A DNA stretch of 59,942 nucleotides from a virus (taxonomy: Duplodnaviria; Heunggongvirae; Uroviricota; Caudoviricetes), in IMG/VR virus record IMGVR_UViG_3300045988_167837. One strand, written 5' to 3'. The notes beneath the pieces were generated by a model, which worked only from the letters and a program-made list of their open reading frames with translations, made no database searches and had not been told where the DNA came from. How positions within the stretch are numbered: position 1 is the stretch's first letter; the number at the start of each line of letters is the position of its first letter. Below, one piece after another: positions 1 to 59,942 of the stretch. Made by a program: the position numbers and the translations under genes.

Positions 1-108
1 ACCCAGACATCAGCCTGGATGTGCTCCAGCATATGGCCGAGGTGGATTGAGCCGTTAGCGTACGGCAGCGCGCACGTCACCAGAATTTTCTTCGCGACTT
101 GGGTCATA
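1..108 (-). CDS. metG: methionine--tRNA ligase, 5' end only (first 36 codons; gene continues beyond window start)
   Basis: Reverse complement of 1-108 translates to [36 protein letters not shown], the canonical enterobacterial MetG N-terminus; divergent from apbC as in E. coli-type chromosomes. Confidence 0.9.
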
Positions 109-264
109 GTAGGCATTACTTCTTTGTAGTGAAAAGGGGCTTGATAGTAACAAAATGGCCTTATGTCTGCCATGTGATAACAGCATTTCTCATAAATGAT
201 TAAATGTCGTAGCTGGAGTACACTACAAGGCGACAATTGCGCAAATTAAAATAAAGGAGACGGG

Positions 265-1365
265 ATGAGCGAGTCCAAATCGCCGGATGCCCTGAGAGCA
301 ATGGTAGCCGGTACGCTGGCTAATTTTCAGCACCCAACCCTGAAACACAACCTGACTACGCTTAAAGCGTTACACCATGTTGCGTTGATGGATGACACAC
401 TGCATGTCGAACTAATCATGCCTTTCGTGTGGAATAAGCCTTTTGAAGACCTGAAAGAGCAATGTAGTGGTGATCTGCTACGTATCACTGGCGCAAAGGC
501 TATTGACTGGAAGCTGTCGTACAACATTGCCACGCTTAAGCGCGTCAAAAACCAACCAGGCATTAATGGCGTTAAGAACATTATCGCCGTCAGCTCAGGC
601 AAGGGCGGCGTGGGTAAATCCTCCACGGCGGTAAACCTGGCACTGGCGTTGGCTGCTGAAGGTGCGAAAGTTGGTATTTTGGATGCCGATATCTATGGTC
701 CATCAATTCCAACCATGCTGGGCGCGGAAAACCAACGTCCAACCTCACCGGACGGTACTCACATGGCACCTATCATGTCTCATGGCCTGGCAACCAACTC
801 TATTGGTTATCTGGTCACCGACGACAATGCAATGGTGTGGCGTGGACCGATGGCCAGCAAGGCGCTGATGCAGATGTTGCAGGAAACACTGTGGCCTGAT
901 CTGGACTATCTCGTTCTCGATATGCCACCGGGCACTGGTGATATTCAATTGACGCTGGCGCAGAACATTCCTGTAACTGGTGCGGTTGTGGTAACTACGC
1001 CGCAAGACATCGCGCTGATCGATGCGAAGAAAGGCATTGTGATGTTCGAAAAAGTCGAAGTGCCGGTACTGGGTATCGTTGAAAACATGAGTGTGCATAT
1101 TTGCAGTAACTGCGGTCATCACGAGCCAATTTTTGGCACCGGTGGCGCACAGAAACTGGCCGAGAAATACAACACGCAGTTGTTAGGCCAAATGCCACTT
1201 CATATCTCTCTTCGTGAAGATCTGGATAACGGAACACCAACCGTTATTAGTCGTCCAGATAGTGAATTTACGGCTATTTATCGTGACCTCGCAGATCGCG
1301 TTGCTGCCCAAATGTATTGGCAAGGTGAAGTAATACCTGGCGAAATCGCATTCCGCGCAGTGTGA
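265..1365 (+). CDS. apbC: Fe-S cluster carrier ATPase ApbC/Mrp
   Basis: 366-aa ORF, near-identical over its length to remembered E. coli Mrp ([24 protein letters not shown]-loop, CxxC motif ICSNCGHH); SD-like AAGGAG upstream of ATG. Confidence 0.95.
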
Positions 1366-1374
1366 TAAAAAGGT

Positions 1375-1500
1375 GGTGCTTTTGCCGTTACGCACCACCC
1401 CGTCAGTAGCTGAACAGGAGGGACAGCTGATAGAAACAGAAGCCACTGGAGCACCTCAAAAACACCATCATACACTAAATCAGTAAGTTGGCAGCATCAC
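1375..1500 (-). mobile_element. insA: IS1 remnant: left terminal inverted repeat plus first 24 codons of insA (truncated)
   Basis: rc of 1462-1500 is GGTGATGCTGCCAACTTACTGATTTAGTGTATGATGGTG (IS1 terminus); ORF 1183..1446 begins [24 protein letters not shown] (InsA N-terminus) and then runs into antisense apbC sequence, so the IS is truncated about 126 bp in. Confidence 0.65.
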
Positions 1501-1611
1501 CGAGCGCCAGCGGCGAACATATGAGCTTCGGAAATACTAGACATTCTTAACTCCGTTGTTTTCTAGTTGTGGTTATTTTCACAAATAAGAAAAGATAGAA
1601 AACAATTTATT

Positions 1612-1640
1612 TAAGGCCACAACTTATGGCCTTTATTTAT
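1612..1640. terminator. hairpin (AAGGCCA...TGGCCTT) followed by T-rich tract
   Basis: Perfect 7-bp GC-rich inverted repeat with 7-nt loop followed by TATTTATT; no adjacent plus-strand gene to assign it to. Confidence 0.3.
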
Positions 1641-1663
1641 TCATGCCGAAGGATTTGTAGCGT

Positions 1664-2044
1664 CTAATTGCCGGATAAAATGGGGTGAGGTGCTTGCCAG
1701 TAGGCTCCACCGTTCCATGTGAACCCCATGCGAATAAGAGTGTTTATTGCGGCTTTGGTAGACTCCGATTCGACACTGGCTTTACGAAACTCTTGAACCT
1801 CTTTCGCCAACTTGTATGTAATTGTGCAGGGGACGATTGCAGCCCAGCCTTTCTCATGACTGTTAATGACCATCTGGATGTGACCATCCAGAATAGGTTG
1901 ATTAGGCATGTTATTGAAAATGTCTGCCTGTTTTTGAATGTGAAGAAAAAGCCTTGCCAGCGCCATTTGCTCACTACGAGACAAGGGATTATCAAGAGGG
2001 CTTTTTGCAAAAGCTGCTATACGCTGTGCATCAATGCCAAACAT
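1664..2044 (-). CDS. hypothetical protein (126 aa)
   Basis: ORF with start abutting the stop of the upstream ORF 2044..2748 (operon-like arrangement). Confidence 0.4.
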   Translation of the reverse strand: MFGIDAQRIAAFAKSPLDNPLSRSEQMALARLFLHIQKQADIFNNMPNQPILDGHIQMVINSHEKGWAAIVPCTITYKLAKEVQEFRKASVESESTKAAINTLIRMGFTWNGGAYWQAPHPILSGN

Positions 2045-2748
2045 CAGCGCACCTCACCATCTTTATGGCTGGAGTTAACTTCCGTCATTAAATGTCTGAC
2101 GTAATCGACAAGAGAGCCGCCTGGTGGAATCTGGCATTCCTCAACTAACTGGAAGTAGATATCCGCTGCATTACGTGTATTGCTACCCGCGCATATTCTT
2201 TCTTCCCGAAGTGCATGAAGCTCGTTGATCAAACGGTCACACTCTCCGTTACGCTGATCCACAACGGCCTCAAGCTCTGCGACGCGTTCACCTGGCGTCT
2301 TACCTTCTTTGCGTTGGATGGTAACGACGAAATCGCCAATTGCAGGGACGTTGTAATCCAGCTCAAGGTAGTTTTTGGCACCGCTGCGGACGAACTCACC
2401 CGCGAACATGGTGGCGAACATCGCAGAGGCCACTTCTCCGTTGAAAAGTGACTCCAGATCTAACGGAGTCCCGGCAGCAAGAGCCTCTTTTGCTGTATCC
2501 ATTGCATCCATGAACCGATCAAACTCACTAGCGCGCTTTTCCAGGTCTTTCCATTGCTCGCTCCAACGTTTGGCAACGAAGTCTATGAATGTTTTCGCGG
2601 ATTCATCAAAATTCCCCTCAAACTTAACGATGCCTTTATCAATAATGATCTGGCCTACCGCATCCTCTGCATAACCTTTCAATGTAAACTTGAAAGGAAA
2701 ATCGGAATGGCCTGTGACGTTAAAATGCTCTAACTGGAGGTTGCTCAT
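2044..2748 (-). CDS. hypothetical protein (234 aa)
   Basis: Long ORF, no recognisable motif. Confidence 0.5.
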   Translation of the reverse strand: MSNLQLEHFNVTGHSDFPFKFTLKGYAEDAVGQIIIDKGIVKFEGNFDESAKTFIDFVAKRWSEQWKDLEKRASEFDRFMDAMDTAKEALAAGTPLDLESLFNGEVASAMFATMFAGEFVRSGAKNYLELDYNVPAIGDFVVTIQRKEGKTPGERVAELEAVVDQRNGECDRLINELHALREERICAGSNTRNAADIYFQLVEECQIPPGGSLVDYVRHLMTEVNSSHKDGEVR

Positions 2749-2809
2749 GTGTTTTTCTCTTATCGTTTAGTAACTACATTCTTACATAAATTAAGTAAGC
2801 ATTTACCTA

Positions 2810-4495
2810 TCATTTAACGCGTTTGAAAACGTATACGCTGACTGTGATCCCTGTGTCTTCAAACTCGTTGGTAAACGACTTCCCTCTGGCATAAACGTAA
2901 TTATCCATCGTCATCCAGTCCAGTATTGGCGCAGTGCCCGGCAATACTGCTACAAGACGCCCGCCGACTTTCAGATGCCCCAGCGCAGCCAGCGTGTGCT
3001 CTCTATGACGACCAAGCGAGTACGGCGGGTTCATAACGATTTTGTCGAACTGATAACCTGCGTTGTCCTCAGACCACTTTATGAAGTCGCAGCAAATCGT
3101 GTTCGTATACCCTTTTCCACGCAGGATATCAGCGAAGAGAGGTGCGATTTCTATGCAGGTAACATCTTCCAGATCGGCGTCAATATAGGCCAGAAGATCC
3201 CCACGTCCGGCTTGAGGCTCCAACAGCTTCTCACCAGGCTTCAATTCAGTGGCTCTTGCAACGTACTCAGCAATCAAGCGTGGGGTAGGGTAGAACTGGT
3301 GTGATTTTGTATCCGGTATTAAACCGGTAGCCACAATCGTATTTAGCGTATGGCCGATGTCATACGGGAACTGCCAGTGCTTTTTCTCCTGCACGCCGCC
3401 AATGAAGCTCAGTGTGCGCTCAAGCTCTTCCACCTGCGACTTCTGGAGAGCTGAATCAGAGAAGTACCATACACCTTTGTCTTTGCTCAATCGCCCGTCA
3501 CGAAGCGCAGTGCGAACCGGCACGGAGATCGTCTTCTGGATTAAACCGAACTGCTTTGGTGCCCGTGTTTTTGGCGCAGTTCGGCATGGCGCGGGGATTG
3601 CAGCAGGCATACTGTAAGCCAGCACCTCATTCAACTTCCAGGCCACGTCAGGATGTATTTCAAAGTGAACGTTGCCGTTCTTGAACATCTTCACGCGCAT
3701 CAGATTTCCATCGACGTTCATCCAGTCACCGGTCTGGCAGTCGTTTGCCCGATACGCAGCTGATAGCACCTCAGCAGTGCGGTTGATGGTAATAAATTCT
3801 TTGTGCGCGAAGAAATGAAGCAAGACACGCAGATCGTCGATGTAGTCCTCTTTGCGATAGTTCACGCTAACGCTGTCCCGCCAGAAATCAGAAATGCAGT
3901 CAGCGATTATCAGCCGCTCGCTGAAACCATTTGTCTTATTTGTCTTGTGCACAGGACTCAGCGCCTTAAACAAGCCATACACGCGCTCAGAGAGATATTT
4001 GTGCCTGTCATTCAGCAAATTAAGCATCGTGGGTATGACCGTTTCTGCTTTGAACTCCGGTACACCAACGAACTCTTTAACCTTCATCTGGTAGCCGGTT
4101 CTGTCAGTTTTGATGACTTCCTGTTTGCCCTCTATAAACTGCTCGCGCCACTCATCTCGACGGGAAGCTGGCATGATCAGCAAAACGTTAGTCATGTCCG
4201 TGACCTTCCTCCAGTACTCGGCCCAAATATTCTGTTTCACCCATTCCAGATCGACTTTATCCAACCAACCTCGATTTAAACGCGAGCGATCTTCATCTGG
4301 TCGATGGTTTAGTTTCAGCAGGCGATTAATCATGTTGTGGCGTTCGTCGCCATAAACGAAGTTGTGAACCTGATACATGAAGGCGATCTCTTTCTCGCAC
4401 TCGGCCACAATTTCGTGGATAACGTTCATTTCCTGACGATAATCGATAGCAGTGTTTGAGCTGGCATCGTCGATGATGGAAAGGGCTGTATTCAT
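2810..4495 (-). CDS. putative DNA methyltransferase with large N-terminal domain of unknown function (561 aa)
   Basis: C-terminal region has SAM-MTase-like motifs (LEPQAGRGDLL then IVMNPPY motif IV, typical of N6-adenine/N4-cytosine MTases); N-terminal about 380 aa without recognisable motifs. Confidence 0.6.
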   Translation of the reverse strand: MNTALSIIDDASSNTAIDYRQEMNVIHEIVAECEKEIAFMYQVHNFVYGDERHNMINRLLKLNHRPDEDRSRLNRGWLDKVDLEWVKQNIWAEYWRKVTDMTNVLLIMPASRRDEWREQFIEGKQEVIKTDRTGYQMKVKEFVGVPEFKAETVIPTMLNLLNDRHKYLSERVYGLFKALSPVHKTNKTNGFSERLIIADCISDFWRDSVSVNYRKEDYIDDLRVLLHFFAHKEFITINRTAEVLSAAYRANDCQTGDWMNVDGNLMRVKMFKNGNVHFEIHPDVAWKLNEVLAYSMPAAIPAPCRTAPKTRAPKQFGLIQKTISVPVRTALRDGRLSKDKGVWYFSDSALQKSQVEELERTLSFIGGVQEKKHWQFPYDIGHTLNTIVATGLIPDTKSHQFYPTPRLIAEYVARATELKPGEKLLEPQAGRGDLLAYIDADLEDVTCIEIAPLFADILRGKGYTNTICCDFIKWSEDNAGYQFDKIVMNPPYSLGRHREHTLAALGHLKVGGRLVAVLPGTAPILDWMTMDNYVYARGKSFTNEFEDTGITVSVYVFKRVK

Positions 4496-4636
4496 AATTA
4501 CACCATTAAATAATTTGTTTTCTGATTGGTGTAATTATCGCAAACTTGAAAAGGCATAAAAGCTGCATTCATAGGCGTTACAGCAGATTTAAGGCGTAAA
4601 AATGGGGGCTGTCGCCCCCTGTCGACTGGTGCTGTA

Positions 4637-5203
4637 TTAGAGTGCGTATTGCGTTTTGTGCGGCTGCTTATTCAAGTCATGGCGATGCGTGAGCTCCCGC
4701 ATCATGTCTTCAAGGCGACTCTTTGTGTCGTCGAGCTGGTCGGCCATTGCACCTAAAAGCTGGCGAACGGCCATCGGACCGTCGCTGTTTAGTGATGGCA
4801 TTTTAGAACCTGCTTTAGAAGACATAAGGTTGATTGCAGACATCAACATCGTTAGAGAGGATTTAAGCCCGGCAATTTCACGATCTTTGCTGGCAATAAT
4901 CGTCTCACTTTTGTTACCGTCATCAGTTTCTTGAGTCTCGCTCACCATATCCAAAGTCGCTTGCAACTTATCAGCTCTCTCTTTTTCAGCAAGGTAATGA
5001 ACACCGAAATGGTGTGCCAAAGCTACAATCTGAGTTGGCTCTTCAAAGGTGGAATTAAAATTAAGTATTGTAAACAGTCTCTCAAATATGGAAACGTCTT
5101 CTATTCCTCGAAGAATGGCTAACATTTTGACCAGTTCATTAGCATCCATTTCTTCGAATAAGGCGTTTTGTTCATCAGCTATCGCTTTGCATTTCTTGCA
5201 CAT
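4637..5203 (-). CDS. hypothetical protein (188 aa)
   Basis: ORF preceded (on coding strand) by conserved palindromic motif and GGAAAAACAC-ATG start context shared with other genes here. Confidence 0.5.
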   Translation of the reverse strand: MCKKCKAIADEQNALFEEMDANELVKMLAILRGIEDVSIFERLFTILNFNSTFEEPTQIVALAHHFGVHYLAEKERADKLQATLDMVSETQETDDGNKSETIIASKDREIAGLKSSLTMLMSAINLMSSKAGSKMPSLNSDGPMAVRQLLGAMADQLDDTKSRLEDMMRELTHRHDLNKQPHKTQYAL

Positions 5204-5221
5204 GTGTTTTTCCTAATGCTT

Positions 5222-5235
5222 AAACAAGTTGTTTT
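5222..5235 (-). promoter_or_regulatory. conserved palindromic motif AAACAAGTTGTTTT (copy 1), about 30 nt upstream of a start codon
   Basis: Near-perfect palindrome AAACAA-N-TTGTTT recurring upstream of several minus-strand genes. Confidence 0.3.
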
Positions 5236-5500
5236 CTTATTGTCTTTATTGTGATGTGGCATAAAAGGGGAGCAAGCTAAACGTAAAGGTGCAAACTCTC
5301 TATTTCGGTCAACGAAACACAAGGGCCATTTGGCCCTTGTCATTAACACTTTGCTTTACGAACTAACGGATAAGCGAAGTAGATCGCCAAACCAATGAGG
5401 ACGCCATCAGAAATGACAGACATCATCTTTCCCGTAAAATCCACCAACACCGCCATCACCAGAAGAGCAATGACGATCACAAGCCGGAATCTCTCAAGCA

Positions 5501-5926
5501 TTAGAGATAAGCATCCAGTGACAACTGAAGCGCCTGGGCGATCTTTTTCAGTGCCTGCTCTTCTTGTTCACCAATGCCGTCCTGATCGGCAATATCAAGG
5601 CACAGACACAGAACATCGACCGCCTCTGGAGTACCCGCAATATCAGACAGCTCACGAATAGCCTGTGCATTAGCAGAACGAGGGGACGCTTCGTAACGAG
5701 CACGGATATTGGCGCTCATTTGGGCAATTTCACCAGCAAACGGAGAAAACGCAGGCAGAGCTGCAATTGTCTTCTCAAGAATGGCAATTTCTTTTGCGTC
5801 ACATGTGCCGTCGGCATAGGAGATCATGTACGCGCCCCACACGGTGGCCTCAACCGCATCACGGTTCTCCATTTTTTTGACTTCGATAACAGCTTTACGA
5901 GTTTTCTTTTTGAAGAAACCTAACAT
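5501..5926 (-). CDS. hypothetical protein, possibly TerB-like (141 aa)
   Basis: ORF with acidic helical C-terminal region; weak resemblance to TerB/DjlA-N-type domains from memory only. Confidence 0.4.
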   Translation of the reverse strand: MLGFFKKKTRKAVIEVKKMENRDAVEATVWGAYMISYADGTCDAKEIAILEKTIAALPAFSPFAGEIAQMSANIRARYEASPRSANAQAIRELSDIAGTPEAVDVLCLCLDIADQDGIGEQEEQALKKIAQALQLSLDAYL

Positions 5927-5950
5927 GTGCTTTCCTTTTATTATTTGTCA

Positions 5951-5964
5951 AAACAAGTTGTTTT
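5951..5964 (-). promoter_or_regulatory. conserved palindromic motif AAACAAGTTGTTTT (copy 2)
   Basis: Same motif as at 5222, again just upstream of a minus-strand start codon (5926). Confidence 0.3.
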
Positions 5965-6019
5965 CTAATTACATAAATTGCTTACGCAGAGATGGTCAAT
6001 GCATATGCACTAACAGCCG

Positions 6020-6208
6020 TCAGAAATAACCAAGTACCGAACCAACTGGAAAAACAAAAATCCCAACTACACGAGCCAAGGTCATGCCAGCCTGAAACTG
6101 GAGATCGCCAGAGCAAACAAGTTTTATAATGTTCGATACCCAACCGGCGGCCATAAGGGCAAGAATTGCCAGCCAAATTTTTCCAAAGTGATTTGAAAAC
6201 CAGTTCAT
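6020..6208 (-). CDS. small hydrophobic protein (62 aa), putative membrane protein
   Basis: Short ORF rich in hydrophobic residues (WLAILALMAAGWV...VVGIFVFPVGSVLGYF). Confidence 0.3.
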   Translation of the reverse strand: MNWFSNHFGKIWLAILALMAAGWVSNIIKLVCSGDLQFQAGMTLARVVGIFVFPVGSVLGYF

Positions 6209-6217
6209 ACAACCGCC

Positions 6218-6712
6218 TTAGTCACAGCATGATCCTGAGTAACTGGATGAACTTGAGGTATCGCATCCACCGCCATCCCATCCAGAGTGACAGGACGCTC
6301 CACTGGAGTGGTGGTAATTGTCGTCGACGAAGGTGTGGTGATGGATGAATCCGGCATCAAAAGGCTCTGACCGGCTGGAACGGCTACCGTCGCCAGTGAA
6401 ACTATAATGAGAACGTAGGCCATTGGTTTCAGCCTCTTTCTTTGAAAATTTTCCATTCGAACTGTCCTTGTTGTTTTTCTCCTTCACTAAAGGCCGTGCA
6501 TTTTTCGCTTCGCGTGAAGAACCAGAGGCAACAATCGCCCCCACGTTCGCAACAACTGACGCTTGATTATCTAAACGTTCATTCAGCAACCGAACGGTAG
6601 TCTCTAGTTCATCAAGGCGTGACATAACACGACCGCTAAATAATTCGGCCAAAATTTGACGTAAAGAACGAGGACGTTTAGTTACAGAAGTGAAATAGGT
6701 TTGACGTGCCAT
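6218..6712 (-). CDS. hypothetical protein (164 aa; 3' portion overlaps alternative ORF 6205..6456 encoding a putative signal-peptide protein)
   Basis: Longest ORF in region; C-terminal half is low-complexity (Ser/Gly/Cys-rich) so the true gene may end earlier with 6205..6456 a separate small secreted protein. Confidence 0.3.
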   Translation of the reverse strand: MARQTYFTSVTKRPRSLRQILAELFSGRVMSRLDELETTVRLLNERLDNQASVVANVGAIVASGSSREAKNARPLVKEKNNKDSSNGKFSKKEAETNGLRSHYSFTGDGSRSSRSEPFDAGFIHHHTFVDDNYHHSSGASCHSGWDGGGCDTSSSSSYSGSCCD

Positions 6713-6860
6713 GTGGACTCCATCCAGTGTCAGAAAGAGTTGCGGCTGGCGATTGCCAGCCGCCTTTCTCGTTCCATCCTGGAACTGTGTCTTACCGACA
6801 CATTGTCATCCTGACGCCGATAAGATACATGATTTAAAATGATAGGTAAACACTTACTTA

Positions 6861-7451
6861 CTATTTATTATAAACAAAACCAATATCTTTCTTGTGAGGC
6901 ATATCTGCTGCTGAAAAAGCTGCGATCTTCGCGAGTCGATCACATATTTCATTTTCACGATGCCCGGCGTGACCTTTAACCCACTTCCAGCGAACATTAT
7001 GTCGACTTGCGGCCTCATCCAGACGCTTCCACAGATCAACATTCTTTACCGGTTTTTTGTCAGAAGTCATCCATCCATTGCGTTTCCACCATTTCATCCA
7101 CTGTGTCATGCCGTTTTTCAGATACTGGCTATCAGAGTGCAAAATAACGTTGCATGGATATTTCAAACGCTCCAGCCCGATAAGTGCCCCCATCATCTCC
7201 ATGCGGTTATTGGTGGTGCTATGAAAACCATCTGAGAACTCGCGTTCCTCACCACGATACTGGAGAACGATACCGTAACCGCCCGGGCCACCCGGATTTT
7301 TAAGGCAAGAGCCATCACTAAAGATTTTCACGGTTTTAAGCTGGGGATTGAACTCTACGACAGGCGTTGTGGGATTGGTGCGGGGGGAATTTTTGTTTTT
7401 GGCTTTTTTGCGAGTTTTTGCTTGCGATCGGGCTGGTGTCTTCGTCGTCAT
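6861..7451 (-). CDS. rnhA: ribonuclease H (RNase HI-like) with basic N-terminal extension
   Basis: RNase H core motifs IFSDGSC...NPGGPGGYG...ERE...HSDSQY...GHAGHRENE; start set at internal Met (MTTKTPARS) of the 224-aa ORF. Confidence 0.8.
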
Positions 7452-7535
7452 ATAAACTCCTGAATCAAGCGCCGCGCCGATTTTTCCTCGCGCGTGCGCA
7501 CACGCGTGCGTGTTAATAATTATTAAAATAAACAA

Positions 7536-8033
7536 ATTACTTCCCAGAACAGGTTTTTATAAACCTGAACTGAACGAACGAAGTGAGTGAAGTTCACCTC
7601 GAACGAAGTGAGAGGTTGTCTTTTCAGGTAATACTCTCCCAGGGAGGTGAGTATAAAAATCTCTCACCAACCTGGTCGTTTCATAACCTGAAAAGTTATG
7701 GTCTAAGTCTACTGCCAGCTTAGACTTGGGAAGTTATGGATGACAGCACCCCAGAACCGAGATCTTCCCACACTTTATGAAGGGGAGTACTGGATTCAAC
7801 CTCTCGAAACACCCCAGACTCGACAATCATAAAGTGACCCTTGTCTCTGCTCACTTTGGTTCCCCCTTCCCCGACACCTAAACGGCACCAGTTCTACGCT
7901 GGTAGTGAGCTTTTTTAAACCTGACGCCAGTGACGCTTACCCCCACCCATCAGGTCGAGTCTCCAGTCTACGACTGGAAACTATCAGATCTTAGCACTTA
8001 CAATTCACTTTATGAATAGTTTGTACTTATCTA
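7536..8033. other. about 500-bp ORF-free region with internal direct and inverted repeats (candidate structured RNA or cis-acting site)
   Basis: No ORF of 60 aa or more; repeated GAACGAAGTGAG, AAGTTATGG and several short stem-loops. Confidence 0.3.
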
Positions 8034-8288
8034 TCATTGTGATTGATTATTTTCTCTACCATGTAGTTGAACATTCAAGGCAAACACCTCATTGATCAAC
8101 TCACCTAAAAGCTGTTCAACAAGTTCGCGATGCTCGCCAAGATGCAAGCACTTAATTGCCCATTCGTACAAGTTGAAAGCCTGCTCACGATCTTTCATCA
8201 TTTCACGAGCCTGGGCCAGAAAATCGCTCTCTACGAGCGCAACGACATTAGTCGGGTATGACATGTTGGTTTCCTTAAAGTGGTTCAT
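8034..8288 (-). CDS. hypothetical protein (84 aa)
   Basis: Short ORF, no motif. Confidence 0.3.
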   Translation of the reverse strand: MNHFKETNMSYPTNVVALVESDFLAQAREMMKDREQAFNLYEWAIKCLHLGEHRELVEQLLGELINEVFALNVQLHGRENNQSQ

Positions 8289-8449
8289 AAAATCGATTTT
8301 AAAGCGTCTGGGAAGGGGTTCTAGTGGATTCTGTTGTGATGTTCAGGTCTGGAGTCTCTGATACAAAACAGCCTGCTTCCGTATATTAATAATTAATATG
8401 TAGTTATTTATATATACAGAAGCAGGCTAATTACAGACGCCAGAACAAA

Positions 8450-9043
8450 CTAAGCAGCCTTCTTTGATGGTCTTTTTTTCCTGATCACATTCGCAGGATC
8501 ATACCCTCCCAGACTTTTCATGACGTCCAAAGGGATCTTGCTTATAGAGTGCCCAGCGTCCTGACAGAATCCTCGAAAAACAACGAGCATACTGCCACCT
8601 GGGTTGATGTTTACTTCTACCTGACCCAGATTTACGTCAGGCTCGACAAACGCTACGCGGCCACCAGACAGAATAATCGTCTCATTCGCACACTCTGTTG
8701 CACGCTCATACCACTTTGTATCTAGGGATTGAGGAATTAGCATCACTGTTGTAACTCCGCGAGCCTGCTCACGTATAGCCGCATCAATCCAGGGGTAGAT
8801 TTTGGAGTAGGGTGGATTGAGGAAGGCAATTGTACCTGGCTGTCCCCATTCAGATTTCAAAGCATCACGCTCAACGCCTATGAAATTAGGCAGCTTTGCA
8901 TTGTCCTTGTTGCAGGCAACGTCAACATCAAATGTCACTCCAAGATAACGTTGAATGGCAGAAAACAGCCAGTCAGGTGTTCTCCAGAGGTCACGAAGAG
9001 AGTTGTCACGCTTTCGCTGTTTGATTTTTTCGGCTGCAATCAT
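8450..9043 (-). CDS. dam: phage-type DNA N6-adenine methyltransferase (Dam-like)
   Basis: 197 aa with WRTPDWLF N-terminal motif and FLNPPY catalytic motif typical of small phage Dam-family MTases. Confidence 0.75.
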   Translation of the reverse strand: MIAAEKIKQRKRDNSLRDLWRTPDWLFSAIQRYLGVTFDVDVACNKDNAKLPNFIGVERDALKSEWGQPGTIAFLNPPYSKIYPWIDAAIREQARGVTTVMLIPQSLDTKWYERATECANETIILSGGRVAFVEPDVNLGQVEVNINPGGSMLVVFRGFCQDAGHSISKIPLDVMKSLGGYDPANVIRKKRPSKKAA

Positions 9044-9105
9044 CTTCTTTCTCGATAGGTAAGTAAATACCTATTTTTGCATTTGATTTTATGTCTGGCA
9101 ATCAA

Positions 9106-9152
9106 ATAAAACGCGCCAGAAATGCAAACGAGAAGCTCTCTGGCGCGTTTTT
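9106..9152 (-). terminator. hairpin terminator downstream of acidic-protein gene
   Basis: 11-bp inverted repeat AACGCGCCAGA / TCTGGCGCGTT with T-rich flank on the minus strand. Confidence 0.45.
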
Positions 9153-9226
9153 GTGGTGCTGGGTATGTGATTGGCTTACCCAGTACTATAAAGCTCTCTA
9201 TGGGCTTTATTTTAAGTAGGGGAACG

Positions 9227-10036
9227 TCATCCAATAGTGTACTCCGCGACAAACTTCTTAACGATCGGTGATTCTTCGTTCAATGTTAGATTTCCACCGT
9301 CTCTAACGGCAATTCCTGTCGCTGGAAATACAGCCATCATTTGCCCAGCCTGAGTTGACGCAGTGTTAAGCGGATACGGTTTTTCTGGATTGCTCATTAA
9401 AGCAATCTTAATACTATTACTTGTAGCCTTCTTTTCTGTGAGAAGGTGTCTCATGGAAATTACCGTGTAAACACTAATATCTGGACCTCCGCTAAACCAA
9501 TTAAGAAGGTTTAATATCTTATCCTTTGCTTTGACAGGCGCGTTATCGTAAGCGTCTAAGAAAATATCTTTTTCTAAGCCCGCTTTATTGAAAAACGAAT
9601 CATCTTTATCACTTAAAGTAAAACGAGGACCTCTTGCAGTACGAGCTTTTTTATTTGTATTGCTATCATTTGACTGTTGAACTTTTAATTCATCATTAAC
9701 CTCAACACACTCTTCAACCTCAATAAATCCCAATTGTTCTGGCTCGTTTTCGGCAGCTTCAACACTTTCAGCGTTAATTACGTTTATAGGCTCATGCGCT
9801 AACTCCAACTCATTTAAAGCAGAGCTGAAATCACCTGCTTTTTCTTCATTGAAAAGTTCTTCGGCAACATCATCAGAACTCATGGCTACGCCAGCATCTA
9901 GGCCGAGCAGCAGATCGTCAATATCATCAGTATTTTCAACCTGTGCAGCTTTTTTTACTGGTTCATCAAGTGATTGCAACATGGCTGTCAGCTCGTCCAG
10001 ATCATCATTTGTCATTACATTTTCAACCGAACTCAT
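9227..10036 (-). CDS. highly acidic protein of unknown function (269 aa)
   Basis: N-terminal about 110 aa extremely D/E-rich; no catalytic motif. Confidence 0.5.
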   Translation of the reverse strand: MSSVENVMTNDDLDELTAMLQSLDEPVKKAAQVENTDDIDDLLLGLDAGVAMSSDDVAEELFNEEKAGDFSSALNELELAHEPINVINAESVEAAENEPEQLGFIEVEECVEVNDELKVQQSNDSNTNKKARTARGPRFTLSDKDDSFFNKAGLEKDIFLDAYDNAPVKAKDKILNLLNWFSGGPDISVYTVISMRHLLTEKKATSNSIKIALMSNPEKPYPLNTASTQAGQMMAVFPATGIAVRDGGNLTLNEESPIVKKFVAEYTIG

Positions 10037-10194
10037 GTAAGTCTCCTTCTGTTTGGTTACATTTGCGTTTCGATGGCTGCATTTTGACTAAACCTATCAG
10101 GCGGAAAAGTATTAAATACAGGCAGAAAATGATTGAAAGGCGACTGTTCTTTAAAAAAAAGCCTACTTTAAACTTTTTAAAGTAGGCTTTTGTT

Positions 10195-10752
10195 TTACAC
10201 AATTTCAGAGGGTAATTTAAAAAATCCGTACTTATTACGTGCCTTAAAGAAGCATTGCATCATTAAGTTTGTGTCATATAAGGCACTATGTGCTTTGGCA
10301 TGATCGTATATAAAGCCAAGAGAGAAGGCCAACTCTTCAAGGCGGGGACGTTTACCGTCTTCTGTGGCCCACAATCCCGATAACATAGTATCTATAACAG
10401 GAACTTCTGGCAGTCTTACTCCATACCCTGAAAACTCGTGTCGAATAAATGGTATATCAAATGCTTCGCCGTTATGAGCAACCCACACACTACATGCCCC
10501 CATATAAGCGCCAATTTCGCTGGCATGATTTGACAACAAAGGTTCAGCTGCGAGCTGTTCCAATGAAATGCCATGAACGGCTTGAGCTTTCGGATCTATG
10601 TTTCTGCGAGGGTTAAAACGCATCTCCAGACTATCAATATGTCTCTGTGTCTCCAGTTCATAGCGGGTAATTGCGATTTCAATAATTTTATGACCAGCAA
10701 GGAAATCCAGTCCCGTAGACTCGATATCGATGCCTGCAACAATCGTTGTCAT
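10195..10752 (-). CDS. DnaQ-like 3'-5' exonuclease (DEDDh family)
   Basis: Exo motifs GIDIESTGLD (I), HNGEAFDIPF (II), HSALYD (III). Confidence 0.7.
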   Translation of the reverse strand: MTTIVAGIDIESTGLDFLAGHKIIEIAITRYELETQRHIDSLEMRFNPRRNIDPKAQAVHGISLEQLAAEPLLSNHASEIGAYMGACSVWVAHNGEAFDIPFIRHEFSGYGVRLPEVPVIDTMLSGLWATEDGKRPRLEELAFSLGFIYDHAKAHSALYDTNLMMQCFFKARNKYGFFKLPSEIV

Positions 10753-10761
10753 CAGAACTCC

Positions 10762-11181
10762 TTACAACTTCTTAGCGCCCTTAAGTAGTGCGCTACGTAC
10801 AAATTGAGCCGCTTTTTTCAAAGTTTCTTCACTGGTTTCACAGACAATCGGATCTTTCCACTTACCTGACACAGTGTTGAGAATATTGATTTGGTTGCTA
10901 TCCAGACAAACAGAGATATAAAGCACTGTGCCACCAGCCAGCATCAAATGCATAGGAAACAGAGGCTTTTTACTGCCTTCACTGAACTGAGACATGGCGA
11001 TGTTAATGGCTTCACCCACTTGTGTACCAACAAGCCCCTGCGCAGTTTCGAATATGGCACGAATAGCCAGACGAGCCTCTCGATCGCTCATAAGCGACCG
11101 GGAATGTTCGTCCGCTACACGAATCAAAGCCTCTGTTGTTTTCCGATCCAGTTCATCTTCAAGCAACATTTCACTAAACAT
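10762..11181 (-). CDS. hypothetical protein (139 aa)
   Basis: ORF tightly packed between neighbours. Confidence 0.45.
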   Translation of the reverse strand: MFSEMLLEDELDRKTTEALIRVADEHSRSLMSDREARLAIRAIFETAQGLVGTQVGEAINIAMSQFSEGSKKPLFPMHLMLAGGTVLYISVCLDSNQINILNTVSGKWKDPIVCETSEETLKKAAQFVRSALLKGAKKL

Positions 11182-11242
11182 TTTTTATCCTTAACCCATT
11201 TTGAGAGTTTTATTGTCGCAATGTCGAAGAGGCGAACAATTT

Positions 11243-11887
11243 CTAATGAACGGTCACTCGGCCACAGAACCGGTTTTCTATCTTTTCTACAGCGTTATCT
11301 AGCATTCTCATCACTGATCTGGCTCTTGCTTCAACCGTGCGATATCGGTTGGAAACGACGAAGGTTTGCAGATCTCCCCTTTGCGGATGCAGGTGAATTT
11401 TTGTCAGTTCCCCGCACATCAACGCATCAATACGAGCGACATACAGACGGTCTAATGATGCTCGTTGTGATCGCAAGTAATCTCGCTCTGAGAGAGCGAC
11501 TCCCGGGCGTAAGCCAGCAATGGCGTTAAAGTTTGAAATAGCAGTTTTGTGGCAAAACTTTTCGATATCGAGGGCTAACTCAATACACCGATCTTCATTT
11601 GTATGGCCGACCAAATCCAACGTGTAGGCCATAACATCAGCAGGTGTGCGATCGATAACAAAGCCTTCAACACCACGCGTAAGTAGCTCTATATGCTTTG
11701 CTATTTCCATTTGAATCTGAAGCCGCTCATATAGAGGCATAGAATCACCTACTCGAACACCGAGGCGGCTCATCAAACTTCCGACACCAGCATCCACGTA
11801 AGGGATTCCGTAATGTTTGTCGATATATTTAGCCAGGGTTGTTTTCCCACTGCCCTGAGCACCAGTGATCCCAATCCGGTAATCCAT
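11243..11887 (-). CDS. P-loop NTPase, putative (deoxy)nucleotide kinase
   Basis: Walker A GAQGSGKTT at N-terminus; position within the nucleotide-metabolism cluster. Confidence 0.5.
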   Translation of the reverse strand: MDYRIGITGAQGSGKTTLAKYIDKHYGIPYVDAGVGSLMSRLGVRVGDSMPLYERLQIQMEIAKHIELLTRGVEGFVIDRTPADVMAYTLDLVGHTNEDRCIELALDIEKFCHKTAISNFNAIAGLRPGVALSERDYLRSQRASLDRLYVARIDALMCGELTKIHLHPQRGDLQTFVVSNRYRTVEARARSVMRMLDNAVEKIENRFCGRVTVH

Positions 11888-12363
11888 TACGACCTTCTGT
11901 ATACGATCTGCGAAAAGCCAGGCTCTTCCTCGCTGGCTCGTTGGGTATAAGCTGTTTCAACAGGCACAAAGCCTAAGTTACGCATCATGCTTGCCGGGAA
12001 GAATGCATCGGCGTTTGGTACATCAATGCCGATGTGGGAGAGCCAAATCTCTTCAACATGCGGCATGAATAGCGAGTAAATTTGTTCCCCGCCAATCACC
12101 CACACAGGCTCTGGTAATCGCAACACATCATCCACACCAGCAGGGTAGAATCCATTTGGTACAAAGCCATGAGAGCGCGTCAAAACGAGGTTATGACGCT
12201 CTGGAAGAGGGCGTTTGAGACTTTCCATCGTTTTACGCCCCATAACGACAGTGGCGTTTTTGGTGAGTCTCTTAAATAGCTTCAGATCGGTAGAACAACG
12301 CCAGGGGAGTTCATTCGCTATGCCGATCTCATAGTTACGGCCAACAGCAGCGATCATCTTCAT
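11887..12363 (-). CDS. folA: dihydrofolate reductase
   Basis: 158 aa; DHFR signature MIAAVGRNYEIGIANELPW...VVMGRKT...VIGGEQIY. Confidence 0.85.
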   Translation of the reverse strand: MKMIAAVGRNYEIGIANELPWRCSTDLKLFKRLTKNATVVMGRKTMESLKRPLPERHNLVLTRSHGFVPNGFYPAGVDDVLRLPEPVWVIGGEQIYSLFMPHVEEIWLSHIGIDVPNADAFFPASMMRNLGFVPVETAYTQRASEEEPGFSQIVYRRS

Positions 12364-12773
12364 TTGCTCACCTCATAGATGACCGGTCGATGGTGAGAGT
12401 CGGCTAAAGCGGCACGGAGTCGAGGATCGTGCACCAGCGCAGCGATAAGCAGATCGCCTTTATGCTCCGCTAATGTGCGCTTAATATGCTTCTCATAACT
12501 GGTGCCATTCGGTACGAGATGAAGCCAGTCATAATCAACGCCAAAATCTTTCAGCCATCGTTTAGTTGGCGCTTCAAGAGTTTCAGAGCGGCTACTGATA
12601 AGCACCACTTCAGCCCCTGAGCGAGCAAAACCACGCAACATACGGCTGGTGGGGAAAATGAGTTCATCACCGGCAATGAATTGGCCTGCATCCGAGTCAG
12701 ATACAGATTTACGATGGCTGGTATTTGCCAGCACACCTTCAATTTCGCATAAGACATACATACCTCTTGCCAT
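12360..12773 (-). CDS. hypothetical protein (ORF track gives 12360..12869; start placed at internal Met to avoid overlap with thyA)
   Basis: ORF overlapping thyA 3' end in another frame; internal MARGMYV start removes the overlap. Confidence 0.35.
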   Translation of the reverse strand: MARGMYVLCEIEGVLANTSHRKSVSDSDAGQFIAGDELIFPTSRMLRGFARSGAEVVLISSRSETLEAPTKRWLKDFGVDYDWLHLVPNGTSYEKHIKRTLAEHKGDLLIAALVHDPRLRAALADSHHRPVIYEVSK

Positions 12774-12774
12774 A

Positions 12775-13905
12775 TCACACCGCCACTGGAACCTTGATCC
12801 ACGGTAGAGGGGCATAGCCAAGAATAAGAATCTCGTCCCATTTGAAATCATCCAGCTCAGACCATTCATTAGGGAATATAACGACCGGATCTGAATGCTC
12901 TGGAGCCTGTCGTTGCATTAGCTCACACACACCTTCCATGTGGTTGTTGTACAAATGCACGTCAAAGCCAAAATGCACAAATGCACCGGCCATGTGACCC
13001 GTAATCTTCGCGAGAAAATGAGTGAGAATGCCATAGCCAGCAATATTGAATGGCATACCAACAAAAGTGTCTACGCTACGCTGTACGAGGCAGGAGTTGA
13101 GGATGCGTTTGGGGATTCCAAGTTCATCCAGTTCAGTTTCAGTAACACTGCCGTCCATCTCCAGATCGTATAGCATCTTGGTGTAGATAGACTCATAACC
13201 GAGGCGACTGTGTTGAAGACCAATGTCAGTTGCCATCGTTAAACGGGTTTCAAAATCCAGTTCACGACTCCACAAAGAGAAGACAAAGTGGCAAGGTGGC
13301 AGTTTCATATCCTCAAGCTCGCCTACGTTCCATGCGTTAAGCATGATGCGACGATCGGTAGGGTTCGTGCGCAGTGTATCGACAATACGCTGTAGCTGAT
13401 CGATTTCACGGGACAGCACTACGCGATCTTCACTGATACCCAGGTATCCCTCGACTTTGTACCCGCGTTCACGGAAAGTAGCGATCTTGCTCAGATATTC
13501 ACTATGGCTCACGATGCGGGTATCTTCCCATCGACGCCACTGCTTACCGTAAACCGGCCCCAAATCGCCATTCTCATCGGCCCATGCATCCCAAATCTTA
13601 ACGCCGTTATCCTTGAGAAATTGGATGTTGCCCGTGCCTTTCAGATACCACTCAAGTTCGACAAGCAGTGGCTTAAGATTTACCGCCTTTCCAGAAATAA
13701 GCGGCACAGTCCCACCAGTAAGCATGTAGTAAGAGGGAACGTAGCAGGTGCTTAAAGTACCAGTGCCTGTGCGATCATCAGCCTGCACGCCGCTTTTAAG
13801 CACCGTCTCAATAACTTTTGCATACGATGCGTTTGTTACCTGACCGTTCGTATGCTCACGATTCAAAAGGAGTGACACAAAAACCTCACAAAGATAAGTA
13901 ACCAC
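12775..13905 (-). CDS. thyA: thymidylate synthase (ThyA-type) with two internal insertions; start codon uncertain
   Basis: DDRTGTGTLS, WADENGDLGPVYGKQWRRW, catalytic PPCH, QRSVDTFVGMPFNIAGY; about 35 and 50 extra residues relative to E. coli ThyA. Confidence 0.85.
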   Translation of the reverse strand: MVTYLCEVFVSLLLNREHTNGQVTNASYAKVIETVLKSGVQADDRTGTGTLSTCYVPSYYMLTGGTVPLISGKAVNLKPLLVELEWYLKGTGNIQFLKDNGVKIWDAWADENGDLGPVYGKQWRRWEDTRIVSHSEYLSKIATFRERGYKVEGYLGISEDRVVLSREIDQLQRIVDTLRTNPTDRRIMLNAWNVGELEDMKLPPCHFVFSLWSRELDFETRLTMATDIGLQHSRLGYESIYTKMLYDLEMDGSVTETELDELGIPKRILNSCLVQRSVDTFVGMPFNIAGYGILTHFLAKITGHMAGAFVHFGFDVHLYNNHMEGVCELMQRQAPEHSDPVVIFPNEWSELDDFKWDEILILGYAPLPWIKVPVAV

Positions 13906-13944
13906 TTATTCATTAAGTGAGTTTACATTTATTGAGGGAACAAG

Positions 13945-13981
13945 GCCAGATAGATAAAAAAATGGTGGCCATAGGCCACCA
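13945..13981 (-). terminator. rho-independent terminator (bidirectional hairpin)
   Basis: TGGTGGCC-ATA-GGCCACCA hairpin flanked by A/T runs, immediately downstream of the gene ending at 14050. Confidence 0.5.
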
Positions 13982-14049
13982 AAAACGAATAGTTGTTTCA
14001 GAAATTTAACGCGCCAGCGAAATATACACAGATAGATAACTACCTACAA

Positions 14050-14919
14050 TTATTTTTTGATCATTCCGTACATTGCTGAGGCTTTAGCTTGCTCAACAAA
14101 GGAGGATAAATCGACATCACTATAGGTTGGAGACTTCAGAATCTTTCCATCGGAAATTCGAAAACCGATCATCTTATCGGTGCCATCAGCATGGCGAAAT
14201 CCCAGGTCAGAAGAGTCGTATTTGCAGTTGGCCACAGCATGGCGACGCTCTTCGGCATCTGCAGGCCATAATTTTGTCATGTTGGACCGATGAATTTCGC
14301 CAACCAGCTCGACGACATTGATACCGAGAAAATCAGCCAGTCGATAAGTCATCATGCACGCCACATAGATTTTGTTCATTACACGGCGCAGTTCCTGAAT
14401 CAGCTCAGAATCCTTAACAGTCTTCTTCTCAAGTTTATCTGCCAGCTCTTCGAGCATACATGACGCCTCACGAGCTTCCTGAAATGGCATTGCCATATCA
14501 TCGAAAACAGTGTTACCAGGCACAAAAATTGTCTGCATAAAGCGATCAATGCTCTGTTCCTGCGTGTAATAAGTCATGCCGGTAGAAATACCACCTTTGA
14601 TGGCGACCATCGTACCAACACCAACGTATAAAAAGTCGGCCATTGCATCCAGCAGTTGCTCAATATCCCCATTCATTGCGGCTGGAATACCTTCCACTAC
14701 AGCTTCTTCATGAATCAGGCTTGCACGGAGACGAAGCAGCTCTGGTGTCGGCATAACGCGTCTCGGATGCTGGAAGAGTTCATGAAACTGATCGACCATC
14801 TTGTAAATACTTTCAGTGGCTACACCATGGCCTTCATGCAATTCATATGGTTCTGGCTTAAATCCAATGAGTCGATCGGTGGCAAGTTTCAGGTGGTCAG
14901 TCAGTTTGGTAAAGTTCAT
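14050..14919 (-). CDS. hypothetical protein (289 aa)
   Basis: Long ORF within nucleotide-metabolism cluster; no confident motif. Confidence 0.5.
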   Translation of the reverse strand: MNFTKLTDHLKLATDRLIGFKPEPYELHEGHGVATESIYKMVDQFHELFQHPRRVMPTPELLRLRASLIHEEAVVEGIPAAMNGDIEQLLDAMADFLYVGVGTMVAIKGGISTGMTYYTQEQSIDRFMQTIFVPGNTVFDDMAMPFQEAREASCMLEELADKLEKKTVKDSELIQELRRVMNKIYVACMMTYRLADFLGINVVELVGEIHRSNMTKLWPADAEERRHAVANCKYDSSDLGFRHADGTDKMIGFRISDGKILKSPTYSDVDLSSFVEQAKASAMYGMIKK

Positions 14920-14996
14920 GCTAGTTTTGTTCCTTCTTAATTCTTGTGATCCATTGTGGCCCAGCGTTGCCAGGCCACATAATGCTTTGTATCGGT

Positions 14997-16139
14997 TTAC
15001 AGGTCTGCAAACTGGCTTAGAGAAGCCTTATCCACGGTAGAATCGATCTGACCTACCAGATATGTGCTTTGCTCTGCCTCTTGTGGTGCAATTTGCAGTG
15101 TGTCGGTTAACAACCACTTGTTCATCCAGACCAGCGGGTCAGTGGTAACTTCTGGAAATAAAGCCTTCAGGCCAAGACGATTCATAGCCAGATTGGTGCG
15201 GTATTTTACATAGGTTTTGAGAATATCCGCGTTTAAACCAATCATCGAACCGTCTTTGAAGAGATAGTCTGCCCAGTTCATTTCTTGTTCGGCGACTGAT
15301 TTCATGGTGTCGTAAATGACGTTTTCTTCATCAGCAGCAATCTCTTTCCACAATAAACCTTCGCGACCGGTACGCATGAAGCGGATCATGCGTTCAGTTC
15401 CTTCGCAATGCAGAGCTTCATCACGGGCAATAAAGCGCATAATTTTGGTGTTACCCTCAAGCAACTTCCGTTCACCAAAGGCAAACGTACATGCAAAACT
15501 TACGTAGAAACGGATCGCCTCAAGCGCATTAATGGACACCAACGTGCGGAAAAGCTGACGATGCAAAGGGTATGGCTCCCAGCCATATTCATTTACGTAC
15601 AGACGCTCAAATTCCTTCTCACCTAACGACTGGCGCTCGCAGGTCATCCCATAAAGCCTGTCATATTCAGCAGAGATACTGATCGCTCGGTTGATGATTT
15701 CTTCATCCGTAACAATACCGTCAAAAACAATGCTCGGATCGTCCACCATGCCACGAATAATGTGGGTGTAGCTGCGGCTATGGATAGTCTCAGAGAAAGA
15801 CCACGTTTCAACCCACGTTTCCAGTTCAGGAATAGAGATAAGCGGCAGCAGCGTTGCATTTGGGCTACGTCCCTGAACTGAATCGAGTAACGTTTGATAA
15901 CGGAGATTGCTCAGAAAAATGTGACGTTCGTGGTCCCGCAGCTTCGTGTTGAAGTCGATACGATCGCTCGAAATATCAACTTCTTCCGGCCGCCAGAAGA
16001 AAGACAATTGACGTTCAATCAACTTTTCAAAATCACGGTATTTTTGCTGATCGTAACGTGCCACGTTGACAGATTGTCCGAGGAACATAGACTCTTTGGT
16101 TGCATCATTAGCACCCAAACGGAACGTTGAATATGACAT
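14997..16139 (-). CDS. nrdB: ribonucleotide reductase class Ia beta subunit
   Basis: Strong similarity to remembered E. coli NrdB ([35 protein letters not shown]-terminal tail); start set at MSYSTF inside ORF 14997..16175. Confidence 0.9.
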
Positions 16140-16169
16140 GTGTTTTTCCTTTTTCTTTTTTATGTGTTT

Positions 16170-16181
16170 AAACAAGTTGTT
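16170..16181 (-). promoter_or_regulatory. conserved palindromic motif AAACAAGTTGTT (copy 3, second half-copy at about 16191-16202)
   Basis: Same motif family as 5222/5951, upstream of nrdB. Confidence 0.3.
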
Positions 16182-16244
16182 ATCTTATTTGTTTAAACAA
16201 GGCTTACAAATCAAAGAGAAGGTGGGGATACACCCCACCATATG

Positions 16245-18560
16245 TCAGATTTTGCAGGCTCCGTCGCACTCATCTTCTGGCTCGACGGCTACAGCTTGCG
16301 TCAGTGGATTCTGCGGTTCGTCGTCATCACGCTTTCCTGCCCCATCTCTGGTGTTGTGGTAGTAAAGCGTTTTAACTCCCATCTTGTAGGCGAGAAGCAC
16401 ATCTGACAGTAGCGTCATCATTGGGACTTTATCGCCTTCAAAGCGAGAAGGGTCATAGTTGGTATTGGCTGAAATAGCCTGGTCAAAGAACTTCTGGATG
16501 ATCGCCACCTTTGTCAGATAGCCGCGGTTGTCCGGCATATCCCACAGGTATTCATACTGTTCCTTCAGTTTTTCAAACTCAGGCACGACCATCTTGACGA
16601 TGCCGTCCTTAGAAGATTTCACTGACACCGGGCCACGAGGCGGTTCGATGCCGTTGGTGGAATTAGTGATCTGGCTGGAAGTCTCGCATGGCATTTGTGC
16701 CGTCAGTGTGGAGTTGCGAAGGCCGTATTTTGCAATACGTTCACGCAGTTCTTCCCACGGCATCTTTAACTCAAAGTTGGTTTCGCCACTTTCGTCTAAT
16801 GAAGAACGGTAATGGTCGATCGGCAACTGACCAATTGCGTACTTGGTCTGCTCAAACCAGTCACACTCACCTTTTGCTTCAGCAAGTCGGCAGCTGGCAT
16901 CAAGAAGGTAATACTGGATAGCTTCGAACGTTTCATGCACCAGTTTATTGCCAGCGGTATCAGAATAACGAACGCCATTTTTTGCCAGGTAATAAGCAAA
17001 GTTGGTTACACCAATTCCCAAGCTACGACGAGCTTTGGCAGGCACTTCGGCTGCCTCCATCGGATAGTCTTGATAATCCAGTAACGAATCCAGTGCAGCA
17101 ACGGCATAGAACGCCACCTCTTTAAGAGACTCCAGTGAACGGATGGCTCCGAGGTTAAAAGCGGATAAAGTGCATAGCGCGATCTCACCGTTCGGGTCGT
17201 CGGTAAATGCCAGTGGACGGGTGGGTAGGGTGATCTCCATACACAGGTTTGACTGGCGGACAGGTGCAAGAGCAGGAATGAAAGCGCCATGCTCATTAAT
17301 ATGATCGACGTTCGCAATATAAATTCGGCCCGTGGACGCTCGTTCCTGCATCAGAGATGAGAACAGCTCAATGGCAGGTACTGACTTCTTGCGAATTGAA
17401 TCATCGGCTTCGTATTTATGGTACAGCTTTTCAAACAGATCCTGGTCTGTGAAGAAGGCTTCGTACATATCAGGCACATCATGCGGGCTGAACAGAGTGA
17501 TGTTCTCGCTTCTGACGAGTCGACGGTACATCAGACGGTTACTCATGACACCGTAATCAAGATGGCGAACGCGGTTTTCATCGATACCACGGTTATTTTT
17601 CACCACCAGCAGACTTTCAACTTCAAGATGCCAAATCGGGTAAAACGCTGTTGCTGCGCCACCACGGACACCACCTTGCGAGCAAGATTTAACAGCAGTC
17701 TGGAAATGCTTCAGGAATGGAATAACTCCGGTATGGGTGGCTTCACCATTGCGGATCTCGCTGCCCAGCGCACGGATACGGCCAAAACCAATACCAATTC
17801 CAGCACGACGTGAAACGTAGTCGATAATTGCGGCTGAAGCTGCACTAATCCCTTTCAGACTATCGCCAGACTCAATCAGCACACAACTGGAGAACTGACG
17901 GGTTGGAGTACGGACGCCGGCCATGATTGGTGTGGGCAGAGACAGTTTGAACGTACTTGTAACGTCATAGAAACCTTTGACCATCTCCATACGTGTTTTG
18001 CCAGCGCAGTCGTCTTCCCAATTCTGGAACAGACACATGCCCACCAGCATATAGATATGTTGCGGCCCCTCATGAATCTCACCAGTAACACGGTTTTGAA
18101 CGAGGTATTTGCTTTGCAATTGCACCGTAGCCGCATAGCCAAAAAGATCGTCACGTTTAGGCTTAATGTAATTGCCGAGTTCTTCGATCTCTTCAAATGA
18201 ATAATGTGTCAGCAAATCCTTGTCATAAACGCCCTTGCTAACGTTCTTGATAATGTGTTGGTAGAAGTTCGGATAGTCGTAACGACCGAAGGCATCTTTG
18301 CGGATTTTAAAAATGTTCAGGCGGGCAGCCACCTGCGAGTAATTTGGTGCATCTGGTGAGATCAAATCAGCGGCAGATTTAACCAAAGCCTCATGCAACT
18401 GGCTGGTGGTAATCCCATCAAAAATGCTGGCCGCAGCTCCCATTGCTACAGCGGATGCGCTTACACCACGAATGCCTTCTACGCCATACATTACGACGCG
18501 GTTGTATTTTTCTTCGGATAACGGCTCTGTTTGGCCGTTACGTTTTACGATGCTTATCAT
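16245..18560 (-). CDS. nrdA: ribonucleotide reductase class Ia alpha subunit
   Basis: 771 aa; ATP-cone N-terminus (VKRNGQTEPL), radical/active-site region (NLCMEI), C-terminal redox-active cysteine pair; no intein. Confidence 0.9.
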   Translation of the reverse strand: MISIVKRNGQTEPLSEEKYNRVVMYGVEGIRGVSASAVAMGAAASIFDGITTSQLHEALVKSAADLISPDAPNYSQVAARLNIFKIRKDAFGRYDYPNFYQHIIKNVSKGVYDKDLLTHYSFEEIEELGNYIKPKRDDLFGYAATVQLQSKYLVQNRVTGEIHEGPQHIYMLVGMCLFQNWEDDCAGKTRMEMVKGFYDVTSTFKLSLPTPIMAGVRTPTRQFSSCVLIESGDSLKGISAASAAIIDYVSRRAGIGIGFGRIRALGSEIRNGEATHTGVIPFLKHFQTAVKSCSQGGVRGGAATAFYPIWHLEVESLLVVKNNRGIDENRVRHLDYGVMSNRLMYRRLVRSENITLFSPHDVPDMYEAFFTDQDLFEKLYHKYEADDSIRKKSVPAIELFSSLMQERASTGRIYIANVDHINEHGAFIPALAPVRQSNLCMEITLPTRPLAFTDDPNGEIALCTLSAFNLGAIRSLESLKEVAFYAVAALDSLLDYQDYPMEAAEVPAKARRSLGIGVTNFAYYLAKNGVRYSDTAGNKLVHETFEAIQYYLLDASCRLAEAKGECDWFEQTKYAIGQLPIDHYRSSLDESGETNFELKMPWEELRERIAKYGLRNSTLTAQMPCETSSQITNSTNGIEPPRGPVSVKSSKDGIVKMVVPEFEKLKEQYEYLWDMPDNRGYLTKVAIIQKFFDQAISANTNYDPSRFEGDKVPMMTLLSDVLLAYKMGVKTLYYHNTRDGAGKRDDDEPQNPLTQAVAVEPEDECDGACKI

Positions 18561-18577
18561 GTATCACCAAATAAAGA

Positions 18578-18599
18578 GGGCCACTATATTTAGTGGCCC
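18578..18599 (-). terminator. hairpin between RuvC-like gene and nrdA
   Basis: GGGCCACT-ATATTT-AGTGGCCC followed on minus strand by TCTTTATTT. Confidence 0.4.
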
Positions 18600-18633
18600 A
18601 TGTTAATAGATAAGCACTTACCTATCAATGAGA

Positions 18634-19203
18634 TCAAATGAGAGACTTGAGAACATCGCGCACCTGGCGAAACTGATCTGTTTGCATACCGGTATGGATG
18701 GCAGCCACCGCATCAGCCAAATGTTCGTTTTTGTTCACGAGAACATCCTGTCCAGATTGCTTACGACGCAGCCACGGTGCTTTAGGGTGTTTTTTCGTAG
18801 CCCACTGGATAATCTCTTCTTTCGATGTAGTAAGTTTATTGCCAACAAAATGCTTGATTTCGTTTGGAGTGACCTGGATCAATGGCTTATCCACACACGC
18901 AAGTACACCGATACAAATACCGTAAGACGTCTGCGAACGAGAGTTTTGGCTCCCAACCGGTAGTTCACAAAAAACCATATTCGCCTTATCAATGATTGGC
19001 TTCGCAACACGCCATATTTCACTGGCACGGCGCAGATCGTCACTGTTCACACGAACGGTCTTTTTGTTACTCCCCGCTTTAGTCTCAACAAGAGTAAGGC
19101 CGTGAATCTCAAGTTCGTCCGTTTCAAGGTCTAAAGTGCCCACAGCAAGCCCAAAGTTGCTCATAGAGGGATCAACACCAACTACGCTGATTTTTTTACT
19201 CAT
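18634..19203 (-). CDS. RuvC-like Holliday junction resolvase
   Basis: VVGVDPSMSNFGLAV N-terminal motif and EHLADAVAAIHTG C-terminal motif parallel RuvC ILGIDPGSRVTGYGV / ADAADALAIAITH. Confidence 0.55.
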   Translation of the reverse strand: MSKKISVVGVDPSMSNFGLAVGTLDLETDELEIHGLTLVETKAGSNKKTVRVNSDDLRRASEIWRVAKPIIDKANMVFCELPVGSQNSRSQTSYGICIGVLACVDKPLIQVTPNEIKHFVGNKLTTSKEEIIQWATKKHPKAPWLRRKQSGQDVLVNKNEHLADAVAAIHTGMQTDQFRQVRDVLKSLI

Positions 19204-19212
19204 ATAGTCTCC

Positions 19213-19956
19213 TTACCATGTTCCCCATAGAGGGTTTTCCAATAATCTCGCCTCCAACGAATTGGCTACTATTGCCGTTTGCAACGTTGGTTGGGGATAG
19301 TTTGCAAAGTCTGAATACTCATTTTCCTGCGTGACACGTTTATCTACGGCATGTTTAACGCCACTTGCTATGAAATGACGCATGATGCCCAACAGCCTCC
19401 GACTGTCTGCACTATCGTTTGCTAAAACATGAGGGAGCTGAAGTTCGATTTCTACCATTTCTCCATACTTACCAACAAACTGTAGTTTGTCCGCACTGTA
19501 CTTTTTATCCCTCCTTTGGATAAGGAAACCAGTAAAAGCATCACCTGGCGATGCCAAACTATCCACCCGCTTATTGGCAAGTCGAATAAGGTTCGTGAAA
19601 GCCATACAGTGATGCGCACCCATTCCCCCAAAGAACCCTTCGCTATTAATGTTAAGATCTTCAGTTTCATGGGATGCAATAAACCCAGGCCCGACGTTGG
19701 GAAGATATCCCCCCTCAACAAAAGGATTAATCAGGATCGGCGCAATACATCCAGGTGGTAGTGATTTCAAACTTTGCATCAATGGTGTCTCGGATATTAG
19801 ACCAAGCAACGCGGCGAATTGTACTCCGTCAATATTGTTGCTGCCCCATAGAATACGTGGAGCCGCACCATTGGAAGTATGCCCATTGATCAGTTTTATC
19901 GACTGCATCACTGCAAATACCTGCAAAAACTGCGAGCGGCTTAATTTAAACGACAT
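19213..19956 (-). CDS. hypothetical protein (247 aa)
   Basis: ORF overlapping sbcC-like stop region. Confidence 0.5.
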   Translation of the reverse strand: MSFKLSRSQFLQVFAVMQSIKLINGHTSNGAAPRILWGSNNIDGVQFAALLGLISETPLMQSLKSLPPGCIAPILINPFVEGGYLPNVGPGFIASHETEDLNINSEGFFGGMGAHHCMAFTNLIRLANKRVDSLASPGDAFTGFLIQRRDKKYSADKLQFVGKYGEMVEIELQLPHVLANDSADSRRLLGIMRHFIASGVKHAVDKRVTQENEYSDFANYPQPTLQTAIVANSLEARLLENPLWGTW

Positions 19957-21862
19957 AGCTGCGCCCCTCTTTAACTTCCAGCGTAATAGTTTCCCGGAAC
20001 CATGACTTCATCTCTTTATGGGAGATAATCAGCACAGTACCTCGCTCGCGAGCTTTGGACTCCAGAATACCCATGAGGCGTTCAAGACCGGCTGTATCGA
20101 GTGCATCGTCAATTTCGTCGCCGATAAACAAATCGATGTTTTTACTCGCCCGGTTACTAACCAGATCCTGCAATGCCAAAGAACACGCAATGCGAACCTT
20201 CCGCTTCTCACCACCAGAGAGGGTTTGAAACGACTTACTTGAACCTTTCTTCTGCACACTAATGTTGAATTTGTCGCGATACTCACCTTTTTTAGTGACA
20301 TCCATCGTCGACCACTCAGCAGTAATATTCCCGTCAGACAACGTATTGAGATACTCGGCAGTGCGTGTATTCAGGAAAGGCGTAACAGACGTCAAAATAT
20401 GAGAACGCACCCCGGCAGGAGAGTAGACCTGACGAGCTTTTTCCAATAGCAACGTTTGTTCCTGAATAGCCTTCAACTCATCTTTTAAGGACTTGAAGGT
20501 AGACTTACTGGATACCAGGTTATCTTCGTGTCTGGCGATAAGAGCAATAAACGGATTAATCTCTTTTGATATACGATCGACCTCAGTACGAGCACGAGTC
20601 ACAAGAGACTCAATAGCAACAACCTCCTTCTCACGATGACGCAAAGATGAGAGTTGTTTCGTAAGCTCTTCAATCCGGGCAATGATAGCCGTTACATCAG
20701 GTGTCGTTTTAACAAGGGCAGACTCAATGCTTAACGCTTTCTCAAGATTCGTTTTGTGTTTAGCCATTGCCTCTGCAAGTGTCTTCGCCTGACCAATTTC
20801 CTGACGTGCTTGTTCAATGAAATTCTCCTTCACCGTTGATAGATCTTCTTCGCAGTAGGCTTTGCCACAAGTAGGGCATGGTGATCCCACTTTAGTACCA
20901 ACCTCTTCTGCTTTGGTCTTAAAATTACGCGCGCGGCTCATTGCATCAGCCTGACTATTTTCTGTAGCTTTGATGCTTGCCCGAATATCAGTTATCGCAC
21001 CACGAACTTTGAGCAACTTGGCGTCATGTTCTTCTTTTGAGGCTAACTTTTTGCGCTCACTTTCGATTGCCTTCTCGGTATCACGGATCTGTTCGGGAAG
21101 AGTGCGGATCTCAAGTTCAACTTCCGTTAACTCAACTTCGGCACTGGCCAGCCCAGCCAGGGCATCGTCATAACGTTTAGAACGCTCTTGCTCCCATGAT
21201 TCAGAGGAGGCTTTCGCTGACTCAATTTCTGACTGTGTTGCCTCAATGGTCGAGATTGTCGACTCCAATTTGGTTTTAACCACATCCATACGTGCGGCAG
21301 CTGCATTAGCTCGCTCACGAGCAATAGCGTAGGCGCGTGTCAGTCTGTCAACGCCAGCGGCTTCTTCTACGATGGTTTTGAGGTTTTTGTCGGACATTCC
21401 AGGTAAATCTGGCATAGCTTCTTGGCTCGCATAGATGGAAGCCATGAAAACCTCTTTAGATGCACCGATCAGACGCTCGACGAACTCTTGCGTCAGCGCA
21501 TCTTTGCCTTTCGTCATATCGCCGTCTTCACCACGAACGATAAGCCGATTTTTGAACTCTTTGTGTTTACGGTGACGAATGATCGCATATCTCTTGCCTT
21601 CATCCTCGATGGTTACTGCAACACGACAGTTCTTTTCATGGTCGGTAGACAACACATCGTCCCCCTTCACACCATGAGCTGTTTCGCCATAAAGACACCA
21701 CATCAGGCTATTCATTAGCGTTGACTTTCCAGAGCCATTACTTGATGCGGAACTATCATCACTATTAACACCCTGAATGAGCACTAAACCACGCTGATCT
21801 AACTCGACCTCCGCGCTGGCGATAGCCATAAAATTCTCAACCTGGAGCTTTAAAAACTTCAT
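19946..21862 (-). CDS. sbcC: SbcC/Rad50-like recombination ATPase
   Basis: N-terminal Walker A SSNGSGKST, long coiled-coil middle with CPTCG zinc hook, C-terminal signature LSGGEKRKV and Walker B FIGDEIDDALD. Confidence 0.8.
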   Translation of the reverse strand: MKFLKLQVENFMAIASAEVELDQRGLVLIQGVNSDDSSASSNGSGKSTLMNSLMWCLYGETAHGVKGDDVLSTDHEKNCRVAVTIEDEGKRYAIIRHRKHKEFKNRLIVRGEDGDMTKGKDALTQEFVERLIGASKEVFMASIYASQEAMPDLPGMSDKNLKTIVEEAAGVDRLTRAYAIARERANAAAARMDVVKTKLESTISTIEATQSEIESAKASSESWEQERSKRYDDALAGLASAEVELTEVELEIRTLPEQIRDTEKAIESERKKLASKEEHDAKLLKVRGAITDIRASIKATENSQADAMSRARNFKTKAEEVGTKVGSPCPTCGKAYCEEDLSTVKENFIEQARQEIGQAKTLAEAMAKHKTNLEKALSIESALVKTTPDVTAIIARIEELTKQLSSLRHREKEVVAIESLVTRARTEVDRISKEINPFIALIARHEDNLVSSKSTFKSLKDELKAIQEQTLLLEKARQVYSPAGVRSHILTSVTPFLNTRTAEYLNTLSDGNITAEWSTMDVTKKGEYRDKFNISVQKKGSSKSFQTLSGGEKRKVRIACSLALQDLVSNRASKNIDLFIGDEIDDALDTAGLERLMGILESKARERGTVLIISHKEMKSWFRETITLEVKEGRSYVV

Positions 21863-22137
21863 ATAACACCTTTGATACCGTGTGTTAGCTTTTGACCTTC
21901 TTTCAATCTGAACTCCGTATGCGCCGGGAAGGATCTGCGCCTCAATACGCCTTTTCTGGTTAACCTTCCAAGATAAAACGCTACGGGATTTCCTTGTGGC
22001 GGGTAGGGCTTGTGAAACATCACCGTCTGGCCTCGTTCAAGTCTTTTCATCGTGATGGCAAAGTCTCGAAAGCTCCCATAACGACTTTGCCTCACACAGC
22101 CTCCGAACTCTCCGCTTCGGTGAGGATTTCCTGACAC
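21859..22137 (-). CDS. small basic protein (92 aa), hypothetical
   Basis: Fills the sbcD-sbcC gap exactly, with overlapping start/stop on both sides. Confidence 0.3.
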   Translation of the reverse strand: MSGNPHRSGEFGGCVRQSRYGSFRDFAITMKRLERGQTVMFHKPYPPQGNPVAFYLGRLTRKGVLRRRSFPAHTEFRLKEGQKLTHGIKGVI

Positions 22138-23177
22138 AAAATATCCAACTTGCTCAGATCAAATCCGCCGTCAGTATCGTGGACAATCTTGCAATAAGCA
22201 GATACCGACTCTCCCAGGCTATCGATTTTGCTGGTTTCCGTTGTGCTTGCTGTCCCTTCCATCATTGATGACTTACGGATGAAGTTGCACACGACACCTT
22301 TTGCACCCATTGTTTTGAGGATGTTCTGGTACTTAATGCCTTCTTCATCGTTCTCAATTACGGCGCGGAAACGCACGTAGTTGCCGCGAATTTGGTCATC
22401 GGCAACATAATCTTCCAGGTTAATGAATTTAGGCGCACTGGTTTCGTAGTGACTGAAACTGCCGTCCGGGTTTACGATCATGTAACCAGCCAGAGATCCA
22501 ACATCTCCCCAATTTTGATGGGTCAGCGCACCGACACTGATAACTCCAGGAATGACCTCTTTGTGGTTGTGGTAATGCCCACTAAGCACGAGACGAAAGC
22601 CGATATCCTTTAACTCCTGCGCATCGATACCGACGTCAGGCATTGTTGGAATGGCTTTGTTAATGGATGTATGGATAACAACGTCATGGTTATCACCTTC
22701 TACGCTCTTACGTAATGCTTTCAGATCGCTGATAAGCTCCGCATGATTGTTACGCCAGCTAATCAGGTGGACAGTCACATCACCAATTTTTATTGAGTGT
22801 GGGCGCTTGCCACATACGATTACCACGCCGATAGAACTCAGCGATGCTGCTGCGTTGGCGCTATATACTGAATCGTTGGTTTCAAGATCGTGATTACCGG
22901 CCAGCATTACTACTGTCAGATCAAGCTCGTTGATAATCCACTTGTACGTTTCAGTTACGTAATGCAAAACAGAAGGGGACACAGTTCCTCGGACGTGAAA
23001 TGTATCACCGGCAACCAACATGTACTTACAACCGGCCTTCTTCATGGCGATGGCTGCTTCTTTCGTTGCTTCCAACTGTATTTCAAGTCTGGAGTTAAGC
23101 CCCTCTGCGTTCGTCGTGGAGAACGCATCCCATTTGTGGTAGTGGCAGTCAGAAATGACGCCGTATGGCAAAGTCAT
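22092..23177 (-). CDS. sbcD: SbcD/Mre11-like nuclease
   Basis: Calcineurin-like phosphoesterase motifs ISDCHYH, VAGDTFH, GNHD, SGHYHNH. Confidence 0.8.
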   Translation of the reverse strand: MTLPYGVISDCHYHKWDAFSTTNAEGLNSRLEIQLEATKEAAIAMKKAGCKYMLVAGDTFHVRGTVSPSVLHYVTETYKWIINELDLTVVMLAGNHDLETNDSVYSANAAASLSSIGVVIVCGKRPHSIKIGDVTVHLISWRNNHAELISDLKALRKSVEGDNHDVVIHTSINKAIPTMPDVGIDAQELKDIGFRLVLSGHYHNHKEVIPGVISVGALTHQNWGDVGSLAGYMIVNPDGSFSHYETSAPKFINLEDYVADDQIRGNYVRFRAVIENDEEGIKYQNILKTMGAKGVVCNFIRKSSMMEGTASTTETSKIDSLGESVSAYCKIVHDTDGGFDLSKLDILCQEILTEAESSEAV

Positions 23178-23431
23178 GTGTTTTTCCTTTGTGGTTATTT
23201 TGATACAAATTTTAAGAGCAATGAGAAGGTAAACAACTATGCATAACGGTATGTTAGGAATGAAACGAGCGTCTTAATATACAAAACTTATAAGTAAGTA
23301 TATACCTATTTATTGTGGCGCAACTTTGCTTGTCTGTATGACTAAAAATAAGACAGGATCACTGTAGAACGCTATGAGAGCTATTTTGAGGAGGCGTAGA
23401 TTCTATCTACGCCAATATACGATCTGGAGGG

Positions 23432-24076
23432 TTACAGCGCGTCAGTGGGCTTTTTACGCGCTGCGTTTATGCTTATGACGCCAGCTTTTGGACGTGGGTC
23501 AACAAGGTTAAGCTCTTCTTCGCTGTGGTATTCGAGGTCGAACTCACGTTTTACATGTCTGATGTAGATTGCGGTGAGCAGGCTATCTTTGGTCAGAAAG
23601 TGTCCGTAGGATTTGCGGATCACTTCTTCTACCTTCTCGATTTTCTCACCACCCATACAGAGATGATTAAACCGGCTGTGTTTCCGCAACATTTCGTCTA
23701 CTGGGCCTGAGTAAACCTTGTCTACTTTCCCAAAACGGATGATTTTCCCTGTGTCTGCGGATACGAGGCAAATCAGCTTGTCTGGTGATAAACGATCTCG
23801 CCACGTCACACCTGAACGGAGTGTGTTGAAGTAGGGAGCATCCAATCCGATGATCGGTTTACGAAATGCGAGTAATGGAACGTACCTGATGCAACTGTTT
23901 AAATGAAAATTCACACCAGCCTTATCAAGTTTAATTCTGGTTTCGTAGATCGGGCACTTCGCCGCTATACCGCAGATGTCACAAAGCAACTTCTGCTTAT
24001 TCAGGTTGGAATTTGATTCGATAGTGTAGGAGCCGTCTTCAAGACGACGAACCCAGCGCGTGCGTTTTAGATCCAT
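23432..24076 (-). CDS. hypothetical protein (214 aa), divergent from repA
   Basis: Long ORF, no motif. Confidence 0.5.
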   Translation of the reverse strand: MDLKRTRWVRRLEDGSYTIESNSNLNKQKLLCDICGIAAKCPIYETRIKLDKAGVNFHLNSCIRYVPLLAFRKPIIGLDAPYFNTLRSGVTWRDRLSPDKLICLVSADTGKIIRFGKVDKVYSGPVDEMLRKHSRFNHLCMGGEKIEKVEEVIRKSYGHFLTKDSLLTAIYIRHVKREFDLEYHSEEELNLVDPRPKAGVISINAARKKPTDAL

Positions 24077-24159
24077 ATGTCATTTTTCTGTGATTGTTAG
24101 CCGAGGCAACGATAACCCACCAGGTGCGCCGAAGGTAGTAAATGCCTGTTTTAATTATT

Positions 24160-24240
24160 CACATATCCACAGGATAGATCCTAATAAAGAGATCCATAGA
24201 TAGATCCTTATATAGATCAAATAAGATCCCCGATCGCTGT
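24160..24240 (+). other. origin-type region: DnaA-box-like site followed by cluster of 5-6 GATC sites
   Basis: ATATCCACA (DnaA box-like) then repeated (T)AGATCC units, an arrangement recalled for P1 oriR. Confidence 0.5.
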
Positions 24241-24275
24241 AAGCCGCGCCACGACTGGTCTGAAGTCATGTTCAT

Positions 24276-24377
24276 GTATGCTGTCAGCGGTAATTGATAG
24301 TCTGTCAGCGGTTCACCGTATGCTGCCAACTGTTTTTGGTATTCTGTCAGCGGCAAATCAAGTATGCTGTCAGCGGT
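24276..24377 (+). repeat. iterons upstream of repA (4-5 copies of TATGCTGTCAGCGGT-like unit)
   Basis: Directly repeated 15-bp units at about 24277, 24299, 24318 (degenerate), 24342, 24362. Confidence 0.7.
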
Positions 24378-24397
24378 TGAATGACAAAGGTGTCCAC

Positions 24398-25492
24398 ATG
24401 TCCACAAAAAATAAAAAAGGTAAAAATAACAAAGAAGTAGAAGATAACATCGACAACTTTGAAGAAGGTTCCCTTGAATTGTACACAGGGGAACTTGTCC
24501 CTAATAGCAACAATACAGTCCAACCAATTGCGTTGATGCGACTGGGGTTGTTCGTCCCCACGCTTAAGGGAACAAAATACAGTAAACGTAACAAGCCAAA
24601 TGAGATCGATGCTTCAAAGGAGCTTGTCCAGCTCGAAGTAGCCCGTTCTGAAGGCTATTCCGATATCAAGATAACCGGTCCTCGTCTCGACATGGATCAT
24701 GATTTCAAAACGTGGGTGGGCGTTGTGCGTTCGCTGGCAGAATACGGCGAACCTAACGGTCGTGTCGAGTTAAGCATCACGAAATTTGCGAAGTTTTGTG
24801 GCTATCCATCGTCACAGATCCGCAAAACACTCCGCGACCGGCTTACAAACAGTCTTTTGAAGATCATGCGTACAACTCTGTCTTTCCAGAGAACGTATGA
24901 AGAAAAGAACGTCGACGGCTCTAACAAGATCTCGCTTCTGATGGTGCACCTCATCAATAGCGTGGACTACAACGAGCAGAAAGATACGGTGGTGTTCTAT
25001 GCAGAACCGAAGCTGGCCGAACTATATCGCTTTGACCATAAGGTTCTTTTGCAGTTAAAGGTTATCAATAAGCTACCACGCAAAGAAACAGCACAGGCTC
25101 TGTACACCTTCATCGAAAGTCTTCCAACCAAGCCTGCGCCGGTATCGCTTGCTCGATTGCGTGCGCGACTCAATTTGAGTAGCAGGAATGTCAGCTCGCA
25201 GAATCAGACTATACGTAACGGCTTAAAAGCTCTCCAAGATTTGGGCTATCTCGAATACAGCGAGATTAAGCGTGGGCGGTCGATCTATATCCAGATTCAC
25301 AGCCGCAATCCAAAACTCAAAGTCGCACCGCCAAAACCTGAAGACATCGAACCCAAAAAACCAGATGAGAAAGCCGGGGAAATTGATGCCAAACAGAACA
25401 TTATCAATAAGATAACCGAACTTTCGCAGAATTTGACGCCTGAAAATATCAAGATGATTGAGATCCTTTCCAATAGTCTCAAACTGCTTTGA
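24398..25492 (+). CDS. repA: P1-type plasmid replication initiator RepA
   Basis: Matches remembered P1 RepA blocks (NSNNTVQPIALMRLG, KITGPRLDMD-DFKTW, ALYTFIESLP, HSRNPKLK); start set at MSTKNKK inside ORF 24278..25492 because the upstream part is occupied by iterons. Confidence 0.85.
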   Translation: MSTKNKKGKNNKEVEDNIDNFEEGSLELYTGELVPNSNNTVQPIALMRLGLFVPTLKGTKYSKRNKPNEIDASKELVQLEVARSEGYSDIKITGPRLDMDHDFKTWVGVVRSLAEYGEPNGRVELSITKFAKFCGYPSSQIRKTLRDRLTNSLLKIMRTTLSFQRTYEEKNVDGSNKISLLMVHLINSVDYNEQKDTVVFYAEPKLAELYRFDHKVLLQLKVINKLPRKETAQALYTFIESLPTKPAPVSLARLRARLNLSSRNVSSQNQTIRNGLKALQDLGYLEYSEIKRGRSIYIQIHSRNPKLKVAPPKPEDIEPKKPDEKAGEIDAKQNIINKITELSQNLTPENIKMIEILSNSLKLL

Positions 25493-25493
25493 T

Positions 25494-26023
25494 ATGCTGT
25501 CAGCGGTGAAATGTATGCTATCAGCGGCTATTTTTCTGAAAAGTATGCTGTGAACGGTTAAAGATATGCTACCAGCGGTATAGTGAGATGAACGTATGCT
25601 GTGAGCGGTAAATCATCTATCACCACTCAATGCTCTGCCATACCTCCCCAGTGGTTACTAACCTCGAAGAGTGCATTCCATATAGGTTTGCGCTCACTAA
25701 CATTCTATTGCTATTGCGCTGATTGCTTGTAGTGAAAGGCATTTATTGCCTGCTACTCCCTGATAGAATGTATGCTGTCAGCGGTGTTTTATTGAGGAAT
25801 TTTTGTTTGGATATGCTATCAGCGGTAATTAATGGTATATGTCAGACCTTCGTATGCTGCCAGCGGTAATTTTGTTCTGGTTATACCCATACCGGGACAC
25901 ATTATTCATGCAATGTCTTAAGTATGCTGTCAGCGGTAAAAAATCGAGTAAAGTATGCTGTGAGCGGTGAGATAGACTCTCGATATGCTATCAGCGGTAG
26001 TTGATTGTGTATGCTGTCAGCGG
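25494..26023 (+). repeat. downstream iteron array (about 12 copies of TATGCT(G/A)(T/C)(C/G)AGCGGT, in two blocks)
   Basis: Copies at about 25494, 25514, 25545, 25565, 25595, then 25771, 25812, 25853, 25923, 25953, 25984, 26009; irregular spacing, all direct. Confidence 0.75.
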
Positions 26024-26071
26024 TGACGACTATGAAATATGACTGCGGAACGTGCCGCAGTCAGTTTGCAT

Positions 26072-26284
26072 TTAGTGTATTTTCTTTAACAGACCCCAAA
26101 GTGTTCCGGCTTTTGTAGTCAGTTTTCCTGTTTCTGGATCGTACATACGCCATTCACGCCGCTGGTGGACGATATACCCATCTTCACGTTCCAGACGCTC
26201 AAGAATGCCAGGCTGCTTGAAACCCTTAGCACGCCAGTAGCCGCTTGTTTTCTCGATTTCCAGACCTGCCAGTGTTAATGCCAT
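26072..26284 (-). CDS. hypothetical protein (70 aa)
   Basis: Start overlaps stop of upstream ORF 26284..26619. Confidence 0.4.
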   Translation of the reverse strand: MALTLAGLEIEKTSGYWRAKGFKQPGILERLEREDGYIVHQRREWRMYDPETGKLTTKAGTLWGLLKKIH

Positions 26285-26619
26285 TACCCAACCTCCTTGC
26301 AGTCATCGAAAAGGTAGCTGTCGTTCTTCGCGTGAACGCCGTATACATCACCCGATTTGTTGTAAACGAACCTATCTTTACCTACGCCAGATAGTTCGCC
26401 GTTACGTTTAGTGAGAAACGGGGAAGACAGGACGCGATCATCGCGTACCACATAAAACTGTTCGCCACGGTCCACAACCATCGCGCCGTAATTAGCTTTA
26501 ACGGCGTTGCGGATCAGGCCGTTTTTCGCTTCGACCACAAACATTTCGCACTCATAGACATGTGTGTCCGCAAAGACGGGGAGAGTGAGCAGCGCCAGTA
26601 CCAGGGCTGTTTTCTTCAT
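26284..26619 (-). CDS. secreted protein of unknown function (111 aa)
   Basis: N-terminal Sec-type signal peptide MKKTALVLALLTLPVFA. Confidence 0.5.
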   Translation of the reverse strand: MKKTALVLALLTLPVFADTHVYECEMFVVEAKNGLIRNAVKANYGAMVVDRGEQFYVVRDDRVLSSPFLTKRNGELSGVGKDRFVYNKSGDVYGVHAKNDSYLFDDCKEVG

Positions 26620-26834
26620 GCCACGACTCCTTTGAAAACGCCTAATGCTGAGTCGAAGACCAGTACTACGGCCAGCGCATTGATCATCACATCATTAACA
26701 GGCGCCAGCGCTTTACGGATTGCCCCTGTGAAGATGCAGTCGAGCACAAAGGCTATCGAGATAATAAGTAACGTGATATCTAATAAAATTTTCACGATAG
26801 GTAAATGCTAACTTATATATTTTTGCTGTAAATA

Positions 26835-27110
26835 TCACTCAAAAGTGCTGATACCCAAAATGCGCTCAAGATGGGCCGCGTCTTCATCGCTTACCAGCAT
26901 TGTGTCGTCTACGTACCAGCAGCTACCGTTGTGCCAACAAACACCGTCATCATCGATATAAATAGAATCCGCATCCATTCCTGTGTATTCAACTAGATTG
27001 CGTTCAATTGCCGCTTGAATTTCTTCATCGTTCAGCCCGTCGCACTTGATCATGAACAACGGGTAAACGTCATAGTCGGTACTAGATGAAATGCGAACCA
27101 AAGTCTTCAT
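26835..27110 (-). CDS. hypothetical protein (start set at internal Met with AAGGAG RBS)
   Basis: ORF 26835..27173; internal MKTLVRI start preceded by AAGGAGAAAACAC-ATG context. Confidence 0.4.
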   Translation of the reverse strand: MKTLVRISSSTDYDVYPLFMIKCDGLNDEEIQAAIERNLVEYTGMDADSIYIDDDGVCWHNGSCWYVDDTMLVSDEDAAHLERILGISTFE

Positions 27111-27289
27111 GTGTTTTCTCCTTGTTGGTAAGTACTTATCTATCTTAATGGGCGCTATAAGGCGCACAATCATTGTGTTCAGGCTGGTGGAAAGAACTTC
27201 TCCAGCGTGTGGTTGATAGCCTTATCAATGTGCATCAGGTGCCAGACGATCATATCTTTGCTTCCAATGCCGCGAGTGTAGATGAAGTG

Positions 27290-31008
<3,719 letters not shown>

Positions 31009-31022
31009 AATTGTAAGTTCCC

Positions 31023-32186
31023 TTAATCAAAATTCTTCTGTTTCATTGCCTCAGCCGCTTTTTGCAGCGGTCCTTTTAAGGCTTTTTCTAACTTTGTCAT
31101 CTGCTCTAAGTGCCACGCAACCGCTTGGGGCCAAGTCTCTTTGTTAAACCCGTCAGCTTTGGTCGAAAACTGGATACGGCAAGATTTCTTCTCATCCAGC
31201 CTCATCCACTCAAGTTCTGCACCAAAAGTATGCTCAATGTCTTGTTTGGACTGACTCAACAAATCAAAAAGGTATTTATTCTCTTCGGTAACCCCACGGC
31301 TGATCCAAAGCTCTACTCGAAGCTCTTTTTGCAGAAATATCAGGTTATACGGACATCCACTTAGCCCTGAGCCTGCTGATAACCAATGATCTTTGCTTGG
31401 GCTAATGTTGTTATAGAGTTGGCAAGAGCTTTTCTGAAACGCCTCTAAGGCACGCTCCCAGTACTCGCGACGCACGGTATGGCGGTTTTTTAGTACCACT
31501 TCGGTGGTTTTTTCTTCCGCTTCCTTGGCATTAATGCCGATCATCAACTCTTTCGCTTCTGGCGTTGGAATGATCTGGTCAATATTAATCAGTAGCTGTT
31601 CACCCAGTGAATAAGGCGTGATTTTGAAGCAGGCAATGCTAATGCCTTGACCCAATAACCACAGCGCGGTGCTGGTCACTTCTTTGCGAAAGTTTGCCGC
31701 AACTAACATAATGCGCTGGCTGTTACCCAGGTTGAGCTTTAACTCATCGAGATCGGGCGCATCCAAAAACTCACATATTCTAGCAGAGGCACTTGCAGGG
31801 GTATTAAACAAGTCAACCTCTCCTGTTACAGGCTCATAGCGGTCTAAGTACTGCTGGTAAATTTCAACGATTTGCGCTTTGGTTAAACTTGCGCAGTAGG
31901 AGGCATATTTAAGCGCCTGCCACACCACATCGCGGCCACTGTCGTCCAGCTTGTTTTCAATAATGACCAAGTTGCCATCTTTATCCAGTGCCAGTAAATC
32001 TAAGCGTTCACGGGTGTCATCAAAGCCATCGAACTCTTTTTGAATAATCAGCAGCTCTTCACCCAGTGCGGAAGGCTCGTGTGCCAACCATTCCTGAAGA
32101 TTTTTGCGCTCAGTAAAGCCCAACTCACTGAATCTCTTCGTCTTAACCGGACTAATCCTGTTGGTCTGATGATTTACCGTGAACAT
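31023..32186 (-). CDS. PD-(D/E)xK nuclease-fold protein embedded between hsdS and hsdR (387 aa)
   Basis: N-terminal LDLLALDKDGNLVIIENK matches the D...(D/E)xK restriction-endonuclease-like motif; no Walker A (so unlike PrrC). Confidence 0.55.
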   Translation of the reverse strand: MFTVNHQTNRISPVKTKRFSELGFTERKNLQEWLAHEPSALGEELLIIQKEFDGFDDTRERLDLLALDKDGNLVIIENKLDDSGRDVVWQALKYASYCASLTKAQIVEIYQQYLDRYEPVTGEVDLFNTPASASARICEFLDAPDLDELKLNLGNSQRIMLVAANFRKEVTSTALWLLGQGISIACFKITPYSLGEQLLINIDQIIPTPEAKELMIGINAKEAEEKTTEVVLKNRHTVRREYWERALEAFQKSSCQLYNNISPSKDHWLSAGSGLSGCPYNLIFLQKELRVELWISRGVTEENKYLFDLLSQSKQDIEHTFGAELEWMRLDEKKSCRIQFSTKADGFNKETWPQAVAWHLEQMTKLEKALKGPLQKAAEAMKQKNFD

Positions 32187-32195
32187 ATTCGCTTC

Positions 32196-33527
32196 CTATT
32201 GCTCAACCATTTCTGGGGTGATCTTGATTTTTCCTGTCACGGCGCTGTTGATCAGGGTGGTTTTATATTCTTTAAGCTTTTCGATTTGTATTTTTTGATA
32301 CTCTATAGCTCGCTCAACATCACCATTTAATCTGTTAATGTACGTAATAATTCCATCTCGTTCATTTTTAGAAGGGGGGAAAGGCACAAAAATGCTATTA
32401 AGATTCCCCACTGTAAGCTGATTAATTGTTGATGTAAGAAATGTCCCTGATAACATTTTGAAAACATCACTATTTAGAATGCAAAATAAATACTCATTGT
32501 GTTTAGATCTGAATACCGTAGTAAAGGCCCCGAAGCTGTTTCCCTCATCAGCGTCAGATACAAATGCACACTTGCCAATTAGGTCTCGACTTCCATTCCT
32601 GGAGCATATCAAAATATCACCTTTTTTAAGCTTTAAGTGCTCAGGAATAAAGCAATTGACATAAACATTTTCCTTTTCACCATACTTAAACTTCCCTTCG
32701 TATAAGTTTGATGATCGCGCAACTAGAGTTCCGCCTTTTTCATCACTTAAATCATTTGGCGAATAAGTTAACCCAATGATCGATTTACCAAGATATTTTA
32801 ACCTCTTAACGTCCCAATGCGCTGGAATCTTACCAATCCAATCCACACCGGAGTCTTTCATTGGCACATTGGGATCAAGCCCTTGGGTCACCGCCTGTTG
32901 GATGATGATCTGCTTACGCTCTTTCAGCAGGCTAATTTGCTGCTCTTTGATCGAAATCGCTTCGTCGATTAGAGCGGTTTTCTTGTCGAGAAAATTTGCA
33001 ATTAGGGACTGCTCTTCTTCTGAAGGCAGGACAAAAGGAATCACCTTCATCCGTGCTTTTGAAAGGTCCCACTGACCAATCCTTACACCATCTGATGCAC
33101 TACCAAAAAACGATACATATAACTTACTGCGTATCGCCCAATTGAAAAACTCAGGATTTATTGCCTTTGTAAAATCAAAAATAAAATACGCAGGACTTAC
33201 AATTCCAGTGAACTTTGATACACCGTAAGAACCCTGCCACGCTTTCATTTTATTCATTCCAAATTGACCTTTCTCAAGCTTTTTATAGCCGCTAAGATCA
33301 TCTGGTATAAAATTGTGATTTGACTCTTGATTATCCACGTCTCTCTCGATAACACCTTGTTCGCGTGTTATCGAAAGTAGTGGCAATTCAGGGCAGTTTT
33401 TGACCGACACCGGAGATAGGCACGAGCCTAACTTAACCAAGTCCCAATGCTCTGGAATCTCGCCAATCCACTCATAACCAGAGTCACTATATTGATCATA
33501 CTTTAGCGTTGAGGTAATGCTTTCCAT
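32196..33527 (-). CDS. hsdS: type I restriction-modification specificity subunit
   Basis: 443 aa with two target-recognition-domain-like halves separated by conserved helical spacer; overlaps hsdM stop. Confidence 0.8.
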   Translation of the reverse strand: MESITSTLKYDQYSDSGYEWIGEIPEHWDLVKLGSCLSPVSVKNCPELPLLSITREQGVIERDVDNQESNHNFIPDDLSGYKKLEKGQFGMNKMKAWQGSYGVSKFTGIVSPAYFIFDFTKAINPEFFNWAIRSKLYVSFFGSASDGVRIGQWDLSKARMKVIPFVLPSEEEQSLIANFLDKKTALIDEAISIKEQQISLLKERKQIIIQQAVTQGLDPNVPMKDSGVDWIGKIPAHWDVKRLKYLGKSIIGLTYSPNDLSDEKGGTLVARSSNLYEGKFKYGEKENVYVNCFIPEHLKLKKGDILICSRNGSRDLIGKCAFVSDADEGNSFGAFTTVFRSKHNEYLFCILNSDVFKMLSGTFLTSTINQLTVGNLNSIFVPFPPSKNERDGIITYINRLNGDVERAIEYQKIQIEKLKEYKTTLINSAVTGKIKITPEMVEQ

Positions 33528-35956
33528 TAGGCTTCTCCCTGAACTTCCGCCACTTTCACGCCTAATATTTGTGCAATCAAACCATCAGCCTTCTGCTCTA
33601 GATTGATAATGTCAGTTGCTACTTCTTCAAGACTACGTAATGGCTTATGCAGATAGAAATACTTATTGAAGCTGATTTCATAGCCAATTTTTACCGTATC
33701 TAGGTTTATCCATGCTTCATCGACATGAGGCTTCACTTCATCTAGGAAGTACTGGTAAATGCTTTGCTTTAATGGAACAGATTCTGTATCTCGCAGGTCT
33801 GAATTGGTCTCGTAAGTGATATACTCGCCTTTTTTACCGCCTTCTGCTGAAGGAACGGGGTAATAACCAAAATCTGGCAAGTCAGCGACTTCACACTCAT
33901 AGCGCTCCAGCAGGTCGTTTAATTTATCACCCGTTAATTTAACTACCTTTTTAACCACTTTCTTGGCGGTTTCGTCATACCAGCTCACCGCGTGAAGAAT
34001 GGCATTTTTCTCAGGTGCTGAAAGCTTAATAGCATGGGCTTTTAGCGATTTATCAACTTGGGTTTTAAAGCTATTGAAGTCATCAAATTCAATGCTACCG
34101 ATGTCAGCCATCAGCGTTTGTGCAGTTTCAAGCAATGCTTTTAGCGCCAGCCAGTGTTTCACATCAAGCAGTTTGGCCTTAGCCTTAGCATTGAGACTGA
34201 TGTCGTTATCTTCACACCAAGAAAGAATGTCTTTCTCGATGGATTTTAAGAAGCTCTTTTTCTGATCTGACCCGTAGCCAGTTTTTTCGTAAACACGTTC
34301 GCCGTGCTCTGCGTACACGTACTCCATCACTTCACTAAGTTGCTTATCAAAACGCAGTGGGGCTATGGCATCTTGAGTAAACTTGGCTTTGCGGCGATCT
34401 GGGCGCTCGATAGTGACTTTGTAGTAGCCAAAATCGTCATTGCTGAATACCTTACTGGCGATGCCAACAGGATCATTGTTTGCATCCAGTGCTCTTTCAA
34501 CATCCTTACACGCGAGGTAAGTATCGGTAATTTCCGTGATGTGCTCAGGCGCAAATTCGCAGTTTTTGTTACCTAAGTTCTTGCGCAACTTACGGTAGAG
34601 CAAGCTGGCATCAATTAATTGCACCTTACCTTTACGCGCCTCAGGTTTATTGTTGCTCAACACCCAAATGTAAGTGGTAATGCCAGTGTTATAGAACAGG
34701 TTATTAGGTAACTGAACGATGGCATCTAGCATGTCGTTTTCAATGATGAAGCGACGAATATTACTTTCACCACCGCCCGCATCTCCGGTAAAGAGCGATG
34801 AGCCGTTATGAACAGAGGCAATCCGGCTGCCTAATGGACTTACGCTCGGATCTTTCATCTTGTTGACCATCTCCATTAAGAAAAGCAGCTGGCCATCACT
34901 CGAACGTGGCGTGGCATCCACCACTTCGAGATTTCCCCAATAGTCTTTCAGGCTAACCTTAAAACGCGGGTCAATCACATCACTGCCGTCTTTAATGTAC
35001 TTCTGTTCAGACGCCCAACTCTTACCGTATGGCGGGTTAGACAACATAAAGTCAAAGCGTGAAGCCGCAAACTCGTCGGTAGACAAGGTTGAGCCTACCT
35101 TGATGTTCTCAGGGTTGTTACCTTTGATCATCATGTCCGATTTACAAATCGCGTAGGTCTCGTCATTGATCTCTTTGCCGTAAAGGTAAATATCTCGGCT
35201 GTCGTTCGGGTATTTCTCTTCAATGAAGTTTTGAGATTCAGTGAGCATACCACCGCTACCACACGCAGGGTCGTAAACGGTCATGGTCAATGGTAGCTGC
35301 TCTTTCACTGGGTCAAAAACCAAGTGTGTCATCAGCTCAATCACTTCCCTAGGTGTAAAGTGCTCACCGGCTTCTTCGTTATTCTCCTCGTTGAACTTAC
35401 GGATCAACTCTTCGAACACGTACCCCATACCCAGGTTAGTAAGGGCTGGCATCTTGTTGCCATCTGGGTCTTCGATCGTTTCATGAGTTAAGTTGATGTA
35501 AGGGGAAACAAACTTTTCGACGACATCAAGAAGGACTTGCTTTGAGGCCATGTGACGAATTTGCAACTTGAGGTTAAAGCATTCAATGATTTCTTTAACA
35601 TTATCGCTAAAGCCAAGCAGGTACTCTTCAAAGTTGGCGAGTAATATCTGTTGGTTATTCGTTGCGGTGTTGAACAGGGATTTCAGGGTCCATTTAGATG
35701 TATTGTAAAAAACATAACCACTAGCCGCCTTCAATGGTTCATCATCAAGCTCCGTGGCTTGCATCTCTTCTTTTTGGAACTTGACCTCTTCAAGCACGGC
35801 TTCTTTGGTGGGTTCAAGTAACGTATCTAAACGTCGTAATACCACCATAGGTAAAATCACATCGCGGTACTTACCGCGAACGTACACATCACGTAAACAG
35901 TCGTCGGCAATGTTCCATATAAATGAGATGAGCTTGTTATGTACACTATGATCCAT
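33527..35956 (-). CDS. hsdM: type I restriction-modification methyltransferase subunit (unusually long, about 810 aa)
   Basis: N6-adenine MTase motifs DPACGSGGML (motif I) and LSNPPYG (motif IV); start set at MDHSV with AGGAAAAG RBS (ORF track 33527..35992). Confidence 0.85.
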   Translation of the reverse strand: MDHSVHNKLISFIWNIADDCLRDVYVRGKYRDVILPMVVLRRLDTLLEPTKEAVLEEVKFQKEEMQATELDDEPLKAASGYVFYNTSKWTLKSLFNTATNNQQILLANFEEYLLGFSDNVKEIIECFNLKLQIRHMASKQVLLDVVEKFVSPYINLTHETIEDPDGNKMPALTNLGMGYVFEELIRKFNEENNEEAGEHFTPREVIELMTHLVFDPVKEQLPLTMTVYDPACGSGGMLTESQNFIEEKYPNDSRDIYLYGKEINDETYAICKSDMMIKGNNPENIKVGSTLSTDEFAASRFDFMLSNPPYGKSWASEQKYIKDGSDVIDPRFKVSLKDYWGNLEVVDATPRSSDGQLLFLMEMVNKMKDPSVSPLGSRIASVHNGSSLFTGDAGGGESNIRRFIIENDMLDAIVQLPNNLFYNTGITTYIWVLSNNKPEARKGKVQLIDASLLYRKLRKNLGNKNCEFAPEHITEITDTYLACKDVERALDANNDPVGIASKVFSNDDFGYYKVTIERPDRRKAKFTQDAIAPLRFDKQLSEVMEYVYAEHGERVYEKTGYGSDQKKSFLKSIEKDILSWCEDNDISLNAKAKAKLLDVKHWLALKALLETAQTLMADIGSIEFDDFNSFKTQVDKSLKAHAIKLSAPEKNAILHAVSWYDETAKKVVKKVVKLTGDKLNDLLERYECEVADLPDFGYYPVPSAEGGKKGEYITYETNSDLRDTESVPLKQSIYQYFLDEVKPHVDEAWINLDTVKIGYEISFNKYFYLHKPLRSLEEVATDIINLEQKADGLIAQILGVKVAEVQGEA

Positions 35957-36114
35957 TTTCTTTTCCTGTTCAGTGTTGGTTGCACCCCACAAAGTTGCTG
36001 CAACGGCTTCACTATAAATTTAAAATTCTGTTCTTTCTGTAACGCCTAAATGGCCTCTACATCGTTCGATTAACTTGTTCTACCCGGCGCTAGATTTAAG
36101 TTTATGACACCATA

Positions 36115-36163
36115 AAGTGAATCGCCACAGGTTTAATAGACTGAATCGCCACAGGTTTAACAG
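36115..36163. repeat. tandem direct repeat (2 copies, about 24 bp) in hsdM upstream region
   Basis: GTGAATCGCCACAGGTTTAATAGAC / TGAATCGCCACAGGTTTAACAGAC. Confidence 0.4.
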
Positions 36164-36188
36164 ACACCTCAGAGTCATTTAAGATGAC

Positions 36189-36380
36189 TTAAAGAGAGGT
36201 GTACAGCTCGGTATTCAGACCAGTCCACTGACGGCCAACGCCGACAACTTCACCGATACCTTTGTCTTCACCCAATTTGTTTACTTTGATGCCAACGTAC
36301 CCAGGCTCAACACGATCGCAGCCTGTAAGACCCATTGTGCAAACAGCAGCCACGATCACTGCCAGTAAACCTTTCTTCAT
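36189..36380 (-). CDS. small lipoprotein (63 aa)
   Basis: Signal peptide with lipobox LTGC. Confidence 0.5.
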   Translation of the reverse strand: MKKGLLAVIVAAVCTMGLTGCDRVEPGYVGIKVNKLGEDKGIGEVVGVGRQWTGLNTELYTSL

Positions 36381-36383
36381 TAC

Positions 36384-36584
36384 TTACTTCCCCTTCGAAT
36401 TAATTAGTGACTTCAGAAAGTTACGACCAACATTAAAGCCGATAACAGGAGCGCCAAAAGCAACAATGATTCCAAGCATTACGGCAATATCGCTTTTAGC
36501 CGAGATCAGCGACGGAACCAGCAAACAGTAGATGAAAACTACAGATATACCTGTAGCCACTGCCATCAGATAGAGTTTGATCAT
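36384..36584 (-). CDS. small hydrophobic membrane protein (66 aa)
   Basis: Two predicted hydrophobic helices; CATGTGTTTTCC start context shared with other genes. Confidence 0.4.
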   Translation of the reverse strand: MIKLYLMAVATGISVVFIYCLLVPSLISAKSDIAVMLGIIVAFGAPVIGFNVGRNFLKSLINSKGK

Positions 36585-36650
36585 GTGTTTTCCTATGTGG
36601 CTATTGTGTGTAGATGGTGAGTAAGTGTTTATATATTTTCAAGGTATAAA

Positions 36651-36668
36651 GGCGTCCATTCGGACGCC
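36651..36668 (-). terminator. hairpin downstream of recA-like gene
   Basis: GGCGTCC-ATTC-GGACGCC immediately after recA stop. Confidence 0.4.
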
Positions 36669-36674
36669 TGAAAA

Positions 36675-39014
36675 TTAATCTTCTAATTCATCTGTCGGTG
36701 ATGTCTTCTCGCGCCTGTCATCTATTGCCTGTAACGCAGCAATGATTTCAGCTAATGGCTTCTCCCGGTACATCTCGACGATCTGTGATTTGGTGTATTT
36801 CTTCTCGCCAATTTCCACACGCCCGCTGGCGCTCTTGGGCAGGTATCCTTCCTCCAGCATGTATTCAACCAGAGACTCGACGACGTCCAGCCCGCGAGTC
36901 GGGTCGAAGTAGAATTTCCATGAGCATTTGCCAAACGGAGGCGCGACTTTGTTTTTAATGCACTCGGCGCCAACGTCCTGTCCGATCTTCTCTTTGCCAT
37001 CCTTCATGACGGATGCACCCAGACGGATGCGCACCGACGCGTAGAACTTCGGAGAGTCGCCACCCGGAGACGTAGTCGGATCGCCAAACATCACACCAAT
37101 TTTGGTACGCACCTGGTTCAAGAAGATGATGCACGCGTTGTACTTACGCGCCCAAAGCGCCAGAGTAGGGAAGTTCGCACTTGTCGCGCGCGCCAGCGCC
37201 GTGTTGTCGTTCATGTTCAGCTGATCTTTGTCTTTCGCAGTGCCTTCTGCCATCTTGTCGAACTTCTCAGCCTTCGAGTTCGGAACCATCGACGCCAGAG
37301 AGTCGGCTACGATGCAGATAGGGGCTGTTTCCGGAATAAGCTCTTCGTCGCGCACCAGCTTGAGGATTGTGCCGATCAGCTCTACGGAGTCTTCGAAGGT
37401 ATCCGGCTGTTTGTAGACCCACTGACCGTCATCCTCATCTGCGTTCAGGCCATTGGCTACAGCCAGGCCAACGTCAAAACTGTTTTCATGATCGAGGAAT
37501 ACCGCCAGACCATCTTGTTTTTGAGCGGAGATCATCGCTGCTGTTGCAAGGAATGTGTTGTGGCTGATAATCCCGTTAGACCAGAAAGAGTGTGTTTCCG
37601 GCATCGCTACGTCGAACGTTGGTGCTTCACCTTCCTCAATAGCCACGACTTCGTCGTAGAACAAGTTAGAGCCAATTACCGCTGCCAGTTGTGCAAACAG
37701 ATGCTCGTTAAAACGATTCTTTCTGCCAATGAAGGAGACATAGATTTCTCGCAGTTTGTCTATTCCGACACGATCGCCGCGGCCAATAACGTGGTCTACC
37801 AGAGCGTAGTCTTCACGGGTGGTCTTGGTGAGCGACTCGTAGAGTGATTTCACTAAGCCGCTGATGTGCGGAACATAGCCTGAGTAAGTGCGGTCAAAAC
37901 CAATGTCCCGTTTGGTTGCCACTGATAAACGTGCCGGAGATTCGAAACCAATCGTTGACAGAAAAAGGTCGTAATTAGAGCCACTGAATGACAGCCGGTA
38001 ATATGTATTTTCATAACCCGCGACGTGTTTTTCAGAGATAGTTGACGTAATCCCCAGATTCAGGAGCATGAGGCGAATTTGCTGTAGCAGCAGCCCACTC
38101 GCGCTCACAACCTCAATGCAGCGACCATCATTGACGTGGCATTCCAGCTCAAAGTAGCCGCGAAGGAATGCAATTTGAGCCTCGCTATTGGCGCGACGCA
38201 CACTCAACGGAACCTGCTTGCCAGCAGCTTTCTCATACTCCAGACCATATTCTTTAAAAAGCAGCGAACGCACCTCTTTGCTAAACAGCACATGGTCTTC
38301 CGAGCCGTTATGTTTTCTCGTAACTGGCATCTTGTCTGATACCAGCGAAATGAGGCGGTAGTACTCATCCTTGATGAAAGGATCTGTGTTAGAAAAATTC
38401 ACTGAATTTTCAGAGGCGACGTATCCGTCAGCAATTAAATAGCCCATCAGTTTTGCGATATTGGCATCCAGGTGCTGATCGCCGAATTGATGTGTGCCAA
38501 CCATTGAAGGAATCGTGTCGCCTACACTGATTTTTTCAGCATGTCGCCAGACGACATTACCTAAGTCGTCAACCACACGGATTGGGTGACGGAACGTAGC
38601 CTCGATATAACCGCCTGATGCCAGCTTAATACGCTTGAATTTGCGACGGTTGTTCCATGTCAGGTGTGAGGTCTTCTCTATCACGCCATTTTCATTGATG
38701 AGTCCAACGTTATGCTCTACATCGCGAGTAGTGCATGTCGCTTTGTACCCTTCAATCTCAAACAACTCTTTCACTGTTACCATTCCACGCTCCGTCAGCA
38801 GCATGGTGTCTGCGGTAACACATTTCCCTGCACTTGGAGGACCGAATACTTCGACGATACGACCACATGGGAAGCCGCCATCGTAACGACCAGAAATAGC
38901 TTTGTTTAACGGTGGAAAGCCTGTATCAATCCAATGAGTTACTTTCTGAATTTCGTCGTTGCTACCGATTTTCTTTTTCAGAGCAAGTGCCAGTGCGGAT
39001 TTTCCTTTTGCCAT
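36675..39014 (-). CDS. recA: RecA-family recombinase containing an in-frame intein
   Basis: Exteins align with remembered RecA (GRIVEVFGPPSAGK / TFLATAAM..., IIFLNQVRTKIGVMFGDPTTSPGGDSPKFYASVR, KNKVAPPF); 422-aa insertion between Lys64 and Thr of the Walker A motif. Confidence 0.85.
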   Translation of the reverse strand: MAKGKSALALALKKKIGSNDEIQKVTHWIDTGFPPLNKAISGRYDGGFPCGRIVEVFGPPSAGKCVTADTMLLTERGMVTVKELFEIEGYKATCTTRDVEHNVGLINENGVIEKTSHLTWNNRRKFKRIKLASGGYIEATFRHPIRVVDDLGNVVWRHAEKISVGDTIPSMVGTHQFGDQHLDANIAKLMGYLIADGYVASENSVNFSNTDPFIKDEYYRLISLVSDKMPVTRKHNGSEDHVLFSKEVRSLLFKEYGLEYEKAAGKQVPLSVRRANSEAQIAFLRGYFELECHVNDGRCIEVVSASGLLLQQIRLMLLNLGITSTISEKHVAGYENTYYRLSFSGSNYDLFLSTIGFESPARLSVATKRDIGFDRTYSGYVPHISGLVKSLYESLTKTTREDYALVDHVIGRGDRVGIDKLREIYVSFIGRKNRFNEHLFAQLAAVIGSNLFYDEVVAIEEGEAPTFDVAMPETHSFWSNGIISHNTFLATAAMISAQKQDGLAVFLDHENSFDVGLAVANGLNADEDDGQWVYKQPDTFEDSVELIGTILKLVRDEELIPETAPICIVADSLASMVPNSKAEKFDKMAEGTAKDKDQLNMNDNTALARATSANFPTLALWARKYNACIIFLNQVRTKIGVMFGDPTTSPGGDSPKFYASVRIRLGASVMKDGKEKIGQDVGAECIKNKVAPPFGKCSWKFYFDPTRGLDVVESLVEYMLEEGYLPKSASGRVEIGEKKYTKSQIVEMYREKPLAEIIAALQAIDDRREKTSPTDELED
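37557..38822 (-). other. intein (422 aa) with LAGLIDADG homing-endonuclease domain, inserted in RecA P-loop
   Basis: Starts with Cys (codon 38820-38822; CVTADTMLL), has TFRHP block-B-like motif, LMGYLIADGYV and FLRGYFELECHV motifs, ends ...SNGIISHN (Asn codon 37557-37559) followed by Thr. Confidence 0.8.
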
Positions 39015-39016
39015 GA

Positions 39017-39289
39017 TCAGGCTCCTTTTGTTTCGTTGATTCGTTTTAAAGCGGCGGATTCATCGAATACAATCGCATCGTGGTTAAGGAGTCTGGATAC
39101 ACGAGCGAGGATTTTTACGACCTGCTCGCTGACTAATCCAAACTCGCGATCTGTCGCTTTCATTCCGGCAGCGCCTAGAATTGACGGCAGTGCGATGACA
39201 GCGTACTCACCGTGATAAAAGACAATCTCTTTTGCCAGTTGGGCAGGGGTGGTTGTAGCGCCATTAATAATTGATTTAAGCATTAGCAA
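39017..39289 (-). CDS. hypothetical protein (90 aa)
   Basis: ORF between flap-endonuclease and recA genes. Confidence 0.35.
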   Translation of the reverse strand: MLMLKSIINGATTTPAQLAKEIVFYHGEYAVIALPSILGAAGMKATDREFGLVSEQVVKILARVSRLLNHDAIVFDESAALKRINETKGA

Positions 39290-40278
39290 TACCTTTCGAA
39301 TGGAAGAACATACACTTCAAGGTCTTCAAGGAACGAACGGAAATTCAGCTCGTAGCACAGTTGCTCGAATGCTTTCACGTCACGATTGCCTTTGATTGTT
39401 TCGATTTCGGTAGGCGGAAACTTCGTCTCAATCAGGTTCATTAGCGTGATGTTTCTCTTGAACGCTTCGAGCATTCGACAGCCTGTTTTCTCGTTGAAGG
39501 CATTCTTCGCTAGTTTGTTGAAGGCGGTCTTATGGCGTCCTTTGTCAACCACGATTGAGCCGTCGTTGATGCCGCGTACCATCGTTGCGACACTTCCCCA
39601 TTCATGCAGCAGCTCTTTCGCACCGCCAGCACCAATGCCACCAACACCGCTAATGTTGTCCGATTTATCGCCTTGTAATGCTTTTGCTTCCAAAAATGCG
39701 CGAGGAGTAGCGAATCCTGTCAGCTCCGCAAATTGCTCAAAATTAACCTGCTTGTTTTTGGCGTCTTCACGCAGGCTTACCCAGCTTACGTTTTCACGAA
39801 CTAACTGAAGCCAGTCGCTATCGCCTGTTAACAGATAGATGTGTTCAACGGTTGGCTGCGGTGCCATGCGGGATACCAGCAGCCCGGCCAGATCATCCGC
39901 TTCTGCATCTTTTGCAATGAGTTGGGTAACTCCAAGCGCGGTCATCATTTTGAGGATGTATGGCTTCTGGATAGCAAAGCCTTCCTTCATCTTTTTCATA
40001 TCAGGATCGTCGTCGCGATTTGCTTTGTAGTCCGGGTAAAAGTCGCGACGCTTGTCACTAAATCCATCCCAAAGAATCATAGGTCGGGCATGGAGGATGG
40101 AGGCATAACGACGGACGTTCTTAACAAAGCCGAAAGCAGCCTGTACTTCCATTTCGCCGTTGTGCAATTTGTCAGATTGTTGGTGGTAATAACCCAGGCT
40201 ATTGCCATCTACGAAGAGATAATTCACCGGTACATTCCTTCCAAAAAGTAAGGCGTCCGTAGACGCCTTACTGGTCAC
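39283..40278 (-). CDS. 5'-3' exonuclease / flap endonuclease
   Basis: N-terminal LFVDGNSLGYY and ADDL...TGDSDWLQL motifs typical of the 5' nuclease family, C-terminal GIGAGGAKELL helix-hairpin-helix-like region. Confidence 0.75.
   Translation of the reverse strand: MTSKASTDALLFGRNVPVNYLFVDGNSLGYYHQQSDKLHNGEMEVQAAFGFVKNVRRYASILHARPMILWDGFSDKRRDFYPDYKANRDDDPDMKKMKEGFAIQKPYILKMMTALGVTQLIAKDAEADDLAGLLVSRMAPQPTVEHIYLLTGDSDWLQLVRENVSWVSLREDAKNKQVNFEQFAELTGFATPRAFLEAKALQGDKSDNISGVGGIGAGGAKELLHEWGSVATMVRGINDGSIVVDKGRHKTAFNKLAKNAFNEKTGCRMLEAFKRNITLMNLIETKFPPTEIETIKGNRDVKAFEQLCYELNFRSFLEDLEVYVLPFERYC
40250..40270 (-). terminator. rho-independent terminator after SSB-like gene
   Basis: AAGGCGTC-CGTAG-ACGCCTT followed on minus strand by ACTTTTTGG. 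Confidence 0.5.
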
Positions 40279-40287
40279 GTAATGGGA

Positions 40288-41316
40288 TTACAGAGAGTCC
40301 AGCTCTCTCAGTAGGTCATCCAGACCTTCATCTTCCGTCGCAGATGCGGCTGCTACAGATGTCGTTGCGACTGCTTCAGACTCTTTGACTGATACTGCAA
40401 CGGCAGCGGGACTTGCTTCTGGTTTAAATTCAGTTTCAACGGCACGGAGGATTTCTTCATCAACCAGACTGGTTGGTTCAGAAGCTGGGGTATGAGCGGT
40501 AGCTACAGCAGTCGCACCCTCCGTATGACCAGTGACAGAGCCAAATCCAGGTAGTGCCGCAGCCGATGTTTTCGCGGTTGAGGAAATTGCTGGTGCAGAT
40601 GCTGCGGCAGTTGGTGCAGCGATGCCAATCAGACGACCCATAGTGCGAACTGTCGACAGAAGACGAGTTTCATCAGCCTGATTTGCGTATGCGATCAGAT
40701 CATGCTGGGTATTCCAGAATTTATCTTCGATATCGCCTTTGTAGACTTTACGCTTAGGCGAGACGTCATATTTGGTATCGCGACCAGAGCCAGTACGTTT
40801 AATCAGGAATGCGTAGCCTTCCTCTTTGCTCAGTGGATTGCCGATATCATCAGCGATGTCTTCGGTGATTGCTTTGCAGATATCATCGAATACAGTAGAC
40901 GGCAGCTCGATTAACTGGCATTTCTCAGCATCTGCGAAATCCTCACGAGCAGAAAGAATGCCGTTGACCAGGTAGCGAGGAGTGGCACGCATTTGACCGA
41001 TGCGTTCTTCCATTGCTTTGTTACCCTTGTGACGAGCGCGACCTTCCATCACCATTTCGCATAGCTGACAAGCGCGACCGTGAGTATGTTGCTCACAAAT
41101 ATAAGCGTTGGTTGCTTCTTTACCTTCCTCGTTCTGATACTTAACGTAGTGCATACCGAAAGTCTGGAAGAACTTACCGTTTGGGTCGTCTTTATTCGGG
41201 AAGATGCGGATATAGTTGACGCCGTCTTTTAAGCGAGTCAGATCAACGTTGTTACCACGTTTGGCGGCAATGTCTTCACGAGTTTTGTTAAGCAAATCAA
41301 GTAATGTCTTAGACAT
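40288..41316 (-). CDS. putative single-stranded DNA-binding protein (gp32-like) with acidic C-terminal tail
   Basis: Cys/His cluster (CEQHTHGRACQLC), Ala/Ser/Thr-rich linker and acidic C-terminus EDEGLDDLLRELDSL typical of SSB interaction tails. Confidence 0.45.
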   Translation of the reverse strand: MSKTLLDLLNKTREDIAAKRGNNVDLTRLKDGVNYIRIFPNKDDPNGKFFQTFGMHYVKYQNEEGKEATNAYICEQHTHGRACQLCEMVMEGRARHKGNKAMEERIGQMRATPRYLVNGILSAREDFADAEKCQLIELPSTVFDDICKAITEDIADDIGNPLSKEEGYAFLIKRTGSGRDTKYDVSPKRKVYKGDIEDKFWNTQHDLIAYANQADETRLLSTVRTMGRLIGIAAPTAAASAPAISSTAKTSAAALPGFGSVTGHTEGATAVATAHTPASEPTSLVDEEILRAVETEFKPEASPAAVAVSVKESEAVATTSVAAASATEDEGLDDLLRELDSL

Positions 41317-41433
41317 GTGTTTCTCCTTGTTGTGATTTGGCCGATGGCGCTATGCGCGTTGGGCTTTCGTTCATTCGTGGCTCTTTCGAGCTGTTAAATG
41401 ATAGATCAGTACTTACTTATTATCTATCAAAAA

Positions 41434-41889
41434 TCAACGGGGAGTAATAAAGCGTTCAGAGCCTAATCGCTCTAATTCAACGATGGCCATCTTTGACGCC
41501 TGAACGATCATGTCTCGGCGATGCGAAAAGGCGGCGACAGCATGTTTGTATATGTCTGCGATGTGCCGTGCTTCATCCAACTTCTGCCTTTTAGACAGAT
41601 ACTGTGGGTTTGTTTTAACCTTAGCGTCCAGTACAGATTCGTTGAACTTAATGCCGTTCATACTCAAGTTCTTACGCTCTGTGTCGTATAGCTTTGCTTC
41701 AACAGCTTCAAGGTTAAGTTTTGCCTCTGCGACACTTCTTTCTGCATGAGCGAGTTTTGAGCCATACTCCATTAAAAGGCGGGGTTGTCTACGCCAGACT
41801 TCCTCCAGATTGTCTCGGTCAAACTCGAGATCAGACATTATTTTCTCGTAAATATCGGCGATCATGCACATTTCCTTATCACTTATCAT
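41434..41889 (-). CDS. hypothetical protein (151 aa)
   Basis: ORF with coiled-coil-like composition. Confidence 0.45.
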   Translation of the reverse strand: MISDKEMCMIADIYEKIMSDLEFDRDNLEEVWRRQPRLLMEYGSKLAHAERSVAEAKLNLEAVEAKLYDTERKNLSMNGIKFNESVLDAKVKTNPQYLSKRQKLDEARHIADIYKHAVAAFSHRRDMIVQASKMAIVELERLGSERFITPR

Positions 41890-41962
41890 TTTGTATTGAT
41901 TATATCATTGTAATGATGAGGCAATGAGCTTGAAGATAGGGGGGGTGAGGGGATAAGGGAAA

Positions 41963-41983
41963 ACATGGCCTTTATGGCCATGT
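41963..41983 (-). terminator. hairpin after dnaE C-terminal gene
   Basis: ACATGGCC-TTTA-TGGCCATGT with T-rich flank on the minus strand. Confidence 0.45.
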
Positions 41984-41991
41984 TTATTGGA

Positions 41992-43161
41992 TCACGTCTT
42001 AATAGTTTCTGCTACGTCGGCTAATATCGCTTCTAGTCGTTCTCCCTCTTCAGGTCTGAAGTAAAGAATGTTGGGGTTAAACCCGTAAAAGACAGTAACG
42101 TCAAGGTCTGGAAGATACTCCTTCCTGCCGACCAAATCGGATGGCTTGTTTTTGTTGTTAAACAATGAAGTTGCCCGGCTGCCACACGTCAGCACATAGG
42201 TCGGACGCACCAGATTGATCTCTTCACGCATAAAGTCGGTGAACTGGCCGATCTCGTCTTTGGTGTAGTCTTTTTCTTTGTCTTTAACCTTCTTGCAAAC
42301 ACCTGTGACATAGAGATCGCCCATGCGTAAATCTCCAGCCGTCAATAGCTTGGCCTTAAAGTCGTCGTATCCGTTCTCCATAAAGTAACCGGTTCGAGCA
42401 TCATTGCCGTTCGCATTGTCCAGAATGATCATGATTTTCGGCTTAATACCAATGCTGGGGCGGATTAGTTCATCACCTAAGCCCATTTCAGCCGCCATCC
42501 GCGTCATGAGTACGTTAATTTCAGCCGAACGTTTGGGGTTCATCTCAAACGGACGTGAGGCTTTAACTGCGTCTATGACAAGGTTTCCCATCAATTCAGC
42601 CTGGTCGCGTAGGCGCTCTGGATCAGTTGCTGGCAGACTGCCTGGCTCGATGGATGCAAACGCCCCTACTTTTTGCAGCGATTCGCGCACTCGACTATTA
42701 CAGGCACGTTTCTCGACAGCTTCTTCGAATTGCGCCAGTGACTCGAATTTGCCGCCAACTTTTTCTCGCGCTCTCATGATGGCTTGGCAGCCATTCTCAG
42801 AACACCCCTTCACAGCAGAGAAGGGCGCATACAGCACCTGGCTGCCATCTTCAAGCGTGCGGATCTCGATTCGGTTAGATGACACGTTAACGTCTGGTGG
42901 CAATACGCGAATGCCATAGGTCAGCGCATCTTTAACCAGCCCCTGGTGTTTATCTTCGCCAAGAATAGTGAGAGCAGCAGCGAAAAACTCTGCGGGATAA
43001 TGAGTTTTCAACCACATAGATTGATAACTGATTAAGGAGTAAGCAACAGAGTGTGATTTGTTGAAGGCATACGCGCCGGATTTCTCAAACATATTCCAGA
43101 TTTCTTCGGCTCGTTCGTGCGTCAGGCCATTGCTCTCTTCGACAACACCGGTAATTTTCAT
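41992..43161 (-). CDS. dnaE: DNA polymerase III alpha (DnaE-type), C-terminal fragment with own start codon
   Basis: Begins MKITGVVEESNGLTHERAEEIWNMFEKSGAYAFNKSHSVAYSLISYQSMWLKTHYPAEFF, the conserved DnaE finger motif; ATG overlaps stop of HNH gene. Confidence 0.8.
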   Translation of the reverse strand: MKITGVVEESNGLTHERAEEIWNMFEKSGAYAFNKSHSVAYSLISYQSMWLKTHYPAEFFAAALTILGEDKHQGLVKDALTYGIRVLPPDVNVSSNRIEIRTLEDGSQVLYAPFSAVKGCSENGCQAIMRAREKVGGKFESLAQFEEAVEKRACNSRVRESLQKVGAFASIEPGSLPATDPERLRDQAELMGNLVIDAVKASRPFEMNPKRSAEINVLMTRMAAEMGLGDELIRPSIGIKPKIMIILDNANGNDARTGYFMENGYDDFKAKLLTAGDLRMGDLYVTGVCKKVKDKEKDYTKDEIGQFTDFMREEINLVRPTYVLTCGSRATSLFNNKNKPSDLVGRKEYLPDLDVTVFYGFNPNILYFRPEEGERLEAILADVAETIKT

Positions 43162-43892
43162 GCAGTCACCTCATCAATCTTCACGAACTCATACCCATTG
43201 GAGGCCAGCCAGTTCCGTTGGCGCTCCCAGCTCCATATCTCTTCACGCATTTCACTATGCAGGCGAATGTGGGCGTCTTCTGGAAGTGCTACAAGATTCC
43301 CAGGGGCGTTATCTATCGTATCGCGGTTAATATGGTGGACATGTTCATCGTCACGTAGCTCCCGACCGAGACGTTCTTTCGCTATCAATCGATGAACGTA
43401 TTCGTATTGCGAAACGCCATTGTTACCAACCAGCTGCATCATGTAGCCGTTGGTTTTTACGATGATGCCACCTTTGTAGTTGTTCGCTTCTTCTCCGATC
43501 TTTCCGCGTTTGGCAGCCGCCAGCTTTTCCTTCGTCTCCGCGCGGATTGTTCTGCCGGTTAGCTTTTTCGAAACGGTGGCCACTCGCTCATCGATATCAG
43601 CACGCAGACCGGCATTCCACGAGGTTTTCCCATACATAGGGTTGCCAGTGCCAGTCCGGGCTTCGGAGAGACGCTTCATACGTTCGTCATTATTTTTGTT
43701 TTTGCCACGATTCCAGGCTGGGGTAGCGGAGATCCGCGCGCTTCCGCGCCTGATCCCCCATTTGGCTAATAAGCGGTCAATATTTGCCTTGCTGCAACCA
43801 GCTTCGGCGGCAATGTCTTCTTTTCTCATCAGGTCAACCATGTAACGCTGACGTAACCATTCTTCTGTGATTTTGTACTTCGTACTCGGCAT
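43158..43892 (-). CDS. HNH homing endonuclease (with NUMOD-like motifs) located between the two dnaE fragments
   Basis: C-terminal HNH motif EYVHRLIAKERLG...EHVHHINRDTIDNAPGNLVALPEDAHIRLH; GNPMYGKT-type motifs. Confidence 0.8.
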   Translation of the reverse strand: MPSTKYKITEEWLRQRYMVDLMRKEDIAAEAGCSKANIDRLLAKWGIRRGSARISATPAWNRGKNKNNDERMKRLSEARTGTGNPMYGKTSWNAGLRADIDERVATVSKKLTGRTIRAETKEKLAAAKRGKIGEEANNYKGGIIVKTNGYMMQLVGNNGVSQYEYVHRLIAKERLGRELRDDEHVHHINRDTIDNAPGNLVALPEDAHIRLHSEMREEIWSWERQRNWLASNGYEFVKIDEVTA

Positions 43893-43907
43893 TTCTAAGA
43901 CTCACTA

Positions 43908-43920
43908 AACAAATTGTTTT
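43908..43920 (-). promoter_or_regulatory. conserved palindromic motif AAACAAATTGTTT (copy 4), upstream of HNH gene
   Basis: Variant of the AAACAA-N-TTGTTT palindrome between the dnaE N-fragment stop and the HNH start. Confidence 0.3.
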
Positions 43921-43940
43921 CTTATCTTATAAATTAATTC

Positions 43941-46304
43941 TCAAATATCGAAGCTCGTTATGTCGGCATTTATTGCCATTGCTTCGGCATAAGTGCGACG
44001 CTCACCATCAGCACAAAGTAGGCGTGCTGCTTTATGGATTTTTCTCGTAGAACCATCATCCAGTGACACTGTCACCCAGCCTTCCTCCGCTCGCTTAATG
44101 AAGTCGCCGCCAATGGATTTCATTTTCTCCATATCTTTTTTCCCGATCGCTTTCCTGACCGAGTCTGCTTCCGCCATTGAGAACCCCGCCAAGATTCGCG
44201 TAGCAGCCATGATCTGTTCCTGATAAATCAGAACTCCGTTTGTGTCGCGAGAGATGTCGTCCAGCATTGGGTGTAAGGAATGTGGGGCCATGAAGCCTTT
44301 GGCCACGGACACATAATCGTCCAACATGCCGGATTGAATCGGGCCAGGTCGGAAGAGCGCAGTTGTAGCGACGACCGTTTTAAAGCTCATTGGCTCAATT
44401 CCACCACCTAAATCTTTAAGCAGCTTGCGCATTGGGCCTGATTCAAGCTGGAATACGCCCTGTGTATACCCTGCAGCAAAACCATCCAGCACCTTGCGAT
44501 CTTCAAGAGAAATGGCATCAAGATTGATATCTTCACCTGTGTTCTCTTTTATGTAGCGTTTTGCACTATCGAGCAAATCGAGAGTTGCCAGGCCAAGCAC
44601 GTCCAGCTTAATTAGGCCCATAGCCTCGCAGTAACGCTTGTCAAATGCGATACAACGCGCGTCACCACGGCGTTCAACCGGTGTACGTTCTGTCAGAGGA
44701 ACACCTGCTACGATCATCCCTGCCGCATGTCTACCAAAGCCACGCATAAGGCTTTGTAACTTGCAGGCTGCATTGAATGCATCAGGATATTTTGTTGCGT
44801 ATTTGTCGAGACTTGCCAGTTGTTCGCGCAGCTCTTCCAATGGAAGGCTATCATCCTCGACGTTCTTCAGTTCTTTTGATACCGCCATATCTGCGGACTC
44901 CACACCATAAATACGAGCGGTGTCACGTAGTGCAGAGGCTGCGCCCAGGTAGGTGAAGTTCGGAATGCCTGCAACGTAATCTTCGCCGTAGCGTTCATTC
45001 AGATACTCGATCACCTCATGGCGACGTGCCTGGCTGAAGTCCAAGTCCGCATCCGGCAAGTCGAGACGCTCAGGGTTGATGAAACGCTCAAACAGAAGAC
45101 CGTGACGGATTGGGTCGACGTTGGTTATGCCTATGCACCACGCCACCAGAGAACCGGCAGAGGAACCACGACCAGGCCCGACAGGAATGCCAGTTTCACG
45201 GCTGTGATTCATCAGATCGCGTACCATCAGGAAGTAACCACAAAATCCCAGGCGAGTAAGCGTGTCCATTTCGTACTTAAGTCGCTCAACATAAACCCTG
45301 TTCTCAGAAGCAGGTGGTGTGTATCCAAACTCTTTTGTGGTAAGACGTTTACGCAGCCCTGCAACAGCCAGTTTCATCAGCGTTGCAGGTTCGTCGTCTG
45401 CCATCTTGGGCAGTGCTGGTGGCAATTCATGCCAGCGCCATGTGCAGGCATCGATAATGGAGTCCTGCGTTGTTGAGGCCATTGCAGCTGTTACCGGCAC
45501 ATCCATGCGAACGGAGAAGGCTTTAAGCGCCTCAAGGAGATGGCGACGACCATTGATGGCGTTATCTCGCTGGTGGGGGATACGCAGACGATGCGGCTGG
45601 TCGATTTTTATGTTGTTCGTAACCATGTGCGCAATGTCTTTAATGTCTGCATCGTCGATCGATTCGTAATAAGCGGGATAGAACGCTACTGGCTCTATTT
45701 TCAGTGCGCTGGCGACTTTCATCGCCCGGACGTTAATCTGGTCGTAGAATGGGGTAGGGTGCGGATAAACCACACTATAGAAGTTGTCTTTTCCACCCGC
45801 TGTAATCAGTGTGCTTATGATTTTTGCAAAATCGTTGCGTTGGAACACGCTACCGATGTCGGAAGTAAGCAGGATGATGTTGCCTTTGGCATATGTAGAA
45901 ACCAACTGTTCGAGCGAGAGACGCGGTACAAAGTAGAACTGTTCTCGTGTGTTGGCCGCCGTCATTAGTTCGCAGATGTCGCGATATCCTTTCTCATTTT
46001 TAATTAGAGCGGTAAACGAGTAGTTACGTCCTCGCTCTAATGATTCCATACATCTCATAGATTCTTTAGCAAGTTTAGCCCGGTGCTCGTATGTGGGATC
46101 ATCAACAATGTTTAGTTTCACACCACAAATAACCGCCATGTCGTCACCAGCGGCACGTTGTAGTGGAATAACGCTCGCAATATTCATGCTATCTGCTGAA
46201 ATTACAGCGGTGTAGCCAGCTTCTCTGGCAATCTTCACCGCGTTTTCTGCTTTTAGAGCCGACTCCCCAAGTGAGAAGTCAGTTCGAACCATCAGTGCCT
46301 TCAT
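43941..46304 (-). CDS. dnaE: DNA polymerase III alpha (DnaE-type), N-terminal fragment (PHP domain and polymerase core)
   Basis: GPGRGSSAGSLVAWCIGITNVDP, LDLPDADLDF, IYQEQIM motifs; homology ends near ...KRAEEG, followed by a 45-aa non-homologous tail. Confidence 0.85.
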   Translation of the reverse strand: MKALMVRTDFSLGESALKAENAVKIAREAGYTAVISADSMNIASVIPLQRAAGDDMAVICGVKLNIVDDPTYEHRAKLAKESMRCMESLERGRNYSFTALIKNEKGYRDICELMTAANTREQFYFVPRLSLEQLVSTYAKGNIILLTSDIGSVFQRNDFAKIISTLITAGGKDNFYSVVYPHPTPFYDQINVRAMKVASALKIEPVAFYPAYYESIDDADIKDIAHMVTNNIKIDQPHRLRIPHQRDNAINGRRHLLEALKAFSVRMDVPVTAAMASTTQDSIIDACTWRWHELPPALPKMADDEPATLMKLAVAGLRKRLTTKEFGYTPPASENRVYVERLKYEMDTLTRLGFCGYFLMVRDLMNHSRETGIPVGPGRGSSAGSLVAWCIGITNVDPIRHGLLFERFINPERLDLPDADLDFSQARRHEVIEYLNERYGEDYVAGIPNFTYLGAASALRDTARIYGVESADMAVSKELKNVEDDSLPLEELREQLASLDKYATKYPDAFNAACKLQSLMRGFGRHAAGMIVAGVPLTERTPVERRGDARCIAFDKRYCEAMGLIKLDVLGLATLDLLDSAKRYIKENTGEDINLDAISLEDRKVLDGFAAGYTQGVFQLESGPMRKLLKDLGGGIEPMSFKTVVATTALFRPGPIQSGMLDDYVSVAKGFMAPHSLHPMLDDISRDTNGVLIYQEQIMAATRILAGFSMAEADSVRKAIGKKDMEKMKSIGGDFIKRAEEGWVTVSLDDGSTRKIHKAARLLCADGERRTYAEAMAINADITSFDI

Positions 46305-46482
46305 GTGTTTTTACCTTTCTGGTTTTTTTGATTTTGTCATTGGGGAAGCCTACGAACTTCCCATGCATCGAAATCGCAACTTCTTTTGCTGATTGGTGAC
46401 AATCGGGCTTGTCTGGACACACCAGACAAGCCTTACCTGTTTCAGAAGCAGCGATAAGAGAGCCGAAACATCCTTTACGCAC
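46279..46482 (-). CDS. small Cys-rich protein (67 aa), hypothetical
   Basis: ORF in cobS-dnaE gap, overlaps dnaE start by 26 nt. Confidence 0.25.
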   Translation of the reverse strand: MRKGCFGSLIAASETGKACLVCPDKPDCHQSAKEVAISMHGKFVGFPNDKIKKTRKVKTHEGTDGSN

Positions 46483-46484
46483 GA

Positions 46485-47720
46485 TTAACCAAATATTTTT
46501 TGAACAACTTCACGAGCCGCTTGTGCAGAAGCTGAAGGGAGTTTGTTAATGAAAGAACGCTCAATACCTGTCACAAAGTCGCCTCGCATCATTCCAATCT
46601 TGGCTGACAACAAAAGTTCACGAGGGCCAATTGGCTGACTAATAAGGTGTTCTTCGTATCCATCGCGAACGATACCGGCAAACTTAACCATCTTTTCAGC
46701 GTATTCATCCACGATGCCTGCATTTGTCAACATGTTGATCTCTGCGTCTTTGCTCATGTATTTCACATTCGAAACGATGCCAAAACGCGAAAAGTTCGCG
46801 GCGTTCTGGATGTTTGTACCCTGGTACAAGCCGGTTTCATCACCAGATCCGTTCGTGTTGCCAGTGCCAATGAAAGCAAACCGTTCATGCGGAGTAATGC
46901 GACGCCATTCTGGAGTTGCCTCTTTGATGACCAACGCTTCACCTTCCAGCACTGGCTGATACACGCCAAGAATTTGTGGAAACGCAAAGTCGTATTCATC
47001 CGCGAGGTAAACCCAGCCATGCTTCATTGCGAGCGCAAGCAAGCCAGGTTCGAAATACGTAGAGCCATCACGCGCCAGAATTTGCCCCGTAACATGTGCC
47101 TCTTCCATTGATGCTGTATGTTGGGCACGGATCAACGGACGATTGAGCAAAGCACATAGCTGTGTAGGCAATGACGATTTGCCTGTTCCTGCATGACCCC
47201 ACAAATAGCCAGGTATGCCAAGTTCAAGCATCATGAAAATATCTTTGATCAGTTCGAAGTCGCCATATACGTAGCCCTTCTTCACTTCTGGAACGAACTC
47301 TGGATACGGCGTATTGACGTTGACGCTAACCATGAGCGGCGTCCCACGTTTTGTTCCGAGTTCTTCCACCGTTACGTTTAGCAGTTCGTGAGCTGCGACC
47401 AGATCTGTCTTGTACTCAACTGTGCCTGTGTAGCCAGGGCTACTGGTCAAGACAGAAGATTTGGCCATTTCGCTTTTTTGCTCGGCACGTTTAGCTTGAA
47501 TTGCATCAAGTGCCTTTTTCGATAGCGTTGGTTCATCTGGAAACTGCGTTGTGTACATTTTCAGTACGGTGTCAGGATCGGCATCTTTTACTGACTCAGG
47601 AATGCCCTCGCAATTACCATTGGCTACATGGGACTTAAAATAGTGAAATGATTTGCCGCACCACTTGCAAACAAGGTAATCAGAAGGATTTTTTTCATTT
47701 TGCAGTGCAGTAGTCGTCAT
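46485..47720 (-). CDS. cobS: AAA+ ATPase, CobS/MoxR-like
   Basis: Walker A GHAGTGKSS, Walker B YLADEYDF; paired with vWA-domain gene. Confidence 0.7.
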   Translation of the reverse strand: MTTTALQNEKNPSDYLVCKWCGKSFHYFKSHVANGNCEGIPESVKDADPDTVLKMYTTQFPDEPTLSKKALDAIQAKRAEQKSEMAKSSVLTSSPGYTGTVEYKTDLVAAHELLNVTVEELGTKRGTPLMVSVNVNTPYPEFVPEVKKGYVYGDFELIKDIFMMLELGIPGYLWGHAGTGKSSLPTQLCALLNRPLIRAQHTASMEEAHVTGQILARDGSTYFEPGLLALAMKHGWVYLADEYDFAFPQILGVYQPVLEGEALVIKEATPEWRRITPHERFAFIGTGNTNGSGDETGLYQGTNIQNAANFSRFGIVSNVKYMSKDAEINMLTNAGIVDEYAEKMVKFAGIVRDGYEEHLISQPIGPRELLLSAKIGMMRGDFVTGIERSFINKLPSASAQAAREVVQKIFG

Positions 47721-47815
47721 GCGTTTTTCCTTTGTTCTCTAATGAGCGTTCAACTTCTTATATAAATATATCATTATATATCGTAAGTGGTTACTTATCG
47801 TTAAGGCTGTTTTGT

Positions 47816-49924
47816 TCACTTTAAAATGATACGAGATAGTTCAGTAACTACAGATGAACCAAGACTATCAACGCTCGTTACCAGGGCATGATTTGAGTAA
47901 AATCTCTCCGGTGCGTCAGTCATGATGCCAATTGCCATCAAATCAATATCAGTCTGCGTTTCAATTTGCTTCGCAACTGAACGCAAATGAGCGTCAAAAC
48001 CTCTCCCAACAGCCCACGGCGCGCCATCACTCAGAACAAGCATGATCTTCCTGTCCTCCATGCGACCGGAAAATAACGATGCAAGGCTGGCTATGCTTTC
48101 ACCATCCACGTTATTAAGAAGTGGGAATGTGTAGCCTACGCACCCCATACGTGAGCGAACTTCGCGAGAATTTACCTTTTCATTCCAATTTTTGATGATA
48201 GGTAGCATTAAAGATTCAAAGCGAGAGAACTCATACTTGACAGCCTTAAGTTCTCCTGCCGCCATATGACTACCAAATGTAGTGAAGCCGGTGATAATGT
48301 TGGGAACATTTATTCGATCAAGGGCATCGGCGATGGTATATGCACTTGCAAGAGCCAGTTTAATCGTTATACCACTCATTGAACCTGATAAATCAATCAC
48401 TTGTTGAACACAGGCGTTAACGGCTTTAGATTCTTCTTTTTTACGAAACACGCGAGCATCATTCATTGCTAATCTGTAGATACTAGAACCATGAATGCGC
48501 CCCCGACGCTGGCCCGGTATAAACTGAACTCTGTTTCTGCTTGCTATTGCTCGCTCCAGGTCTTTTGCCAGCGTCGACGAAACACCTGACGAAAGATGCT
48601 TTTCAATATATTTGTCGAAGAGCTGGTTGCCTTCAGGAACGATGCGATAGCGGCTGATTGGATATCCTCCCAAATCAATATCGGAGAATGTTTTAATAAG
48701 CCGTTTGATATGGGCTTCTGCCTGATCAATCGAGCCGATGAAGTCGTATGAGCGATTGTATGGCCTGTATTCGCTTTTCGAGCTTTCTGTTAACTCGCTT
48801 TTAATCGTTTCGGATAGAGCATCTTCTGTCATGCCTCCGACTTCATCTTCTATGCTATCCAGCTCCTCTAAAGCCTCTTCCAGACTCATTTTTGACGGAG
48901 TTGGGATATCTGAAGAGCCATCTTCTGTCGTTTTTCTTTTTTCGTGGTCAGCGGTTAATGATTCTGACGCCGCGTTATCAGAAGCATCAGAATCTGATAC
49001 CTCTTTATCATTTTCTGTATCATCGAATATTGTTTCTGATGATTCAGAATTATCTGAATCATCACTGTCGCTATTATCATGTTTGTACTTACTATGTGAT
49101 TCTGATTTGATAGATTTGTGATTATCTAACACTGAGGGTGTCTCATGATCTTCGTTGTCTTCATTGTTTTCTCCAGAGGCATCCGTCTGGTCAGCGTCTG
49201 AAGGATCGGAAGTTTTTCCCGGAGCTGACTCCTTACCTTTGCTTTCACTTTCAGTGTCTTTGAGGATCTTAGCTATGGTCGCAGCCACCTTTACACAATC
49301 CTCGGTGCAAGACATGTTACGCACGGCCACATCGATACCATGTTCTTTTAATAATGAAATTGGTTTCTCAATGACAGGCCAATGTTCATCCATGAAATCT
49401 ACGAACGGTGCTTGGCCATCCCAGGCTCTTACAACCGGACAGAGAAAGAAGTTTAGAAAAAGCGCGCGCTGATCTTTGCCACAATAAGCAATAGCCTCTG
49501 AAGCCTTTGGTTTAAAGACTTTTTCGATTATAAGGCGCTGAGTTGCCATCAGATTACGTCTTGTTCCGTTAAAGACCTGACCCATTTTTCGCTCGATGAA
49601 CACGTCTTCTAAGGCATTCCATAGCGACCAGGAAGGAACGCGTCCTTTTTCTCTCATTTTGTTGGACACACGAATATCGGTAAACAAAATGTGAGCAACC
49701 TCATGATCGAGAAATCCGCGCACAGCATTCATCAATGCCGGTGTTGCGTTATCCGGGATTGATGGGATGTTTACGAAAATTGGCTCTCCATCATCGTTAT
49801 AGCGTACATAAGCGTCGTCCCCTCGTTCTGCAACAGGGATGTTTTTACCTGAAAGGAGAGCGACTACTCGTTTTACACTGTCACGGAAGTCCTGAACCTC
49901 TTTGATGGAACGTTTTTTAGACAT
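47816..49924 (-). CDS. cobT: CobT-like protein with C-terminal von Willebrand factor A domain and acidic Ser/Asp-rich central region
   Basis: MIDAS-like VIDLSGSMSG motif; long D/E/S low-complexity linker; partner of cobS-like ATPase. Confidence 0.65.
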   Translation of the reverse strand: MSKKRSIKEVQDFRDSVKRVVALLSGKNIPVAERGDDAYVRYNDDGEPIFVNIPSIPDNATPALMNAVRGFLDHEVAHILFTDIRVSNKMREKGRVPSWSLWNALEDVFIERKMGQVFNGTRRNLMATQRLIIEKVFKPKASEAIAYCGKDQRALFLNFFLCPVVRAWDGQAPFVDFMDEHWPVIEKPISLLKEHGIDVAVRNMSCTEDCVKVAATIAKILKDTESESKGKESAPGKTSDPSDADQTDASGENNEDNEDHETPSVLDNHKSIKSESHSKYKHDNSDSDDSDNSESSETIFDDTENDKEVSDSDASDNAASESLTADHEKRKTTEDGSSDIPTPSKMSLEEALEELDSIEDEVGGMTEDALSETIKSELTESSKSEYRPYNRSYDFIGSIDQAEAHIKRLIKTFSDIDLGGYPISRYRIVPEGNQLFDKYIEKHLSSGVSSTLAKDLERAIASRNRVQFIPGQRRGRIHGSSIYRLAMNDARVFRKKEESKAVNACVQQVIDLSGSMSGITIKLALASAYTIADALDRINVPNIITGFTTFGSHMAAGELKAVKYEFSRFESLMLPIIKNWNEKVNSREVRSRMGCVGYTFPLLNNVDGESIASLASLFSGRMEDRKIMLVLSDGAPWAVGRGFDAHLRSVAKQIETQTDIDLMAIGIMTDAPERFYSNHALVTSVDSLGSSVVTELSRIILK

Positions 49925-50022
49925 GGCTAATCCTTTGTTATGAAAACAAATTATTTACTAGTGTGTTTAATGTAGCACTGCGCGAACAGGGAACTAAGCC
50001 ATTCGCGCAGGGAGAAGAGGGG

Positions 50023-50235
50023 TTAACAGATTCTGACGGCTAAAGACCCGGAGCCGATATTGAGAAGCGTGAAGCGTTTGTTGTTAAGTTCGAATATAAA
50101 GCCAGTTGTGTCATTCACACCAACCTGAATCTGCTCATTCGGTAGATCGGTGAGGATGTCAGCTACACACTCATCAGCTAATTTCTGTACGTGTCCGATC
50201 TCAAGAGCGATTAGGCTGGAAATAGTGGTGTTCAT
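50023..50235 (-). CDS. hypothetical protein (70 aa)
   Basis: Short ORF, no motif. Confidence 0.3.
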   Translation of the reverse strand: MNTTISSLIALEIGHVQKLADECVADILTDLPNEQIQVGVNDTTGFIFELNNKRFTLLNIGSGSLAVRIC

Positions 50236-50412
50236 TCAATCAATCCATTCTAACTTATACTATGGTAAGGAATACTACTAAAATTTATATCAATACTGAA
50301 TACATTCATATCATATGCAAGTTAATTTTCTTACCTGTTTTGGGCTAATTTTTCTCCGTGCAATGGCCTTTAACCGGTCTTTTAAGTGCCTATCGAAAAA
50401 AATGATAATAGC

Positions 50413-50455
50413 TTTACAACCCTAACCTTTGATGTAATATCGGTAAGCACTTACC
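50413..50455 (+). promoter_or_regulatory. sigma70-like promoter (TTTACA-16-TAATAT) with adjacent palindrome GGTAAGCACTTACC
   Basis: Consensus-like -35/-10 hexamers about 45 nt upstream of the HTH gene ATG; inverted repeat over predicted start region suggests an operator. Confidence 0.4.
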
Positions 50456-50486
50456 AGAGAGAATTGAACGCGCAAAGGTTGTAACA

Positions 50487-50873
50487 ATGTCTGACAACAA
50501 GATTGAATTTATAGAAAGTCGCTATGCTGCTTTTATCGCAGGGCTGATTGAATCCTCACCTATGAGTCAGGCCCAAATAGCCAGACTTATTGGTTATAAA
50601 AATGCCAACAACCTTTCTTTAATTAAAAGTGGCAAAATTCCTTTGCCTATCGATAAGGTTCGTCCGTTGGCGCTGGCGCTGGGTATTGAGCCAAGTCGTC
50701 TTATGATGATGGTGCTGGAAGAACGCCAACCTGAACTCGCAGCATTTTTATACAAAGAAGGCACCGCTCCTCTTAACGAGGACGAAAAACAGGTTCTTGC
50801 TGCATATAACGAGCGATTCGGTAAAGAGAAAGGCGCATCACAAAAGGTTGTTGAGGCCATAAAGTCTCTATGA
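50487..50873 (+). CDS. putative helix-turn-helix transcriptional regulator
   Basis: 128 aa; SQAQIARLIGYKNANNLSLIKSGK resembles an XRE/Cro-type HTH. Confidence 0.5.
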   Translation: MSDNKIEFIESRYAAFIAGLIESSPMSQAQIARLIGYKNANNLSLIKSGKIPLPIDKVRPLALALGIEPSRLMMMVLEERQPELAAFLYKEGTAPLNEDEKQVLAAYNERFGKEKGASQKVVEAIKSL

Positions 50874-51971
50874 AAAATTTACACGAATAAGCTCTGTTGA
50901 TAGACGATCTCCCTTGAATTTGTGGTCAATTTCGTCTAAATCCGGTTGCTCTACGATTGATGCGATGTACGTCGAGAAACTTTCTAAGGCGTCTCGCATC
51001 TCGTCCATATAATCGTGCCGGTCGTAGACTCGATCTATCCCCTCAAGACTGTGGTTCATGATTTTGCGTGATACCTCCTGGCTTATGCCTAATGCTGGGA
51101 AGTAACTACGCGCAGTGCGGCGCAAGTCTCGGGGTGTAAATGGCTCAAGCTCCATCAGTTCTGGTCGTTCCAGAATACGACGTAATGCCTGGGCTATTGC
51201 CACTTTAGACATAGGAAGGTCTTTCCCGATTTTTTTATTCGAAGGCACGAGCCACTGGCTGCCTTTACCGTATTCGAACAACTCTTCAATGCATGTGCGC
51301 ATTAATGAGCTTAAAGGCAGAGAATGCTCACGGGCAGATTTGTTCCTCTTGCCTTGATTCCAAACCCCACGCTTAAGATTGAACTCACTTTTTTTAGCCC
51401 GCAGTACTTCGTCAGGTCGTCTTGCGGATACAAGACATAGCCTGGCCGCCCATTTTGTACCAGCACACACATTGAAGTAGTCCCATATATTCCAGAACAC
51501 CCATACCTCTGCGTCGGTTAGCTTCCGCTCGCGAGGTGTGGGCTTTGCGCCACCGGCAACTTTGTTAAGTGACATATCGTTTAACGGTGACACGTCGATC
51601 ATCCCCTGGAAGGCGCACCAGCTGAGGAACTGCTTCATCAGAGAGAAAACGCGGCGACCCATAACAATTTTGCCATCCAGTATTAGTGGGTTGACCAGTT
51701 GGTTCACCATGAACCTATTAATATCACTTACTTTTACATCGGCAATGTGCGGCAAAACATGTATCAAAATACAATGAACAGCGATCTCTGGCCGACGTCT
51801 TGTTATCAGCAGAGATAAGCGAGTGAATAACATGAATGCGTCCGAGAATCTCATGTCATTGCTGACCTGGGAGATCATAACGGCCTGCATTTGAGATGCT
51901 CTTTCGAGATACTCAATCGCCTCTTTTGAGGTGTTCTCCGCAGCGCGTGCTCTGTCAAAGCTATTTTTCAT
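50868..51971 (-). CDS. tyrosine recombinase / integrase
   Basis: C-terminal catalytic region with R...HDLRRT...RVYDRHDY-type R-H-R-Y residues. Confidence 0.75.
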   Translation of the reverse strand: MKNSFDRARAAENTSKEAIEYLERASQMQAVMISQVSNDMRFSDAFMLFTRLSLLITRRRPEIAVHCILIHVLPHIADVKVSDINRFMVNQLVNPLILDGKIVMGRRVFSLMKQFLSWCAFQGMIDVSPLNDMSLNKVAGGAKPTPRERKLTDAEVWVFWNIWDYFNVCAGTKWAARLCLVSARRPDEVLRAKKSEFNLKRGVWNQGKRNKSAREHSLPLSSLMRTCIEELFEYGKGSQWLVPSNKKIGKDLPMSKVAIAQALRRILERPELMELEPFTPRDLRRTARSYFPALGISQEVSRKIMNHSLEGIDRVYDRHDYMDEMRDALESFSTYIASIVEQPDLDEIDHKFKGDRLSTELIRVNFS

Positions 51972-52221
51972 ATGACAATCACCGAGTTACGCCGATGCAC
52001 TGTATAAGTAAACAGTATATTAGGCATAGATTCTTATAGGATCAAGAGTAAAAGTAACTCATTTTCAGTAATGATTCCATACATAGTAGGTATGGAATCA
52101 TTGTAGGCCTTTTTTATAAAATCTGTGATTCTTCTCAGGATAAATTATCTAAACTAAAAATTGTGTTTTGTGTTGGCATCTGCTTGAATAGACGCATGTT
52201 TATTCAGATATGGAATAATCA

Positions 52222-52758
52222 GTGAACAACCAAATTCATTGGGACTACCCATTCTCAGAAGAATTCGGCAGTGGGATGGTACACAGACAATTCACTGTGG
52301 GAAGCACTATTTATGCCGTTGGGTTTGAACAAATATTGACGATGGATGATTTCACACGTAAGGGAGTTGATATCCTAAATGTACATCCAACATTCCGGTT
52401 TCCTCTGAGTGGTGTATGGGGAGTGATTTTTGACGAAATTGACCCTGTAGAAATGGATTTCAAAGGATTTCGGCATATCCAACATCAAGGCTTGGCAGGT
52501 GGTCAAGTGCTTTTGAATGTTGCAAGTATAATCTTTGACCATTATACTGTTTGTAACGCAGGAGCTTATGTCTTCTCCGCCGCAGACGACCATCAGCATT
52601 TACGCAGAACTGACTTGGTAGACATTTACTGTAAGATACTAGGTCTAAATGGAAAACGTAAAAGTAGATTGTTCGCCAATGGTTTTCCTGGATGGGAGGC
52701 ATACTGTGATGTACCAACAGGAGGAAGAGGCTATGTCGTCACGACTGAAAGTTATTAA
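52222..52758 (+). CDS. hypothetical protein (178 aa)
   Basis: Plus-strand ORF amid minus-strand genes. Confidence 0.45.
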   Translation: MNNQIHWDYPFSEEFGSGMVHRQFTVGSTIYAVGFEQILTMDDFTRKGVDILNVHPTFRFPLSGVWGVIFDEIDPVEMDFKGFRHIQHQGLAGGQVLLNVASIIFDHYTVCNAGAYVFSAADDHQHLRRTDLVDIYCKILGLNGKRKSRLFANGFPGWEAYCDVPTGGRGYVVTTESY

Positions 52759-52960
52759 TTATTACCCCACCTCTGCAGAACGTTTGAGCCTTGAAATGGG
52801 CGAAAGACTACAGAAAGCTGCTGGTCAGGATTTAAAGAACAAGTTGGGTTCAGGGGAAATTAAACTGATTAACGGTAAATATGTAGGTGAAAGCCTGAAA
52901 GTTAATAGCACCTCTATGCTAAAAGCGCGGTTGCGTAAAGCGTATATCTCCGCTAAATGA
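52733..52960 (+). CDS. hypothetical small basic protein (75 aa)
   Basis: ATG at 52733 preceded by AGGAGGAAGAGG RBS; overlaps upstream ORF end; followed by bidirectional terminator. Confidence 0.4.
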   Translation: MSSRLKVINYYPTSAERLSLEMGERLQKAAGQDLKNKLGSGEIKLINGKYVGESLKVNSTSMLKARLRKAYISAK

Positions 52961-52992
52961 AAAGGCCTATATGGGCCTTTTCATTTTTATAG
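52961..52992. terminator. bidirectional rho-independent terminator
   Basis: AAAGGCC-TATATG-GGCCTTT hairpin with T-runs on both sides, between convergent genes. Confidence 0.6.
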
Positions 52993-53232
52993 TGTACTCA
53001 CCAGCGCCGCAAATTCCGTATACCCCCCAATATGCTCTCCATGTATGAATATCTGAGGTATGGTATCCACTGGTTTACCAACCTGGTTGCTCAACGTTTC
53101 TTTGTTGATCCCCGCAGATGTAATATCTATATACTCATAATCACCGTAGCCATGTCCCTTTAGTTGCTTCGCCAACTCGACCGCACGTTTGCAGTATGAG
53201 CAGTTATCTCGTCCGTAGATAGTGATCGTCAT
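52987..53232 (-). CDS. glutaredoxin (NrdH/Grx-like)
   Basis: 81 aa; MTITIYGRDNCSYCKRA with CxxC active site and GG motif. Confidence 0.75.
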   Translation of the reverse strand: MTITIYGRDNCSYCKRAVELAKQLKGHGYGDYEYIDITSAGINKETLSNQVGKPVDTIPQIFIHGEHIGGYTEFAALVSTL

Positions 53233-53405
53233 AACTTAACAAATACCTTTATAAATATTGATTCGAACATATCAGACTATACTACAAACAGATTTTTTTG
53301 ATAAGTATGTAGTAACTTATTGATTGACTAGTAAACAATTGAAGTGATTACGACAATAGATTACAGTAAGGATTGCCTTGAAATGTACATTTTATAGAGG
53401 TTTTA

Positions 53406-54314
53406 ATGATTGGTAAGTTGTCTGATTCTTTGATTGAAAATAAATACAACGAATTTAGAGAAGAAATATCTTTACTTTTTGACTATTTAAATCAGATAAA
53501 TGATACAACAAAGAAAAATATAAAACGTCTTCTTAAAGAAGTGGAGTATGCACAAAATCCAGATACTATTATTAATATTAATGAAACTATTAAGATTAAG
53601 TGTGGCACAACGTTAGCTCGCCATTTATGTTCAAACCCATATACAGGTTCAACATTAGAGATAGGTAACAGCGCCATTGATTTAGAAGAAAAGATAAGAT
53701 TGTGTAATACTTTGAAAAATAAACAATATCAGTGGGTTATTACTGAAGCCTATGAGTTACTGGAAGACTATATTGAGGCAATATATGTCTATACTGTATG
53801 TGTTCGAAATGATTTATGGTCCTCAAGTGATTTTGGTAAGGTTGAAGATGATGAAATTGGGAAAAGGGAAGTTTATTACAGATTATTAAAAGCAAAAAGT
53901 AACCCATCGAAAAAAATAACTAAAATTTTCAGAAATAAAATACCTGGCTTCAAAGAGATAGAAACAAACAACAAGATTGGCAAAAACTATCGCTTTAACA
54001 TCAAGCTAATTGAACTACTAAGACATACAATAGTACACAATAGTGGACGATTCAATGATACAGAAAAATTTATAAATAAGGTTTTAGATGAATCTGAAAT
54101 AAACGGTAAGAAAAGAGTTATTGGAGAAAGAGCTGTTAGAAGTTACATTACTAAAGTGCAAGAAGATGATATTGTGATGCTCTTAGAAAGACCATCTGAA
54201 ATTTTAGGTTCTTTTGGTGGGTATTTTAACAGAGCAAAATTTTTACTAAGTGATATTTTAGAATACTCACTAATCATTAAAGAAGAACTAAAATCATATC
54301 TAGGCAATCATTAA
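53406..54314 (+). CDS. hypothetical protein with Rx4H (HEPN-like) motif; candidate abortive-infection/defense protein (302 aa)
   Basis: Markedly AT-rich ORF, own AT-rich upstream region, bidirectional terminators on both sides; motif LLRHTIVHNSGR fits the HEPN Rx4-6H signature. Confidence 0.6.
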   Translation: MIGKLSDSLIENKYNEFREEISLLFDYLNQINDTTKKNIKRLLKEVEYAQNPDTIININETIKIKCGTTLARHLCSNPYTGSTLEIGNSAIDLEEKIRLCNTLKNKQYQWVITEAYELLEDYIEAIYVYTVCVRNDLWSSSDFGKVEDDEIGKREVYYRLLKAKSNPSKKITKIFRNKIPGFKEIETNNKIGKNYRFNIKLIELLRHTIVHNSGRFNDTEKFINKVLDESEINGKKRVIGERAVRSYITKVQEDDIVMLLERPSEILGSFGGYFNRAKFLLSDILEYSLIIKEELKSYLGNH

Positions 54315-54315
54315 C

Positions 54316-54346
54316 AAAAAAGGGGCCGAAGCCCCTTTGGATTTTG
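54316..54346 (+). terminator. rho-independent terminator after HEPN-like gene
   Basis: AAAAAGGGGC-CGAA-GCCCCTTT hairpin followed by TGGATTTTG. Confidence 0.6.
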
Positions 54347-54492
54347 CGCTTAAAAAAGTGTTGCTAGGATGTTAGCAAGCTATGGTTAAGAACGTCTGCC
54401 GTAATTGTCTATCACAGCGTTGAGCGGTCTGGTTTATGTTAGCGGAGTCTTAATCGAGTTGATTAAAAGGCCAAACCGCTCAACGCTGTGTC

Positions 54493-54579
54493 TGGCGGAG
54501 AGTAATGGAATCGAACCATCATCGCTTGCGCAATGGGACGGTTTTCAAGACCGCTTGAGCACCATGCTCCCTACTCTCC
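54493..54579 (-). tRNA. tRNA-Ser (anticodon TGA), class II with long variable arm
   Basis: rc folds as acceptor GGAGAGT/ACTCTCC, anticodon stem GCGGT/ACCGT with loop CTTGAAA, 14-nt variable arm, T-loop TTCGATT, encoded CCA. Confidence 0.6.
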
Positions 54580-54679
54580 AGCTATTGTGATGGTCGGTGC
54601 TGAACTCCGACACAGGGTTGTAGCAAGCCCCGCAAAGCGCGCACTACTGTAGTTGCGGCACATCAGCCTGTGCATTCAT

Positions 54680-54758
54680 CACAACGGTAAGATCACTACC
54701 TTTCGACCAGTCATTGTGCACATGAACGACGATTAACCGTAATGATCTTATCGTTGTG
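54680..54758. ncRNA. long hairpin element A (15-bp stem CACAACGGTAAGATC / GATCTTATCGTTGTG, about 49-nt interior) within tRNA cluster
   Basis: Perfect 15-bp inverted repeat with one G-T wobble position. Confidence 0.35.
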
Positions 54759-54809
54759 TTGTGAAGCCAGATGCTTATCTTCTGGTTGCTTCAAAGAGCT
54801 GCACTTCCT

Positions 54810-54898
54810 CACAACGGTAAGAGCACTGGTCTGACTCTATCGATTTACGGCCTTGTGGGTCAGTATCGCCGATTCGCCCAATGCTCTTACCTGTTGTG
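54810..54898. ncRNA. long hairpin element B (16/17-bp stem CACAACGGTAAGAGCA / TGCTCTTACCTGTTGTG) abutting tRNA-Thr
   Basis: Stem sequence shares CACAACGGTAAGA with element A. Confidence 0.35.
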
Positions 54899-54899
54899 T

Positions 54900-54975
54900 T
54901 GGTGCCGGTTAACGGACTTGAACCGCTGGCCATTCGCTTACAAAGCGACTGCTCTACCAACTGAGCTAAACCGGC
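54900..54975 (-). tRNA. tRNA-Thr (anticodon TGT)
   Basis: rc: acceptor GCCGGTT/AACCGGC, D-arm GCTC-AGTTGGTA-GAGC, anticodon loop TTTGTAA, T-loop TTCAAGT, encoded CCA; 76 nt. Confidence 0.65.
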
Positions 54976-54979
54976 AATT

Positions 54980-55066
54980 TGGTGGGGAGTGATGGAGTCG
55001 AACCACCCGAGTCGCCATGACAGTAGATTTACAGTCTACACCGCTACCTCTACGGACTAACTCCCC
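54980..55066 (-). tRNA. tRNA-Tyr (anticodon GTA), class II with long variable arm
   Basis: rc: acceptor GGGGAGT/ACTCCCC, anticodon stem GTAGA/TCTAC with loop CTGTAAA, long variable arm, T-loop TTCGACT, encoded CCA; 87 nt. Confidence 0.7.
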
Positions 55067-55071
55067 TAAAT

Positions 55072-55146
55072 TGGCGATGGTGGGTGGATTCGAACCACCG
55101 ACCAGTTGGTTAACAGCCAACTGCTCTACCGCTGAGCTACACCATC
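55072..55146 (-). tRNA. tRNA-Asn (anticodon GTT)
   Basis: rc: acceptor GATGGTG/CACCATC, D-arm GCTC-AGCGGTA-GAGC, anticodon stem GTTGG/CCAAC with loop CTGTTAA, T-arm GGTGG-TTCGAAT-CCACC, encoded CCA; 75 nt. Confidence 0.75.
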
Positions 55147-55327
55147 AATTCAGCACTGCCAGTATTTATTACTCAACAGTGCCAATCGCGACGGTTTAGT
55201 TTCTGCCAGGAAACGCACCGCTACTTGCACTTTTCGTTAGTGCCAGACGCTTTCGACTTCGCTCAATAGTAGAAGGCAAAATCTTTAAGTAGATGATGTT
55301 TCTGAGGACAGCACCTACTTTGTAATT

Positions 55328-55365
55328 GGGGAGCCCGCAGAATTCGGAAAAAATCGTACGCTAAG
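55328..55365. repeat. 38-bp terminal inverted repeat of Tn21-family (Tn3 superfamily) transposon, tnpA-proximal end
   Basis: GGGGAGCCCGCAGAATTCGGAAAAAATCGTACGCTAAG, matching the GGGG...ACGCTAAG pattern of Tn21/Tn501-group IRs; tnpA stop codon lies inside it; GC content rises sharply from here. Confidence 0.8.
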
Positions 55366-58327
55366 GTTTTCCGGGCATCCGTAAGGGCCGAAACTTCCCG
55401 TCTTCCAGTCTGCGGCTCTGCCGCCAGACGTAATCGCCGGTTAGGTTGATGTGCTCCCAGCCCAGCGGCGACAGGAATTGCAGCAGCTCGCCGTCCACCG
55501 GCTTGCCGGCCTCGACCAACCCCTGGGTGGCGCGTTCCAGGTACACCGTGTTCCACAGCACGATAGCCGCCGTCACCAGGTTGAGGCCGCTGGCCCGGTA
55601 GCGCTGCTGCTCGAAGCTCCGATCCCTGATTTCCCCAAGGCGGTTGAAGAACACCGCCCTGGCCAGCGAGTTGCGCGCCTCACCTTTGTTCAGGCCGGCA
55701 TGCACGCGGCGGCGCAGTTCAACACTTTGCAGCCAGTCCAGGATGAACAGCGTGCGCTCGATCCGGCCCAGCTCGCGCAGGGCCACGGCCAGTCCGTTCT
55801 GGCGCGGGTAGCTGCCGAGCTTGCGCAGCATCAGCGAGGCGGTGACGGTGCCCTGCTTGATCGAGCTGGCCAGGCGCAGGATGTCGTCCCAGTGGGCACG
55901 CACGTGCTTGATGTTCAGGGTGCCGCCGATCAGCGGGCGCAACGTCGGGTAGGCTTGCACGCCCTGCGGCACGTACAGCTTGGTTTCGCCGAGGTCGCGG
56001 ATGCGCGGCGCGAAGCGGAAGCCTAGCAGGTGCATCAGGGCAAAGACGTGATCGGTGAAGCCGGCCGTGTCGGTGTAGTGCTCCTCGATCCGCAGGTCGG
56101 ACTCGTGGTACAGCAGGCCGTCGAGCACATAGGTGGAATCGCGGACGCCGACATTCACCACGCGGGTGCTGAACGGCGCGTACTGGTCGGAGATATGGGT
56201 ATAGAACAGCCGTCCCGGCTCGCTACCGTACTTCGGGTTGACGTGCCCGGTGCTCTCGCCCCGGCCACCCGCGCGGAAGCGCTGGCCATCGGAGGATGAG
56301 GTCGTGCCGTCGCCCCAGTGGGCGGCAAAGGCGTGGCGATACTGGTGGTTGACCAGCTCGGCCAAGGCCGCCGAATAGGTTTCGTCGCGGATGTGCCAGG
56401 CTTGCAGCCAGGACAGCTTGGCGTAGGTCAGGCCGGGGCTCGACTCGGCCATCTTGGTCAGCCCGAGGTTGATCGCATCACCGAGGATTGCGGACAGCAG
56501 CAACGTCCTGTCTTTGGCCTCGGCCCCGTCCTTCAAGTGGGTGAAGTGGCGGCTGAAGCCCGTCCAGTCGTCCACGTCCATCAGCAGTTCGGTGATCTTG
56601 ATGCGCGGCAGTAACTGGCTGGTTTGGTCGATCAGCGCCTGCGCCCGATCCGGCACCGCCGCATCCAGCGGGGTGATTTTCAGCCCTGACTCGGTGAGGA
56701 TGGCATCGGGCAGCTCGTTGTCCTTGGCCAGGCGGGTGACGGTGGCCAACTGCTCGTCCAGCAGCTGCAAACGCTCTTCCAGGTACTGGTCGCTGTTCGG
56801 GTTGATCGCCAGGGGCAGGGCCTGCTCGCGCTTGAGTGCGGCGAACTTCTCGGCCGGCAGCAGGTAGTCGTCGAAGTCGCGGAACTGCCGCGAGCCCTTG
56901 ACCCAGATGTCGCCGGAGCGCAGGGCGTTCTTCAGCTCGGACAGGGCGCAGATTTCGTAGAATTTCCGGTCGAGGCCTTCCGGGGTGATCACCAGCGGCT
57001 TCCAGCGCGGCTTGATGAAGGCCGTGGGTGCATCGGCCGGCACCTTGCGCAGGTTGTCGGCGTTCATCTCACGCAGGGTCTGCACGGCTGCCAGCACGCC
57101 TTGCGCGGCCGGCGCGGCGCGCAGTTCCAGCACCTCCAGCAAGGCCGGCGTGTAACGGCGCAGGGTGGCGAAGTTCTCGCCGACCAGGTGCAGGTGGTCG
57201 AAGCCTTCCGGCCGGGCCAGCAGCTCGGCCTCGCTGACGCTCTCGGTGAACTCGTCCCAGGGAATCACCGCCTCGATGGCGGCATAGGGGTCGCTGCCGC
57301 TTTCCTTCGCTTCCAGCAGCGCCTGGCCGATCCTGGAGTACAGGCGCACCTTGTCGTTGATCGCCTTGCCCTGCTTCTGGAACTGCTGCTGATGCTTGTG
57401 CTTCGCGCCGCTGAACAGCTTGACCAGGATGCGGTCATGCAGATCGACCAGCTCATCGATCACGGTCGCGGTGCTCTCCAGCACCACGGCGGCCAGGGTC
57501 GCGTAGCGGCGCTGCGGCTCGAACTTACCGAGGTCTTTGGGCGTCATCTGCCCACCCTCGCGGGCCAGCTTGAGCAGGCGGTTCTGGTGGATGTGCCGGC
57601 CCAGGCCTTCGGGCAAGTCCACCAACTGAAATGTCTTCAGCCGCTCGATGTGTTCCAGCATGTGCCGAGAGTTGGGTTTCAGCGGTGCCTGGCGCAGCCA
57701 GGTCAACCAGGTGATGCTGCTGCCGGCCTTGAGCTTCAACAGCTCGTCCAGCTTGGCCCGATGCGAGTCCGTGAGTGGTTCGACCAGGGCGCGGTAGACC
57801 CGCCGATTGGCTCGCGCAATGGCTTCCGAGCAGGCCCGGTCAATCACGCTCAGCGCCGGCAGGATGCGTCGTTTCTGCCGTAGGCTCTCCAGGGCCTGAC
57901 CGGCCAGCAGCAAGCCTTTGTCGGTCTGCTGGGCCAGCTCGGTTAGCTCGCGCACCAGGGCGCGGAAGTCGGACAGGCCGAACGGGGCCAGTTGCAGGTA
58001 GGTGCGCAGTTCCTGGGCATGCTCGCGACGGGTCACGTCGCGCTCGCCGTACTTTGCCCAGCTCGCCGGCTCGGCCTGGACTTGCTTCGCCACCCACAGG
58101 ATGACCGGCTCGGGCAGCTCGCTGTCGGTTCCCAGCGCGTAACCGGGGTAGCGCAGCAGGCAGAGCTGCACGGCGAAGCCGAGGCGGTTGGCGTCGCCGC
58201 GTCGCTGGCGGATCAGCGACAGGTCGGAGTCGTTGAAGGTGTAGTAGCGGATCAGGTCATCCTGGCTTTCCGGCAGCGCAAGCAGGGTGTCCCGCTCCGT
58301 GGCCGAGAGGATCAAGCGACGCGGCAT
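55361..58327 (-). CDS. tnpA: Tn3-family (Tn21 subgroup) transposase
   Basis: 988-aa ORF with recalled Tn21-group TnpA blocks (MPRR.ILSA.ER..LLALP N-terminus, DDE region [32 protein letters not shown]-terminal [20 protein letters not shown]). Confidence 0.9.
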
Positions 58328-58330
58328 GTG

Positions 58331-58891
58331 TCAGTCGTCCGTGCGGAGGTACTGGTAGAGGGTTTCCCGGCTGATGTTGAACTCGCGGGCAAGCTGCGCC
58401 TTGGGCTCGCCGGCCGTCGCTCGCTGCCGCAGGGTAGCAGCCTGCTCATCGGACAGGGCTTTCTTGCGGCCCCGGTACGCGCCACGCTGCTTGGCCAAGG
58501 CGATGCCCTCACGCTGCCGCTCGCGGATCAGGGCGCGCTCGAACTCAGCGAAGGCCCCCATCACCGACAGCATCAGGTTGGCCATCGGCGAGTCCTCGCC
58601 AGTGAACACCAGGCCCTCCTTCAGGAACTCGATGCGCACGCCGCGCTGAGTCAGCTTCTGTACCAAGCGACGCAGGTCATCGAGGTTGCGGGCCAGCCGA
58701 TCCATGCTGTGCACCACCACTGTATCGCCTTCGCGGACGAAGCTCAGCAGCGCTTCGAGCTGGGGGCGCTGGGTGTCCTTGCCCGATGCCTTGTCGGTGA
58801 ACACCTTGCTCACCTGGGTTTGTTCCAGCTGGCGTTCCGGGTTCTGGTCAAAGCTGCTGACCCGGACGTAGCCGATGCGGTGCCCCTGCAC
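58331..58891 (-). CDS. tnpR: serine recombinase resolvase
   Basis: 186 aa; catalytic Ser region GYVRVSSFDQNPERQ, C-terminal HTH; sequence as I recall it for Tn21 TnpR. Confidence 0.9.
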   Translation of the reverse strand: MQGHRIGYVRVSSFDQNPERQLEQTQVSKVFTDKASGKDTQRPQLEALLSFVREGDTVVVHSMDRLARNLDDLRRLVQKLTQRGVRIEFLKEGLVFTGEDSPMANLMLSVMGAFAEFERALIRERQREGIALAKQRGAYRGRKKALSDEQAATLRQRATAGEPKAQLAREFNISRETLYQYLRTDD

Positions 58892-59066
58892 GATGTCTCC
58901 TTGGTTGAAGGCGGCTTAAGTGCACTTTCTGTTCCGTTGTGCCTCAAAGCCCATTTCTGTCAGGCTGAAATCTATAACCTTCGCGGGCATGTGTCAAAAA
59001 ATGGGAAAGCAGACTCTATTCTGACGAAGCGGCGCGGCCCTGCCTGACATCAAGTTAGGGTATGCC
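58892..59066. other. res (resolution) site region between tnpR and tnpM
   Basis: Position by analogy with Tn21 organisation; subsites not individually delineated. Confidence 0.45.
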
Positions 59067-59417
59067 TCAACCTGACGGCGGCGAATCACAAGCGTCCGGT
59101 TTGACGCTGGTTTCGGTCGCAGTGCTGGCCCGCGCCTGGAAGCGCTGATAGCACTCCAGCCCGCAGAAATGCTCCACGTACTCGGCCCCTTCCGGCGTGA
59201 AGGCGGCATCGAGCGGGATTTCCTTGCAGCACACGCAGCAACTGGTGCTCGGTTCATTGGCGTTCATGGTGGTGTTCCTCCATTGGTTGACGAAGCCGAC
59301 GAAGGCCGCCGCCGGCATCGGCCTGGCGAACAGGAAACCCTGCACCGTGTCGCAACCCGCCTGCCGCAACCACGCAAGGCAGTCGGGTGTTTCCACACCC
59401 TCGGCTACCACCTCCAT
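59067..59417 (-). CDS. tnpM: TnpM (5' remnant of the EAL-domain urf2 gene interrupted by integron insertion)
   Basis: 116-aa reading frame starting [33 protein letters not shown] (EAL C-terminal motif); the 204-aa track ORF 59067..59681 reads through IRi and is chimeric. Confidence 0.7.
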
Positions 59418-59442
59418 TGTCGTTTTCAGAAGACGGCTGCAC
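59418..59442. repeat. IRi, 25-bp inverted repeat at the intI1 end of a class 1 integron
   Basis: TGTCGTTTTCAGAAGACGGCTGCAC, the class 1 integron IRi sequence as I recall it. Confidence 0.8.
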
Positions 59443-59619
59443 TGAACGTCAGAAGCCGACTGCACTATAGCAGCGGAGGGGTTGGATCCATCAGGCAACG
59501 ACGGGCTGCTGCCGGCCATCAGCGGACGCAGGGAGGACTTTCCGCAACCGGCCGTTCGATGCGGCACCGATGGCCTTCGCGCAGGGGTAGTGAATCCGCC
59601 AGGATTGACTTGCGCTGCC

Positions 59620-59942
59620 CTACCTCTCACTAGTGAGGGGCGGCAGCGCATCAAGCGGTGAGCGCACTCCGGCACCGCCAACTTTCAGCACATGCGTGTA
59701 AATCATCGTCGTAGAGACGTCGGAATGGCCGAGCAGATCCTGCACGGTTCGAATGTCGTAACCGCTGCGGAGCAAGGCCGTCGCGAACGAGTGGCGGAGG
59801 GTGTGCGGTGTGGCGGGCTTCGTGATGCCTGCTTGTTCTACGGCACGTTTGAAGGCGCGCTGAAAGGTCTGGTCATACATGTGATGGCGACGCACGACAC
59901 CGCTCCGTGGATCGGTCGAATGCGTGTGCTGCGCAAAAACCC
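59620..59942 (-). CDS. intI1: class 1 integron integrase, 3' portion (gene continues beyond window end)
   Basis: Translation ends ...[61 protein letters not shown], the IntI1 C-terminus; frame open to window edge. Confidence 0.9.

Follow-up and report, generated by a model that had tools for sequence, protein, structure and literature searches.

The 127-bp IS1 fragment that follows apbC in the 59,942-nt stretch of viral DNA analysed here (IMG/VR record IMGVR_UViG_3300045988_167837, hereafter the window) is very probably a two-step scar internal to a phage-plasmid, left by an IS1 insertion and a subsequent microhomology deletion. The first-pass annotation had offered three explanations of this fragment: an IS1-mediated integration, a rearrangement scar, or an assembly join at a repeat. 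Its rearrangement scar survives, if narrowed to a deletion within the element, on the strength of the two junctions and of relatives that carry the same genes without IS1. Both junction sequences, the IS1-free ancestral layout, the plasmid location and the inheritance of the scar in nine records are matters of direct observation.

On sequence grounds, the window is part of an approximately 113-kb E. coli phage-plasmid of the SSU5 super-community (pECOH89/pLF82-Cyrano/pSLy3-type). The plasmid pSJC33-2 (NZ_CP080257.1, 113,446 bp) is 100% identical to it over positions 1–3500 and 35000–53405. The first 3,500 positions are found at a coverage of at least 95% in 16 complete E. coli genomes, where they are always plasmid-borne and carried by replicons of 107–116 kb (one record is 218 kb long), and positions 35000–55327 are also 99.8–100% identical to plasmids of 107–116 kb. 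The matching plasmids of this size are non-mobilizable. Both regions (1–3500 and 35000–55327) are collinear with sequenced members of the SSU5 super-community at 96–100% identity, and the backbone is that of pECOH89 (NC_023916) and pLF82 (phage Cyrano), which have been described as SSU5-like phage-plasmids (PMC3999498, PMC9928086). Such elements have been assigned to the pSLy3 group of this super-community (PMC12429562). Virions of the relative Cyrano have been demonstrated by qPCR and electron microscopy (PMC9928086), and the stub-bearing variant may likewise form virions and lysogenise as a plasmid. To the right of the IS1 stub lies phage-plasmid DNA, as the first-pass annotation had proposed: positions 1570–2100 are 97.7–98.7% identical to IS1-free relatives, phage Cyrano (OV696614) matches positions 1570–3500 at 98.2% identity, and three genes annotated in both pSJC33-2 and Cyrano follow one another there (Table 1).

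The two genes to the left of the stub, which had been taken for chromosomal core genes, belong to the same element: the whole of positions 1–3500 is identical to pSJC33-2 and plasmid-borne in 16 of 16 genomes, whereas E. coli chromosomes match the metG-apbC part of the window at only 80–90% identity. The full-length metG (677 aa; L001 10074–12107 in pSJC33-2) continues to the left of the window, and in pSJC33-2 the DNA on its far side belongs to the phage-plasmid. Both genes encode what their names suggest. ApbC scores 759.3 bits against the NF008669 equivalog (cutoff 348) over residues 2–366 of 366. MetG, of which the window contains 107 nt only and which was consequently examined as the full gene of the 100%-identical pSJC33-2, scores 1019.8 bits against the NF001100 equivalog (cutoff 587) over residues 4–677, a comparison that included the C-terminal tRNA-binding domain.

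The metG-apbC pair occupies the same backbone position, without IS1, in pECOH89, pNT1F31-113kb, the MARGA_4 plasmid and phage Cyrano, and also in pTLYA-2 and the 2014C-3307 plasmid. In the first four, apbC is followed by an identical stretch of 14 bp and then by humD, a convergent gene for an S24 peptidase (NCBIfam HumD equivalog) that comes after apbC in the IS1-free relatives. Since relatives devoid of IS1 have apbC in place and humD behind it, IS1 did not attach these genes to the element, and the notion that IS1 forms the joint between housekeeping-like genes and the element has to be abandoned. Relatives with this apbC 3′ flank but no IS1 homology are what the first-pass annotation had itself named as evidence against its reading.

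Aligned base by base, the fragment is identical to IS1 at 127 of 127 positions, a match (E ~1e-64) far beyond chance; BLAST of IS1 against the window extends it to nt 1–130 (window 1501–1372) with one mismatch. The ends of the IS1 reference were verified against the annotated IS1 of phage P1 (AF234172, 22626–23393), in which insA begins 56 nt from the end; the match in the window starts at the outermost base. What remains is the terminal inverted repeat of the insA-proximal end (1479–1501), which is the sole IS1 repeat there, and insA codons 1–24 (1446–1375, minus strand), while insB and the other terminal repeat are missing. The RefSeq/PGAP label on the same bases in pSJC33-2 reads “IS1 family transposase, incomplete, missing C-terminus”. 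Near-identity that begins at the terminal base of the element confirms that the stretch is, as judged by alignment, a remnant descended from IS1. The InsAB′ transposase of IS1 arises by frameshift from the insA and insB′ frames. A functional element would contain both of these frames complete and both ~23-bp terminal inverted repeats of the 768-bp IS1; here identity ends at nt 127, and the remnant, devoid of insB, of the second inverted repeat and of a target duplication, cannot transpose.

The first-pass annotation had therefore recognised the fragment correctly, with its terminal repeat, its 24 insA codons and the sudden loss of identity behind them, directly after apbC. The gap of about 10 bp that it gave between the two is close to the 9 bp measured from the end of the apbC stop codon at 1365. 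Its outer terminus (1500) and length (126 bp) need correcting to 1501 and 127 bp, the inner 5 bp being common to the backbone. The second IS1 copy that it suggested looking for was not found: BLAST of IS1 against the 59.9-kb window returned no further IS1 pieces, and neither a second IS1 nor an IS1-flanked composite structure is present in the window or in six of the seven stub-bearing PLSDB plasmids.

Identity to the backbone of pECOH89, pNT1F31 and Cyrano runs from the first base of the window to position 1379, which is 14 bp beyond the apbC stop codon. These last bases are half of a hairpin that is intact in the relatives, where it reads GGTGGTGC-AAT-GCACCACC, has a 9-bp stem and is followed by U5 on the minus strand. 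The intact hairpin folds at −15.8 kcal/mol (z = −2.4) and, in combination with the U5 run, identifies an intrinsic terminator between the convergent apbC and humD genes. The final five backbone bases, GGTGC, are at the same time nt 123–127 of IS1. Backbone and IS1 agree at seven of eight bases over GG[T/C]GGTGC, of which the window holds the backbone T at 1374. The chance of a microhomology of at least 5 bp at a random junction is about 0.005, as estimated both analytically and by sampling.

On the other side of the remnant, the backbone resumes at position 1502, which corresponds to pECOH89 L003 9001 onward. The junction consists of the IS1 end followed by GAGCGCCAGCGGCGAACATATGAGC, and positions 1502–1544, read on the minus strand, encode MSSISEAHMFAAGA, the N-terminus of a 213-aa HD protein with a match to Pfam HD_4 and a partial match to NCBIfam spoT_relA. 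Because these are the first 14 residues of the HD protein, the IS1 junction falls between the first and second bases of codon 15.

Table 1 Features of the window around the IS1 remnant and the basis of each assignment.
Feature	Position	Strand	Basis or remark
metG 5′ end (35 codons + 2 nt)	1–107	−	pSJC33-2 annotation, NCBIfam
metG-apbC divergent intergenic region	108–264		one BLAST piece against chromosomal loci, metG stop to apbC stop; acquired along with both genes
apbC, 366 aa, Fe-S cluster carrier ATPase, phage-plasmid copy	265–1365	+	NCBIfam NF008669
Chimeric ORF, 87 aa	1183–1446	−	InsA residues 1–24 + antisense-apbC reading frame
Left half of apbC/humD hairpin terminator, A-run + GGTGGTGC	1366–1379		last backbone bases
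Microhomology GGTGC, 5 bp	1375–1379		backbone = IS1 nt 123–127; putative deletion crossover point
IS1 remnant, nt 1–127, outermost base 1501	1375–1501	−	BLAST, alignment, P1 comparison, PGAP
Start of RelA/SpoT-type HD-domain gene (14 codons + 1 nt)	1502–1544	−	identical to pECOH89 L003 9001–9043
Backbone intergenic region, HD gene start to Eaa-like gene	1545–1663		98.7% identical to pECOH89
Eaa-like gene	1664–2044	−	pSJC33-2 and Cyrano annotations
Ead/Ea22-like gene	2044–2748	−	pSJC33-2 and Cyrano annotations
DUF4942 methyltransferase-like gene	2810–4495	−	pSJC33-2 and Cyrano annotations

In comparison with pECOH89, 5,595 bp are missing between the two junctions (L003 3406–9000), and with them humD, seven small genes of the variable ea-like region and the rest of the HD gene. 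One of the seven small genes has a ClpX-type zinc finger; the others have no Pfam hits. The corresponding interval measures 5.75 and 6.95 kb in two other relatives that bear the HD gene, and the size of the deletion is given as a range of 5.6–7 kb because the layout of the variable region differs among possible ancestors. The plasmids pNT1F31 and MARGA_4 and phage Cyrano have other variable-region layouts that do not include the HD gene, and they match the window only from position 1570/1572.

Combining these findings, we propose the following history of the scar. A complete IS1 would have transposed into codon 15 of the HD gene, which borders the variable ea-like region, and the insA-proximal end of the IS would have formed the junction at 1501/1502. 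A microhomology deletion independent of both transposase and RecA (slippage or illegitimate recombination) would then have taken place between nt 123–127/128 of IS1 and the left arm of the apbC/humD terminator hairpin, which have GGTGC in common. On the IS1 side, this event would have removed nt 128–768 (641 bp), and from the backbone approximately 5.6–7 kb with humD, some eight small genes of the variable region and all of the HD gene beyond its first 14 codons (199 codons). The target-site duplication of 8–9 bp that IS1 generates would have gone from 1501/1502 together with the second junction. A 401-bp junction query against PLSDB and 5,426 complete E. coli genomes detected no HD gene interrupted by a full IS1; nor did it match IS1 plus the right flank only, coverage falling from 100% to about 50%. 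As no such intermediate was found, we infer the order of the two events; the slippage or illegitimate-recombination mechanism of the second and the precise set of genes lost are inferred as well.

The scar need not have arisen in the lineage of every plasmid that now carries it. Among the stub-bearing plasmids, divergence over 3.5 kb reaches 1% and lengths span 109–114 kb, and phage-plasmids recombine frequently (PMC10879196). It is possible, if less likely than descent in place, that homologous recombination with another phage-plasmid variant already bearing the scar brought in the IS1 fragment together with its right flank, and that the scar spread horizontally between backbones; such recombination would alter how the scar spread, not its origin.

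The scar might also be the product of a canonical, transposase-mediated IS1 adjacent deletion, or of serial IS events, with the IS truncated separately at a later time. Adjacent deletions by IS1 are well documented, and the lost segment does lie directly beside the IS. A canonical adjacent deletion, however, leaves an intact IS and creates the new joint at an IS terminus. Here the break is inside IS1, at nt 127/128, with the joint within nt 123–128, while the one terminus that is intact is still next to the original target. This route would moreover need two deletions where one microhomology-mediated event suffices, and we regard it as improbable.

The fusion that the first-pass annotation had in mind, in which a phage-plasmid was integrated or fused next to a chromosomal apbC by IS1 cointegration and the stub marks the junction, draws on the well-known ability of IS1 to form cointegrates and on the appearance of metG and apbC, which look like housekeeping genes and are adjacent on enterobacterial chromosomes. 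Fusion of replicons by IS1 requires two directly repeated complete copies at the junctions, yet the window contains nothing of IS1 beyond the 127-bp remnant, and six of the seven stub-bearing PLSDB plasmids likewise lack a second copy. Against it stand also the plasmid location of all 16 full-length matches, the identity of only 87–88% to Escherichia chromosomal copies, and the presence of the module at the same place in IS1-free relatives and packaged phage genomes, which leave this explanation with almost no probability.

A mis-join of contigs at a collapsed IS1 repeat, which does occur and for which IS1 is a candidate with its median of 10 matching places per E. coli genome, is just as hard to credit here, considering (i) that the 401-bp stretch across both junctions is a single BLAST piece at 98.8–100% identity in nine closed plasmids assembled independently by different laboratories, (ii) that the fragment is only 127 bp long with unique DNA on either side, (iii) that the two flanks come from one phage-plasmid backbone and keep the order and orientation they have there, and (iv) that six of the seven stub-bearing PLSDB records have no other IS1 that an assembler could have collapsed. 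The junction is identical in eight complete E. coli genomes and in CP057685 (the full set being pSJC33-2, CP022167, CP015915, CP041426, CP058356, CP031136, CP195468, JBSWAS010000002 and CP057685), with isolates from chicken, pig, human and giant panda, and its recurrence in nine independent assemblies means that it is not an assembly artefact.

The stub has a few features of its own. The 87-aa chimeric ORF that begins in the insA remnant and runs into the antisense strand of apbC is probably meaningless. A promoter-like site on the stub (minus strand, 1494–1467) faces the 3′ end of apbC. Where IS1 and backbone meet, the copy of GGTGGTGC that belongs to IS1 (nt 103–110) can pair with the retained backbone arm; the resulting hybrid hairpin has an 8-bp stem and a 12-nt loop, with U5 behind it on the minus strand. 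Its folding energy is unremarkable (z = −1.3), and a simple terminator scan did not flag it, the loop exceeding the limit of the scan. As a speculation, the predicted hairpin and U-run might shield apbC from antisense transcription originating at the insA promoter.

The metG-apbC module itself is widespread in this lineage. An ApbC of at least 99% amino acid identity is encoded by 189 PLSDB plasmids, essentially all from Escherichia or Shigella, and a 100% identical one by four phage records (Cyrano, two of CMS-2020a and PhiR41_1); a search of phage genomes did not find the same ApbC in SSU5 itself. Compared with chromosomes of 80 species (one genome per species), no chromosomal locus exceeds 88.8% identity to the metG-apbC block, and the homology stops exactly at the stop codons of metG and apbC. 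Neighbour-joining places the plasmid copies in a single clade, sister to all sampled Escherichia species, which are 91–93.5% identical among themselves. The hosts have their own chromosomal copy: there is a match in all 5,426 complete E. coli genomes, and in 5,574 records the best match is at only 80–90% identity. Recent capture of the two genes from a host chromosome is ruled out by the 88.8% ceiling on identity to any sampled species and by the separate clade of the plasmid copies.

Comparison of five phage-plasmids gave no nonsynonymous and up to 31 synonymous changes in apbC, and 1–5 nonsynonymous and 29–94 synonymous changes in metG; both plasmid genes are under strong purifying selection. 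During lysogeny of LF82, apbC of Cyrano (CYRAN_99) is expressed about 9-fold above the local background (PMC9928086). The single clade, the limited identity to chromosomes, the purifying selection, the equivalog scores and the expression in lysogeny together point to an old, single capture that has been kept functional, the module being a conserved accessory part of the phage-plasmid lineage and not host chromosome. In a further, unlikely reading, metG-apbC could serve the lineage as a functional auxiliary module, for instance as a second MetRS and Fe-S carrier that would buffer or replace host functions in stress, toxin attack or the lytic cycle, and the recurrently inherited, IS1-associated loss of humD and the RelA/SpoT-like HD hydrolase gene might in that case be an adaptation and not a neutral change. 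A literature search for MetRS in phage-plasmids returned nothing relevant, and apbC in this phage-plasmid group is mentioned in one sentence of PMC12429562. The maintenance of a MetRS and an ApbC paralogue by a whole phage-plasmid lineage is of mild interest and separate from the IS1 finding.

As a feature, the stub is ordinary, the fragment being already annotated by RefSeq as an incomplete IS1 transposase. The presence of metG and apbC on phage-plasmids is likewise already annotated in databases and mentioned in passing in one paper (PMC12429562). The main value of the analysis lies in correcting the reading of this site as a joint between chromosome and phage-plasmid: housekeeping-looking genes are not a marker of chromosome here, and there are no grounds for calling an integration or a chimeric assembly. 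It also provides a record, at base resolution, of an IS remnant that would stem from deletion at a microhomology, in the variable region of a clinically widespread family of phage-plasmids. For their persistence, these plasmids can dispense with humD, the ea-like genes and the HD-domain gene.

With pECOH89, pLF82/Cyrano and the pSLy3 group, the window has in common the backbone, the gene order and the metG-apbC pair, at 96–98% nucleotide identity across the module, and it differs from them in carrying the IS1 stub instead of humD, the variable ea-like genes and the HD gene. It differs from pSJC33-2 in a Tn3-family (TnAs1-like) transposon that begins at about 55.3 kb and is absent from that site in pSJC33-2; the transposon junction has no match in PLSDB or among complete E. 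coli genomes. The complete IS1 of phage P1 is the same as the remnant over nt 1–127, including the repeat, the insA promoter region and the insA start, but a complete IS1 measures 768 bp, and the 127-bp remnant has neither insB nor a second repeat nor a target duplication. The chromosomal metG-mrp/apbC locus of Enterobacteriaceae consists of the same divergent pair with its intergenic region and encodes an ApbC that is 94–95% identical in amino acid sequence, whereas the nucleotide identity of the Escherichia chromosomal locus to the plasmid copy, which branches outside the sampled Escherichia, is just 87–88%.

Full-length MetRS and an ApbC paralogue are encoded by about 190 Escherichia and Shigella phage-plasmids, an entire lineage, as well as by four phage genomes, and the phage-plasmid genes are under strong purifying selection. 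The edges of the captured metG-apbC block lie exactly at the stop codons, and the phage-plasmid copies form the sister group to all Escherichia chromosomal copies. A search of the literature for phage-plasmid MetRS found no discussion of it. Because the metG-apbC locus of CP170191.1, labelled Enterobacter hormaechei strain B56, groups with Shigella flexneri within the E. coli clade of the tree, its sequence suggests that the species name in the genome collection is a mislabelling.

At the deletion joint, the backbone arm GGTGGTGC, which is the left half of the apbC/humD terminator hairpin, can pair with IS1-derived GCACCACC around a 12-nt loop, and the resulting hairpin and its U5 tract are located directly downstream of the truncated insA. 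This hairpin, re-formed by the deletion, resembles a makeshift terminator, but its folding energy, at z = −1.3, does not reach significance. Across the phage-plasmid family, the interval between the apbC/humD and Eaa-like genes is a hypervariable hotspot for cargo, and holds from zero to about ten small genes (ea22-like, toprim, ClpX zinc-finger, DUF551 and HD hydrolase) depending on the family member. Its insertion sequences vary likewise: the window has IS1, pTLYA-2 has IS100, and other members have elements of the IS5 and TnpB types.

Coordinates of the features (window positions unless a relative is named)
Feature	Position	Strand	Remarks
metG and apbC	1-1365		remainder of metG left of window; both genes in full, pSJC33-2 10074-13365
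Joint hairpin	1372-1399	minus	U5 after stem
Variable interval	1380-1663		pECOH89 3406-9162; family loci L002 9793-9978, L005 5551-9094
Dihydrofolate reductase gene	11887-12363		backbone
tRNA cluster (n = 4)	54493-55146	minus	phage-plasmid; Ser-TGA, Thr-TGT, Tyr-GTA, Asn-GTT
Tn3-family transposon	55328-59942		GC 60-66% (high)
TnAs1-like transposase	55361-58327		within transposon
Serine resolvase	58331-58891		within transposon
EAL-domain fragment			after resolvase, within 55328-59942

The insertion point of the Tn3-family transposon directly adjoins the tRNA cluster. Unlike the window, pSJC33-2 and the other closest plasmids carry no such transposon at this site, and the exact junction (~55.3 kb) occurs in no record of PLSDB or the complete E. 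coli genomes searched.

The backbone dihydrofolate reductase gene neighbours thymidylate synthase and nrdAB in a nucleotide-metabolism block. Its predicted product exceeds the cutoff of the NCBIfam exception model for trimethoprim-resistant DfrA51 (338.6 bits; cutoff, 322 bits). This agrees with the dfrA50/dfrA51 genes recently described on phage-plasmids (PMC12217456).

Follow-up and report, generated by a model that had tools for sequence, protein, structure and literature searches.

The region under study lies in a 59,942-nucleotide stretch of DNA (hereafter the window) from an SSU5-like phage-plasmid and separates two minus-strand genes: an 84-aa gene of PHROG 5343 (8034-8288), which adjoins the segment described below in every locus with room for the gene, and rnhA (6861-7451), which encodes an RNase HI (Pfam PF00075) with a 39-aa basic N-terminal extension. 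The initial annotation had pointed to an ORF-free stretch of about 0.5 kb in an otherwise tightly packed region. The neighbouring genes are indeed compact and all on the minus strand, and the gap is real and slightly larger than had been noted, spanning 7452-8033 (~0.58 kb) when the rnhA start is taken as the ATG at 7451-7449. PGAP gives the identical 196-aa rnhA protein, and a 224-aa ORF that begins with TTG (6861-7535) was discarded as a merely mechanical extension of rnhA. The longest ORF within 7452-8033 in the ORF listing is 46 aa. In existing annotations the segment is blank, a 44-aa hypothetical protein (CYRAN_81 of phage-plasmid Cyrano) or part of an over-extended RNase H CDS (SSU5). 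The repeats and stem-loops that had been reported are present: two 100% identical copies of the 13-mer CGAACGAAGTGAG (7575-7587 and 7600-7612), the pair ACCTGAAAAGTTATGG and ACTTGGGAAGTTATGG (7686-7701 and 7724-7739) and multiple inverted repeats. By our own arithmetic an exact 13-mer repeat is expected by chance about 0.004 times in 700 bp, and no further copy of the 13-mer was found in the 60-kb window with up to two mismatches allowed.

Comparison with related elements delimited a core at about 7536-7981 that is 89-95% identical across four clades, compared with 67-81% for the five flanking genes, and that is the best conserved of the six neighbourhood segments compared. The core occurs in 687 of the 72,556 plasmids in PLSDB (at 90% identity or more in 676 of these 687 records, from at least six genera) and in 232 of 5426 complete E. 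coli genomes; its hosts are Klebsiella, Escherichia, Enterobacter, Salmonella, Citrobacter and Cronobacter, and the Cyrano copy is 96.7% identical to it. It is specific to SSU5-like phage-plasmids of Enterobacteriaceae, and a metagenome scan matched SSU5-like contigs only. Searches with nhmmer revealed no distant homologues at chromosomal rnhA loci, at distant phage RNase H loci (L153-L160) or in the related L144/L145 lineage, an RNase H-guided scan of genome contigs returned only chromosomal rnhA, and the 60-kb window holds no paralogue. As the L144/L145 lineage carries rnhA without this segment, the segment is dispensable for at least some relatives.

A structured non-coding RNA was one of the options raised initially, with a covariance-model scan as the proposed check. 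No Rfam 15 family matched: three tRNAs at 54.9-55.1 kb alone pass threshold in the whole window, and the best match to positions 7300-8400 at E <= 10 (E = 0.074, 21.5 bits against a 56-bit threshold) lies in a GC-rich block downstream of the core. ARAGORN found no match within the gap region, and literature searches on non-coding RNA in SSU5 or pHCM2 and on the 13-mer retrieved no relevant paper. The case for a structured RNA, which stood, is carried by the other evidence given below.

The segment might instead hold a small protein gene, such as the 44-aa ORF annotated in Cyrano, or a decayed pseudogene, as the over-long SSU5 RNase H spanning the region could suggest. We regard this explanation as extremely improbable, since 1-2-nt indels disrupt the reading frames in clades L113, L142 and L148, third-position variation is absent despite 20-30% divergence of the neighbouring genes, and no hydrophobic toxin-like peptide is encoded. 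With ORFs of at most 46 aa, and small ORFs unconserved across clades, the coding hypothesis was rejected.

Folding the alignment with RNAalifold on the minus strand yielded a consensus of 135 pairs at -149.9 kcal/mol, with 99.6% of cells paired, in which the ~446-nt core forms 18 predicted helices. At its 5' terminus, hairpin H1 (7959-7981) contains three pairs with double changes and keeps its pairing although its sequence is entirely different in each clade. H2 (7918-7956), a 15-bp hairpin with the G-rich apex GGGUGGGGG, has three compensatory pairs (AU<->GC, CG<->UA), and the H3-H5 domain (7849-7910) contains invariant, mostly unpaired G runs (GGGGAAGGGGGAACC), a UA/UG/CG series at the H3 pair 7908/7851 and a GC/GU/AU series in H4. 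The central domain (7610-7847) is predicted to be closed by a long-range helix, GAGA..GGU with ACC UCUC (H6/H7), and to comprise H8 (10 bp, compensatory), H9-H12, the compensatory hairpin H13 (7701-7725) with the CAUAACUU repeat on its flanks, and H14/H15, a long invariant hairpin (7620-7695). Next comes a 43-nt 3' module (7570-7612), CUCACUUCGUUCG-n12-CUCACUUCGUUCGUUCAG, which carries two CUCACUUCGUUCG copies and is invariant in all relatives, and then the 3' hairpin H18 (7544-7573), whose variable loop and upper stem are compensated (UA<->GC) and which is followed by the invariant CUGGGAAGUAA. The repeats noted initially are therefore parts of this RNA, the 13-mer pair falling within the 43-nt module and the AAGTTATGG pair flanking H13. 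An alternative fold places the first 13-mer in the loop of a hairpin ACCUC/GAGGU.

Comparison among relatives for compensatory base changes, the second check proposed for the locus, bore out the structure. Eleven pairs had both partners changed, compared with 2-4 in slid controls, and these changes amounted to 115 cells, against 4-19; the covariation score was 0.093, compared with at most 0.031 in controls, and none of 500 shuffles reached the observed value. Raw pairwise covariation is confounded by phylogeny here because there are only about five clades, and helices H14-H17 in the invariant 3' part show no covariation, either for or against pairing. Evolution of the segment is thus uneven, the 5' third changing by compensation and the 3' two-thirds remaining invariant at paired and unpaired positions alike. 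The strand could also be assigned: G-U pairs make up 10.8% of cells in the minus-strand reading, reading these helices on the plus strand leaves only 88.8% of cells paired, and the consensus energy is -134 on the minus strand versus -100 on the plus strand. Folding is better than that of shuffles on both strands (z = -3.8 minus, -4.1 plus). We conclude that the pairing constraint acts at the RNA level and that the RNA is encoded on the minus strand.

Upstream of the core, alignment of the relatives shows a predicted sigma-70 promoter on the minus strand (7988-8016), consisting of a -35 box TTCATA (8016-8011), a 17-nt spacer and an extended -10 box TGcTAAGAT (7996-7988), from which transcription would start at ~7981-7983. 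The boxes are kept as TTYA.. and TGnTAnnAT in all clades and the spacer and surroundings vary; a stricter consensus promoter scan did not call a promoter for the minus-strand RNA. The -35 box is separated from the stop codon of the 84-aa gene by ATAGATAAGTACAAACTAT (8016-8034), a degenerate copy of a recurrent 20-bp palindrome (ATAGGTAAGTACTTACCTAT) that is perfect in Klebsiella-type relatives (GGTAAGTACTTACC). On the 3' side, an AT/U-rich spacer (7513-7538) differing in length (17-40 nt) and sequence among clades is followed by a GC-rich block (7469-7512) composed of a CGCACGCGTGCG palindrome and the hairpin CGCGCGAGG-A5-UCGGCGCGGCGC, a candidate terminator or attenuator, beyond which lie UUGAUU and the ribosome-binding site of rnhA. 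At the 3' side of the RNA no canonical intrinsic terminator was recognized; the GC hairpin there has a weak U tract only. We infer the exact ends of the RNA and the use of this promoter from these elements.

Published RNA-seq of Cyrano lysogens, whose counts carry no stated strandedness, gives normalized counts of 117 for CYRAN_81, 9.5 for CYRAN_80 and 8.4 for rnhA (CYRAN_82), which puts CYRAN_81 some 12-fold above the genes on either side (PMC9928086 S1 Table). CYRAN_81, which its authors listed as a 12x 'moron', exceeded both flanks 8- to 40-fold in five of five conditions, and rnhA stayed at background in all five (PMC9928086). The CYRAN_81 annotation falls inside the RNA segment, which therefore produces a discrete transcript signal distinct from those of the neighbouring genes, about as strong in the lysogen as that of the repressor and falling ~14-fold before rnhA. 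The initial annotation had named the lack of a transcript and of conservation across related elements as grounds for dismissing the feature; since the region is conserved in relatives and transcribed, both are contradicted.

Downstream of the RNA is a variable slot that rnhA usually occupies, and in which TIR-NLR, JukAB, HEC-06 (GmrSD), HEC-08, an HNH nuclease or IS200/IS3 are found as alternative occupants. In six of the 72 viral loci and eight of the 54 metagenomic ones, rnhA is truncated or another occupant takes its place, and the RNA is complete. Its persistence at loci with other occupants shows that it is no leader dedicated to rnhA; a cis-regulatory role of that kind is also contradicted by the converse case, rnhA without the RNA in L144/L145. 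The RNA is thus both conserved and independent of rnhA, and comparison of the loci places it as the fixed left border of a slot that exchanges anti-phage defence genes. Protein cargo genes are co-oriented with the RNA and begin 57-496 nt downstream, the exceptions being transposases and one 200-aa ORF. In the variants with replaced cargo, homology breaks inside the GC-rich block at ~7477; in the TIR-NLR, HEC-06, HEC-08 and HNH variants a shared linker replaces the 3' arm of the GC hairpin, and in the JukAB variant the hairpin is intact.

This arrangement raises the possibility, which we consider doubtful, that the RNA is a long structured 5' leader acting as an expression platform or conditional terminator for any gene in the slot. 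The lysogeny-active promoter would then feed the slot, and the fold would decide whether polymerase passes through the GC-rich hairpin, with two mutually exclusive pairings, H6/H7 plus H17 on one side and the local ACCUC/GAGGU hairpin on the other, competing for CAACCUCUC. Its position on the same strand immediately 5' of the slot, the co-orientation of the protein cargo with the exceptions and distances just given, and the existence of alternative pairings are consistent with such a leader, and the signal drop before rnhA is what an attenuator would be expected to cause; where the linker has taken the place of that hairpin's 3' arm, termination could be lost and the defence genes would then be expressed in lysogeny. 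However, ~450 nt of near-invariant sequence far exceeds the needs of any known attenuator, the JukAB variant retains the hairpin, rnhA is at background in every one of the five Cyrano conditions, no signal or ligand is known, and the cargo genes may have promoters of their own.

The 43-nt module is also found in T4-like phages. It is up to 39/43 identical to elements of these unrelated phages (nhmmer E = 1.4e-8), and the sharing of this module between phage-plasmids and T4-like phages is, as far as our literature search reached, previously undescribed. The T4-like elements are intergenic, adjoin uvsY, uvsW or gp55, and occur in RB43-like Pseudotevenvirus such as EC-W2 and in environmental phages (L176, L255, L258 and L260). 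They share the 13-mer (CGAACGAAGTGAG/CTCACTTCGTTCG), in many cases enclosed by a short stem whose sequence is unrelated and then followed by a U-rich tract, and they carry it in both polarities, the inverted copies flanking 80-170 bp of AT-rich DNA. Beyond the module they have nothing in common with the SSU5 RNA, and the 84-aa gene showed no homology to the small genes beside them. The PeSL promoter/stem-loop cassettes known from T4-like phages were rejected as the identity of the module, as PeSL stems are simple G/C or A/G runs that differ from this motif. The shared motif allows a quite unlikely reading, in which the RNA would be a sentinel riboregulator of the defence slot, that is, an RNA-based infection sensor or decoy encoded by the phage-plasmid. 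Its invariant 3' domain would display the 13-nt loop motif that is also present in the regulatory elements of RB43-group T4-like phages, which infect the same hosts, and the motif would be bound either by something that an infecting T4-like phage brings in (a factor or a transcript) or by a host factor common to both; the binding partner might be titrated, as by a decoy, or might flip the RNA between its two alternative folds, such that the lysogeny-active promoter would read into the downstream RNase H or defence gene.

The module also bears on the secondary (lytic) origin that had been proposed as another option for the gap. Here the transcript would be a replication primer or R-loop RNA comparable to ColE1 RNA II or the T4 oriF/oriG transcripts, rich in G runs, hybridizing persistently at the downstream AT-rich stretch and processed by RNase H. 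In its favour are the structured transcript of ~0.5 kb with invariant unpaired G runs, the AT-rich stretch just 3' of it, and its setting in a T4-like DNA-metabolism module (nrdAB, td, dfr, gp46/47-like) beside a phage RNase HI gene. In ColE1-type systems a gene for antisense RNA I overlaps the first ~110 nt of RNA II on the other strand, whereas simple scans, a weak test, detected no plus-strand promoter-like site in 7850-7975 and no Rfam RNAI match. The T4 R-loop origin oriF lies in the uvsY/uvsW region (PMC3016281), beside which the 43-nt module recurs, but in origins of the oriF/oriG type the promoter is directly followed by a ~50-bp DNA unwinding element (PMC3016281), whereas the AT-rich stretch at 7513-7538 is ~445 nt from the promoter and variable in length. 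No copy of the module was found in EC-W2 between 15 and 65 kb, an interval that includes gene 34 (the oriG-syntenic position). Moreover, cumulative GC skew is unchanged at 7.5 kb, the repeat has only two copies and forms no iteron array, the plasmid encodes a separate RepB-type initiator, and the RNA is kept where phage rnhA is lost and is abundant in lysogens, in which lytic replication is off. We found no positive evidence for an origin, of the oriF/oriG type or otherwise, and consider such a function very unlikely.

The remaining initial option, a packaging site, was not upheld either, given that the constraint is on RNA base pairs and that the Cyrano terminase genes are ~78 kb away (135-2023 versus 78.6 kb). 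More generally, the segment could act purely as DNA, as a protein-binding or recombination site (iterons, a pac site or a homology arm for cargo exchange). Its location at the border of the variable slot and its direct repeats would fit, as would the arrangement of the same 13-mer in inverted repeats around AT-rich DNA in T4-like phages, and the invariance of the 3' two-thirds could also come from a DNA site or from frequent recombination. Yet compensatory changes and strand-specific G-U tolerance are signatures of constraint on RNA, each repeat has only two copies, and the segment is transcribed well above its neighbours; homogenisation of hotspot flanks was rejected as the cause of conservation because it fails to explain why orf164, the other border of the slot, is only ~67% identical. 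We therefore hold a purely DNA-level element to be very improbable.

Taken together, conservation above that of the flanks, compensatory changes, strand-specific G-U pairs, a promoter and RNA-seq signal bear out the initial suggestion of a structured non-coding RNA, and the gap is probably a stand-alone gene of a new family of structured non-coding RNAs, ~450 nt long and expressed in lysogeny. Transcription would proceed from ~7981 under the extended -10 sigma-70 promoter (8016-7988), producing first a protective 5' hairpin and then a multi-domain fold, and most transcripts would stop short of rnhA, at either the U-rich spacer or the GC-rich hairpin (7538-7469), giving an RNA of ~450 nt, or of up to ~515 nt if it extends to the GC-rich hairpin. 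Expression of the RNA would take place in the plasmid (lysogenic) state, while the early and DNA-metabolism genes around it are silent. The 5' third may serve as a structural scaffold that evolves by compensatory changes, and the invariance of the 3' two-thirds, paired and unpaired, points to constraint by contact with a partner, protein or nucleic acid, which would probably involve the two displayed CUCACUUCGUUCG copies. A search of the rest of the 60-kb window for potential trans-targets gave perfectly complementary stretches of 11 nt or more at chance level only. Most likely, the molecule acts in trans or locally during the lysogenic state, and it would at the same time provide the constant, promoter-bearing left border of the swappable cargo/defence slot.

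SSU5-like phage-plasmids are common in clinical Enterobacteriaceae and can carry resistance genes. Expression in the lysogen at about repressor level, together with the position at the fixed edge of a defence hotspot, makes the RNA a candidate regulator, whose target could be lysogeny, superinfection or defence, or the expression of cargo, possibilities that are directly testable in available strains such as LF82/Cyrano and SSU5.

Several known systems resemble parts of this locus. Type III toxin-antitoxin (ToxI-like) RNAs consist of tandem ~36-nt repeats followed by an endoribonuclease toxin gene, and were rejected as a match because the 13-nt repeat has no more than two copies, spaced 25 nt apart, and the next gene encodes RNase HI or belongs to the variable cargo. 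Type I toxin mRNAs of the hok kind carry a conserved small hydrophobic ORF in a structured ~400-nt mRNA and were rejected too, no ORF here being conserved across clades and none hydrophobic. The immunity RNAs P4 CI, P1/P7 c4 and N15 CA are 70-200 nt long and pair with complementary boxes in the same transcript. Like them, the SSU5 RNA is a lysogenic RNA whose gene lies, in the same orientation, inside an early operon that is otherwise silent, with short repeated boxes and transcription that stops shortly downstream; unlike them, it is several times larger and has two 13-mers of the same polarity, and no box complementary to the 13-mer was found at up to two mismatches in the 60-kb window of the ~110-kb element. 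tRNA and tmRNA genes anchor genomic islands, and here as well the 3' side of a conserved structured-RNA gene forms the constant border of variable cargo; this RNA, however, is neither tRNA nor tmRNA, an integrase or att duplication is not evident, and the replacement looks like homologous exchange. A further parallel is with ROOL and GOLLD, large 'ornate' structured non-coding RNAs of phages and prophages. The SSU5 RNA has no sequence or structure match to these or to any other Rfam 15 model, is shorter (~450 nt), occurs only in enterobacterial SSU5-like phage-plasmids at a defence/cargo hotspot, and lies 47 kb from the tRNA genes rather than beside them. With its strong helices and invariant G-rich loops it nevertheless joins the few big phage and bacterial RNAs of unknown function, and, like ROOL and GOLLD, it is a long, multi-domain, highly conserved RNA of a temperate mobile element that was found through intergenic conservation.

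The window belongs to an SSU5-like phage-plasmid of E. coli. A 701-bp query around the ORF-free stretch upstream of the RNase H gene matches many E. coli plasmids of ~110 kb at 100% identity; for Salmonella phage SSU5, the Escherichia phages Cyrano and PhiR41_1, and phage-plasmids of Klebsiella, the identity is 87-98%. The neighbouring genes, all on the minus strand, make up a block for DNA metabolism (nrdAB, thymidylate synthase, dfrA51, 3'-5' exonuclease, adenine methylase, an 84-aa gene termed orf84, the gap, rnhA and small genes). The initial annotation had noted here an ORF-free region with repeats and stem-loops, and both the ORF-free stretch and the repeats are real: the gap spans 7452-8033 when the rnhA ATG is taken at 7451 (the start of a 196-aa RNase H backed by PGAP and Pfam), and its longest ORF has 46 aa; two copies of CGAACGAAGTGAG lie at 7575-7587 and 7600-7612, with a second pair, ending in AAGTTATGG, at 7686-7701 and 7724-7739; inverted repeats are numerous. 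Shuffled sequence folds less well than either strand (z ~ -4). The 'putative ribonuclease H' laid over this region in the SSU5 reference (JQ965645.1/NC_018843.1, 78785-79208) has an over-extended start, and the window ORF 6861..7535 (224 aa, TTG start) is the same artefact.

Elsewhere on the element, the trimethoprim resistance gene dfrA51 sits within the DNA-metabolism operon of phage-plasmid NZ_CP022167.1, whose 86-90.5 kb region (upstream of window coordinate ~1400) carries a chromosomal-type metG (methionine-tRNA ligase) and apbC beside an IS1 remnant. The minus strand carries a cluster of four tRNA genes (Ser-TGA, Thr-TGT, Tyr-GTA, Asn-GTT) at 54493-55146, beyond which the G+C content at 56-58 kb is 65% (window average ~46%). 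Several gene junctions share a 20-bp palindrome, ATAGGTAAGTACTTACCTAT (2794, 6845, 9058, 18609, 23293, 27127, 41404, 50442 and, more weakly, 41165), often immediately ahead of a ribosome-binding site or start codon, with a degenerate copy at 8016-8034; its nine matches compare with 1.1 expected and were reached by none of 100 shuffles, and possible roles are an operator or, at the RNA level, an inter-cistronic hairpin with an 8-bp stem and GUAC loop.

Segment-by-segment comparison of 71 SSU5-like loci collected via the RNase H protein revealed that the gap is 86-92% identical among relatives, versus 76-81% for rnhA and 75-80% for the 84-aa gene. Within it, a core at 7536-7981 is 89-95% identical in four clades whose flanking genes (orf164, rnhA, orf84 and the methylase) are 67-81% identical, while both edges of the gap (7452-7535 and 7982-8033) vary. 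Of 687 plasmid records, from Klebsiella, Escherichia, Enterobacter, Salmonella, Citrobacter, Cronobacter and others, 676 match the core at 90% identity or more; among 5426 complete E. coli genomes, 232 contain it, and PGAP leaves it unannotated there. A coding or pseudogene reading of the small ORFs is scarcely credible: the ORFs shift frame or vanish in three clades (L113, L142, L148), none encodes a hydrophobic peptide, and near-zero substitutions are incompatible with a coding region given neighbours differing by 20-30%.

The RNAalifold consensus of 49 distinct core sequences comprises 18 helices (H1-H18, numbered from the RNA 5' end) and 135 pairs at -149.9 kcal/mol, with standard pairs in 99.6% of alignment cells. 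The compensatory changes sought among relatives were found: compared with controls in which 3' partners were slid by 1-3 columns, changes on both sides affected 11 pairs (versus 2-4) and 115 cells (versus 4-19), and the covariation score was 0.093 (controls at most 0.031), values reached by none of 500 shuffles, although naive pairwise covariation is inflated by shared ancestry with only about five clades. Support is concentrated in six minus-strand helices, H1 (7959-7981, a 5' hairpin paired in every clade despite wholly different sequences), H2 (7918-7956), H3 (7905-7910 with 7849-7854), H8 (7827-7836 with 7771-7780), H13 (7701-7725) and H18 (7544-7573), whereas H14-H17, towards the 3' end, are invariant, so that their pairing is only predicted. 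Many consensus pairs are invariant or alternating G-U pairs, the same helices read as plus strand pair in only 88.8% of cells, and an earlier consensus fold had -134 kcal/mol on the minus versus -100 on the plus strand; we conclude that the functional strand is minus. A pure DNA site, which would place function in the duplex, is accordingly very improbable beside this strand-specific pairing, even though a DNA site could also produce the invariance of the 3' two-thirds.

The sequence ahead of H1 varies except for two boxes found in all clades, a -35-like TTYA and an extended -10 (TGnTAnnAT), separated by a 17-nt spacer. In the window these alignment-derived boxes are TTCATA (8016-8011) and TGcTAAGAT (7996-7988) on the minus strand, and their positions place the predicted start at ~7981, the first base of H1; a stricter consensus promoter scan did not list this promoter. 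At the 3' end, invariant CUGGGAAGUAA gives way to a spacer rich in U and A whose length varies (7538-7513); next come a conserved GC-rich block (7512-7462), which contains a hairpin and a weak U tract, and the rnhA ribosome-binding site. The proposed check of RNA-seq coverage could be made in Cyrano, a phage-plasmid of E. coli LF82 whose core is 96.7% identical and in which a 44-aa 'hypothetical protein', CYRAN_81, is annotated inside the RNA. CYRAN_81 is among the 'morons', 12-fold over prophage background in lysogens (PMC9928086), with normalized counts of 117 versus 9.5 for CYRAN_80 and 8.4 for CYRAN_82 (rnhA), the counting strand not being stated; in all five conditions its log2(fpkm+5) is 6.8-10.3 versus 2.6-5.8 for the flanks, a level similar to that of the putative repressor CYRAN_45 (PMC9928086 S1 Table). 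A discrete transcript therefore exists in the plasmid state, in which its neighbours are silent, and most of it ends before rnhA. Core conservation, compensatory changes and this transcript bear out the suggestion of a structured RNA, and the element is very probably a genuine non-coding RNA gene on the minus strand. Another 'hypothetical protein' of Cyrano, CYRAN_43 (OV696614.1 40268-40822, beside integrase and repressor), is 723-fold over prophage background in lysogens with normalized counts of ~7000, and is a candidate RNA or exclusion function.

Among loci gathered by DNA pattern, independently of RNase H, 6 of the 72 viral ones and 8 of the 54 from metagenomes have the full RNA but no rnhA downstream of it. 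The position between the RNA and orf164 (window 6861-7477) is instead filled by TIR-NLR (PADLOC E = 8e-166), JukA/JukB (PADLOC 6e-65 and 3.5e-12), HEC-06, a GmrSD-type nuclease (2e-215), HEC-08 (6e-146), an HNH type-IV-like nuclease, an LprI-like lipoprotein, or IS200 or IS3 transposases (loci L231, L198/L212/L228/L279/L307, L314, L311/L304, L295, L310, L267, L245 and L246). An orf164 homologue forms the right border in every case; the left border lies within the GC-rich block just after GAGG-A(5-9)-TCG (~window 7477), and a linker common to most cargo variants precedes the cargo-specific sequence (junction GAGG-A7-TCG/CCCATCGCAATGTCTTCAATGTGCCA). Two loci (L144/L145) have rnhA without the RNA. 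Thus, rnhA is the commonest occupant of a variable slot, and its usual position is a cargo and defence hotspot of SSU5-like phage-plasmids. The slot's right flank is only ~67% identical, so homogenisation of the hotspot flanks by recombination does not account for how conserved the RNA is. Because the RNA stays intact where other cargo fills the slot, a leader specific to rnhA is rejected, and the RNA does not need phage RNase H in cis. The main rival, a conditional leader or attenuator for whatever the slot holds, agrees with the RNA's place ahead of the cargo and with the fall in signal before rnhA in Cyrano; we regard it as possible but unlikely.

The 3' two-thirds of the RNA are invariant, loops and G runs included. 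Across the RNA, invariant G runs at 7862-7872, 7940-7948, 7812-7815 and 7749-7752 (GGGUGGGGG, GGGGAAGGGGG and two CUGGGGUG boxes), predicted mostly unpaired, might make tertiary contacts or form a G-quadruplex or R-loop. When the 13-mer pair of the 3' part was used as a search pattern, unrelated viral contigs also matched, the full 13-mer CTCACTTCGTTCG occurring in 7 of 10 unrelated contig families. Four contigs (L176, L180, L185, L247) are identical to window 7612-7570 at 39 of 43 nt (nhmmer E = 1.4e-8); in these and in L255, L256, L258 and L260 the motif flanks, in both orientations, 80-170 bp of AT-rich DNA, and the elements lie between uvsY-uvsW and gp55-gp47-gp46 homologues. The 13-mer (CTCACTTCGTTCG/CGAACGAAGTGAG), here at window 7570-7612, is thus common to this RNA and to intergenic inverted repeats of T4-like phages beside uvsY, uvsW or gp55, at L176 9026-9245 and L253 (EC-W2 12517-12697), with further loci in L255, L256, L258, L260, L197 and L217. 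Enterobacter phage EC-W2 and 63 other RB43-like records have a similar element between gene 24 and the uvsY promoter, conserved in the 64 records at 2-3 places per genome, and the host genera of these phages are those of the phage-plasmids. Short covarying stems of unrelated sequence (here ACCUC/GAGGU; elsewhere AACAA/UUGUU, CUGGU/ACCAG, GUCCA/UGGAC, UUCUAA/UUAGAA and GGG/CCC) often enclose the 13-mer as a hairpin loop, and a U-rich tract usually follows. We rejected the PeSL cassette of T4-like phages as an identity for this module, which had no Rfam match and whose 13-mer was not found in the open literature. An R-loop or primer origin, to which the G runs and the phage elements might point, is improbable; no module copy was found near gene 34 of EC-W2, which leaves a link to both T4 R-loop origins without support.

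We favour, as a reasonably likely account, an RNA that would bind a partner in the lysogenic state and would also supply the cargo slot with its fixed, promoter-carrying border; lysogenic expression, the invariant 3' two-thirds, independence from the downstream gene and the defence-hotspot position argue for partner binding. ARAGORN found nothing in the region, and the Rfam scan that had been proposed returned no match in Rfam 15 at gathering thresholds or at E <= 10; as we found no description in the open literature either, the RNA family is new. Its general kind, the large structured RNAs of temperate elements, is already known; what is unusual is its setting, on a phage-plasmid, at the border of a defence hotspot and with a module in common with T4-like phages.

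What the first reader, a model, noticed from the sequence alone, without database searches (positions are those of the whole stretch)
24160..26030. P1-type iteron replicon embedded among phage replication genes
DnaA-box-like site, a cluster of 5-6 GATC sites, 4-5 iterons, repA with recognisable P1 RepA blocks, then about 12 more iterons in two blocks. This is the organisation of a P1-type plasmid replicon, pointing to a plasmid-prophage lifestyle rather than a lytic phage. No parAB genes are visible in the window.
Basis: partly seen in the sequence, partly recalled or inferred. Interest (0 to 1): 0.55.

Follow-up and report, generated by a model that had tools for sequence, protein, structure and literature searches.

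The report
P1/RepFIB-type iteron replicon of phage-plasmid

Summary
There are tandem DnaA boxes (24155-24171) and six GATC sites within 59 bp. Five iterons (tATGCTGTCAGCGGt) follow at 21/21/21/23-bp spacing. repA (24398-25492, 364 aa) comes next, then 12 more iterons in blocks of 5 and 7.

RepA is 46% identical to P1 RepA over 278 aa (E 3e-86). The DnaA-box/GATC half of the origin aligns base by base with P1's annotated oriR.

The replicon is 100% identical to that of plasmid pSLy3, name-giver of an established phage-plasmid group in the SSU5 supergroup. In 5,426 complete E. coli genomes it occurs in 120, always on plasmids of about 105-114 kb and never on a chromosome. pSLy3 carries a full set of tailed-phage virion genes. 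It also has a small ParA-like gene, which lies outside this window.

The best reading is a plasmid-prophage maintenance replicon working like the P1 R replicon: origin upstream of repA, incA-like copy-control iterons downstream.

It is already known as a typed replicon, IncFIB(H89-PhagePlasmid). Two small additions emerge. RefSeq's 404-aa RepB start is probably over-extended through the iterons. A published placement of oriV downstream of repB is probably wrong.

The parts
24155..24171 (+). Left-end tandem DnaA boxes (TTATTCACA, then ATATCCACA)
   Evidence: One perfect match and one 1-mismatch match to TTWTNCACA. The position is homologous to the annotated DnaA protein_bind site of P1 oriR.
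24172..24236 (.). AT-rich cluster of six GATC (Dam) sites in (A/T)AGATCC heptamers; the presumed site of origin opening and SeqA sequestration
   Evidence: GATC at 24177, 24191, 24203, 24215, 24225 and 24232. The region is 64.6% A+T against 52.8% for the window. It aligns column for column with P1's five annotated Dam sites; the sixth site here corresponds to P1's decayed AGGTCC.
24237..24276 (.). GC-rich spacer (GCCGCGCCACGaCTGG) between the GATC cluster and the iterons
   Evidence: Conserved in P1 and in Klebsiella pJN2-26; partly conserved in SSU5 and IncFIB(K). Its function is not known.
24277..24377 (+). Five origin iterons (incC-like), consensus tATGCTGTCAGCGGt, spaced 21/21/21/23 bp
   Evidence: Number and phasing match P1 incC. 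The cores are conserved in the Klebsiella lineage while the spacers diverge.
24336..24365 (+). Positional homologue of the P1 repA promoter (TTGGTA, 18 nt, AAGTAT) inside the iteron array; inferred only
   Evidence: It has the same register and the same 18-nt spacer as the annotated P1 PrepA. The match to the sigma-70 consensus is weak, and the promoter scan did not call it.
24391..24406 (+). Two tandem TGTCCACA motifs (right-end DnaA-box-like) overlapping the repA start codon
   Evidence: Read from the sequence. Each is 2 mismatches from the 9-mer consensus. The same position holds GTATCCACA in pJN2-26, CTATCCACA in P1, TGTGGATAA in IncFIB(K) and CTGTCCACA in IncFIB.
24398..25492 (+). repA: 364-aa Rep_3-family iteron initiator
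   Evidence: Pfam Rep3_N 3.9e-9; PHROG 775 5e-133. 46% identity to P1 RepA and about 50% to IncFIB RepA. The AlphaFold model (pLDDT 70.7) matches RctB domains 2-3, RepE and pi. An AAAGG Shine-Dalgarno motif lies at 24386-24390.
25493..25609 (+). Control-iteron block 1 (incA-like): 5 iterons spaced 21/30/21/30 bp, starting 1 bp after the repA stop codon
   Evidence: P1 incA likewise starts at the repA stop.
25610..25770 (.). 161-bp iteron-free spacer between the two control blocks
   Evidence: No iteron match. Not alignable with the Klebsiella lineage. No Rfam match.
25771..26024 (+). Control-iteron block 2: 7 iterons spaced 41/41/70/31/30/26 bp
   Evidence: The copy number varies among relatives: PhiR41_1 lacks the last three through an 87-bp iteron-to-iteron deletion, and pJN2-26 has 4+4.
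26040..26063 (.). 9-bp G+C-rich hairpin that bounds the replicon on the right; a bidirectional terminator-like site between the rep locus and the converging leftward operon
   Evidence: The RNA fold is -18.4 kcal/mol, z = -4.6. Homology with the SSU5 and Cyrano backbones resumes at 26055-26074.

Best explanation
This is the plasmid-maintenance (lysogenic) replicon of a pSLy3-group, SSU5-supergroup phage-plasmid. It is a member of the P1 (IncY) / RepFIB family of iteron replicons.

The mechanism below is inferred by homology with the P1 R replicon and is not shown here.

- Initiation: RepA monomers bind the five phased iterons at 24277-24377. Host DnaA binds the tandem boxes at the left end and probably the TGTCCACA pair at the right end.
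- Opening: the duplex opens in the AT-rich GATC-heptamer stretch, whose Dam methylation state gates firing. A fully methylated origin is active; a hemimethylated one is sequestered after initiation.
- Autoregulation: repA is transcribed from a promoter buried in the iterons and is therefore repressed by its own product.
- Copy control: the 12 downstream iterons act as an incA-like locus. They bind RepA and pair ('handcuff') with the origin iterons, holding copy number near one or two per chromosome.
- Segregation: this is handled by a separate small ParA-like system elsewhere on the element.

Shown here: the anatomy, the homology, the conservation pattern and the exclusively plasmid location. 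Inferred: every binding event, the promoter, Dam and DnaA dependence, and handcuffing.
For: Anatomy and statistics.

RepA homology:
- 46% identity to P1 RepA over 278 aa, E 3e-86.
- tblastn hits to P1 and P7 (E down to 1e-68) and to SSU5 (4e-78).
- Pfam Rep3_N.
- The predicted fold matches the iteron initiators RctB domains 2-3, RepE and pi.

Origin homology: the DnaA/GATC half aligns with P1's experimentally annotated oriR features.

Constraint on the iterons: the Klebsiella pKpn-group replicon has RepA 85% identical and DNA about 75% identical. It keeps the same iteron core, the same number of origin iterons (5) and the same spacing (21/21/21/23), while spacers and the downstream region diverge.

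Co-variation: iteron sequence changes together with RepA. P1, SSU5 and this replicon each have their own iteron in the same register.

Control iterons: they vary in number (12, 9, 8) where the origin iterons do not.

Location: 120 of 5,426 complete E. coli genomes carry the replicon, with 186 places on plasmids and 0 on chromosomes.

Sole typed replicon: it is the only replicon typed on pSLy3 (rep_cluster_488). A close relative types as IncFIB(H89-PhagePlasmid) (PMC13463583).

Element identity: pSLy3 is an established phage-plasmid type (PMC7969092), and SSU5-like phage-plasmids are inducible and packaged (PMC9600943).
Against: - No experiment on this replicon was found.
- No sigma-70-like promoter was called on the + strand; the proposed PrepA rests on position only.
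- The right-end DnaA motifs are 2 mismatches from the consensus.
- All 12 control iterons are direct repeats, whereas 6 of P1's 9 incA iterons are inverted, so the pairing geometry may differ.
- The element encodes its own Dam-family methylase, DnaB-like helicase, primase and Pol III alpha, so dependence on host factors may differ from P1.
- One publication places oriV in the distal downstream iterons instead (PMC13463583).
Confidence: 0.88

Rival explanations
1. The origin (oriV) lies downstream of repB in the tight cluster of four iterons at 25924-26023, as stated for the near-identical plasmid pEc_K1G_A. On this view the upstream repeats are simply part of a 404-aa RepB coding sequence.
For: PMC13463583 describes a four-copy 21-bp iteron oriV downstream of a 1215-nt repB. 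RefSeq annotates the 404-aa ORF starting at 24278. That ORF is open through all five upstream repeats.
Against: - The downstream cluster has no DnaA box, no GATC cluster and no AT-rich stretch nearby. All three features lie upstream and align with P1's annotated oriR.
- The deposited phage genome PhiR41_1 lacks three of those four iterons.
- The Klebsiella lineage has a different downstream layout but an identical upstream one.
- The extra 40 codons are translated iterons. The 21-bp phasing equals 7 codons, which keeps the frame open.
- Substitutions against Klebsiella in those 120 nt are not biased to third codon positions: 12 of 25, against 199 of 271 in repA (Fisher P = 0.011).
- The alignment with P1 RepA begins at residue 32 of the short form.
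- Several homologues, and many assemblies rotated to begin at repA, use the short start.
Confidence: 0.05
2. The RepA/iteron origin is the phage's origin for lytic replication, or serves both modes. RepA would load the element's own DnaB-like helicase, primase and Pol III alpha, rather than the unit being a plasmid-only maintenance replicon.
For: The replicon sits inside the DNA-metabolism module, between the SbcCD-like nuclease, nrdAB and thyA on one side and recA-like and dnaE genes on the other. The element encodes its own replisome parts and a Dam-family methylase. No second initiator or origin was identified here, but none was searched for systematically.
Against: Homologous P1 and RepFIB replicons are low-copy, negatively controlled theta replicons. 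In P1 they are distinct from the lytic replicon (oriL/repL); this is established knowledge of P1, not tested here. Twelve control iterons are designed to restrain initiation, not amplify it. This rival is also compatible with the best explanation, since a dual-use origin would still be the maintenance origin.
Confidence: 0.1
3. The locus is an inactive relic, and the element is maintained by another, unrecognised replicon.
For: Some multi-replicon plasmids carry weak or silent FIB replicons; F's FIB replicon is an example (PMC11983097).
Against: It is the only replicon typed on pSLy3. All parts are intact. The sequence is at least 95% identical in more than 115 E. coli plasmids. The iteron cores are conserved across lineages whose DNA is about 75% identical. 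Related backbones replace it with another complete cassette rather than losing it (Cyrano).
Confidence: 0.03

Closest known systems
Phage P1 plasmid (R) replicon: oriR/incC - repA - incA (IncY)
   Same: - RepA is homologous: 46% identity over 278 aa.
- The order of parts is the same: tandem DnaA boxes, GATC heptamers, a GC-rich spacer, five iterons at two-turn phasing, repA, then control iterons starting at the repA stop codon.
- The left half of the origin is alignable at the nucleotide level.
- The host element is a phage that lives as a plasmid.
   Different: - Iteron sequence: ATGCTGTCAGCGG here, ATGTGTGCTGGAGGG in P1.
- GATC sites: six here, five in P1.
- Control iterons: 12 here, all direct and in two blocks split by a 161-bp spacer; P1 has 9, three direct and six inverted.
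- RepA carries an extra C-terminal tail of about 55 aa, predicted as a helical hairpin.
- parAB-parS is not adjacent as it is in P1; a small ParA-like gene lies elsewhere on the element.
- The host phage is an unrelated long-tailed SSU5-like phage, not a P1-like myovirus.
RepFIB replicons of IncF plasmids (P307, F, pO157; IncFIB(K) of Klebsiella)
   Same: RepA is about 50% identical. The DnaA box, GATC heptamers, upstream iterons, repA and downstream iterons come in the same order. In RepFIB the upstream iterons belong to the origin and the downstream iterons exert control and incompatibility, as shown experimentally (PMC11983097). PlasmidFinder names a near-identical relative's replicon IncFIB(H89-PhagePlasmid) (PMC13463583).
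   Different: The iteron sequences differ, so the incompatibility specificity is presumably different too. The carrier here is a non-conjugative phage-plasmid rather than an F-type conjugative plasmid.
Replicons of the other SSU5-supergroup phage-plasmids (SSU5/pHCM2, Cyrano, Klebsiella pKpn group)
   Same: The replicon sits at the same locus, between the 214-aa ORF (PHROG 2105) and the 70-aa cra-like ORF. The pKpn group shares the iteron core and the layout of the five origin iterons.
   Different: SSU5 and Cyrano carry another specificity cassette: RepA about 48-51% identical, iterons AACCACTGTAGAGAG, some downstream iterons inverted, and a duplicated origin-left module. Cyrano's flanking gene is about 95% identical to the window, yet its iterons and repA are unalignable. 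That indicates cassette replacement.
Mini-F ori2/RepE-incC and Vibrio cholerae chromosome II RctB
   Same: Both are iteron initiators built from two winged-helix domains; the predicted RepA fold matches RepE and RctB domains 2-3. Both use control iterons and handcuffing logic.
   Different: Sequence similarity is not detectable: a phmmer search against PDB sequences found nothing. Origin architecture and accessory sites differ.

Membership tests
P1/RepFIB-family iteron replicon | Rep_3-type initiator homologous to P1 RepA and RepFIB RepA | tested here: met
   blastp against P1 RepA gives 46% identity over 278 aa, E 3e-86. tblastn against IncFIB plasmids gives about 50% identity, E about 1e-82. 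Pfam Rep3_N scores 37.5 bits against a 22.4-bit cut-off.
P1/RepFIB-family iteron replicon | Origin immediately upstream of repA with about five directly repeated iterons at two-helical-turn phasing | tested here: met
   Five iterons at 24278-24376, spaced 21/21/21/23 bp. P1 has 21/21/21/22 bp.
P1/RepFIB-family iteron replicon | DnaA boxes at the outer (left) end of the origin | tested here: met
   TTATTCACA and ATATCCACA at 24155-24171. They are aligned with P1's annotated DnaA site.
P1/RepFIB-family iteron replicon | DnaA box(es) at the inner (repA-proximal) end of the origin | tested here: inconclusive
   TGTCCACA occurs twice at 24391-24406, each 2 mismatches from the 9-mer consensus. Better boxes occupy the same position in pJN2-26, P1 and IncFIB(K).
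P1/RepFIB-family iteron replicon | Cluster of GATC (Dam) sites in AT-rich heptamers between the DnaA boxes and the iterons | tested here: met
   Six GATC in 59 bp, unique within the window. They are homologous to P1's five annotated Dam sites and are also present in IncFIB and IncFIB(K).
P1/RepFIB-family iteron replicon | Second iteron array (incA-type control locus) directly downstream of repA | tested here: met
   Twelve iterons at 25494-26023, starting 1 bp after the stop codon. The control function itself was not tested.
P1/RepFIB-family iteron replicon | repA promoter embedded in the origin iterons (autoregulation) | tested here: inconclusive
   Only a weak positional homologue exists (TTGGTA, 18 nt, AAGTAT at 24336-24365). 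The promoter scan found no + strand site.
P1/RepFIB-family iteron replicon | Autonomous low-copy replication dependent on RepA, DnaA and Dam methylation; incompatibility exerted by the iterons | not testable with these tools
   Only indirect evidence is available: all 186 occurrences in complete E. coli genomes are on plasmids.
P1 prophage maintenance region (rep plus par as one block) | Type Ia parA-parB-parS operon immediately downstream of incA | tested here: not met
   Downstream lies a converging operon of small ORFs. No P1 ParA or ParB homologue is in the window. In pSLy3 a 222-aa ParA-like gene plus a 117-aa ORF lies about 40 kb from repA.
pSLy3 group of SSU5-supergroup phage-plasmids | Backbone shared with pSLy3 (virion, recombination and DNA-metabolism genes), extrachromosomal circular element of about 105-115 kb | tested here: met
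   The window is 94.5-99.9% identical to pSLy3 over about 44 kb of alignable backbone. pSLy3 carries terminase, portal, capsid, tape measure and tail fibre genes. The group is defined in PMC7969092.

The most novel reading that the evidence does not exclude
The RepA/iteron origin is dual-use. In lysogeny it is a tightly restrained P1-like plasmid origin gated by host Dam and SeqA. After induction, the element's own Dam-family methylase (8450-9043) and replisome genes (DnaB-like helicase, primase, Pol III alpha) override sequestration and handcuffing, so the same origin drives lytic amplification.

A linked, better-supported observation: the whole replicon (about 24.08-26.05 kb) is an exchangeable specificity cassette at a fixed locus in SSU5-supergroup phage-plasmids. 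Cyrano has the same backbone but an SSU5-type RepA and iterons. Such exchange would let related phage-plasmids escape mutual incompatibility while keeping the DnaA/GATC half of the origin.
Probability: 0.1. Interest if true: 0.5.

Novelty: already known. Interest (0 to 1): 0.15.

Why it matters
The value is mainly in annotation. The region identifies the window as part of a temperate phage-plasmid (pSLy3 group, IncFIB(H89-PhagePlasmid) replicon) rather than a lytic phage or an ordinary plasmid. This group is present in about 2% of complete E. coli genomes, and this copy carries a Tn21-family transposon.

The detailed map (DnaA boxes, Dam sites, 5 origin and 12 control iterons, the short RepA start) does not appear in the public records inspected here, and it contradicts one published oriV placement. 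It gives a ready design for three things: minimal-replicon constructs, incompatibility-based curing using the downstream iterons (as shown for FIB replicons), and copy-number studies of resistance-bearing phage-plasmids.

It does not open a new biological question.

Tried and rejected
- NCBIfam scan of RepA: no family.
- phmmer of RepA against PDB sequences: no hit at E<=1. The fold search was needed to link it to RepE, pi and RctB.
- Sigma-70 promoter scan: nothing on the + strand in the origin, so the promoter is assigned only by position relative to P1.
- Rfam at gathering thresholds over the whole window: only tRNAs; no antisense or regulatory RNA at the replicon.
- Literature look-ups that failed: Lindler 1998 on pMT1 (PMID 9826348) and Gilcrease & Casjens 2018 on plasmid prophages (PMID 29304472 and my guess at its PMC number) are not held. 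Statements about pMT1 are therefore left out of the evidence.
- The 2026 preprint on phage-plasmid heteroresistance concerns a different, CopA/CopT-regulated replicon. It only lists pSLy3 as an established type.
- The 214-aa 'AAA family ATPase' inside the window (pSLy3 91651-92295) was considered as a ParA and rejected: Pfam shows kinase-like AAA_28/AAA_17 domains.
- The two ParB_N-domain proteins beside the terminase in pSLy3 were not accepted as a partition ParB, but only on context: they sit in the packaging module, and that rests on my own knowledge. One paper does call one of them parB.
- The ApbC/Mrp ORF at 265-1365 hits the Pfam family named 'ParA' (PF10609), which is the NUBPL Fe-S carrier family and not a partition ATPase.
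- I first read the Cyrano comparison as a sharp cassette boundary at 24264. A sliding-identity check showed that identity already falls from about 95% to 70-84% at the end of the 214-aa gene, around 24080, so the whole intergenic origin belongs to the diverged cassette.
Full report

Yes, in every detail.

- **DnaA boxes.** Reading 24100-26100 and scanning the window shows a perfect DnaA box, TTATTCACA, at 24155. It is one of three perfect matches in 60 kb. A second box, ATATCCACA, abuts it with one mismatch.
- **GATC cluster.** Six GATC sites lie between 24177 and 24235. No other 80-bp stretch of the window holds more than three. The expectation for 59 bp is 0.27, and the Poisson tail is 4e-7 per position. 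The stretch is 64.6% A+T against 52.8% for the window.
- **Origin iterons.** Five copies of tATGCTGTCAGCGGt follow at 24278, 24299, 24320, 24341 and 24364, spaced 21, 21, 21 and 23 bp.
- **repA.** An ORF whose most plausible start is ATG 24398 runs to 25492.
- **Downstream iterons.** One base after the stop codon a second array begins: five iterons (25494-25608), a 161-bp gap, then seven more (25772-26023). All 17 iterons are on the + strand.
- **Statistics.** The degenerate core ATGCTRYSARCGG occurs 14 times, all inside this locus, against 0.04 expected from shuffles.
- **Right boundary.** A strong hairpin at 26040-26063 closes the locus.

**2. What is the protein?**

- RepA (364 aa) matches Pfam Rep3_N and PHROG 775.
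- It is 46% identical to P1 RepA over almost the whole P1 protein, E 3e-86.
- By tblastn it also matches P7, SSU5 (48%) and Klebsiella phage-plasmids (85-88%).
- It matches at least 5,000 plasmid records, most of them IncFIB-type, at about 50% identity.
- An AlphaFold model built on 41 homologues has pLDDT 70.7. It finds RctB domains 2-3, RepE and pi, which are the two-winged-helix iteron initiators.
- A disordered linker and a confident helical hairpin (328-363) form a C-terminal tail that P1 RepA lacks.

**3. Is the origin homologous to P1 oriR, or only similar in plan?**

It is homologous. The P1 record annotates the DnaA site, five Dam sites, five incC iterons, PrepA, repA and nine incA iterons.

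- **Shared half.** An alignment of this origin with P1, SSU5 and Klebsiella pJN2-26 puts four things in the same columns: the DnaA boxes, each GATC heptamer, the AGATCCCCGATCG motif and the GC-rich GCCGCGCCACG..CTGG spacer.
- **Diverged half.** The five iterons keep the same register but have a different sequence in each RepA lineage: ATGTGTGCTGGAGGG in P1, AACCACTGTAGAGAG in SSU5, ATGCTGTCAGCGG here and in Klebsiella. The host-factor half of the origin is thus conserved, while the initiator-specific half co-varies with RepA.
- **Family-wide layout.** Classical IncFIB and IncFIB(K) replicons show the same layout. The architecture therefore characterises the whole P1/RepFIB family.

**4. Evidence of constraint**

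- The Klebsiella replicon is about 75% identical in DNA. It nevertheless keeps near-perfect iteron cores, five origin iterons and the 21/21/21/23 spacing. Beyond the first control iterons the downstream region is not alignable except at the iterons themselves.
- The number of control iterons varies: 12 here and in pSLy3, 9 in phage PhiR41_1 (an 87-bp iteron-to-iteron deletion), and 8 in pJN2-26.
- A fixed origin array and a drifting control array are what the P1/RepFIB model predicts. For RepFIB the split into an origin upstream and control/incompatibility iterons downstream has been shown experimentally (PMC11983097).

**5. What element is this?**

- **Plasmid records.** The 1,951-bp locus is 100% identical to that of plasmid pSLy3 (NZ_CP015915) and at least 95% identical in more than 120 PLSDB plasmids. 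Most are non-mobilizable E. coli or Shigella replicons of about 105-117 kb.
- **Phage records.** It is 99-99.5% identical in three phage records: PhiR41_1 and two of CMS-2020a.
- **Established type.** pSLy3 gives its name to one of the four groups of the SSU5 supergroup of phage-plasmids (PMC7969092).
- **Backbone.** The window is 94.5-99.9% identical to pSLy3 over about 44 kb of alignable backbone. pSLy3 encodes terminase, portal, major capsid, tape measure and tail fibre proteins, together with a DnaB-like helicase, primase, ligase, Pol III alpha, NrdAB and ThyA.
- **Location in genomes.** Among 5,426 complete E. coli genomes the locus is present in 120, at 186 places, all on plasmids.
- **Typing.** A near-identical relative is typed IncFIB(H89-PhagePlasmid) by PlasmidFinder (PMC13463583).

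The element is also already catalogued.

**6. Partition**

- The window contains no ParA or ParB homologue.
- The only ParA-superfamily protein in it is an ApbC/Mrp Fe-S carrier at 265-1365.
- In pSLy3 a 222-aa ParA-like ATPase (MipZ/AAA_31/CbiA domains; PHROG 'ParA-like partition protein') lies about 40 kb from repA, followed by a 117-aa ORF. That is a few kilobases beyond the window's end.
- Unlike in P1, rep and par are not one block.

**7. Corrections to existing annotation**

- **The RepB start.** RefSeq calls a 404-aa RepB starting at ATG 24278, which is inside iteron 1. The 21-bp iteron period equals seven codons, which keeps that frame open.
  - Substitutions against the Klebsiella lineage in those 120 nt lack the third-position bias seen in repA: 12 of 25 against 199 of 271, P = 0.011.
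  - The P1 alignment begins at residue 32 of the short form.
  - A Shine-Dalgarno-like AAAGG precedes ATG 24398.
- **The oriV placement.** A 2026 paper on pEc_K1G_A uses the long ORF, lists only eight downstream repeats, and places oriV in the four distal ones. Against this:
  - PhiR41_1 lacks three of those four.
  - No DnaA box, GATC cluster or AT-rich tract lies there.
  - The upstream region is homologous to P1's mapped origin.

**8. Replicon exchange**

Phage Cyrano shares the window's backbone: identity is about 95% through the flanking 214-aa gene. Identity then falls to 70-84% across the DnaA/GATC region and is lost at the iterons. It returns at 26055. Cyrano carries the SSU5-type RepA and iterons, with a duplicated origin-left module. 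The whole replicon thus behaves as a swappable cassette at a fixed locus, with a likely consequence for incompatibility.

**9. Mechanism and confidence**

By homology, I take this to work like the P1 R replicon.

- DnaA plus RepA monomers open the methylated, GATC-rich AT tract.
- RepA represses its own promoter, which lies in the iterons.
- The downstream iterons titrate RepA and handcuff the origin.

All of these steps are inferred; none is shown here. Differences that could matter:

- All control iterons are direct repeats, whereas 6 of P1's 9 are inverted.
- There are two control blocks rather than one.
- RepA has a C-terminal tail.
- The element encodes its own Dam-family methylase and its own replisome genes.

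Confidence that this is the lysogenic maintenance replicon of a phage-plasmid, organised as described, is about 0.88.

**10. Verdict**

Novelty is low, because this is a known replicon type in a known phage-plasmid group with hundreds of public copies. The added value is a precise functional map and two annotation corrections.

Noticed in passing
window 41992-46304 (- strand): The Pol III alpha (dnaE) homologue is split into a 787-aa N-terminal ORF (43941-46304) and a 389-aa C-terminal ORF (41992-43161). A free-standing HNH/NUMOD3 endonuclease gene (43158-43892) sits between them, its stop codon overlapping the start of the C-terminal ORF. pSLy3 has an uninterrupted dnaE, and only about 6 residues are replaced at the junction. 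It looks like a homing-endonuclease insertion that makes a two-piece polymerase.
   Followed up: partly
window 55361-59942: This is the end of a Tn3/Tn21-family transposon inserted in the phage-plasmid backbone: tnpA 55361-58327, tnpR 58331-58891, and a DUF3330/EAL-remnant ORF at 59067-59681. This copy of the phage-plasmid may therefore carry mercury- or antibiotic-resistance cargo beyond the window.
   Followed up: no
window 8450-9043 (- strand): The element encodes a Dam-family N6-adenine methyltransferase (Pfam PF05869, E 2.9e-38 on the pSLy3 copy; the same 197-aa ORF is present in the window) about 15 kb from an origin with six GATC sites. Whether it methylates GATC and affects origin firing is unknown.
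   Followed up: partly
L004 3255-3500 and 3630-3900 (SSU5); L008 3255-3500 and 3640-3900 (Cyrano): SSU5 and Cyrano carry two tandem copies of the origin-left module (DnaA box, GATC heptamers, iterons). In the copy next to repA several GATCs have decayed to GAACC or GACCC.
   Followed up: partly
window ~24080-26055 vs L008 (Cyrano): Cyrano shares the flanking genes at about 95% identity but carries an SSU5-type RepA/iteron cassette. This is replicon cassette replacement at a fixed locus between the 214-aa ORF and the cra-like 70-aa ORF.
   Followed up: partly
L002 (PhiR41_1) 4062-4123 vs window 25924-26023: Phage PhiR41_1 has lost three control iterons through an 87-bp deletion between identical iterons, leaving 9 instead of 12. 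It is a natural copy-control variant that would be worth a copy-number measurement.
   Followed up: partly
L007 1378-1397 and 2648-2667 (Klebsiella phage pJN2-26): The GenBank record labels two iterons flanking repA as phage attachment sites attR and attL. This is an annotation artefact of a prophage-finding tool that picked up the iteron repeats.
   Followed up: yes
window 54493-55146 (- strand): A cluster of four tRNA genes (Ser-TGA, Thr-TGT, Tyr-GTA, Asn-GTT) lies next to the transposon insertion.
   Followed up: no
window 265-1365 (+ strand): A full-length ApbC/Mrp-type Fe-S cluster carrier ATPase (Pfam PF10609, E 2e-102). In pSLy3 it sits beside a methionyl-tRNA synthetase gene, so chromosomal-type housekeeping genes are carried on a phage-plasmid.
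   Followed up: no
window 27290-31008: An IS3-family transposase fragment (27290-27976) abuts a type I restriction-modification system, with the R subunit at 27991-31008. pSLy3 has a group II intron reverse transcriptase near the same place, and an IS91 between the 214-aa ORF and the origin that is absent here.
   Followed up: no

Follow-up and report, generated by a model that had tools for sequence, protein, structure and literature searches.

The window, the whole 59,942-nt stretch analysed here (IMG/VR record IMGVR_UViG_3300045988_167837), is an SSU5-like phage-plasmid. Its DnaE-type polymerase is encoded by two ORFs, dnaE-N and dnaE-C, separated by a free-standing HNH homing-endonuclease gene (HEG; Table 1). 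The three ORFs were recovered on the minus strand with the coordinates and lengths given in the original prediction, and the dnaE-C start codon, as it had also proposed, overlaps the HNH stop codon. A GAGGTG Shine-Dalgarno (SD) sequence lies 5 nt upstream of this ATG. Downstream of the dnaE-N coding region there are three in-frame stops counting its own TGA, the further two being TAG and TGA. The 48-nt spacer is kept in all cassettes of the type found here (type A); a weak hairpin is predicted within it (z = -2.15), and its stem is not conserved. The same layout of 787, 244 and 389 aa, with the 48-nt spacer and the ATGA overlap, is present in six diverged copies of the cassette.

Table 1 Features of the divided dnaE locus, in window coordinates
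Feature	Position	Strand	Description	Basis
dnaE-N	43941..46304	(-)	787-aa N-terminal polymerase fragment	ORF call, Pfam
dnaE-N stop codon	43941-43943	(-)	TGA	
So-called 45 extra codons (WVTVSLDDGSTRKIH...ADITSFDI)	43944..44078	(-)	Mini-domain strands 1-2 and helix	
Spacer	43893..43940	(-)	48 nt, dnaE-N stop to HNH ATG	
HNH gene	43158..43892	(-)	244 aa, free-standing	Pfam, phrog_21964
NUMOD3	43623-43676	(-)	aa 73-90 of the HNH protein	
HNH_3 core	43278-43400	(-)	aa 165-205 of the HNH protein, containing HVHHINRDTIDNAPGNLVALPEDAHIRLH	
SD sequence of dnaE-C	43167..43172	(-)	GAGGTG, within the 3' end of the HNH ORF	
dnaE-C ATG	43161-43159	(-)	Shared with the HNH stop as ATGA (43161-43158)	
dnaE-C	41992..43161	(-)	389-aa C-terminal polymerase fragment	ORF call, Pfam HHH_6
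Type-A cassette	43070..44300	(-)	Imported mosaic tract, ~1.2 kb; bounds approximate, about +/-40 nt	

In Pfam searches, the domain set of a C-family DnaE (PHP, palm/thumb, fingers and HhH) was found to be present, with PHP, DNA_pol3_alpha (5.8e-74) and DNA_pol3_finger matched in dnaE-N and HHH_6 in dnaE-C. The N-terminal fragment comprises PHP, palm/thumb, the majority of the fingers and the majority of a lineage-specific mini-domain, while the C-terminal fragment supplies the final mini-domain strand, the part of the fingers with FNKSHS, an HhH domain and, at its C-terminus, a UDG-like domain. The last ~180 aa resemble family-4 UDG/UdgX (Foldseek E about 1e-4, with a sub-threshold Pfam UDG match), and neither the OB fold nor the tau-binding domain that bacterial replicative DnaE has at its C-terminus was found. 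A model of an uninterrupted relative matched 2HPI, 2HNH and 5FKV in Foldseek (E 1e-52 to 1e-45). Residues 1-787 of dnaE-N share 94-95% identity with uninterrupted relatives, and dnaE-C shares 95%. Together the two ORFs span the 1172-aa uninterrupted protein end to end, with about 4 extra residues, bearing out the claim that no polymerase residues are missing. In some database records, PGAP flags the C fragment as a pseudogene ('incomplete; missing N-terminus').

Rather than resolving into a continuous dnaE frame, the arrangement recurs across many independent assemblies. In PLSDB, 20 independent complete E. coli plasmids carry the 1351-nt stretch at 97-100% identity; with Enterobacter and Cronobacter included, the total is 25 records. 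The exact HNH protein is present on 850 contigs. A sequencing artefact is excluded by this recurrence.

The endonuclease gene and the position of the break

The assignment of the middle ORF as an HNH/NUMOD-like endonuclease was upheld by HNH_3 (31.9 bits, Pfam cutoff 24.8) and NUMOD3 (27.6 bits, cutoff 20.4), together with a full-length match to phrog_21964 ('HNH endonuclease'; 2e-161). It shares intact H..N..H residues with a 39%-identical Aeromonas homologue. Among PLSDB plasmids, the gene is confined to this dnaE junction. Its dN/dS, calculated from the E. coli, Enterobacter and Cronobacter copies, is 0.17-0.21. It is a separate ORF preceded by stops, with no match to an intron model or to HINT.

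According to the original prediction, homology of dnaE-N to other polymerases ends after KRAEEG and is followed by 45 further codons. This description holds against canonical DnaE but fails against the uninterrupted SSU5-type DnaE, to which the 45 tail residues (GWIDVELEDGTTQRIH...) do align; they are homologous to residues ~743-785 of the uninterrupted relatives. The alignments thus indicate that the tail is not foreign and encodes most of a ~52-aa mini-domain present in those relatives. This lineage-specific insertion in the fingers maps between residues 733 and 734 of E. coli alpha. In the AF2 model of the uninterrupted relative P0063, the mini-domain has a pLDDT of 80-91, and the break maps to a loop (779-785) between a helix (772-778) and a strand (786-793).

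A mobile cassette at an old junction

Uninterrupted, HEG-free alleles, whose absence from relatives would have counted against the original prediction, do exist: dnaE is a single gene of 1168 or 1172 aa in the close relatives CMS-2020a, PhiR41_1, Cyrano and SSU5, and the HEG-free relatives include ones with backbones 97-100% identical to the window. Of 107 complete E. coli genomes having this plasmid region, 23 carry the cassette, in every case on a plasmid. Compared with HEG-free E. coli relatives, identity falls from 97-100% outside the imported tract to about 65% inside it. Besides the spacer and the HNH gene, the tract takes in about 330-390 nt from the 3' end of dnaE-N and about 90 nt from the 5' end of dnaE-C. 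It is 96-99% identical to the cassettes on plasmids of Enterobacter, Cronobacter and Buttiauxella, compared with 70-90% identity in the backbones of these plasmids. Among HEG-positive E. coli plasmids the left crossover varies in position: in dnaE-N nt, it is near 1980-2040 for the window, near 1980 for L015, near 1860-1920 for L014 and near 1740-1800 for L013, which points to independent recombination events. No uninterrupted allele with a type-A flank was found, and nothing fell between 66% and 95% identity. These comparisons support the view that the window plasmid gained a ready-made split cassette (dnaE flanks, stop, HNH gene and SD/ATG) that circulates among phage-plasmids. Ordinary homologous recombination between plasmids, with no endonuclease to initiate it, could also account for the mosaic pattern.

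The same junction is occupied in other lineages. In Klebsiella (243 PLSDB records) and Acinetobacter plasmids it contains a NUMOD4-HNH gene unrelated to that of the window, and in Aeromonas it contains the 39%-identical homologue with the same ...ACTGCATGAA overlap. Two lineages remain split without an endonuclease, their spacers being just 69 or 72 nt; one is the E. kobei-type empty split (P0109; 785 and 389 aa, 72-nt spacer, at least 19 contigs). In the other, Buttiauxella p1WJP83, the HNH ORF is internally deleted, and the 787- and 389-aa ORFs and the SD are retained. Equivalents of the SD sequence were identified as AAGGTGG in the HNH-deleted Buttiauxella plasmid, GAGG in Acinetobacter and AAGAGG in the E. 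kobei-type empty split. Three states therefore occur at the locus: uninterrupted, split with a HEG, and split without one. As judged from sequence comparison, the split junction is old, being common to Klebsiella, Acinetobacter, Aeromonas and metagenomic relatives.

Probable synthesis as two polypeptides, and the alternatives

Full-length ORFs for both halves were found in every copy examined, which covered E. coli, Enterobacter, Cronobacter, Buttiauxella, Klebsiella, Acinetobacter and Aeromonas. The dN/dS of dnaE-C is 0.01-0.02; such backbone signal may largely predate the split, and the clean comparison is the within-cassette one, which comprises a few dozen substitutions. In the cassette-borne dnaE flanks, where the changes postdate the split, dN/dS is 0.02-0.06 (Sd 11-30 versus Nd 1-5). 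This low value, taken with the ratio for the HNH gene, speaks for a functional polymerase in two pieces. Diverged cassette copies all retain the stop, SD and ATG, and the retention of the SD and ATG favours independent initiation of dnaE-C. Split and uninterrupted alleles are equally abundant; the 787-aa cluster P0103, for example, has 1105 member sequences. We consider it very probable that an HNH HEG within a mobile split cassette divides dnaE, and that two polypeptides are produced without RNA or protein splicing.

The alternatives differ in what would become of the two halves. Inactivation of dnaE by the insertion, leaving decaying pseudogenes and a plasmid that uses host Pol III, would agree with the PGAP flag on the C fragment in some records and with the possible dispensability of a phage polymerase for plasmid maintenance. 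Such decay is nevertheless unlikely, given full-length halves in all copies examined, dN/dS values of 0.01-0.06 that include post-split within-cassette substitutions, conserved translation signals, and the abundance of split alleles such as those of P0103. The original prediction had left room for a group I intron whose splicing would rejoin the dnaE mRNA so that one polypeptide is made. Group I introns in phage polymerase genes can carry HNH ORFs, as in the SPO1 type, and here the HNH gene shares its orientation with dnaE. The region 42800-44400, however, returned no Rfam match even at E<=10, and non-coding sequence amounts to 48 nt 5' of the HNH ORF and none 3' of it. Moreover, the ORF is flanked on both sides by homologous mini-domain codons of the host protein, only 69-72 nt separate the halves in HEG-less split alleles, and the stop, SD and ATG are conserved in diverged copies. 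We regard this intron as very improbable and do not retain it.

The two remaining alternatives would also restore a single protein. A split intein, with the dnaE-N tail and dnaE-C head as the intein halves of a 'fractured gene' joined by trans-splicing, has precedents in DnaE loci that carry a free-standing endonuclease gene between intein halves (PMC2677866), and in the metagenomic relative L016 a split intein accompanies an HNH gene at a junction elsewhere, FQLES|SGM. At the dnaE-N/dnaE-C junction studied here, the same intein-bearing relative ends in a plain stop with no intein. Only about 4-9 junction residues exceed the uninterrupted relatives, and the whole tail and head (45 + ~14 aa) are much shorter than a mini-intein (~130 aa). 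The residues at the junction belong to the mini-domain of the host protein. The N-junction lacks Cys/Ser and the C-junction lacks HN-Cys/Ser/Thr; neither fragment gave a HINT or Intein Pfam match, nor did the fused junctions of five lineages at E<=10. Trans-splicing is accordingly highly unlikely. Translational recoding, in which readthrough or ribosomal bypass (GAT ATT TGA to ATG AAA ATT) would yield one polypeptide as in T4 gene 60, has a take-off/landing pair on paper, the ATT before the stop being also the third codon of dnaE-C, and bypassing in T4 gene 60 is reported to be associated with a mobile element. The gap would be about 790 nt compared with 50 nt in T4 gene 60, three in-frame stops follow dnaE-N, the Acinetobacter junction lacks a matched codon pair, and the conserved SD and ATG point to independent initiation. 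The probability of recoding is thus close to negligible.

Division of dnaE into two cistrons by a mobile cassette would proceed as follows. The cassette consists of the HNH gene, with an RBS and ATG in its last bases, preceded by a short tail with a stop and flanked on either side by divergent dnaE codons. When an element carrying it encounters a related phage-plasmid whose dnaE is uninterrupted, the HNH protein would presumably cut or nick that allele, and recombinational repair would copy in the cassette with flanking dnaE of variable length. Self-cleavage may be avoided because the flanks of the cassette share about 65% identity with the target. Endonuclease-gene invasion leading to two polypeptides, the first of the two readings originally offered, is supported, except that the split did not arise de novo here but came with acquisition of a pre-formed cassette. 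The polymerase would be made as polypeptides of roughly 87 and 43 kDa. In the model of the uninterrupted relative the break lies in a surface loop of the small beta-rich mini-domain in the fingers, and, on that basis, the first strand of the C fragment may complete the sheet of the N-fragment tail and hold the halves together. By analogy with the systems below and on the basis of this model, we infer that the halves reassemble non-covalently and are active as a polymerase.

Comparison with known split genes

Events of this type are well known in phages as 'genes-in-pieces'; here the gene is a new one and the plasmid family is clinically common. In cyanobacteria (Ssp/Npu DnaE intein), a C-family alpha subunit is likewise encoded by two genes, but the halves are at separate loci, are trans-spliced, are split at another position and have no endonuclease gene. 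Fractured genes, which combine a split intein with a free-standing endonuclease gene and include three DnaE loci (Dassa et al. 2009, PMC2677866), share with the window the order host-N, endonuclease ORF and host-C in one operon and a phage-like DnaE. Their defining feature, the split intein, is absent at the junction here, and their endonucleases are GIY-YIG or Vsr-like (PMC2677866) rather than HNH. L016 has the exact fractured-gene arrangement, but at a different junction.

The closest parallels are HEG-split nrdA of phage Aeh1 and split gene 43 of phage 25, both of which yield active enzymes (PMC2988022). In Aeromonas phage 25 and its relatives, gene 43 is split into 43A and 43B with the free-standing endonuclease seg43(25) (Petrov et al. 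as reviewed in PMC2988022), and the polymerase halves co-purify and are active (PMC2988022). As in that system, a phage replicative polymerase is here divided into two cistrons at one site, where a HEG fills the gap in some genomes and a short intercistronic spacer alone is found in relatives; the three states of the dnaE locus are thus shared with it. Phage 25, however, is a lytic T4-like phage with a B-family polymerase and a GIY-YIG seg-type endonuclease, whereas temperate phage-plasmids with a C-family DnaE are concerned here, and either of two unrelated HNH families can occupy the site. The break here also lies, unlike that of phage 25, within a lineage-specific mini-domain, and two-piece activity would follow by analogy. 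In Aeromonas phage Aeh1, nrdA is split by the HNH gene mobE (Friedrich et al. 2007 as reviewed in PMC2988022). In both cases a free-standing HEG of the HNH family lies within the host operon and interrupts an essential gene of nucleotide metabolism or replication; the reassembly of two polypeptides without splicing, known for nrdA, is what we propose for the split dnaE. The host gene in Aeh1 encodes ribonucleotide reductase, and mobE is essentially a case of one phage lineage; the dnaE cassette, in contrast, is polymorphic across hundreds of sequenced plasmids, with recombination tracts visible.

Gene organization and distribution of the split polymerase locus

Sequence comparison assigns the window to the SSU5-like phage-plasmids, with best matches to Escherichia phages CMS-2020a and PhiR41_1 (95–96%) and Cyrano (91%) and to Salmonella phage SSU5 (85%). 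The uninterrupted, endonuclease-free alleles sought among relatives were found in all four, in which about 800 bp are absent at this locus and dnaE is a single ORF of 1168 aa (as in CMS-2020a) or 1172 aa (as in PhiR41_1). In the window, the locus comprises three ORFs in the same orientation: dnaE-N, an HNH endonuclease gene, and dnaE-C. ORF calling and Pfam searches bore out the coordinates, lengths, and domain assignments of the original prediction. dnaE-N terminates at TGA and is followed by a 48-nt spacer containing two further in-frame stops. The stop codon of the HNH gene and the start codon of dnaE-C overlap in ATGA, and a Shine–Dalgarno (SD) sequence, GAGGTG, lies within the HNH ORF, 5 nt upstream of the dnaE-C ATG.

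Features of the split dnaE locus and of related contigs
Feature	Coordinates	Strand	Description
Split dnaE locus, window	41992–46304	-	Three ORFs
dnaE-N	46304..43941	-	787 aa; Pfam PHP, DNA_pol3_alpha (5.8e-74), DNA_pol3_finger
HNH gene	43892..43158	-	244 aa; Pfam NUMOD3 and HNH_3, both exceeding curated cutoffs
dnaE-C	43161..41992	-	389 aa; Pfam HHH_6; UDG match below threshold
Mini-domain, dnaE-N part	43944–44078		Beta-rich
Mini-domain, dnaE-C part	43120–43155		Beta-rich
UDG-like end of dnaE-C	41992–42550		Last ~180 aa
Upstream small ORF	46279–46482	-	67 aa; no Pfam match on record
CobS-like AAA ATPase gene	46485–47720		
Polymerase pieces, metagenomic relative L016	1006–7290		Logan SRR27947036 contig
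Spacer of E. kobei-type split, contig L019	5359–5430		72 nt

No promoter or terminator was found on the coding strand of the 48-nt spacer, and no unusual RNA structure around the dnaE-C start (z = +0.34). A regulatory hairpin over the HNH start, comparable to those of mobE and I-TevI, was unsupported: the 91-nt fold gave z = -2.15, was equaled by 6 of 200 shuffles, and has a 3' arm that differs among cassette copies with no compensation. No HNH paralogues were found elsewhere in the window, and the matches to HNH relatives in phage genomes are confined to the HNH core, at 41% identity or less. The small ORF that overlaps the dnaE-N start, between the ATPase gene and dnaE, is matched in size and position by an annotated ORF of SSU5 (SSU5_051) and by an ORF called in L019.

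The HNH cassette is present in 23 of the 107 complete E. coli genomes having this plasmid region, and is plasmid-borne in every case. The whole cassette occurs on 25 PLSDB plasmids (identity 97–100% in E. coli, 95% in Enterobacter, and 90% in Cronobacter), the exact HNH protein on 850 contigs, and its 90% cluster takes in Salmonella, Citrobacter, E. albertii, and K. variicola. An assembly artefact is therefore excluded, as is a private mutation. Exact copies of all three window proteins (HNH, dnaE-N, and dnaE-C) are also recorded on one contig of 4,892,987 bp, and the phage-plasmid is thus joined to a chromosome-sized contig in at least one assembly, through either integration or misassembly.

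Position of the break and competing interpretations

The original prediction described a loss of homology after KRAEEG followed by 45 further codons. This description holds against canonical DnaE but not against uninterrupted close relatives, which align straight through (GWIDVELEDGTTQRIHRAEHFKCEDG...). DnaE proteins of the SSU5-type clade carry an insertion of ~52 aa between residues 733 and 734 of E. coli alpha, in the fingers domain (phmmer against solved Pol III alpha structures), and the break falls inside this insertion. Together, dnaE-N and dnaE-C supply the uninterrupted protein in full (1172 positions) plus ~4 residues, namely a short tail on dnaE-N and Met-Lys on dnaE-C. The inserted mini-domain occurs in every phage-plasmid DnaE examined from Enterobacterales, Aeromonas, and Acinetobacter, whether split or uninterrupted, is missing from canonical DnaE and a Stenotrophomonas MAG homologue (P0013), and has no Pfam family.

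An AlphaFold2 model of an uninterrupted relative (P0063; mini-domain at residues ~742–797) had a mean pLDDT of 78.7, with 80–91 at residues 741–800, and as a whole matched the Pol III alpha structures 2HPI, 2HNH, and 5FKV (E 1e-52 to 1e-45). The modeled mini-domain consists of strands 743–748 and 753–757, a helix (772–778), a loop (779–785), and a strand (786–793), followed by a helix at 798–812. Alignment onto this model places the break in loop 779–785. KITGVVEE, the opening strand of dnaE-C, may complete the sheet begun by the dnaE-N tail and hold the halves together. The remaining fingers, including the conserved FNKSHS motif, sit on dnaE-C, and both halves are therefore needed. The end of dnaE-C resembles family-4 uracil-DNA glycosylase (UDG)/UdgX rather than the OB-fold and tau-binding domains of bacterial Pol III alpha (Foldseek E ~1e-4 to 1UI0, 1L9G, and 6AIL; Pfam UDG sub-threshold), and PGAP frequently annotates the C fragment as "uracil-DNA glycosylase" for that reason.

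It is very probable that a free-standing homing-endonuclease gene has split dnaE and that the polymerase is made as two polypeptides, the first of the two options originally proposed and essentially the right one. The other, a group I intron, proved wrong, as an Rfam scan at E ≤ 10 returned no match and only 48 nt are non-coding; in alleles split without an endonuclease, only 69–72 nt separate the halves. A pseudogene with non-functional halves, which PGAP calls for the C half in some records might suggest, is unlikely, since the intact ORFs, the selection on them, and the frequency of split alleles all speak against it. Full-length ORFs are kept in all split copies examined. dN/dS (Nei–Gojobori) is 0.01–0.02 for dnaE-C, 0.17–0.21 for the HNH gene (E. 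coli, Enterobacter, and Cronobacter copies compared), and 0.02–0.06 for cassette-borne dnaE codons (Sd 11–30 versus Nd 1–5), where the substitutions date from the split state. In the protein collection, split N fragments are as numerous as uninterrupted proteins, for example with 1105 members in a 787-aa cluster and 383 in a 790-aa cluster versus 1693–2676 in 1172-aa clusters. In the literature, no evidence of an inducible split-allele phage-plasmid was found, and the induction study gives no allele state.

A split or degenerate intein was rejected. The tail WVTVSLDDGS... superficially resembles intein block A, and a genuine split intein exists at another site of the gene in one relative; however, the HINT signal is absent from both fragments and from five fused junctions, the tail residues belong to the host mini-domain, and at most ~9 junction residues lie beyond those of uninterrupted relatives. 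In the very relative that carries a split intein and an HNH gene at another dnaE junction, the present junction ends in a plain stop. Translational bypass joining the halves through an ATT...ATT pair was likewise dismissed, given a gap of ~790 nt, three in-frame stops, and a take-off/landing pair that is not conserved.

Cassette movement and recurrence of the junction

The cassette travels as one unit. Across most of dnaE, the window is 97–100% identical to its closest endonuclease-free relatives. Identity falls sharply to ~65% from ~44300 down to the HNH gene and over ~90 nt downstream of it, to ~43070. Cassette plasmids of Enterobacter, Cronobacter, and Buttiauxella have backbones 70–90% identical to the window and a tract 96–99% identical. 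The left end of the imported tract varies among endonuclease-positive E. coli plasmids: the crossover lies at dnaE-N nt ~1980–2040 in the window, ~1980 in L015, ~1860–1920 in L014, and ~1740–1800 in L013, where the adjoining stretch is Enterobacter-like. Such footprints are expected of repeated gene conversion importing the endonuclease gene with variable co-converted flanks, as reviewed for T4-type free-standing endonucleases (PMC2988022), and the pattern agrees with the general finding, as outlined in PMC10448857, that nuclease genes sit at genetic-exchange boundaries between phages. No uninterrupted donor or target allele with the flank of this cassette (type A) was found by tblastn of the 115-aa flank against PLSDB, which gave 26 records at 95% identity or more and, below these, none above 66%. 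A word-indexed protein search with a 165-aa flank returned short fragments only, yet revealed the intein-bearing relative. Codons ~670–815 (~450 nt) exist in at least four versions (1172-type, 1168-type, type-A split, and type-B split) on otherwise nearly identical E. coli-type backbones (L003, L001, and L009 versus the window), and this segment is thus the hypervariable spot of a conserved gene.

A break at the homologous junction residues recurs in several other lineages, with N fragments ending ...ADITSFDI, ...ADIVDFGV, and ...AEIPSFYE before the stop and C fragments beginning MKITGVVEESNGL, MKIAKVISEQEGL, and MKIKSLNILNDGL. The junction is occupied by a 233-aa NUMOD4+HNH_3+HTH gene, not related to the window HNH, in Klebsiella phage-plasmids (243 PLSDB records), by a NUMOD4+HNH_3+HTH gene in an E. 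albertii plasmid with an E. coli-like backbone, and by a NUMOD4-HNH gene 43% identical to the Klebsiella one in A. baumannii phage-plasmids. An Aeromonas jandaei plasmid carries a 39%-identical homologue of the window HNH with the same ...ACTGCATGAA stop/start overlap, and L016 a 166-aa member of its PHROG. Two lineages are split without an endonuclease. In Buttiauxella p1WJP83, the body of the HNH ORF is gone; the 48-nt spacer remains, as do the start of the HNH gene and its final ~15 nt with the SD, leaving 69 nt between the halves. The E. kobei-type allele (at least 19 contigs) has ORFs of 785 and 389 aa, 72 nt apart, with the SD AAGAGG; upstream of this SD lies an inverted repeat, CAGCT…AGCTG, which may fold into a hairpin with a regulatory or terminator-like role. 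A type-B-like flank is found in the 1168-aa class and a 1172-like flank in the E. kobei-type split. Every flank lineage includes split and uninterrupted members, and the state has therefore switched repeatedly at exactly this position. By these comparisons, the junction is old and common to several lineages.

In L016, the polymerase is divided among at least three ORFs, and each gap between them holds an HNH gene: 719 aa ending in an intein N-half, an HNH_3 ORF (255 aa), 198 aa beginning with an intein C-half (…IVVHN/S), the 166-aa HNH of the window's family, and a 398-aa piece with HHH_6 and UDG. A 180-aa ORF and another HNH_3 ORF lie upstream of the first piece.

Ancestry, known systems, and applications

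The locus belongs to the "genes-in-pieces" class made by free-standing homing endonucleases, of which it is a new, well-populated instance; no description of it was found in searches of the SSU5/phage-plasmid literature, and "HNH" has zero occurrences in the papers retrieved. Most similar to it is the B-family polymerase of Aeromonas phage 25, split into 43A and 43B, whose halves co-purify and are active and which likewise shows endonuclease-occupied and spacer-only states, followed by Aeh1 nrdA/mobE and T4 39/60/mobA (PMC2988022). In contrast to the "fractured genes" of Dassa et al. (PMC2677866) and to cyanobacterial split DnaE, there is no intein at the window junction. A more far-reaching reading, which we consider unlikely, makes the mini-domain the reassembly device of an ancient split rather than a neutral insertion able to absorb a break, and the present 1168- and 1172-aa alleles secondary fusions after endonuclease loss. 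Under that history, the split, with its conserved ...ADI-xxFxx-stop tail and MKI... head, would be older than the separation of the phage-plasmid polymerases of Enterobacterales, Aeromonas, and Acinetobacter, and would offer a long-lived landing pad on which two unrelated HNH families succeed each other. If the highly divergent cassette flanks also kept heterologous halves from working together, the cassette would in addition determine exclusion or hybrid incompatibility among rival phage-plasmids.

Clinical Enterobacterales and A. baumannii commonly carry SSU5/pHCM2/pKpn-like and Acinetobacter phage-plasmids, and a large fraction of these elements have a two-piece replicative polymerase gene. 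The main use of the split dnaE is as a natural series for work on homing between phage-plasmids and on two-piece C-family polymerases. This allelic series, on near-identical backbones, comprises uninterrupted dnaE in two forms, splits with either of two endonuclease types, and splits left empty, and therefore endonuclease-driven gene conversion between phage-plasmids, the tolerance of a C-family polymerase for a fingers break, and the effect of the cassette on competition or recombination boundaries become testable in E. coli.

The junction is also a strong typing marker for phage-plasmid lineages and a warning when pangenomes are built or pseudogenes called. Annotation of the two pieces is inconsistent across pipelines, which variously assign "dnaE", "uracil-DNA glycosylase", "helix-hairpin-helix protein", or pseudogene. 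Among close DnaE homologues, three of odd length (P0089, P0107, and P0132; 1075, 950, and 879 aa) have a precomputed Pfam RecA match (PF00154) inside the polymerase, which suggests another insertion or fusion variant of the gene.

Follow-up and report, generated by a model that had tools for sequence, protein, structure and literature searches.

AbiD, AbiD1 and AbiF (Abi_2, PF07751) are single AT-rich proteins of about 300-350 amino acids that are borne on plasmids or prophages, have no partner and possess a helical domain with the motif R[N/H]xxxH. RnlA and LsoA (RNase LS), HEPN toxins of E. coli prophages and plasmids, have anti-phage activity. PrrC and RloC, also HEPN RNases, cut tRNA and thereby abort infection; PrrC has been reported on SSU5-type phage-plasmids (bioRxiv 10.1101/2025.09.12.675607). 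In HEC-08, a defence protein of the DUF3644 / EC042_2821 family whose HEPN domain also resembles the HepT entry 5YEP, mutation of the motif histidine abolishes defence. HEPN domains are defined by a four-helix up-down core in which an insert separates helix 2 from helix 3; the Rx4-6H motif closes helix 3 and runs into the loop to helix 4, the arginine is followed by a polar residue (N, D or H), and an upstream helix usually carries a conserved acidic residue, typically in the context Ex3[K/R] (PMC3710099). With these systems in mind we analyzed a solitary open reading frame (the ORF) in a 59,942-nucleotide stretch of Caudoviricetes DNA (the window), which an earlier note, made from the sequence alone, had put forward as a candidate abortive-infection effector with a HEPN-like motif. 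Our best explanation, held with moderate confidence, is that the ORF encodes a stand-alone, metal-independent HEPN-type endoribonuclease that serves a phage-plasmid as a single-gene anti-phage (abortive-infection-like) effector. The locus comprises the following features:

52955-52986, no strand assigned: strong bidirectional hairpin after the grxA stop (folding energy against shuffles)
52987-53232, minus strand: grxA-type glutaredoxin gene, the left border of the cassette (Pfam Glutaredoxin, E 3.8e-11, and annotation)
53233-53405, plus strand: AT-rich 5' region of the cassette, a divergent intergenic region common to grxA and the ORF (GC content and sequence reading)
53406-54314, plus strand: the ORF, 302 aa, WP_001755525.1 / phrog_35492 (reading frame; same frame in RefSeq)
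53682-53804, plus strand: codons of the long conserved helix 93-133 with N105, Q107, W110 and E117 (codon 53754-53756) (conservation and AlphaFold model)
54021-54038, plus strand: codons of the Rx4H motif R206-H207-T-I-V-H211 (alignment conservation; helix position from the model)
54319-54338, no strand assigned: GC-rich hairpin directly after the ORF stop codon (folding and terminator scan)
54493-55146, minus strand: tRNA cluster Ser-UGA, Thr-UGU, Tyr-GUA, Asn-GUU, convergent with the ORF (tRNA gene search)
from about 55321: Tn21-family element with TnAs1-type tnpA, tnpR and intI1 (gene matches)

The cassette that contains the ORF spans 1,082 bp (53233-54314), and both of its borders are set by comparison with phage Cyrano, which lacks the ORF and whose similarity to the window ends at 53232 and restarts at 54315. 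The length of 302 residues given in the earlier note agrees with the RefSeq frame, where the product WP_001755525.1 bears the label 'hypothetical protein' and is encoded on the E. coli plasmid pM160133_p3; this plasmid is 100% identical to the window over positions 52000-55300. The low GC content that the note had ascribed to the ORF and to the region upstream of it is borne out by composition counts, which give 0.292 for the ORF, 0.287 for 53233-54314 and 0.285 for the 200 nt 5' of the ATG, against 0.46 in the backbone (1-53232), 0.49 in the tRNA segment and 0.64 in the Tn21-family element. The proposal of a stand-alone module that moves horizontally is supported, the cassette being accessory. 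The ORF is preceded by a Shine-Dalgarno sequence (GAGG, 53397-53400) at a spacing of 5 nt to its ATG, and a promoter scan found no consensus sigma-70 promoter on the plus strand of 53233-53405. The 9-mer TAAKGATTG, considered as an operator and rejected, occurs 4 times in the window where 1.27 occurrences are expected, a count that is also attained in 3 of 100 shuffles.

The ORF is a separate transcription unit, divergent from grxA and convergent with the four tRNA genes. That strong bidirectional terminators on both sides insulate it as a self-contained module, as the earlier note argued, holds only in part. Both hairpins exist. The upstream one has high stability (-21.8 and -18.3 kcal/mol, with z scores of -6.4 and -4.3; none of 200 shuffles matches it), but it is located on the far side of grxA and thus bounds the pair of grxA and ORF, not the ORF alone. 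The downstream hairpin (-13.2 kcal/mol on the plus strand, -15.4 on the minus strand) is scored by the terminator scanner for the minus strand only, that is for the tRNA side, and because it is present unchanged in Cyrano, which has no ORF, it is a backbone terminator rather than part of the cassette; it may also end the ORF transcript. The tRNA cluster and the Tn21 insertion were correctly located next to the gene, with Rfam confirming three of the four tRNA genes. The cluster is also present in relatives that lack the ORF, and tRNA genes lie within 8 kb of the gene at 2 of 28 other family loci. This neighbourhood is a property of the plasmid backbone and not of the gene family, and on these two observations a functional link between ORF and tRNA cluster as a family trait was ruled out.

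Judged by the marker genes around the ORF (a site-specific integrase, an HTH regulator, a CobT-like protein, a DNA ligase and a primase), the window is an SSU5/pECOH89-type phage-plasmid. Its segment from the integrase to the tRNA genes is a mosaic among relatives: between a conserved palindrome (52068-52104) and grxA, pECOH89 carries nothing and further relatives have either a YafO toxin module or different small ORFs, and the slot between grxA and the terminator is occupied by the ORF here and by a Gp49-family gene in Cyrano. The ORF is encoded by 57 enterobacterial SSU5-type plasmids (~110 kb) against 515 with the backbone integrase, or ~11%. Among E. coli genomes the gene occurs in 27 of 5,426 complete ones, on plasmids every time, and it is encoded by 2 of 50,697 phage records. 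Alleles in one syntenic slot are 100%, 56-59%, 43% and 38% identical, compared with ~98-99% for the backbone flanking the slot, and all of them have a GC content of 29-32%. The gene is accessory, allelically diverse cargo in a fixed slot.

An exhaustive profile search yielded 450 cluster representatives (50% identity clusters) at E<=1e-3 and 139 at E<=1e-30, nearly all of them 285-310 aa long, while a word-indexed protein search returned 8 relatives with the single query and at least 9 matches with a 138-sequence profile. By these sequence relationships the ORF belongs to a widespread family of stand-alone proteins of ~290-310 aa that is unannotated in the databases, comprises at least 450 such clusters and extends over Proteobacteria, Desulfobacterota, Bacteroidota, Spirochaetota and Nitrospirota. 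An alignment of 138 members, with a mean column identity of 24%, has exactly three invariant columns, namely E117, R206 and H211, and ten further columns are conserved to at least 90% (N105, Q107, W110, Y127, W138, E186, N189, H207, V210 and G214). H207 is present in 96% of the members, with N in the remainder, V210 in 99% and G214 in 98%; E120, within helix 93-133, is 90% conserved. Most of the conserved positions fall within helix 93-133 and residues 195-218, and the N-terminal 92 and C-terminal 40 residues are variable.

The sequence RHTIVHN (residues 206-212, nucleotides 54021-54041) had been read in the earlier note as an Rx4-6H signature, and the motif is indeed there. On its own this carries little, however: 48% of shuffles of the ORF protein contain an Rx4-6H, so that the motif in a lone sequence is not above chance and only its conservation across the family gives it meaning. 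A motif that varied among homologs had been named as evidence against the proposal; R206 and H211 proved invariant in 138 diverse relatives, R[H/N]xxxH is found in every full-length family member, and the residue following R206 is always a polar H or N, as in the HEPN definition.

The profile search against Abi_2 and HEPN families that had been suggested as a check came out negative. No significant match to the ORF protein was obtained among Pfam, NCBIfam and PADLOC models, PHROGs gave no functional match (the sole return was phrog_35492, of unassigned function), and sequence and profile searches of the PDB did not find HEPN; weak PDB matches to CmlS and SNAP-25 were judged to be noise. Abi_2 (PF07751) and the PADLOC AbiD/AbiF models left the query unmatched even at E<=10 and are absent among the top families of the 138 members. 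The only recurring weak Pfam matches that we judge to have any meaning are to DUF3644 (PF12358), a HEPN family, and to HEPN_Apea. DUF3644 covers residues 182-223 of the query (E 2.9; 7.9 bits against a gathering cut-off of 27.6) and is weakly matched in three family members (best E 0.0065), and HEPN_Apea is matched in one. Using hhalign, we compared the family with E. coli RnlA and the DUF3644 prototype EC042_2821, each as a single sequence, and with a 43-sequence DUF3644 alignment, as well as core versus core, and none of these comparisons was significant (probabilities <=1%). The best segment with RnlA (probability 0.17%) puts the Rx4H motifs in register, and so do the comparisons with EC042_2821 and core-only DUF3644, where RHxIVH falls on RDQAVH; with the full-length DUF3644 profile the motifs are out of register.

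Structure prediction, another check proposed in the earlier note, gave a confident AlphaFold model from the deep family alignment (pLDDT 94.2, pTM 0.90). The model starts with a helix (2-50), a beta-hairpin (69-91) and the long helix 93-133, continues with short helices through 134-194 and places R206-H211 at the C-terminal end of helix 195-212; a loop with G214, helices 219-229 and 235-245, a small hairpin and a helix at 276-300 follow. The motif is thus predicted to lie at a helix end and to run into a loop, but a Foldseek search of the model against PDB and BFVD returned nothing at E<=1e-3. In the secondary-structure string of the model, residues 134-194 appear as an inserted helical region between helix 93-133 and the motif helix. 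Helix 93-133, in which the model places the invariant E117, is a candidate for the HEPN helix that bears the acidic residue, although E117 does not stand in an Ex3[K/R] context. The family would thus match the HEPN description at the level of sequence and predicted secondary structure only, and formal membership in the HEPN superfamily is no more than plausible. That the ORF product works like a HEPN RNase is, in our estimate, probable.

In order to place the gene in its genomic surroundings, one genome per species was scanned, which gave 29 loci, 27 of them with a delimited gene, in hosts that include Lonsdalea, Undibacterium, Variovorax, Collimonas, Sulfurimonas, Desulfobacterales, Bacteroidales, Treponema, Leptospirales, Nitrospira and Neisseria. 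Most family members reside on bacterial chromosomes. The GC content of the gene is below that of its locus in all 27 delimited cases, which come from many phyla (for example 0.32 versus 0.61). No partner gene is conserved across these 27 loci, where neighbours differ in size, strand and family, and the surroundings overall combine housekeeping genes with genes of mobile elements and of defence. Individual loci show the following neighbours:

Locus L021: type IIG restriction-modification gene with a 4-nt overlap; PD-T4-7 on the other side
Locus L010: Avs4 C-terminus and a SIR2-like protein adjoining
Locus L008: OLD/AriA/GajA-like ATPase adjoining
Locus L013: HNH/type IV restriction enzyme adjoining
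Locus L017: AbiQ/ToxN adjoining
Locus L029: PDC-S32 adjoining
Locus L024: integrase next to tRNA-Arg

Matches pooled over the neighbourhoods further include PD-T7-5, PD-T7-1, PD-Lambda-2, PDC-S13/S15, AbiEi and a type I S subunit, and integrase, tRNA, P2 tail and SmpB genes are also found near family genes. Such surroundings are what one would expect for a stand-alone defence gene, as scored qualitatively in a small, non-randomised sample without a background control. One circumstantial link to phage resistance comes from a plasmid with a relative of the ORF: plasmid p2 of Klebsiella Kp1604 (CP085480 and OK644452) encodes a 38% identical homolog, and curing of p2 increased the plating of three lytic phages 10-100-fold and increased transformation too, an effect for which the authors suggest a restriction system and whose causal gene was not mapped (PMC8969562). 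SSU5-type elements carry both defence and anti-defence cargo, and the ORF family is not named among the systems reported in a 2025 DefenseFinder survey of SSU5-type phage-plasmids (bioRxiv 10.1101/2025.09.12.675607).

For an anti-phage HEPN-type effector, of which we infer HEPN homology, RNase activity, dimerisation, trigger and defence role, the following course of events can be envisaged. The protein would consist of a variable N-terminal part, formed by the long helix (2-50) and the beta-hairpin (69-91), and a conserved core made up of helix 93-133 with E117, the inserted helical region 134-194 and helix 195-212 ending in R206-H207-x3-H211. By analogy with characterised HEPN RNases, the protein would dimerise such that two Rx4H motifs together form the active site. 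It would be inactive in the uninfected cell. Once a competing phage or a different mobile element infects that cell, the protein would cleave RNA (tRNA, mRNA or rRNA), which would stop translation and thereby block the spread of the invader.

Could the gene instead serve the maintenance of its carrier? As the toxin of an addiction or toxin-antitoxin system it would primarily stabilise the phage-plasmid, with a small RNA, a tiny ORF or a cis-acting mRNA structure as antitoxin. HEPN RNases such as RnlA and HepT are frequent as toxins, and a YafO toxin module occupies the neighbouring variable slot in relatives; moreover, the 5' UTR and start of the ORF pair with its 3' end at -38.8 kcal/mol, compared with -19.1 +/- 3.7 for internal windows, which could in principle silence translation. 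This complementarity is, however, missing in the 56%, 43% and 38% alleles, and the fold-back is ruled out as a conserved regulator, being specific to this allele. A conserved partner or antitoxin gene is likewise ruled out, with no adjacent gene conserved in the 27 loci, the flanks contain no tandem repeats or Rfam element, and the relatives encoded on chromosomes, not plasmids, have neighbourhoods of the defence type. We regard a primary role in maintenance as improbable, and we are equally doubtful about an RNase that acts on the side of the phage, whether during its lytic cycle or to oppose the immunity of the host, with a part in host shut-off, in RNA processing or in counter-defence and perhaps tied to the adjacent tRNA genes. 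Such a role would fit a gene that is carried by a temperate phage-plasmid, is included in a PHROG and adjoins a phage tRNA cluster, on elements known to bear anti-defence as well as defence cargo. Against it stand the scarcity of the gene among phage records, the lack of a structural relative in BFVD, the chromosomal location of most of the family and the occurrence of gene and tRNA genes independently of each other described above.

A further reading, which we consider unlikely, does away with the HEPN RNase: the protein would adopt another helical fold and use E, R and H for different chemistry (DNA or nucleotide cleavage, ligand binding), or it would be a non-enzymatic regulator. The profile and Foldseek tests for HEPN, all negative, are what one would expect in that case, and NDC10_II, a recombinase-like domain, is weakly matched in five members (best E 0.0017). 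A recombinase would need a conserved C-terminal tyrosine or second arginine, though, which is not seen, and the invariant polar triad, with R[H/N]xxxH closing a helix, corresponds exactly to the HEPN signature. Turning back to the HEPN-type defence effector, in a bolder and less likely version it would act as an anticodon nuclease, and the plasmid-borne tRNA genes next to it would buffer the damage that it does to its carrier.

More broadly, and tentatively, the family may be a widespread and hitherto unrecognised group of single-gene HEPN-like RNase immunity proteins that escape the defence finders now in use and have a sensor architecture of their own (the variable N-terminal part with its helix and beta-hairpin). 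SSU5-type phage-plasmids of clinical Enterobacteriaceae, drug-resistance carriers included, may swap diversified alleles at one fixed position and in this way keep out competing phages. If confirmed, the proposal would enlarge the stand-alone HEPN RNase defence effectors by a family that Pfam, NCBIfam and PADLOC do not recognise. It would also assign a function to a 'hypothetical protein' of E. coli and Klebsiella phage-plasmids that bear drug resistance, and name a candidate for the gene behind the anti-phage effect, so far unexplained, of the Klebsiella SSU5-like plasmid. The fixed slot, with alleles of 38-100% identity in a backbone of ~98-99%, offers a natural system for the exchange of immunity cargo between phage-plasmids. 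As the gene is small and solitary, the proposal is directly testable.

The known systems introduced at the outset compare with the ORF as follows. PrrC and RloC have an N-terminal ABC-type ATPase and a link to a restriction system, neither of which applies to the ORF. The HepT proteins (5YEP, which is SO_3166, and 7AE2; also 1JOG, 2HSB and 1WWP) are domains of ~120-140 aa paired with a nucleotidyltransferase antitoxin, whereas the putative core of the ORF product is embedded in a protein of 302 aa with large extensions and has no MNT neighbour. With RnlA and LsoA it shares the 'RHxxxH' form of the motif and carriage on mobile elements; theirs is a system with an adjacent antitoxin gene (rnlB), in contrast to the ORF family and its lack of a conserved partner. 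DUF3644 / EC042_2821 is the only Pfam family matched by the query, over the motif region and far below the cut-off, and the wHTH, REase and Zn-ribbon parts described for that family are not found in the ORF. AbiD, AbiD1 and AbiF differ from it in that the ORF has no match to Abi_2 or PADLOC Abi models at E<=10, with no counterpart established for its long N-terminal helix and beta-hairpin; like these Abi_2 proteins, it is a stand-alone, AT-rich gene with R[N/H]xxxH in a predicted helical protein.

Similarity among the relatives breaks at a palindrome on one side of the 302-aa ORF, the candidate HEPN-like phage-defence effector gene, and a transposon lies on the other. The features of this stretch are, in order of position:

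52068-52104, palindrome with a 15-bp stem, GTAATGATTCCATAC...GTATGGAATCATTGT, bordering the conserved integrase segment
52222-52758, plus strand, 178-aa ORF in a second variable slot, overlapping the 75-aa ORF
52733-52960, plus strand, 75-aa ORF in the same slot, overlapping the 178-aa ORF
53367-53423 and 54260-54313, imperfect inverted repeat, roughly 55 nt long, in which the 5' UTR and start codon of the 302-aa ORF pair with its last 18 codons and stop
54413-54490, 20-bp stem, 95% complementary, with a 38-nt loop, directly adjoining the tRNA-Ser(UGA) gene
55321-59942, Tn21-family element with a TnAs1-type transposase (55361-58327), a resolvase and a class 1 integron integrase

The palindrome is kept in all five compared relatives that span the integrase; it is a possible terminator or recombination boundary. 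Together with the terminator of the glutaredoxin gene grxA it bounds the second variable slot (52116-52986). The equivalent slot holds a YafO toxin and a 202-aa ORF in one relative locus (L002) and a 184-aa ORF in both the related phage Cyrano and pSLy3, and is empty in the phage-plasmid pECOH89. Searches of Pfam and PADLOC with the 178-aa and 75-aa ORFs returned no match; the slot may be another site for toxin-antitoxin or defence cargo.

The inverted repeat that joins the two ends of the 302-aa ORF has a duplex energy of -38.8 kcal/mol, as compared with -19.1 +/- 3.7 kcal/mol for 73 internal windows. It is specific to the allele in the window, since the 56%, 43% and 38% identical alleles that occupy the same position in related plasmids lack it. 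Downstream, tRNA-Ser(UGA) (54493-54579) was called by ARAGORN and is not reported by Rfam at gathering score, at which the other three tRNAs of the cluster are.

The Tn21-family element is inserted about 175 bp past tRNA-Asn. Many conjugative plasmids carry copies with 100% identity to it, and the window thus represents an integron-bearing phage-plasmid. In the SSU5-type Citrobacter plasmid pRHBSTW-00127_3 (L037, 3483-7891) the 43% allele is followed by the arsenic-resistance operon arsRDAB, and the region downstream of the ORF slot thus takes different cargo in different hosts.

Family members also occur in other surroundings. ICE cargo on a Pseudomonas veronii plasmid (L006, 4723-6717) includes a 28% homolog as the last of three close same-strand hypothetical genes, separated by gaps of 49 and 14 nt, an arrangement not found in the other loci. 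In a Campylobacterales MAG (L021, 164-3420) the family member lies between a type IIG restriction-modification gene, with whose stop it shares 4 nt, and a PD-T4-7-like gene downstream, an arrangement that may reflect an operonic link of the family member to a restriction system.
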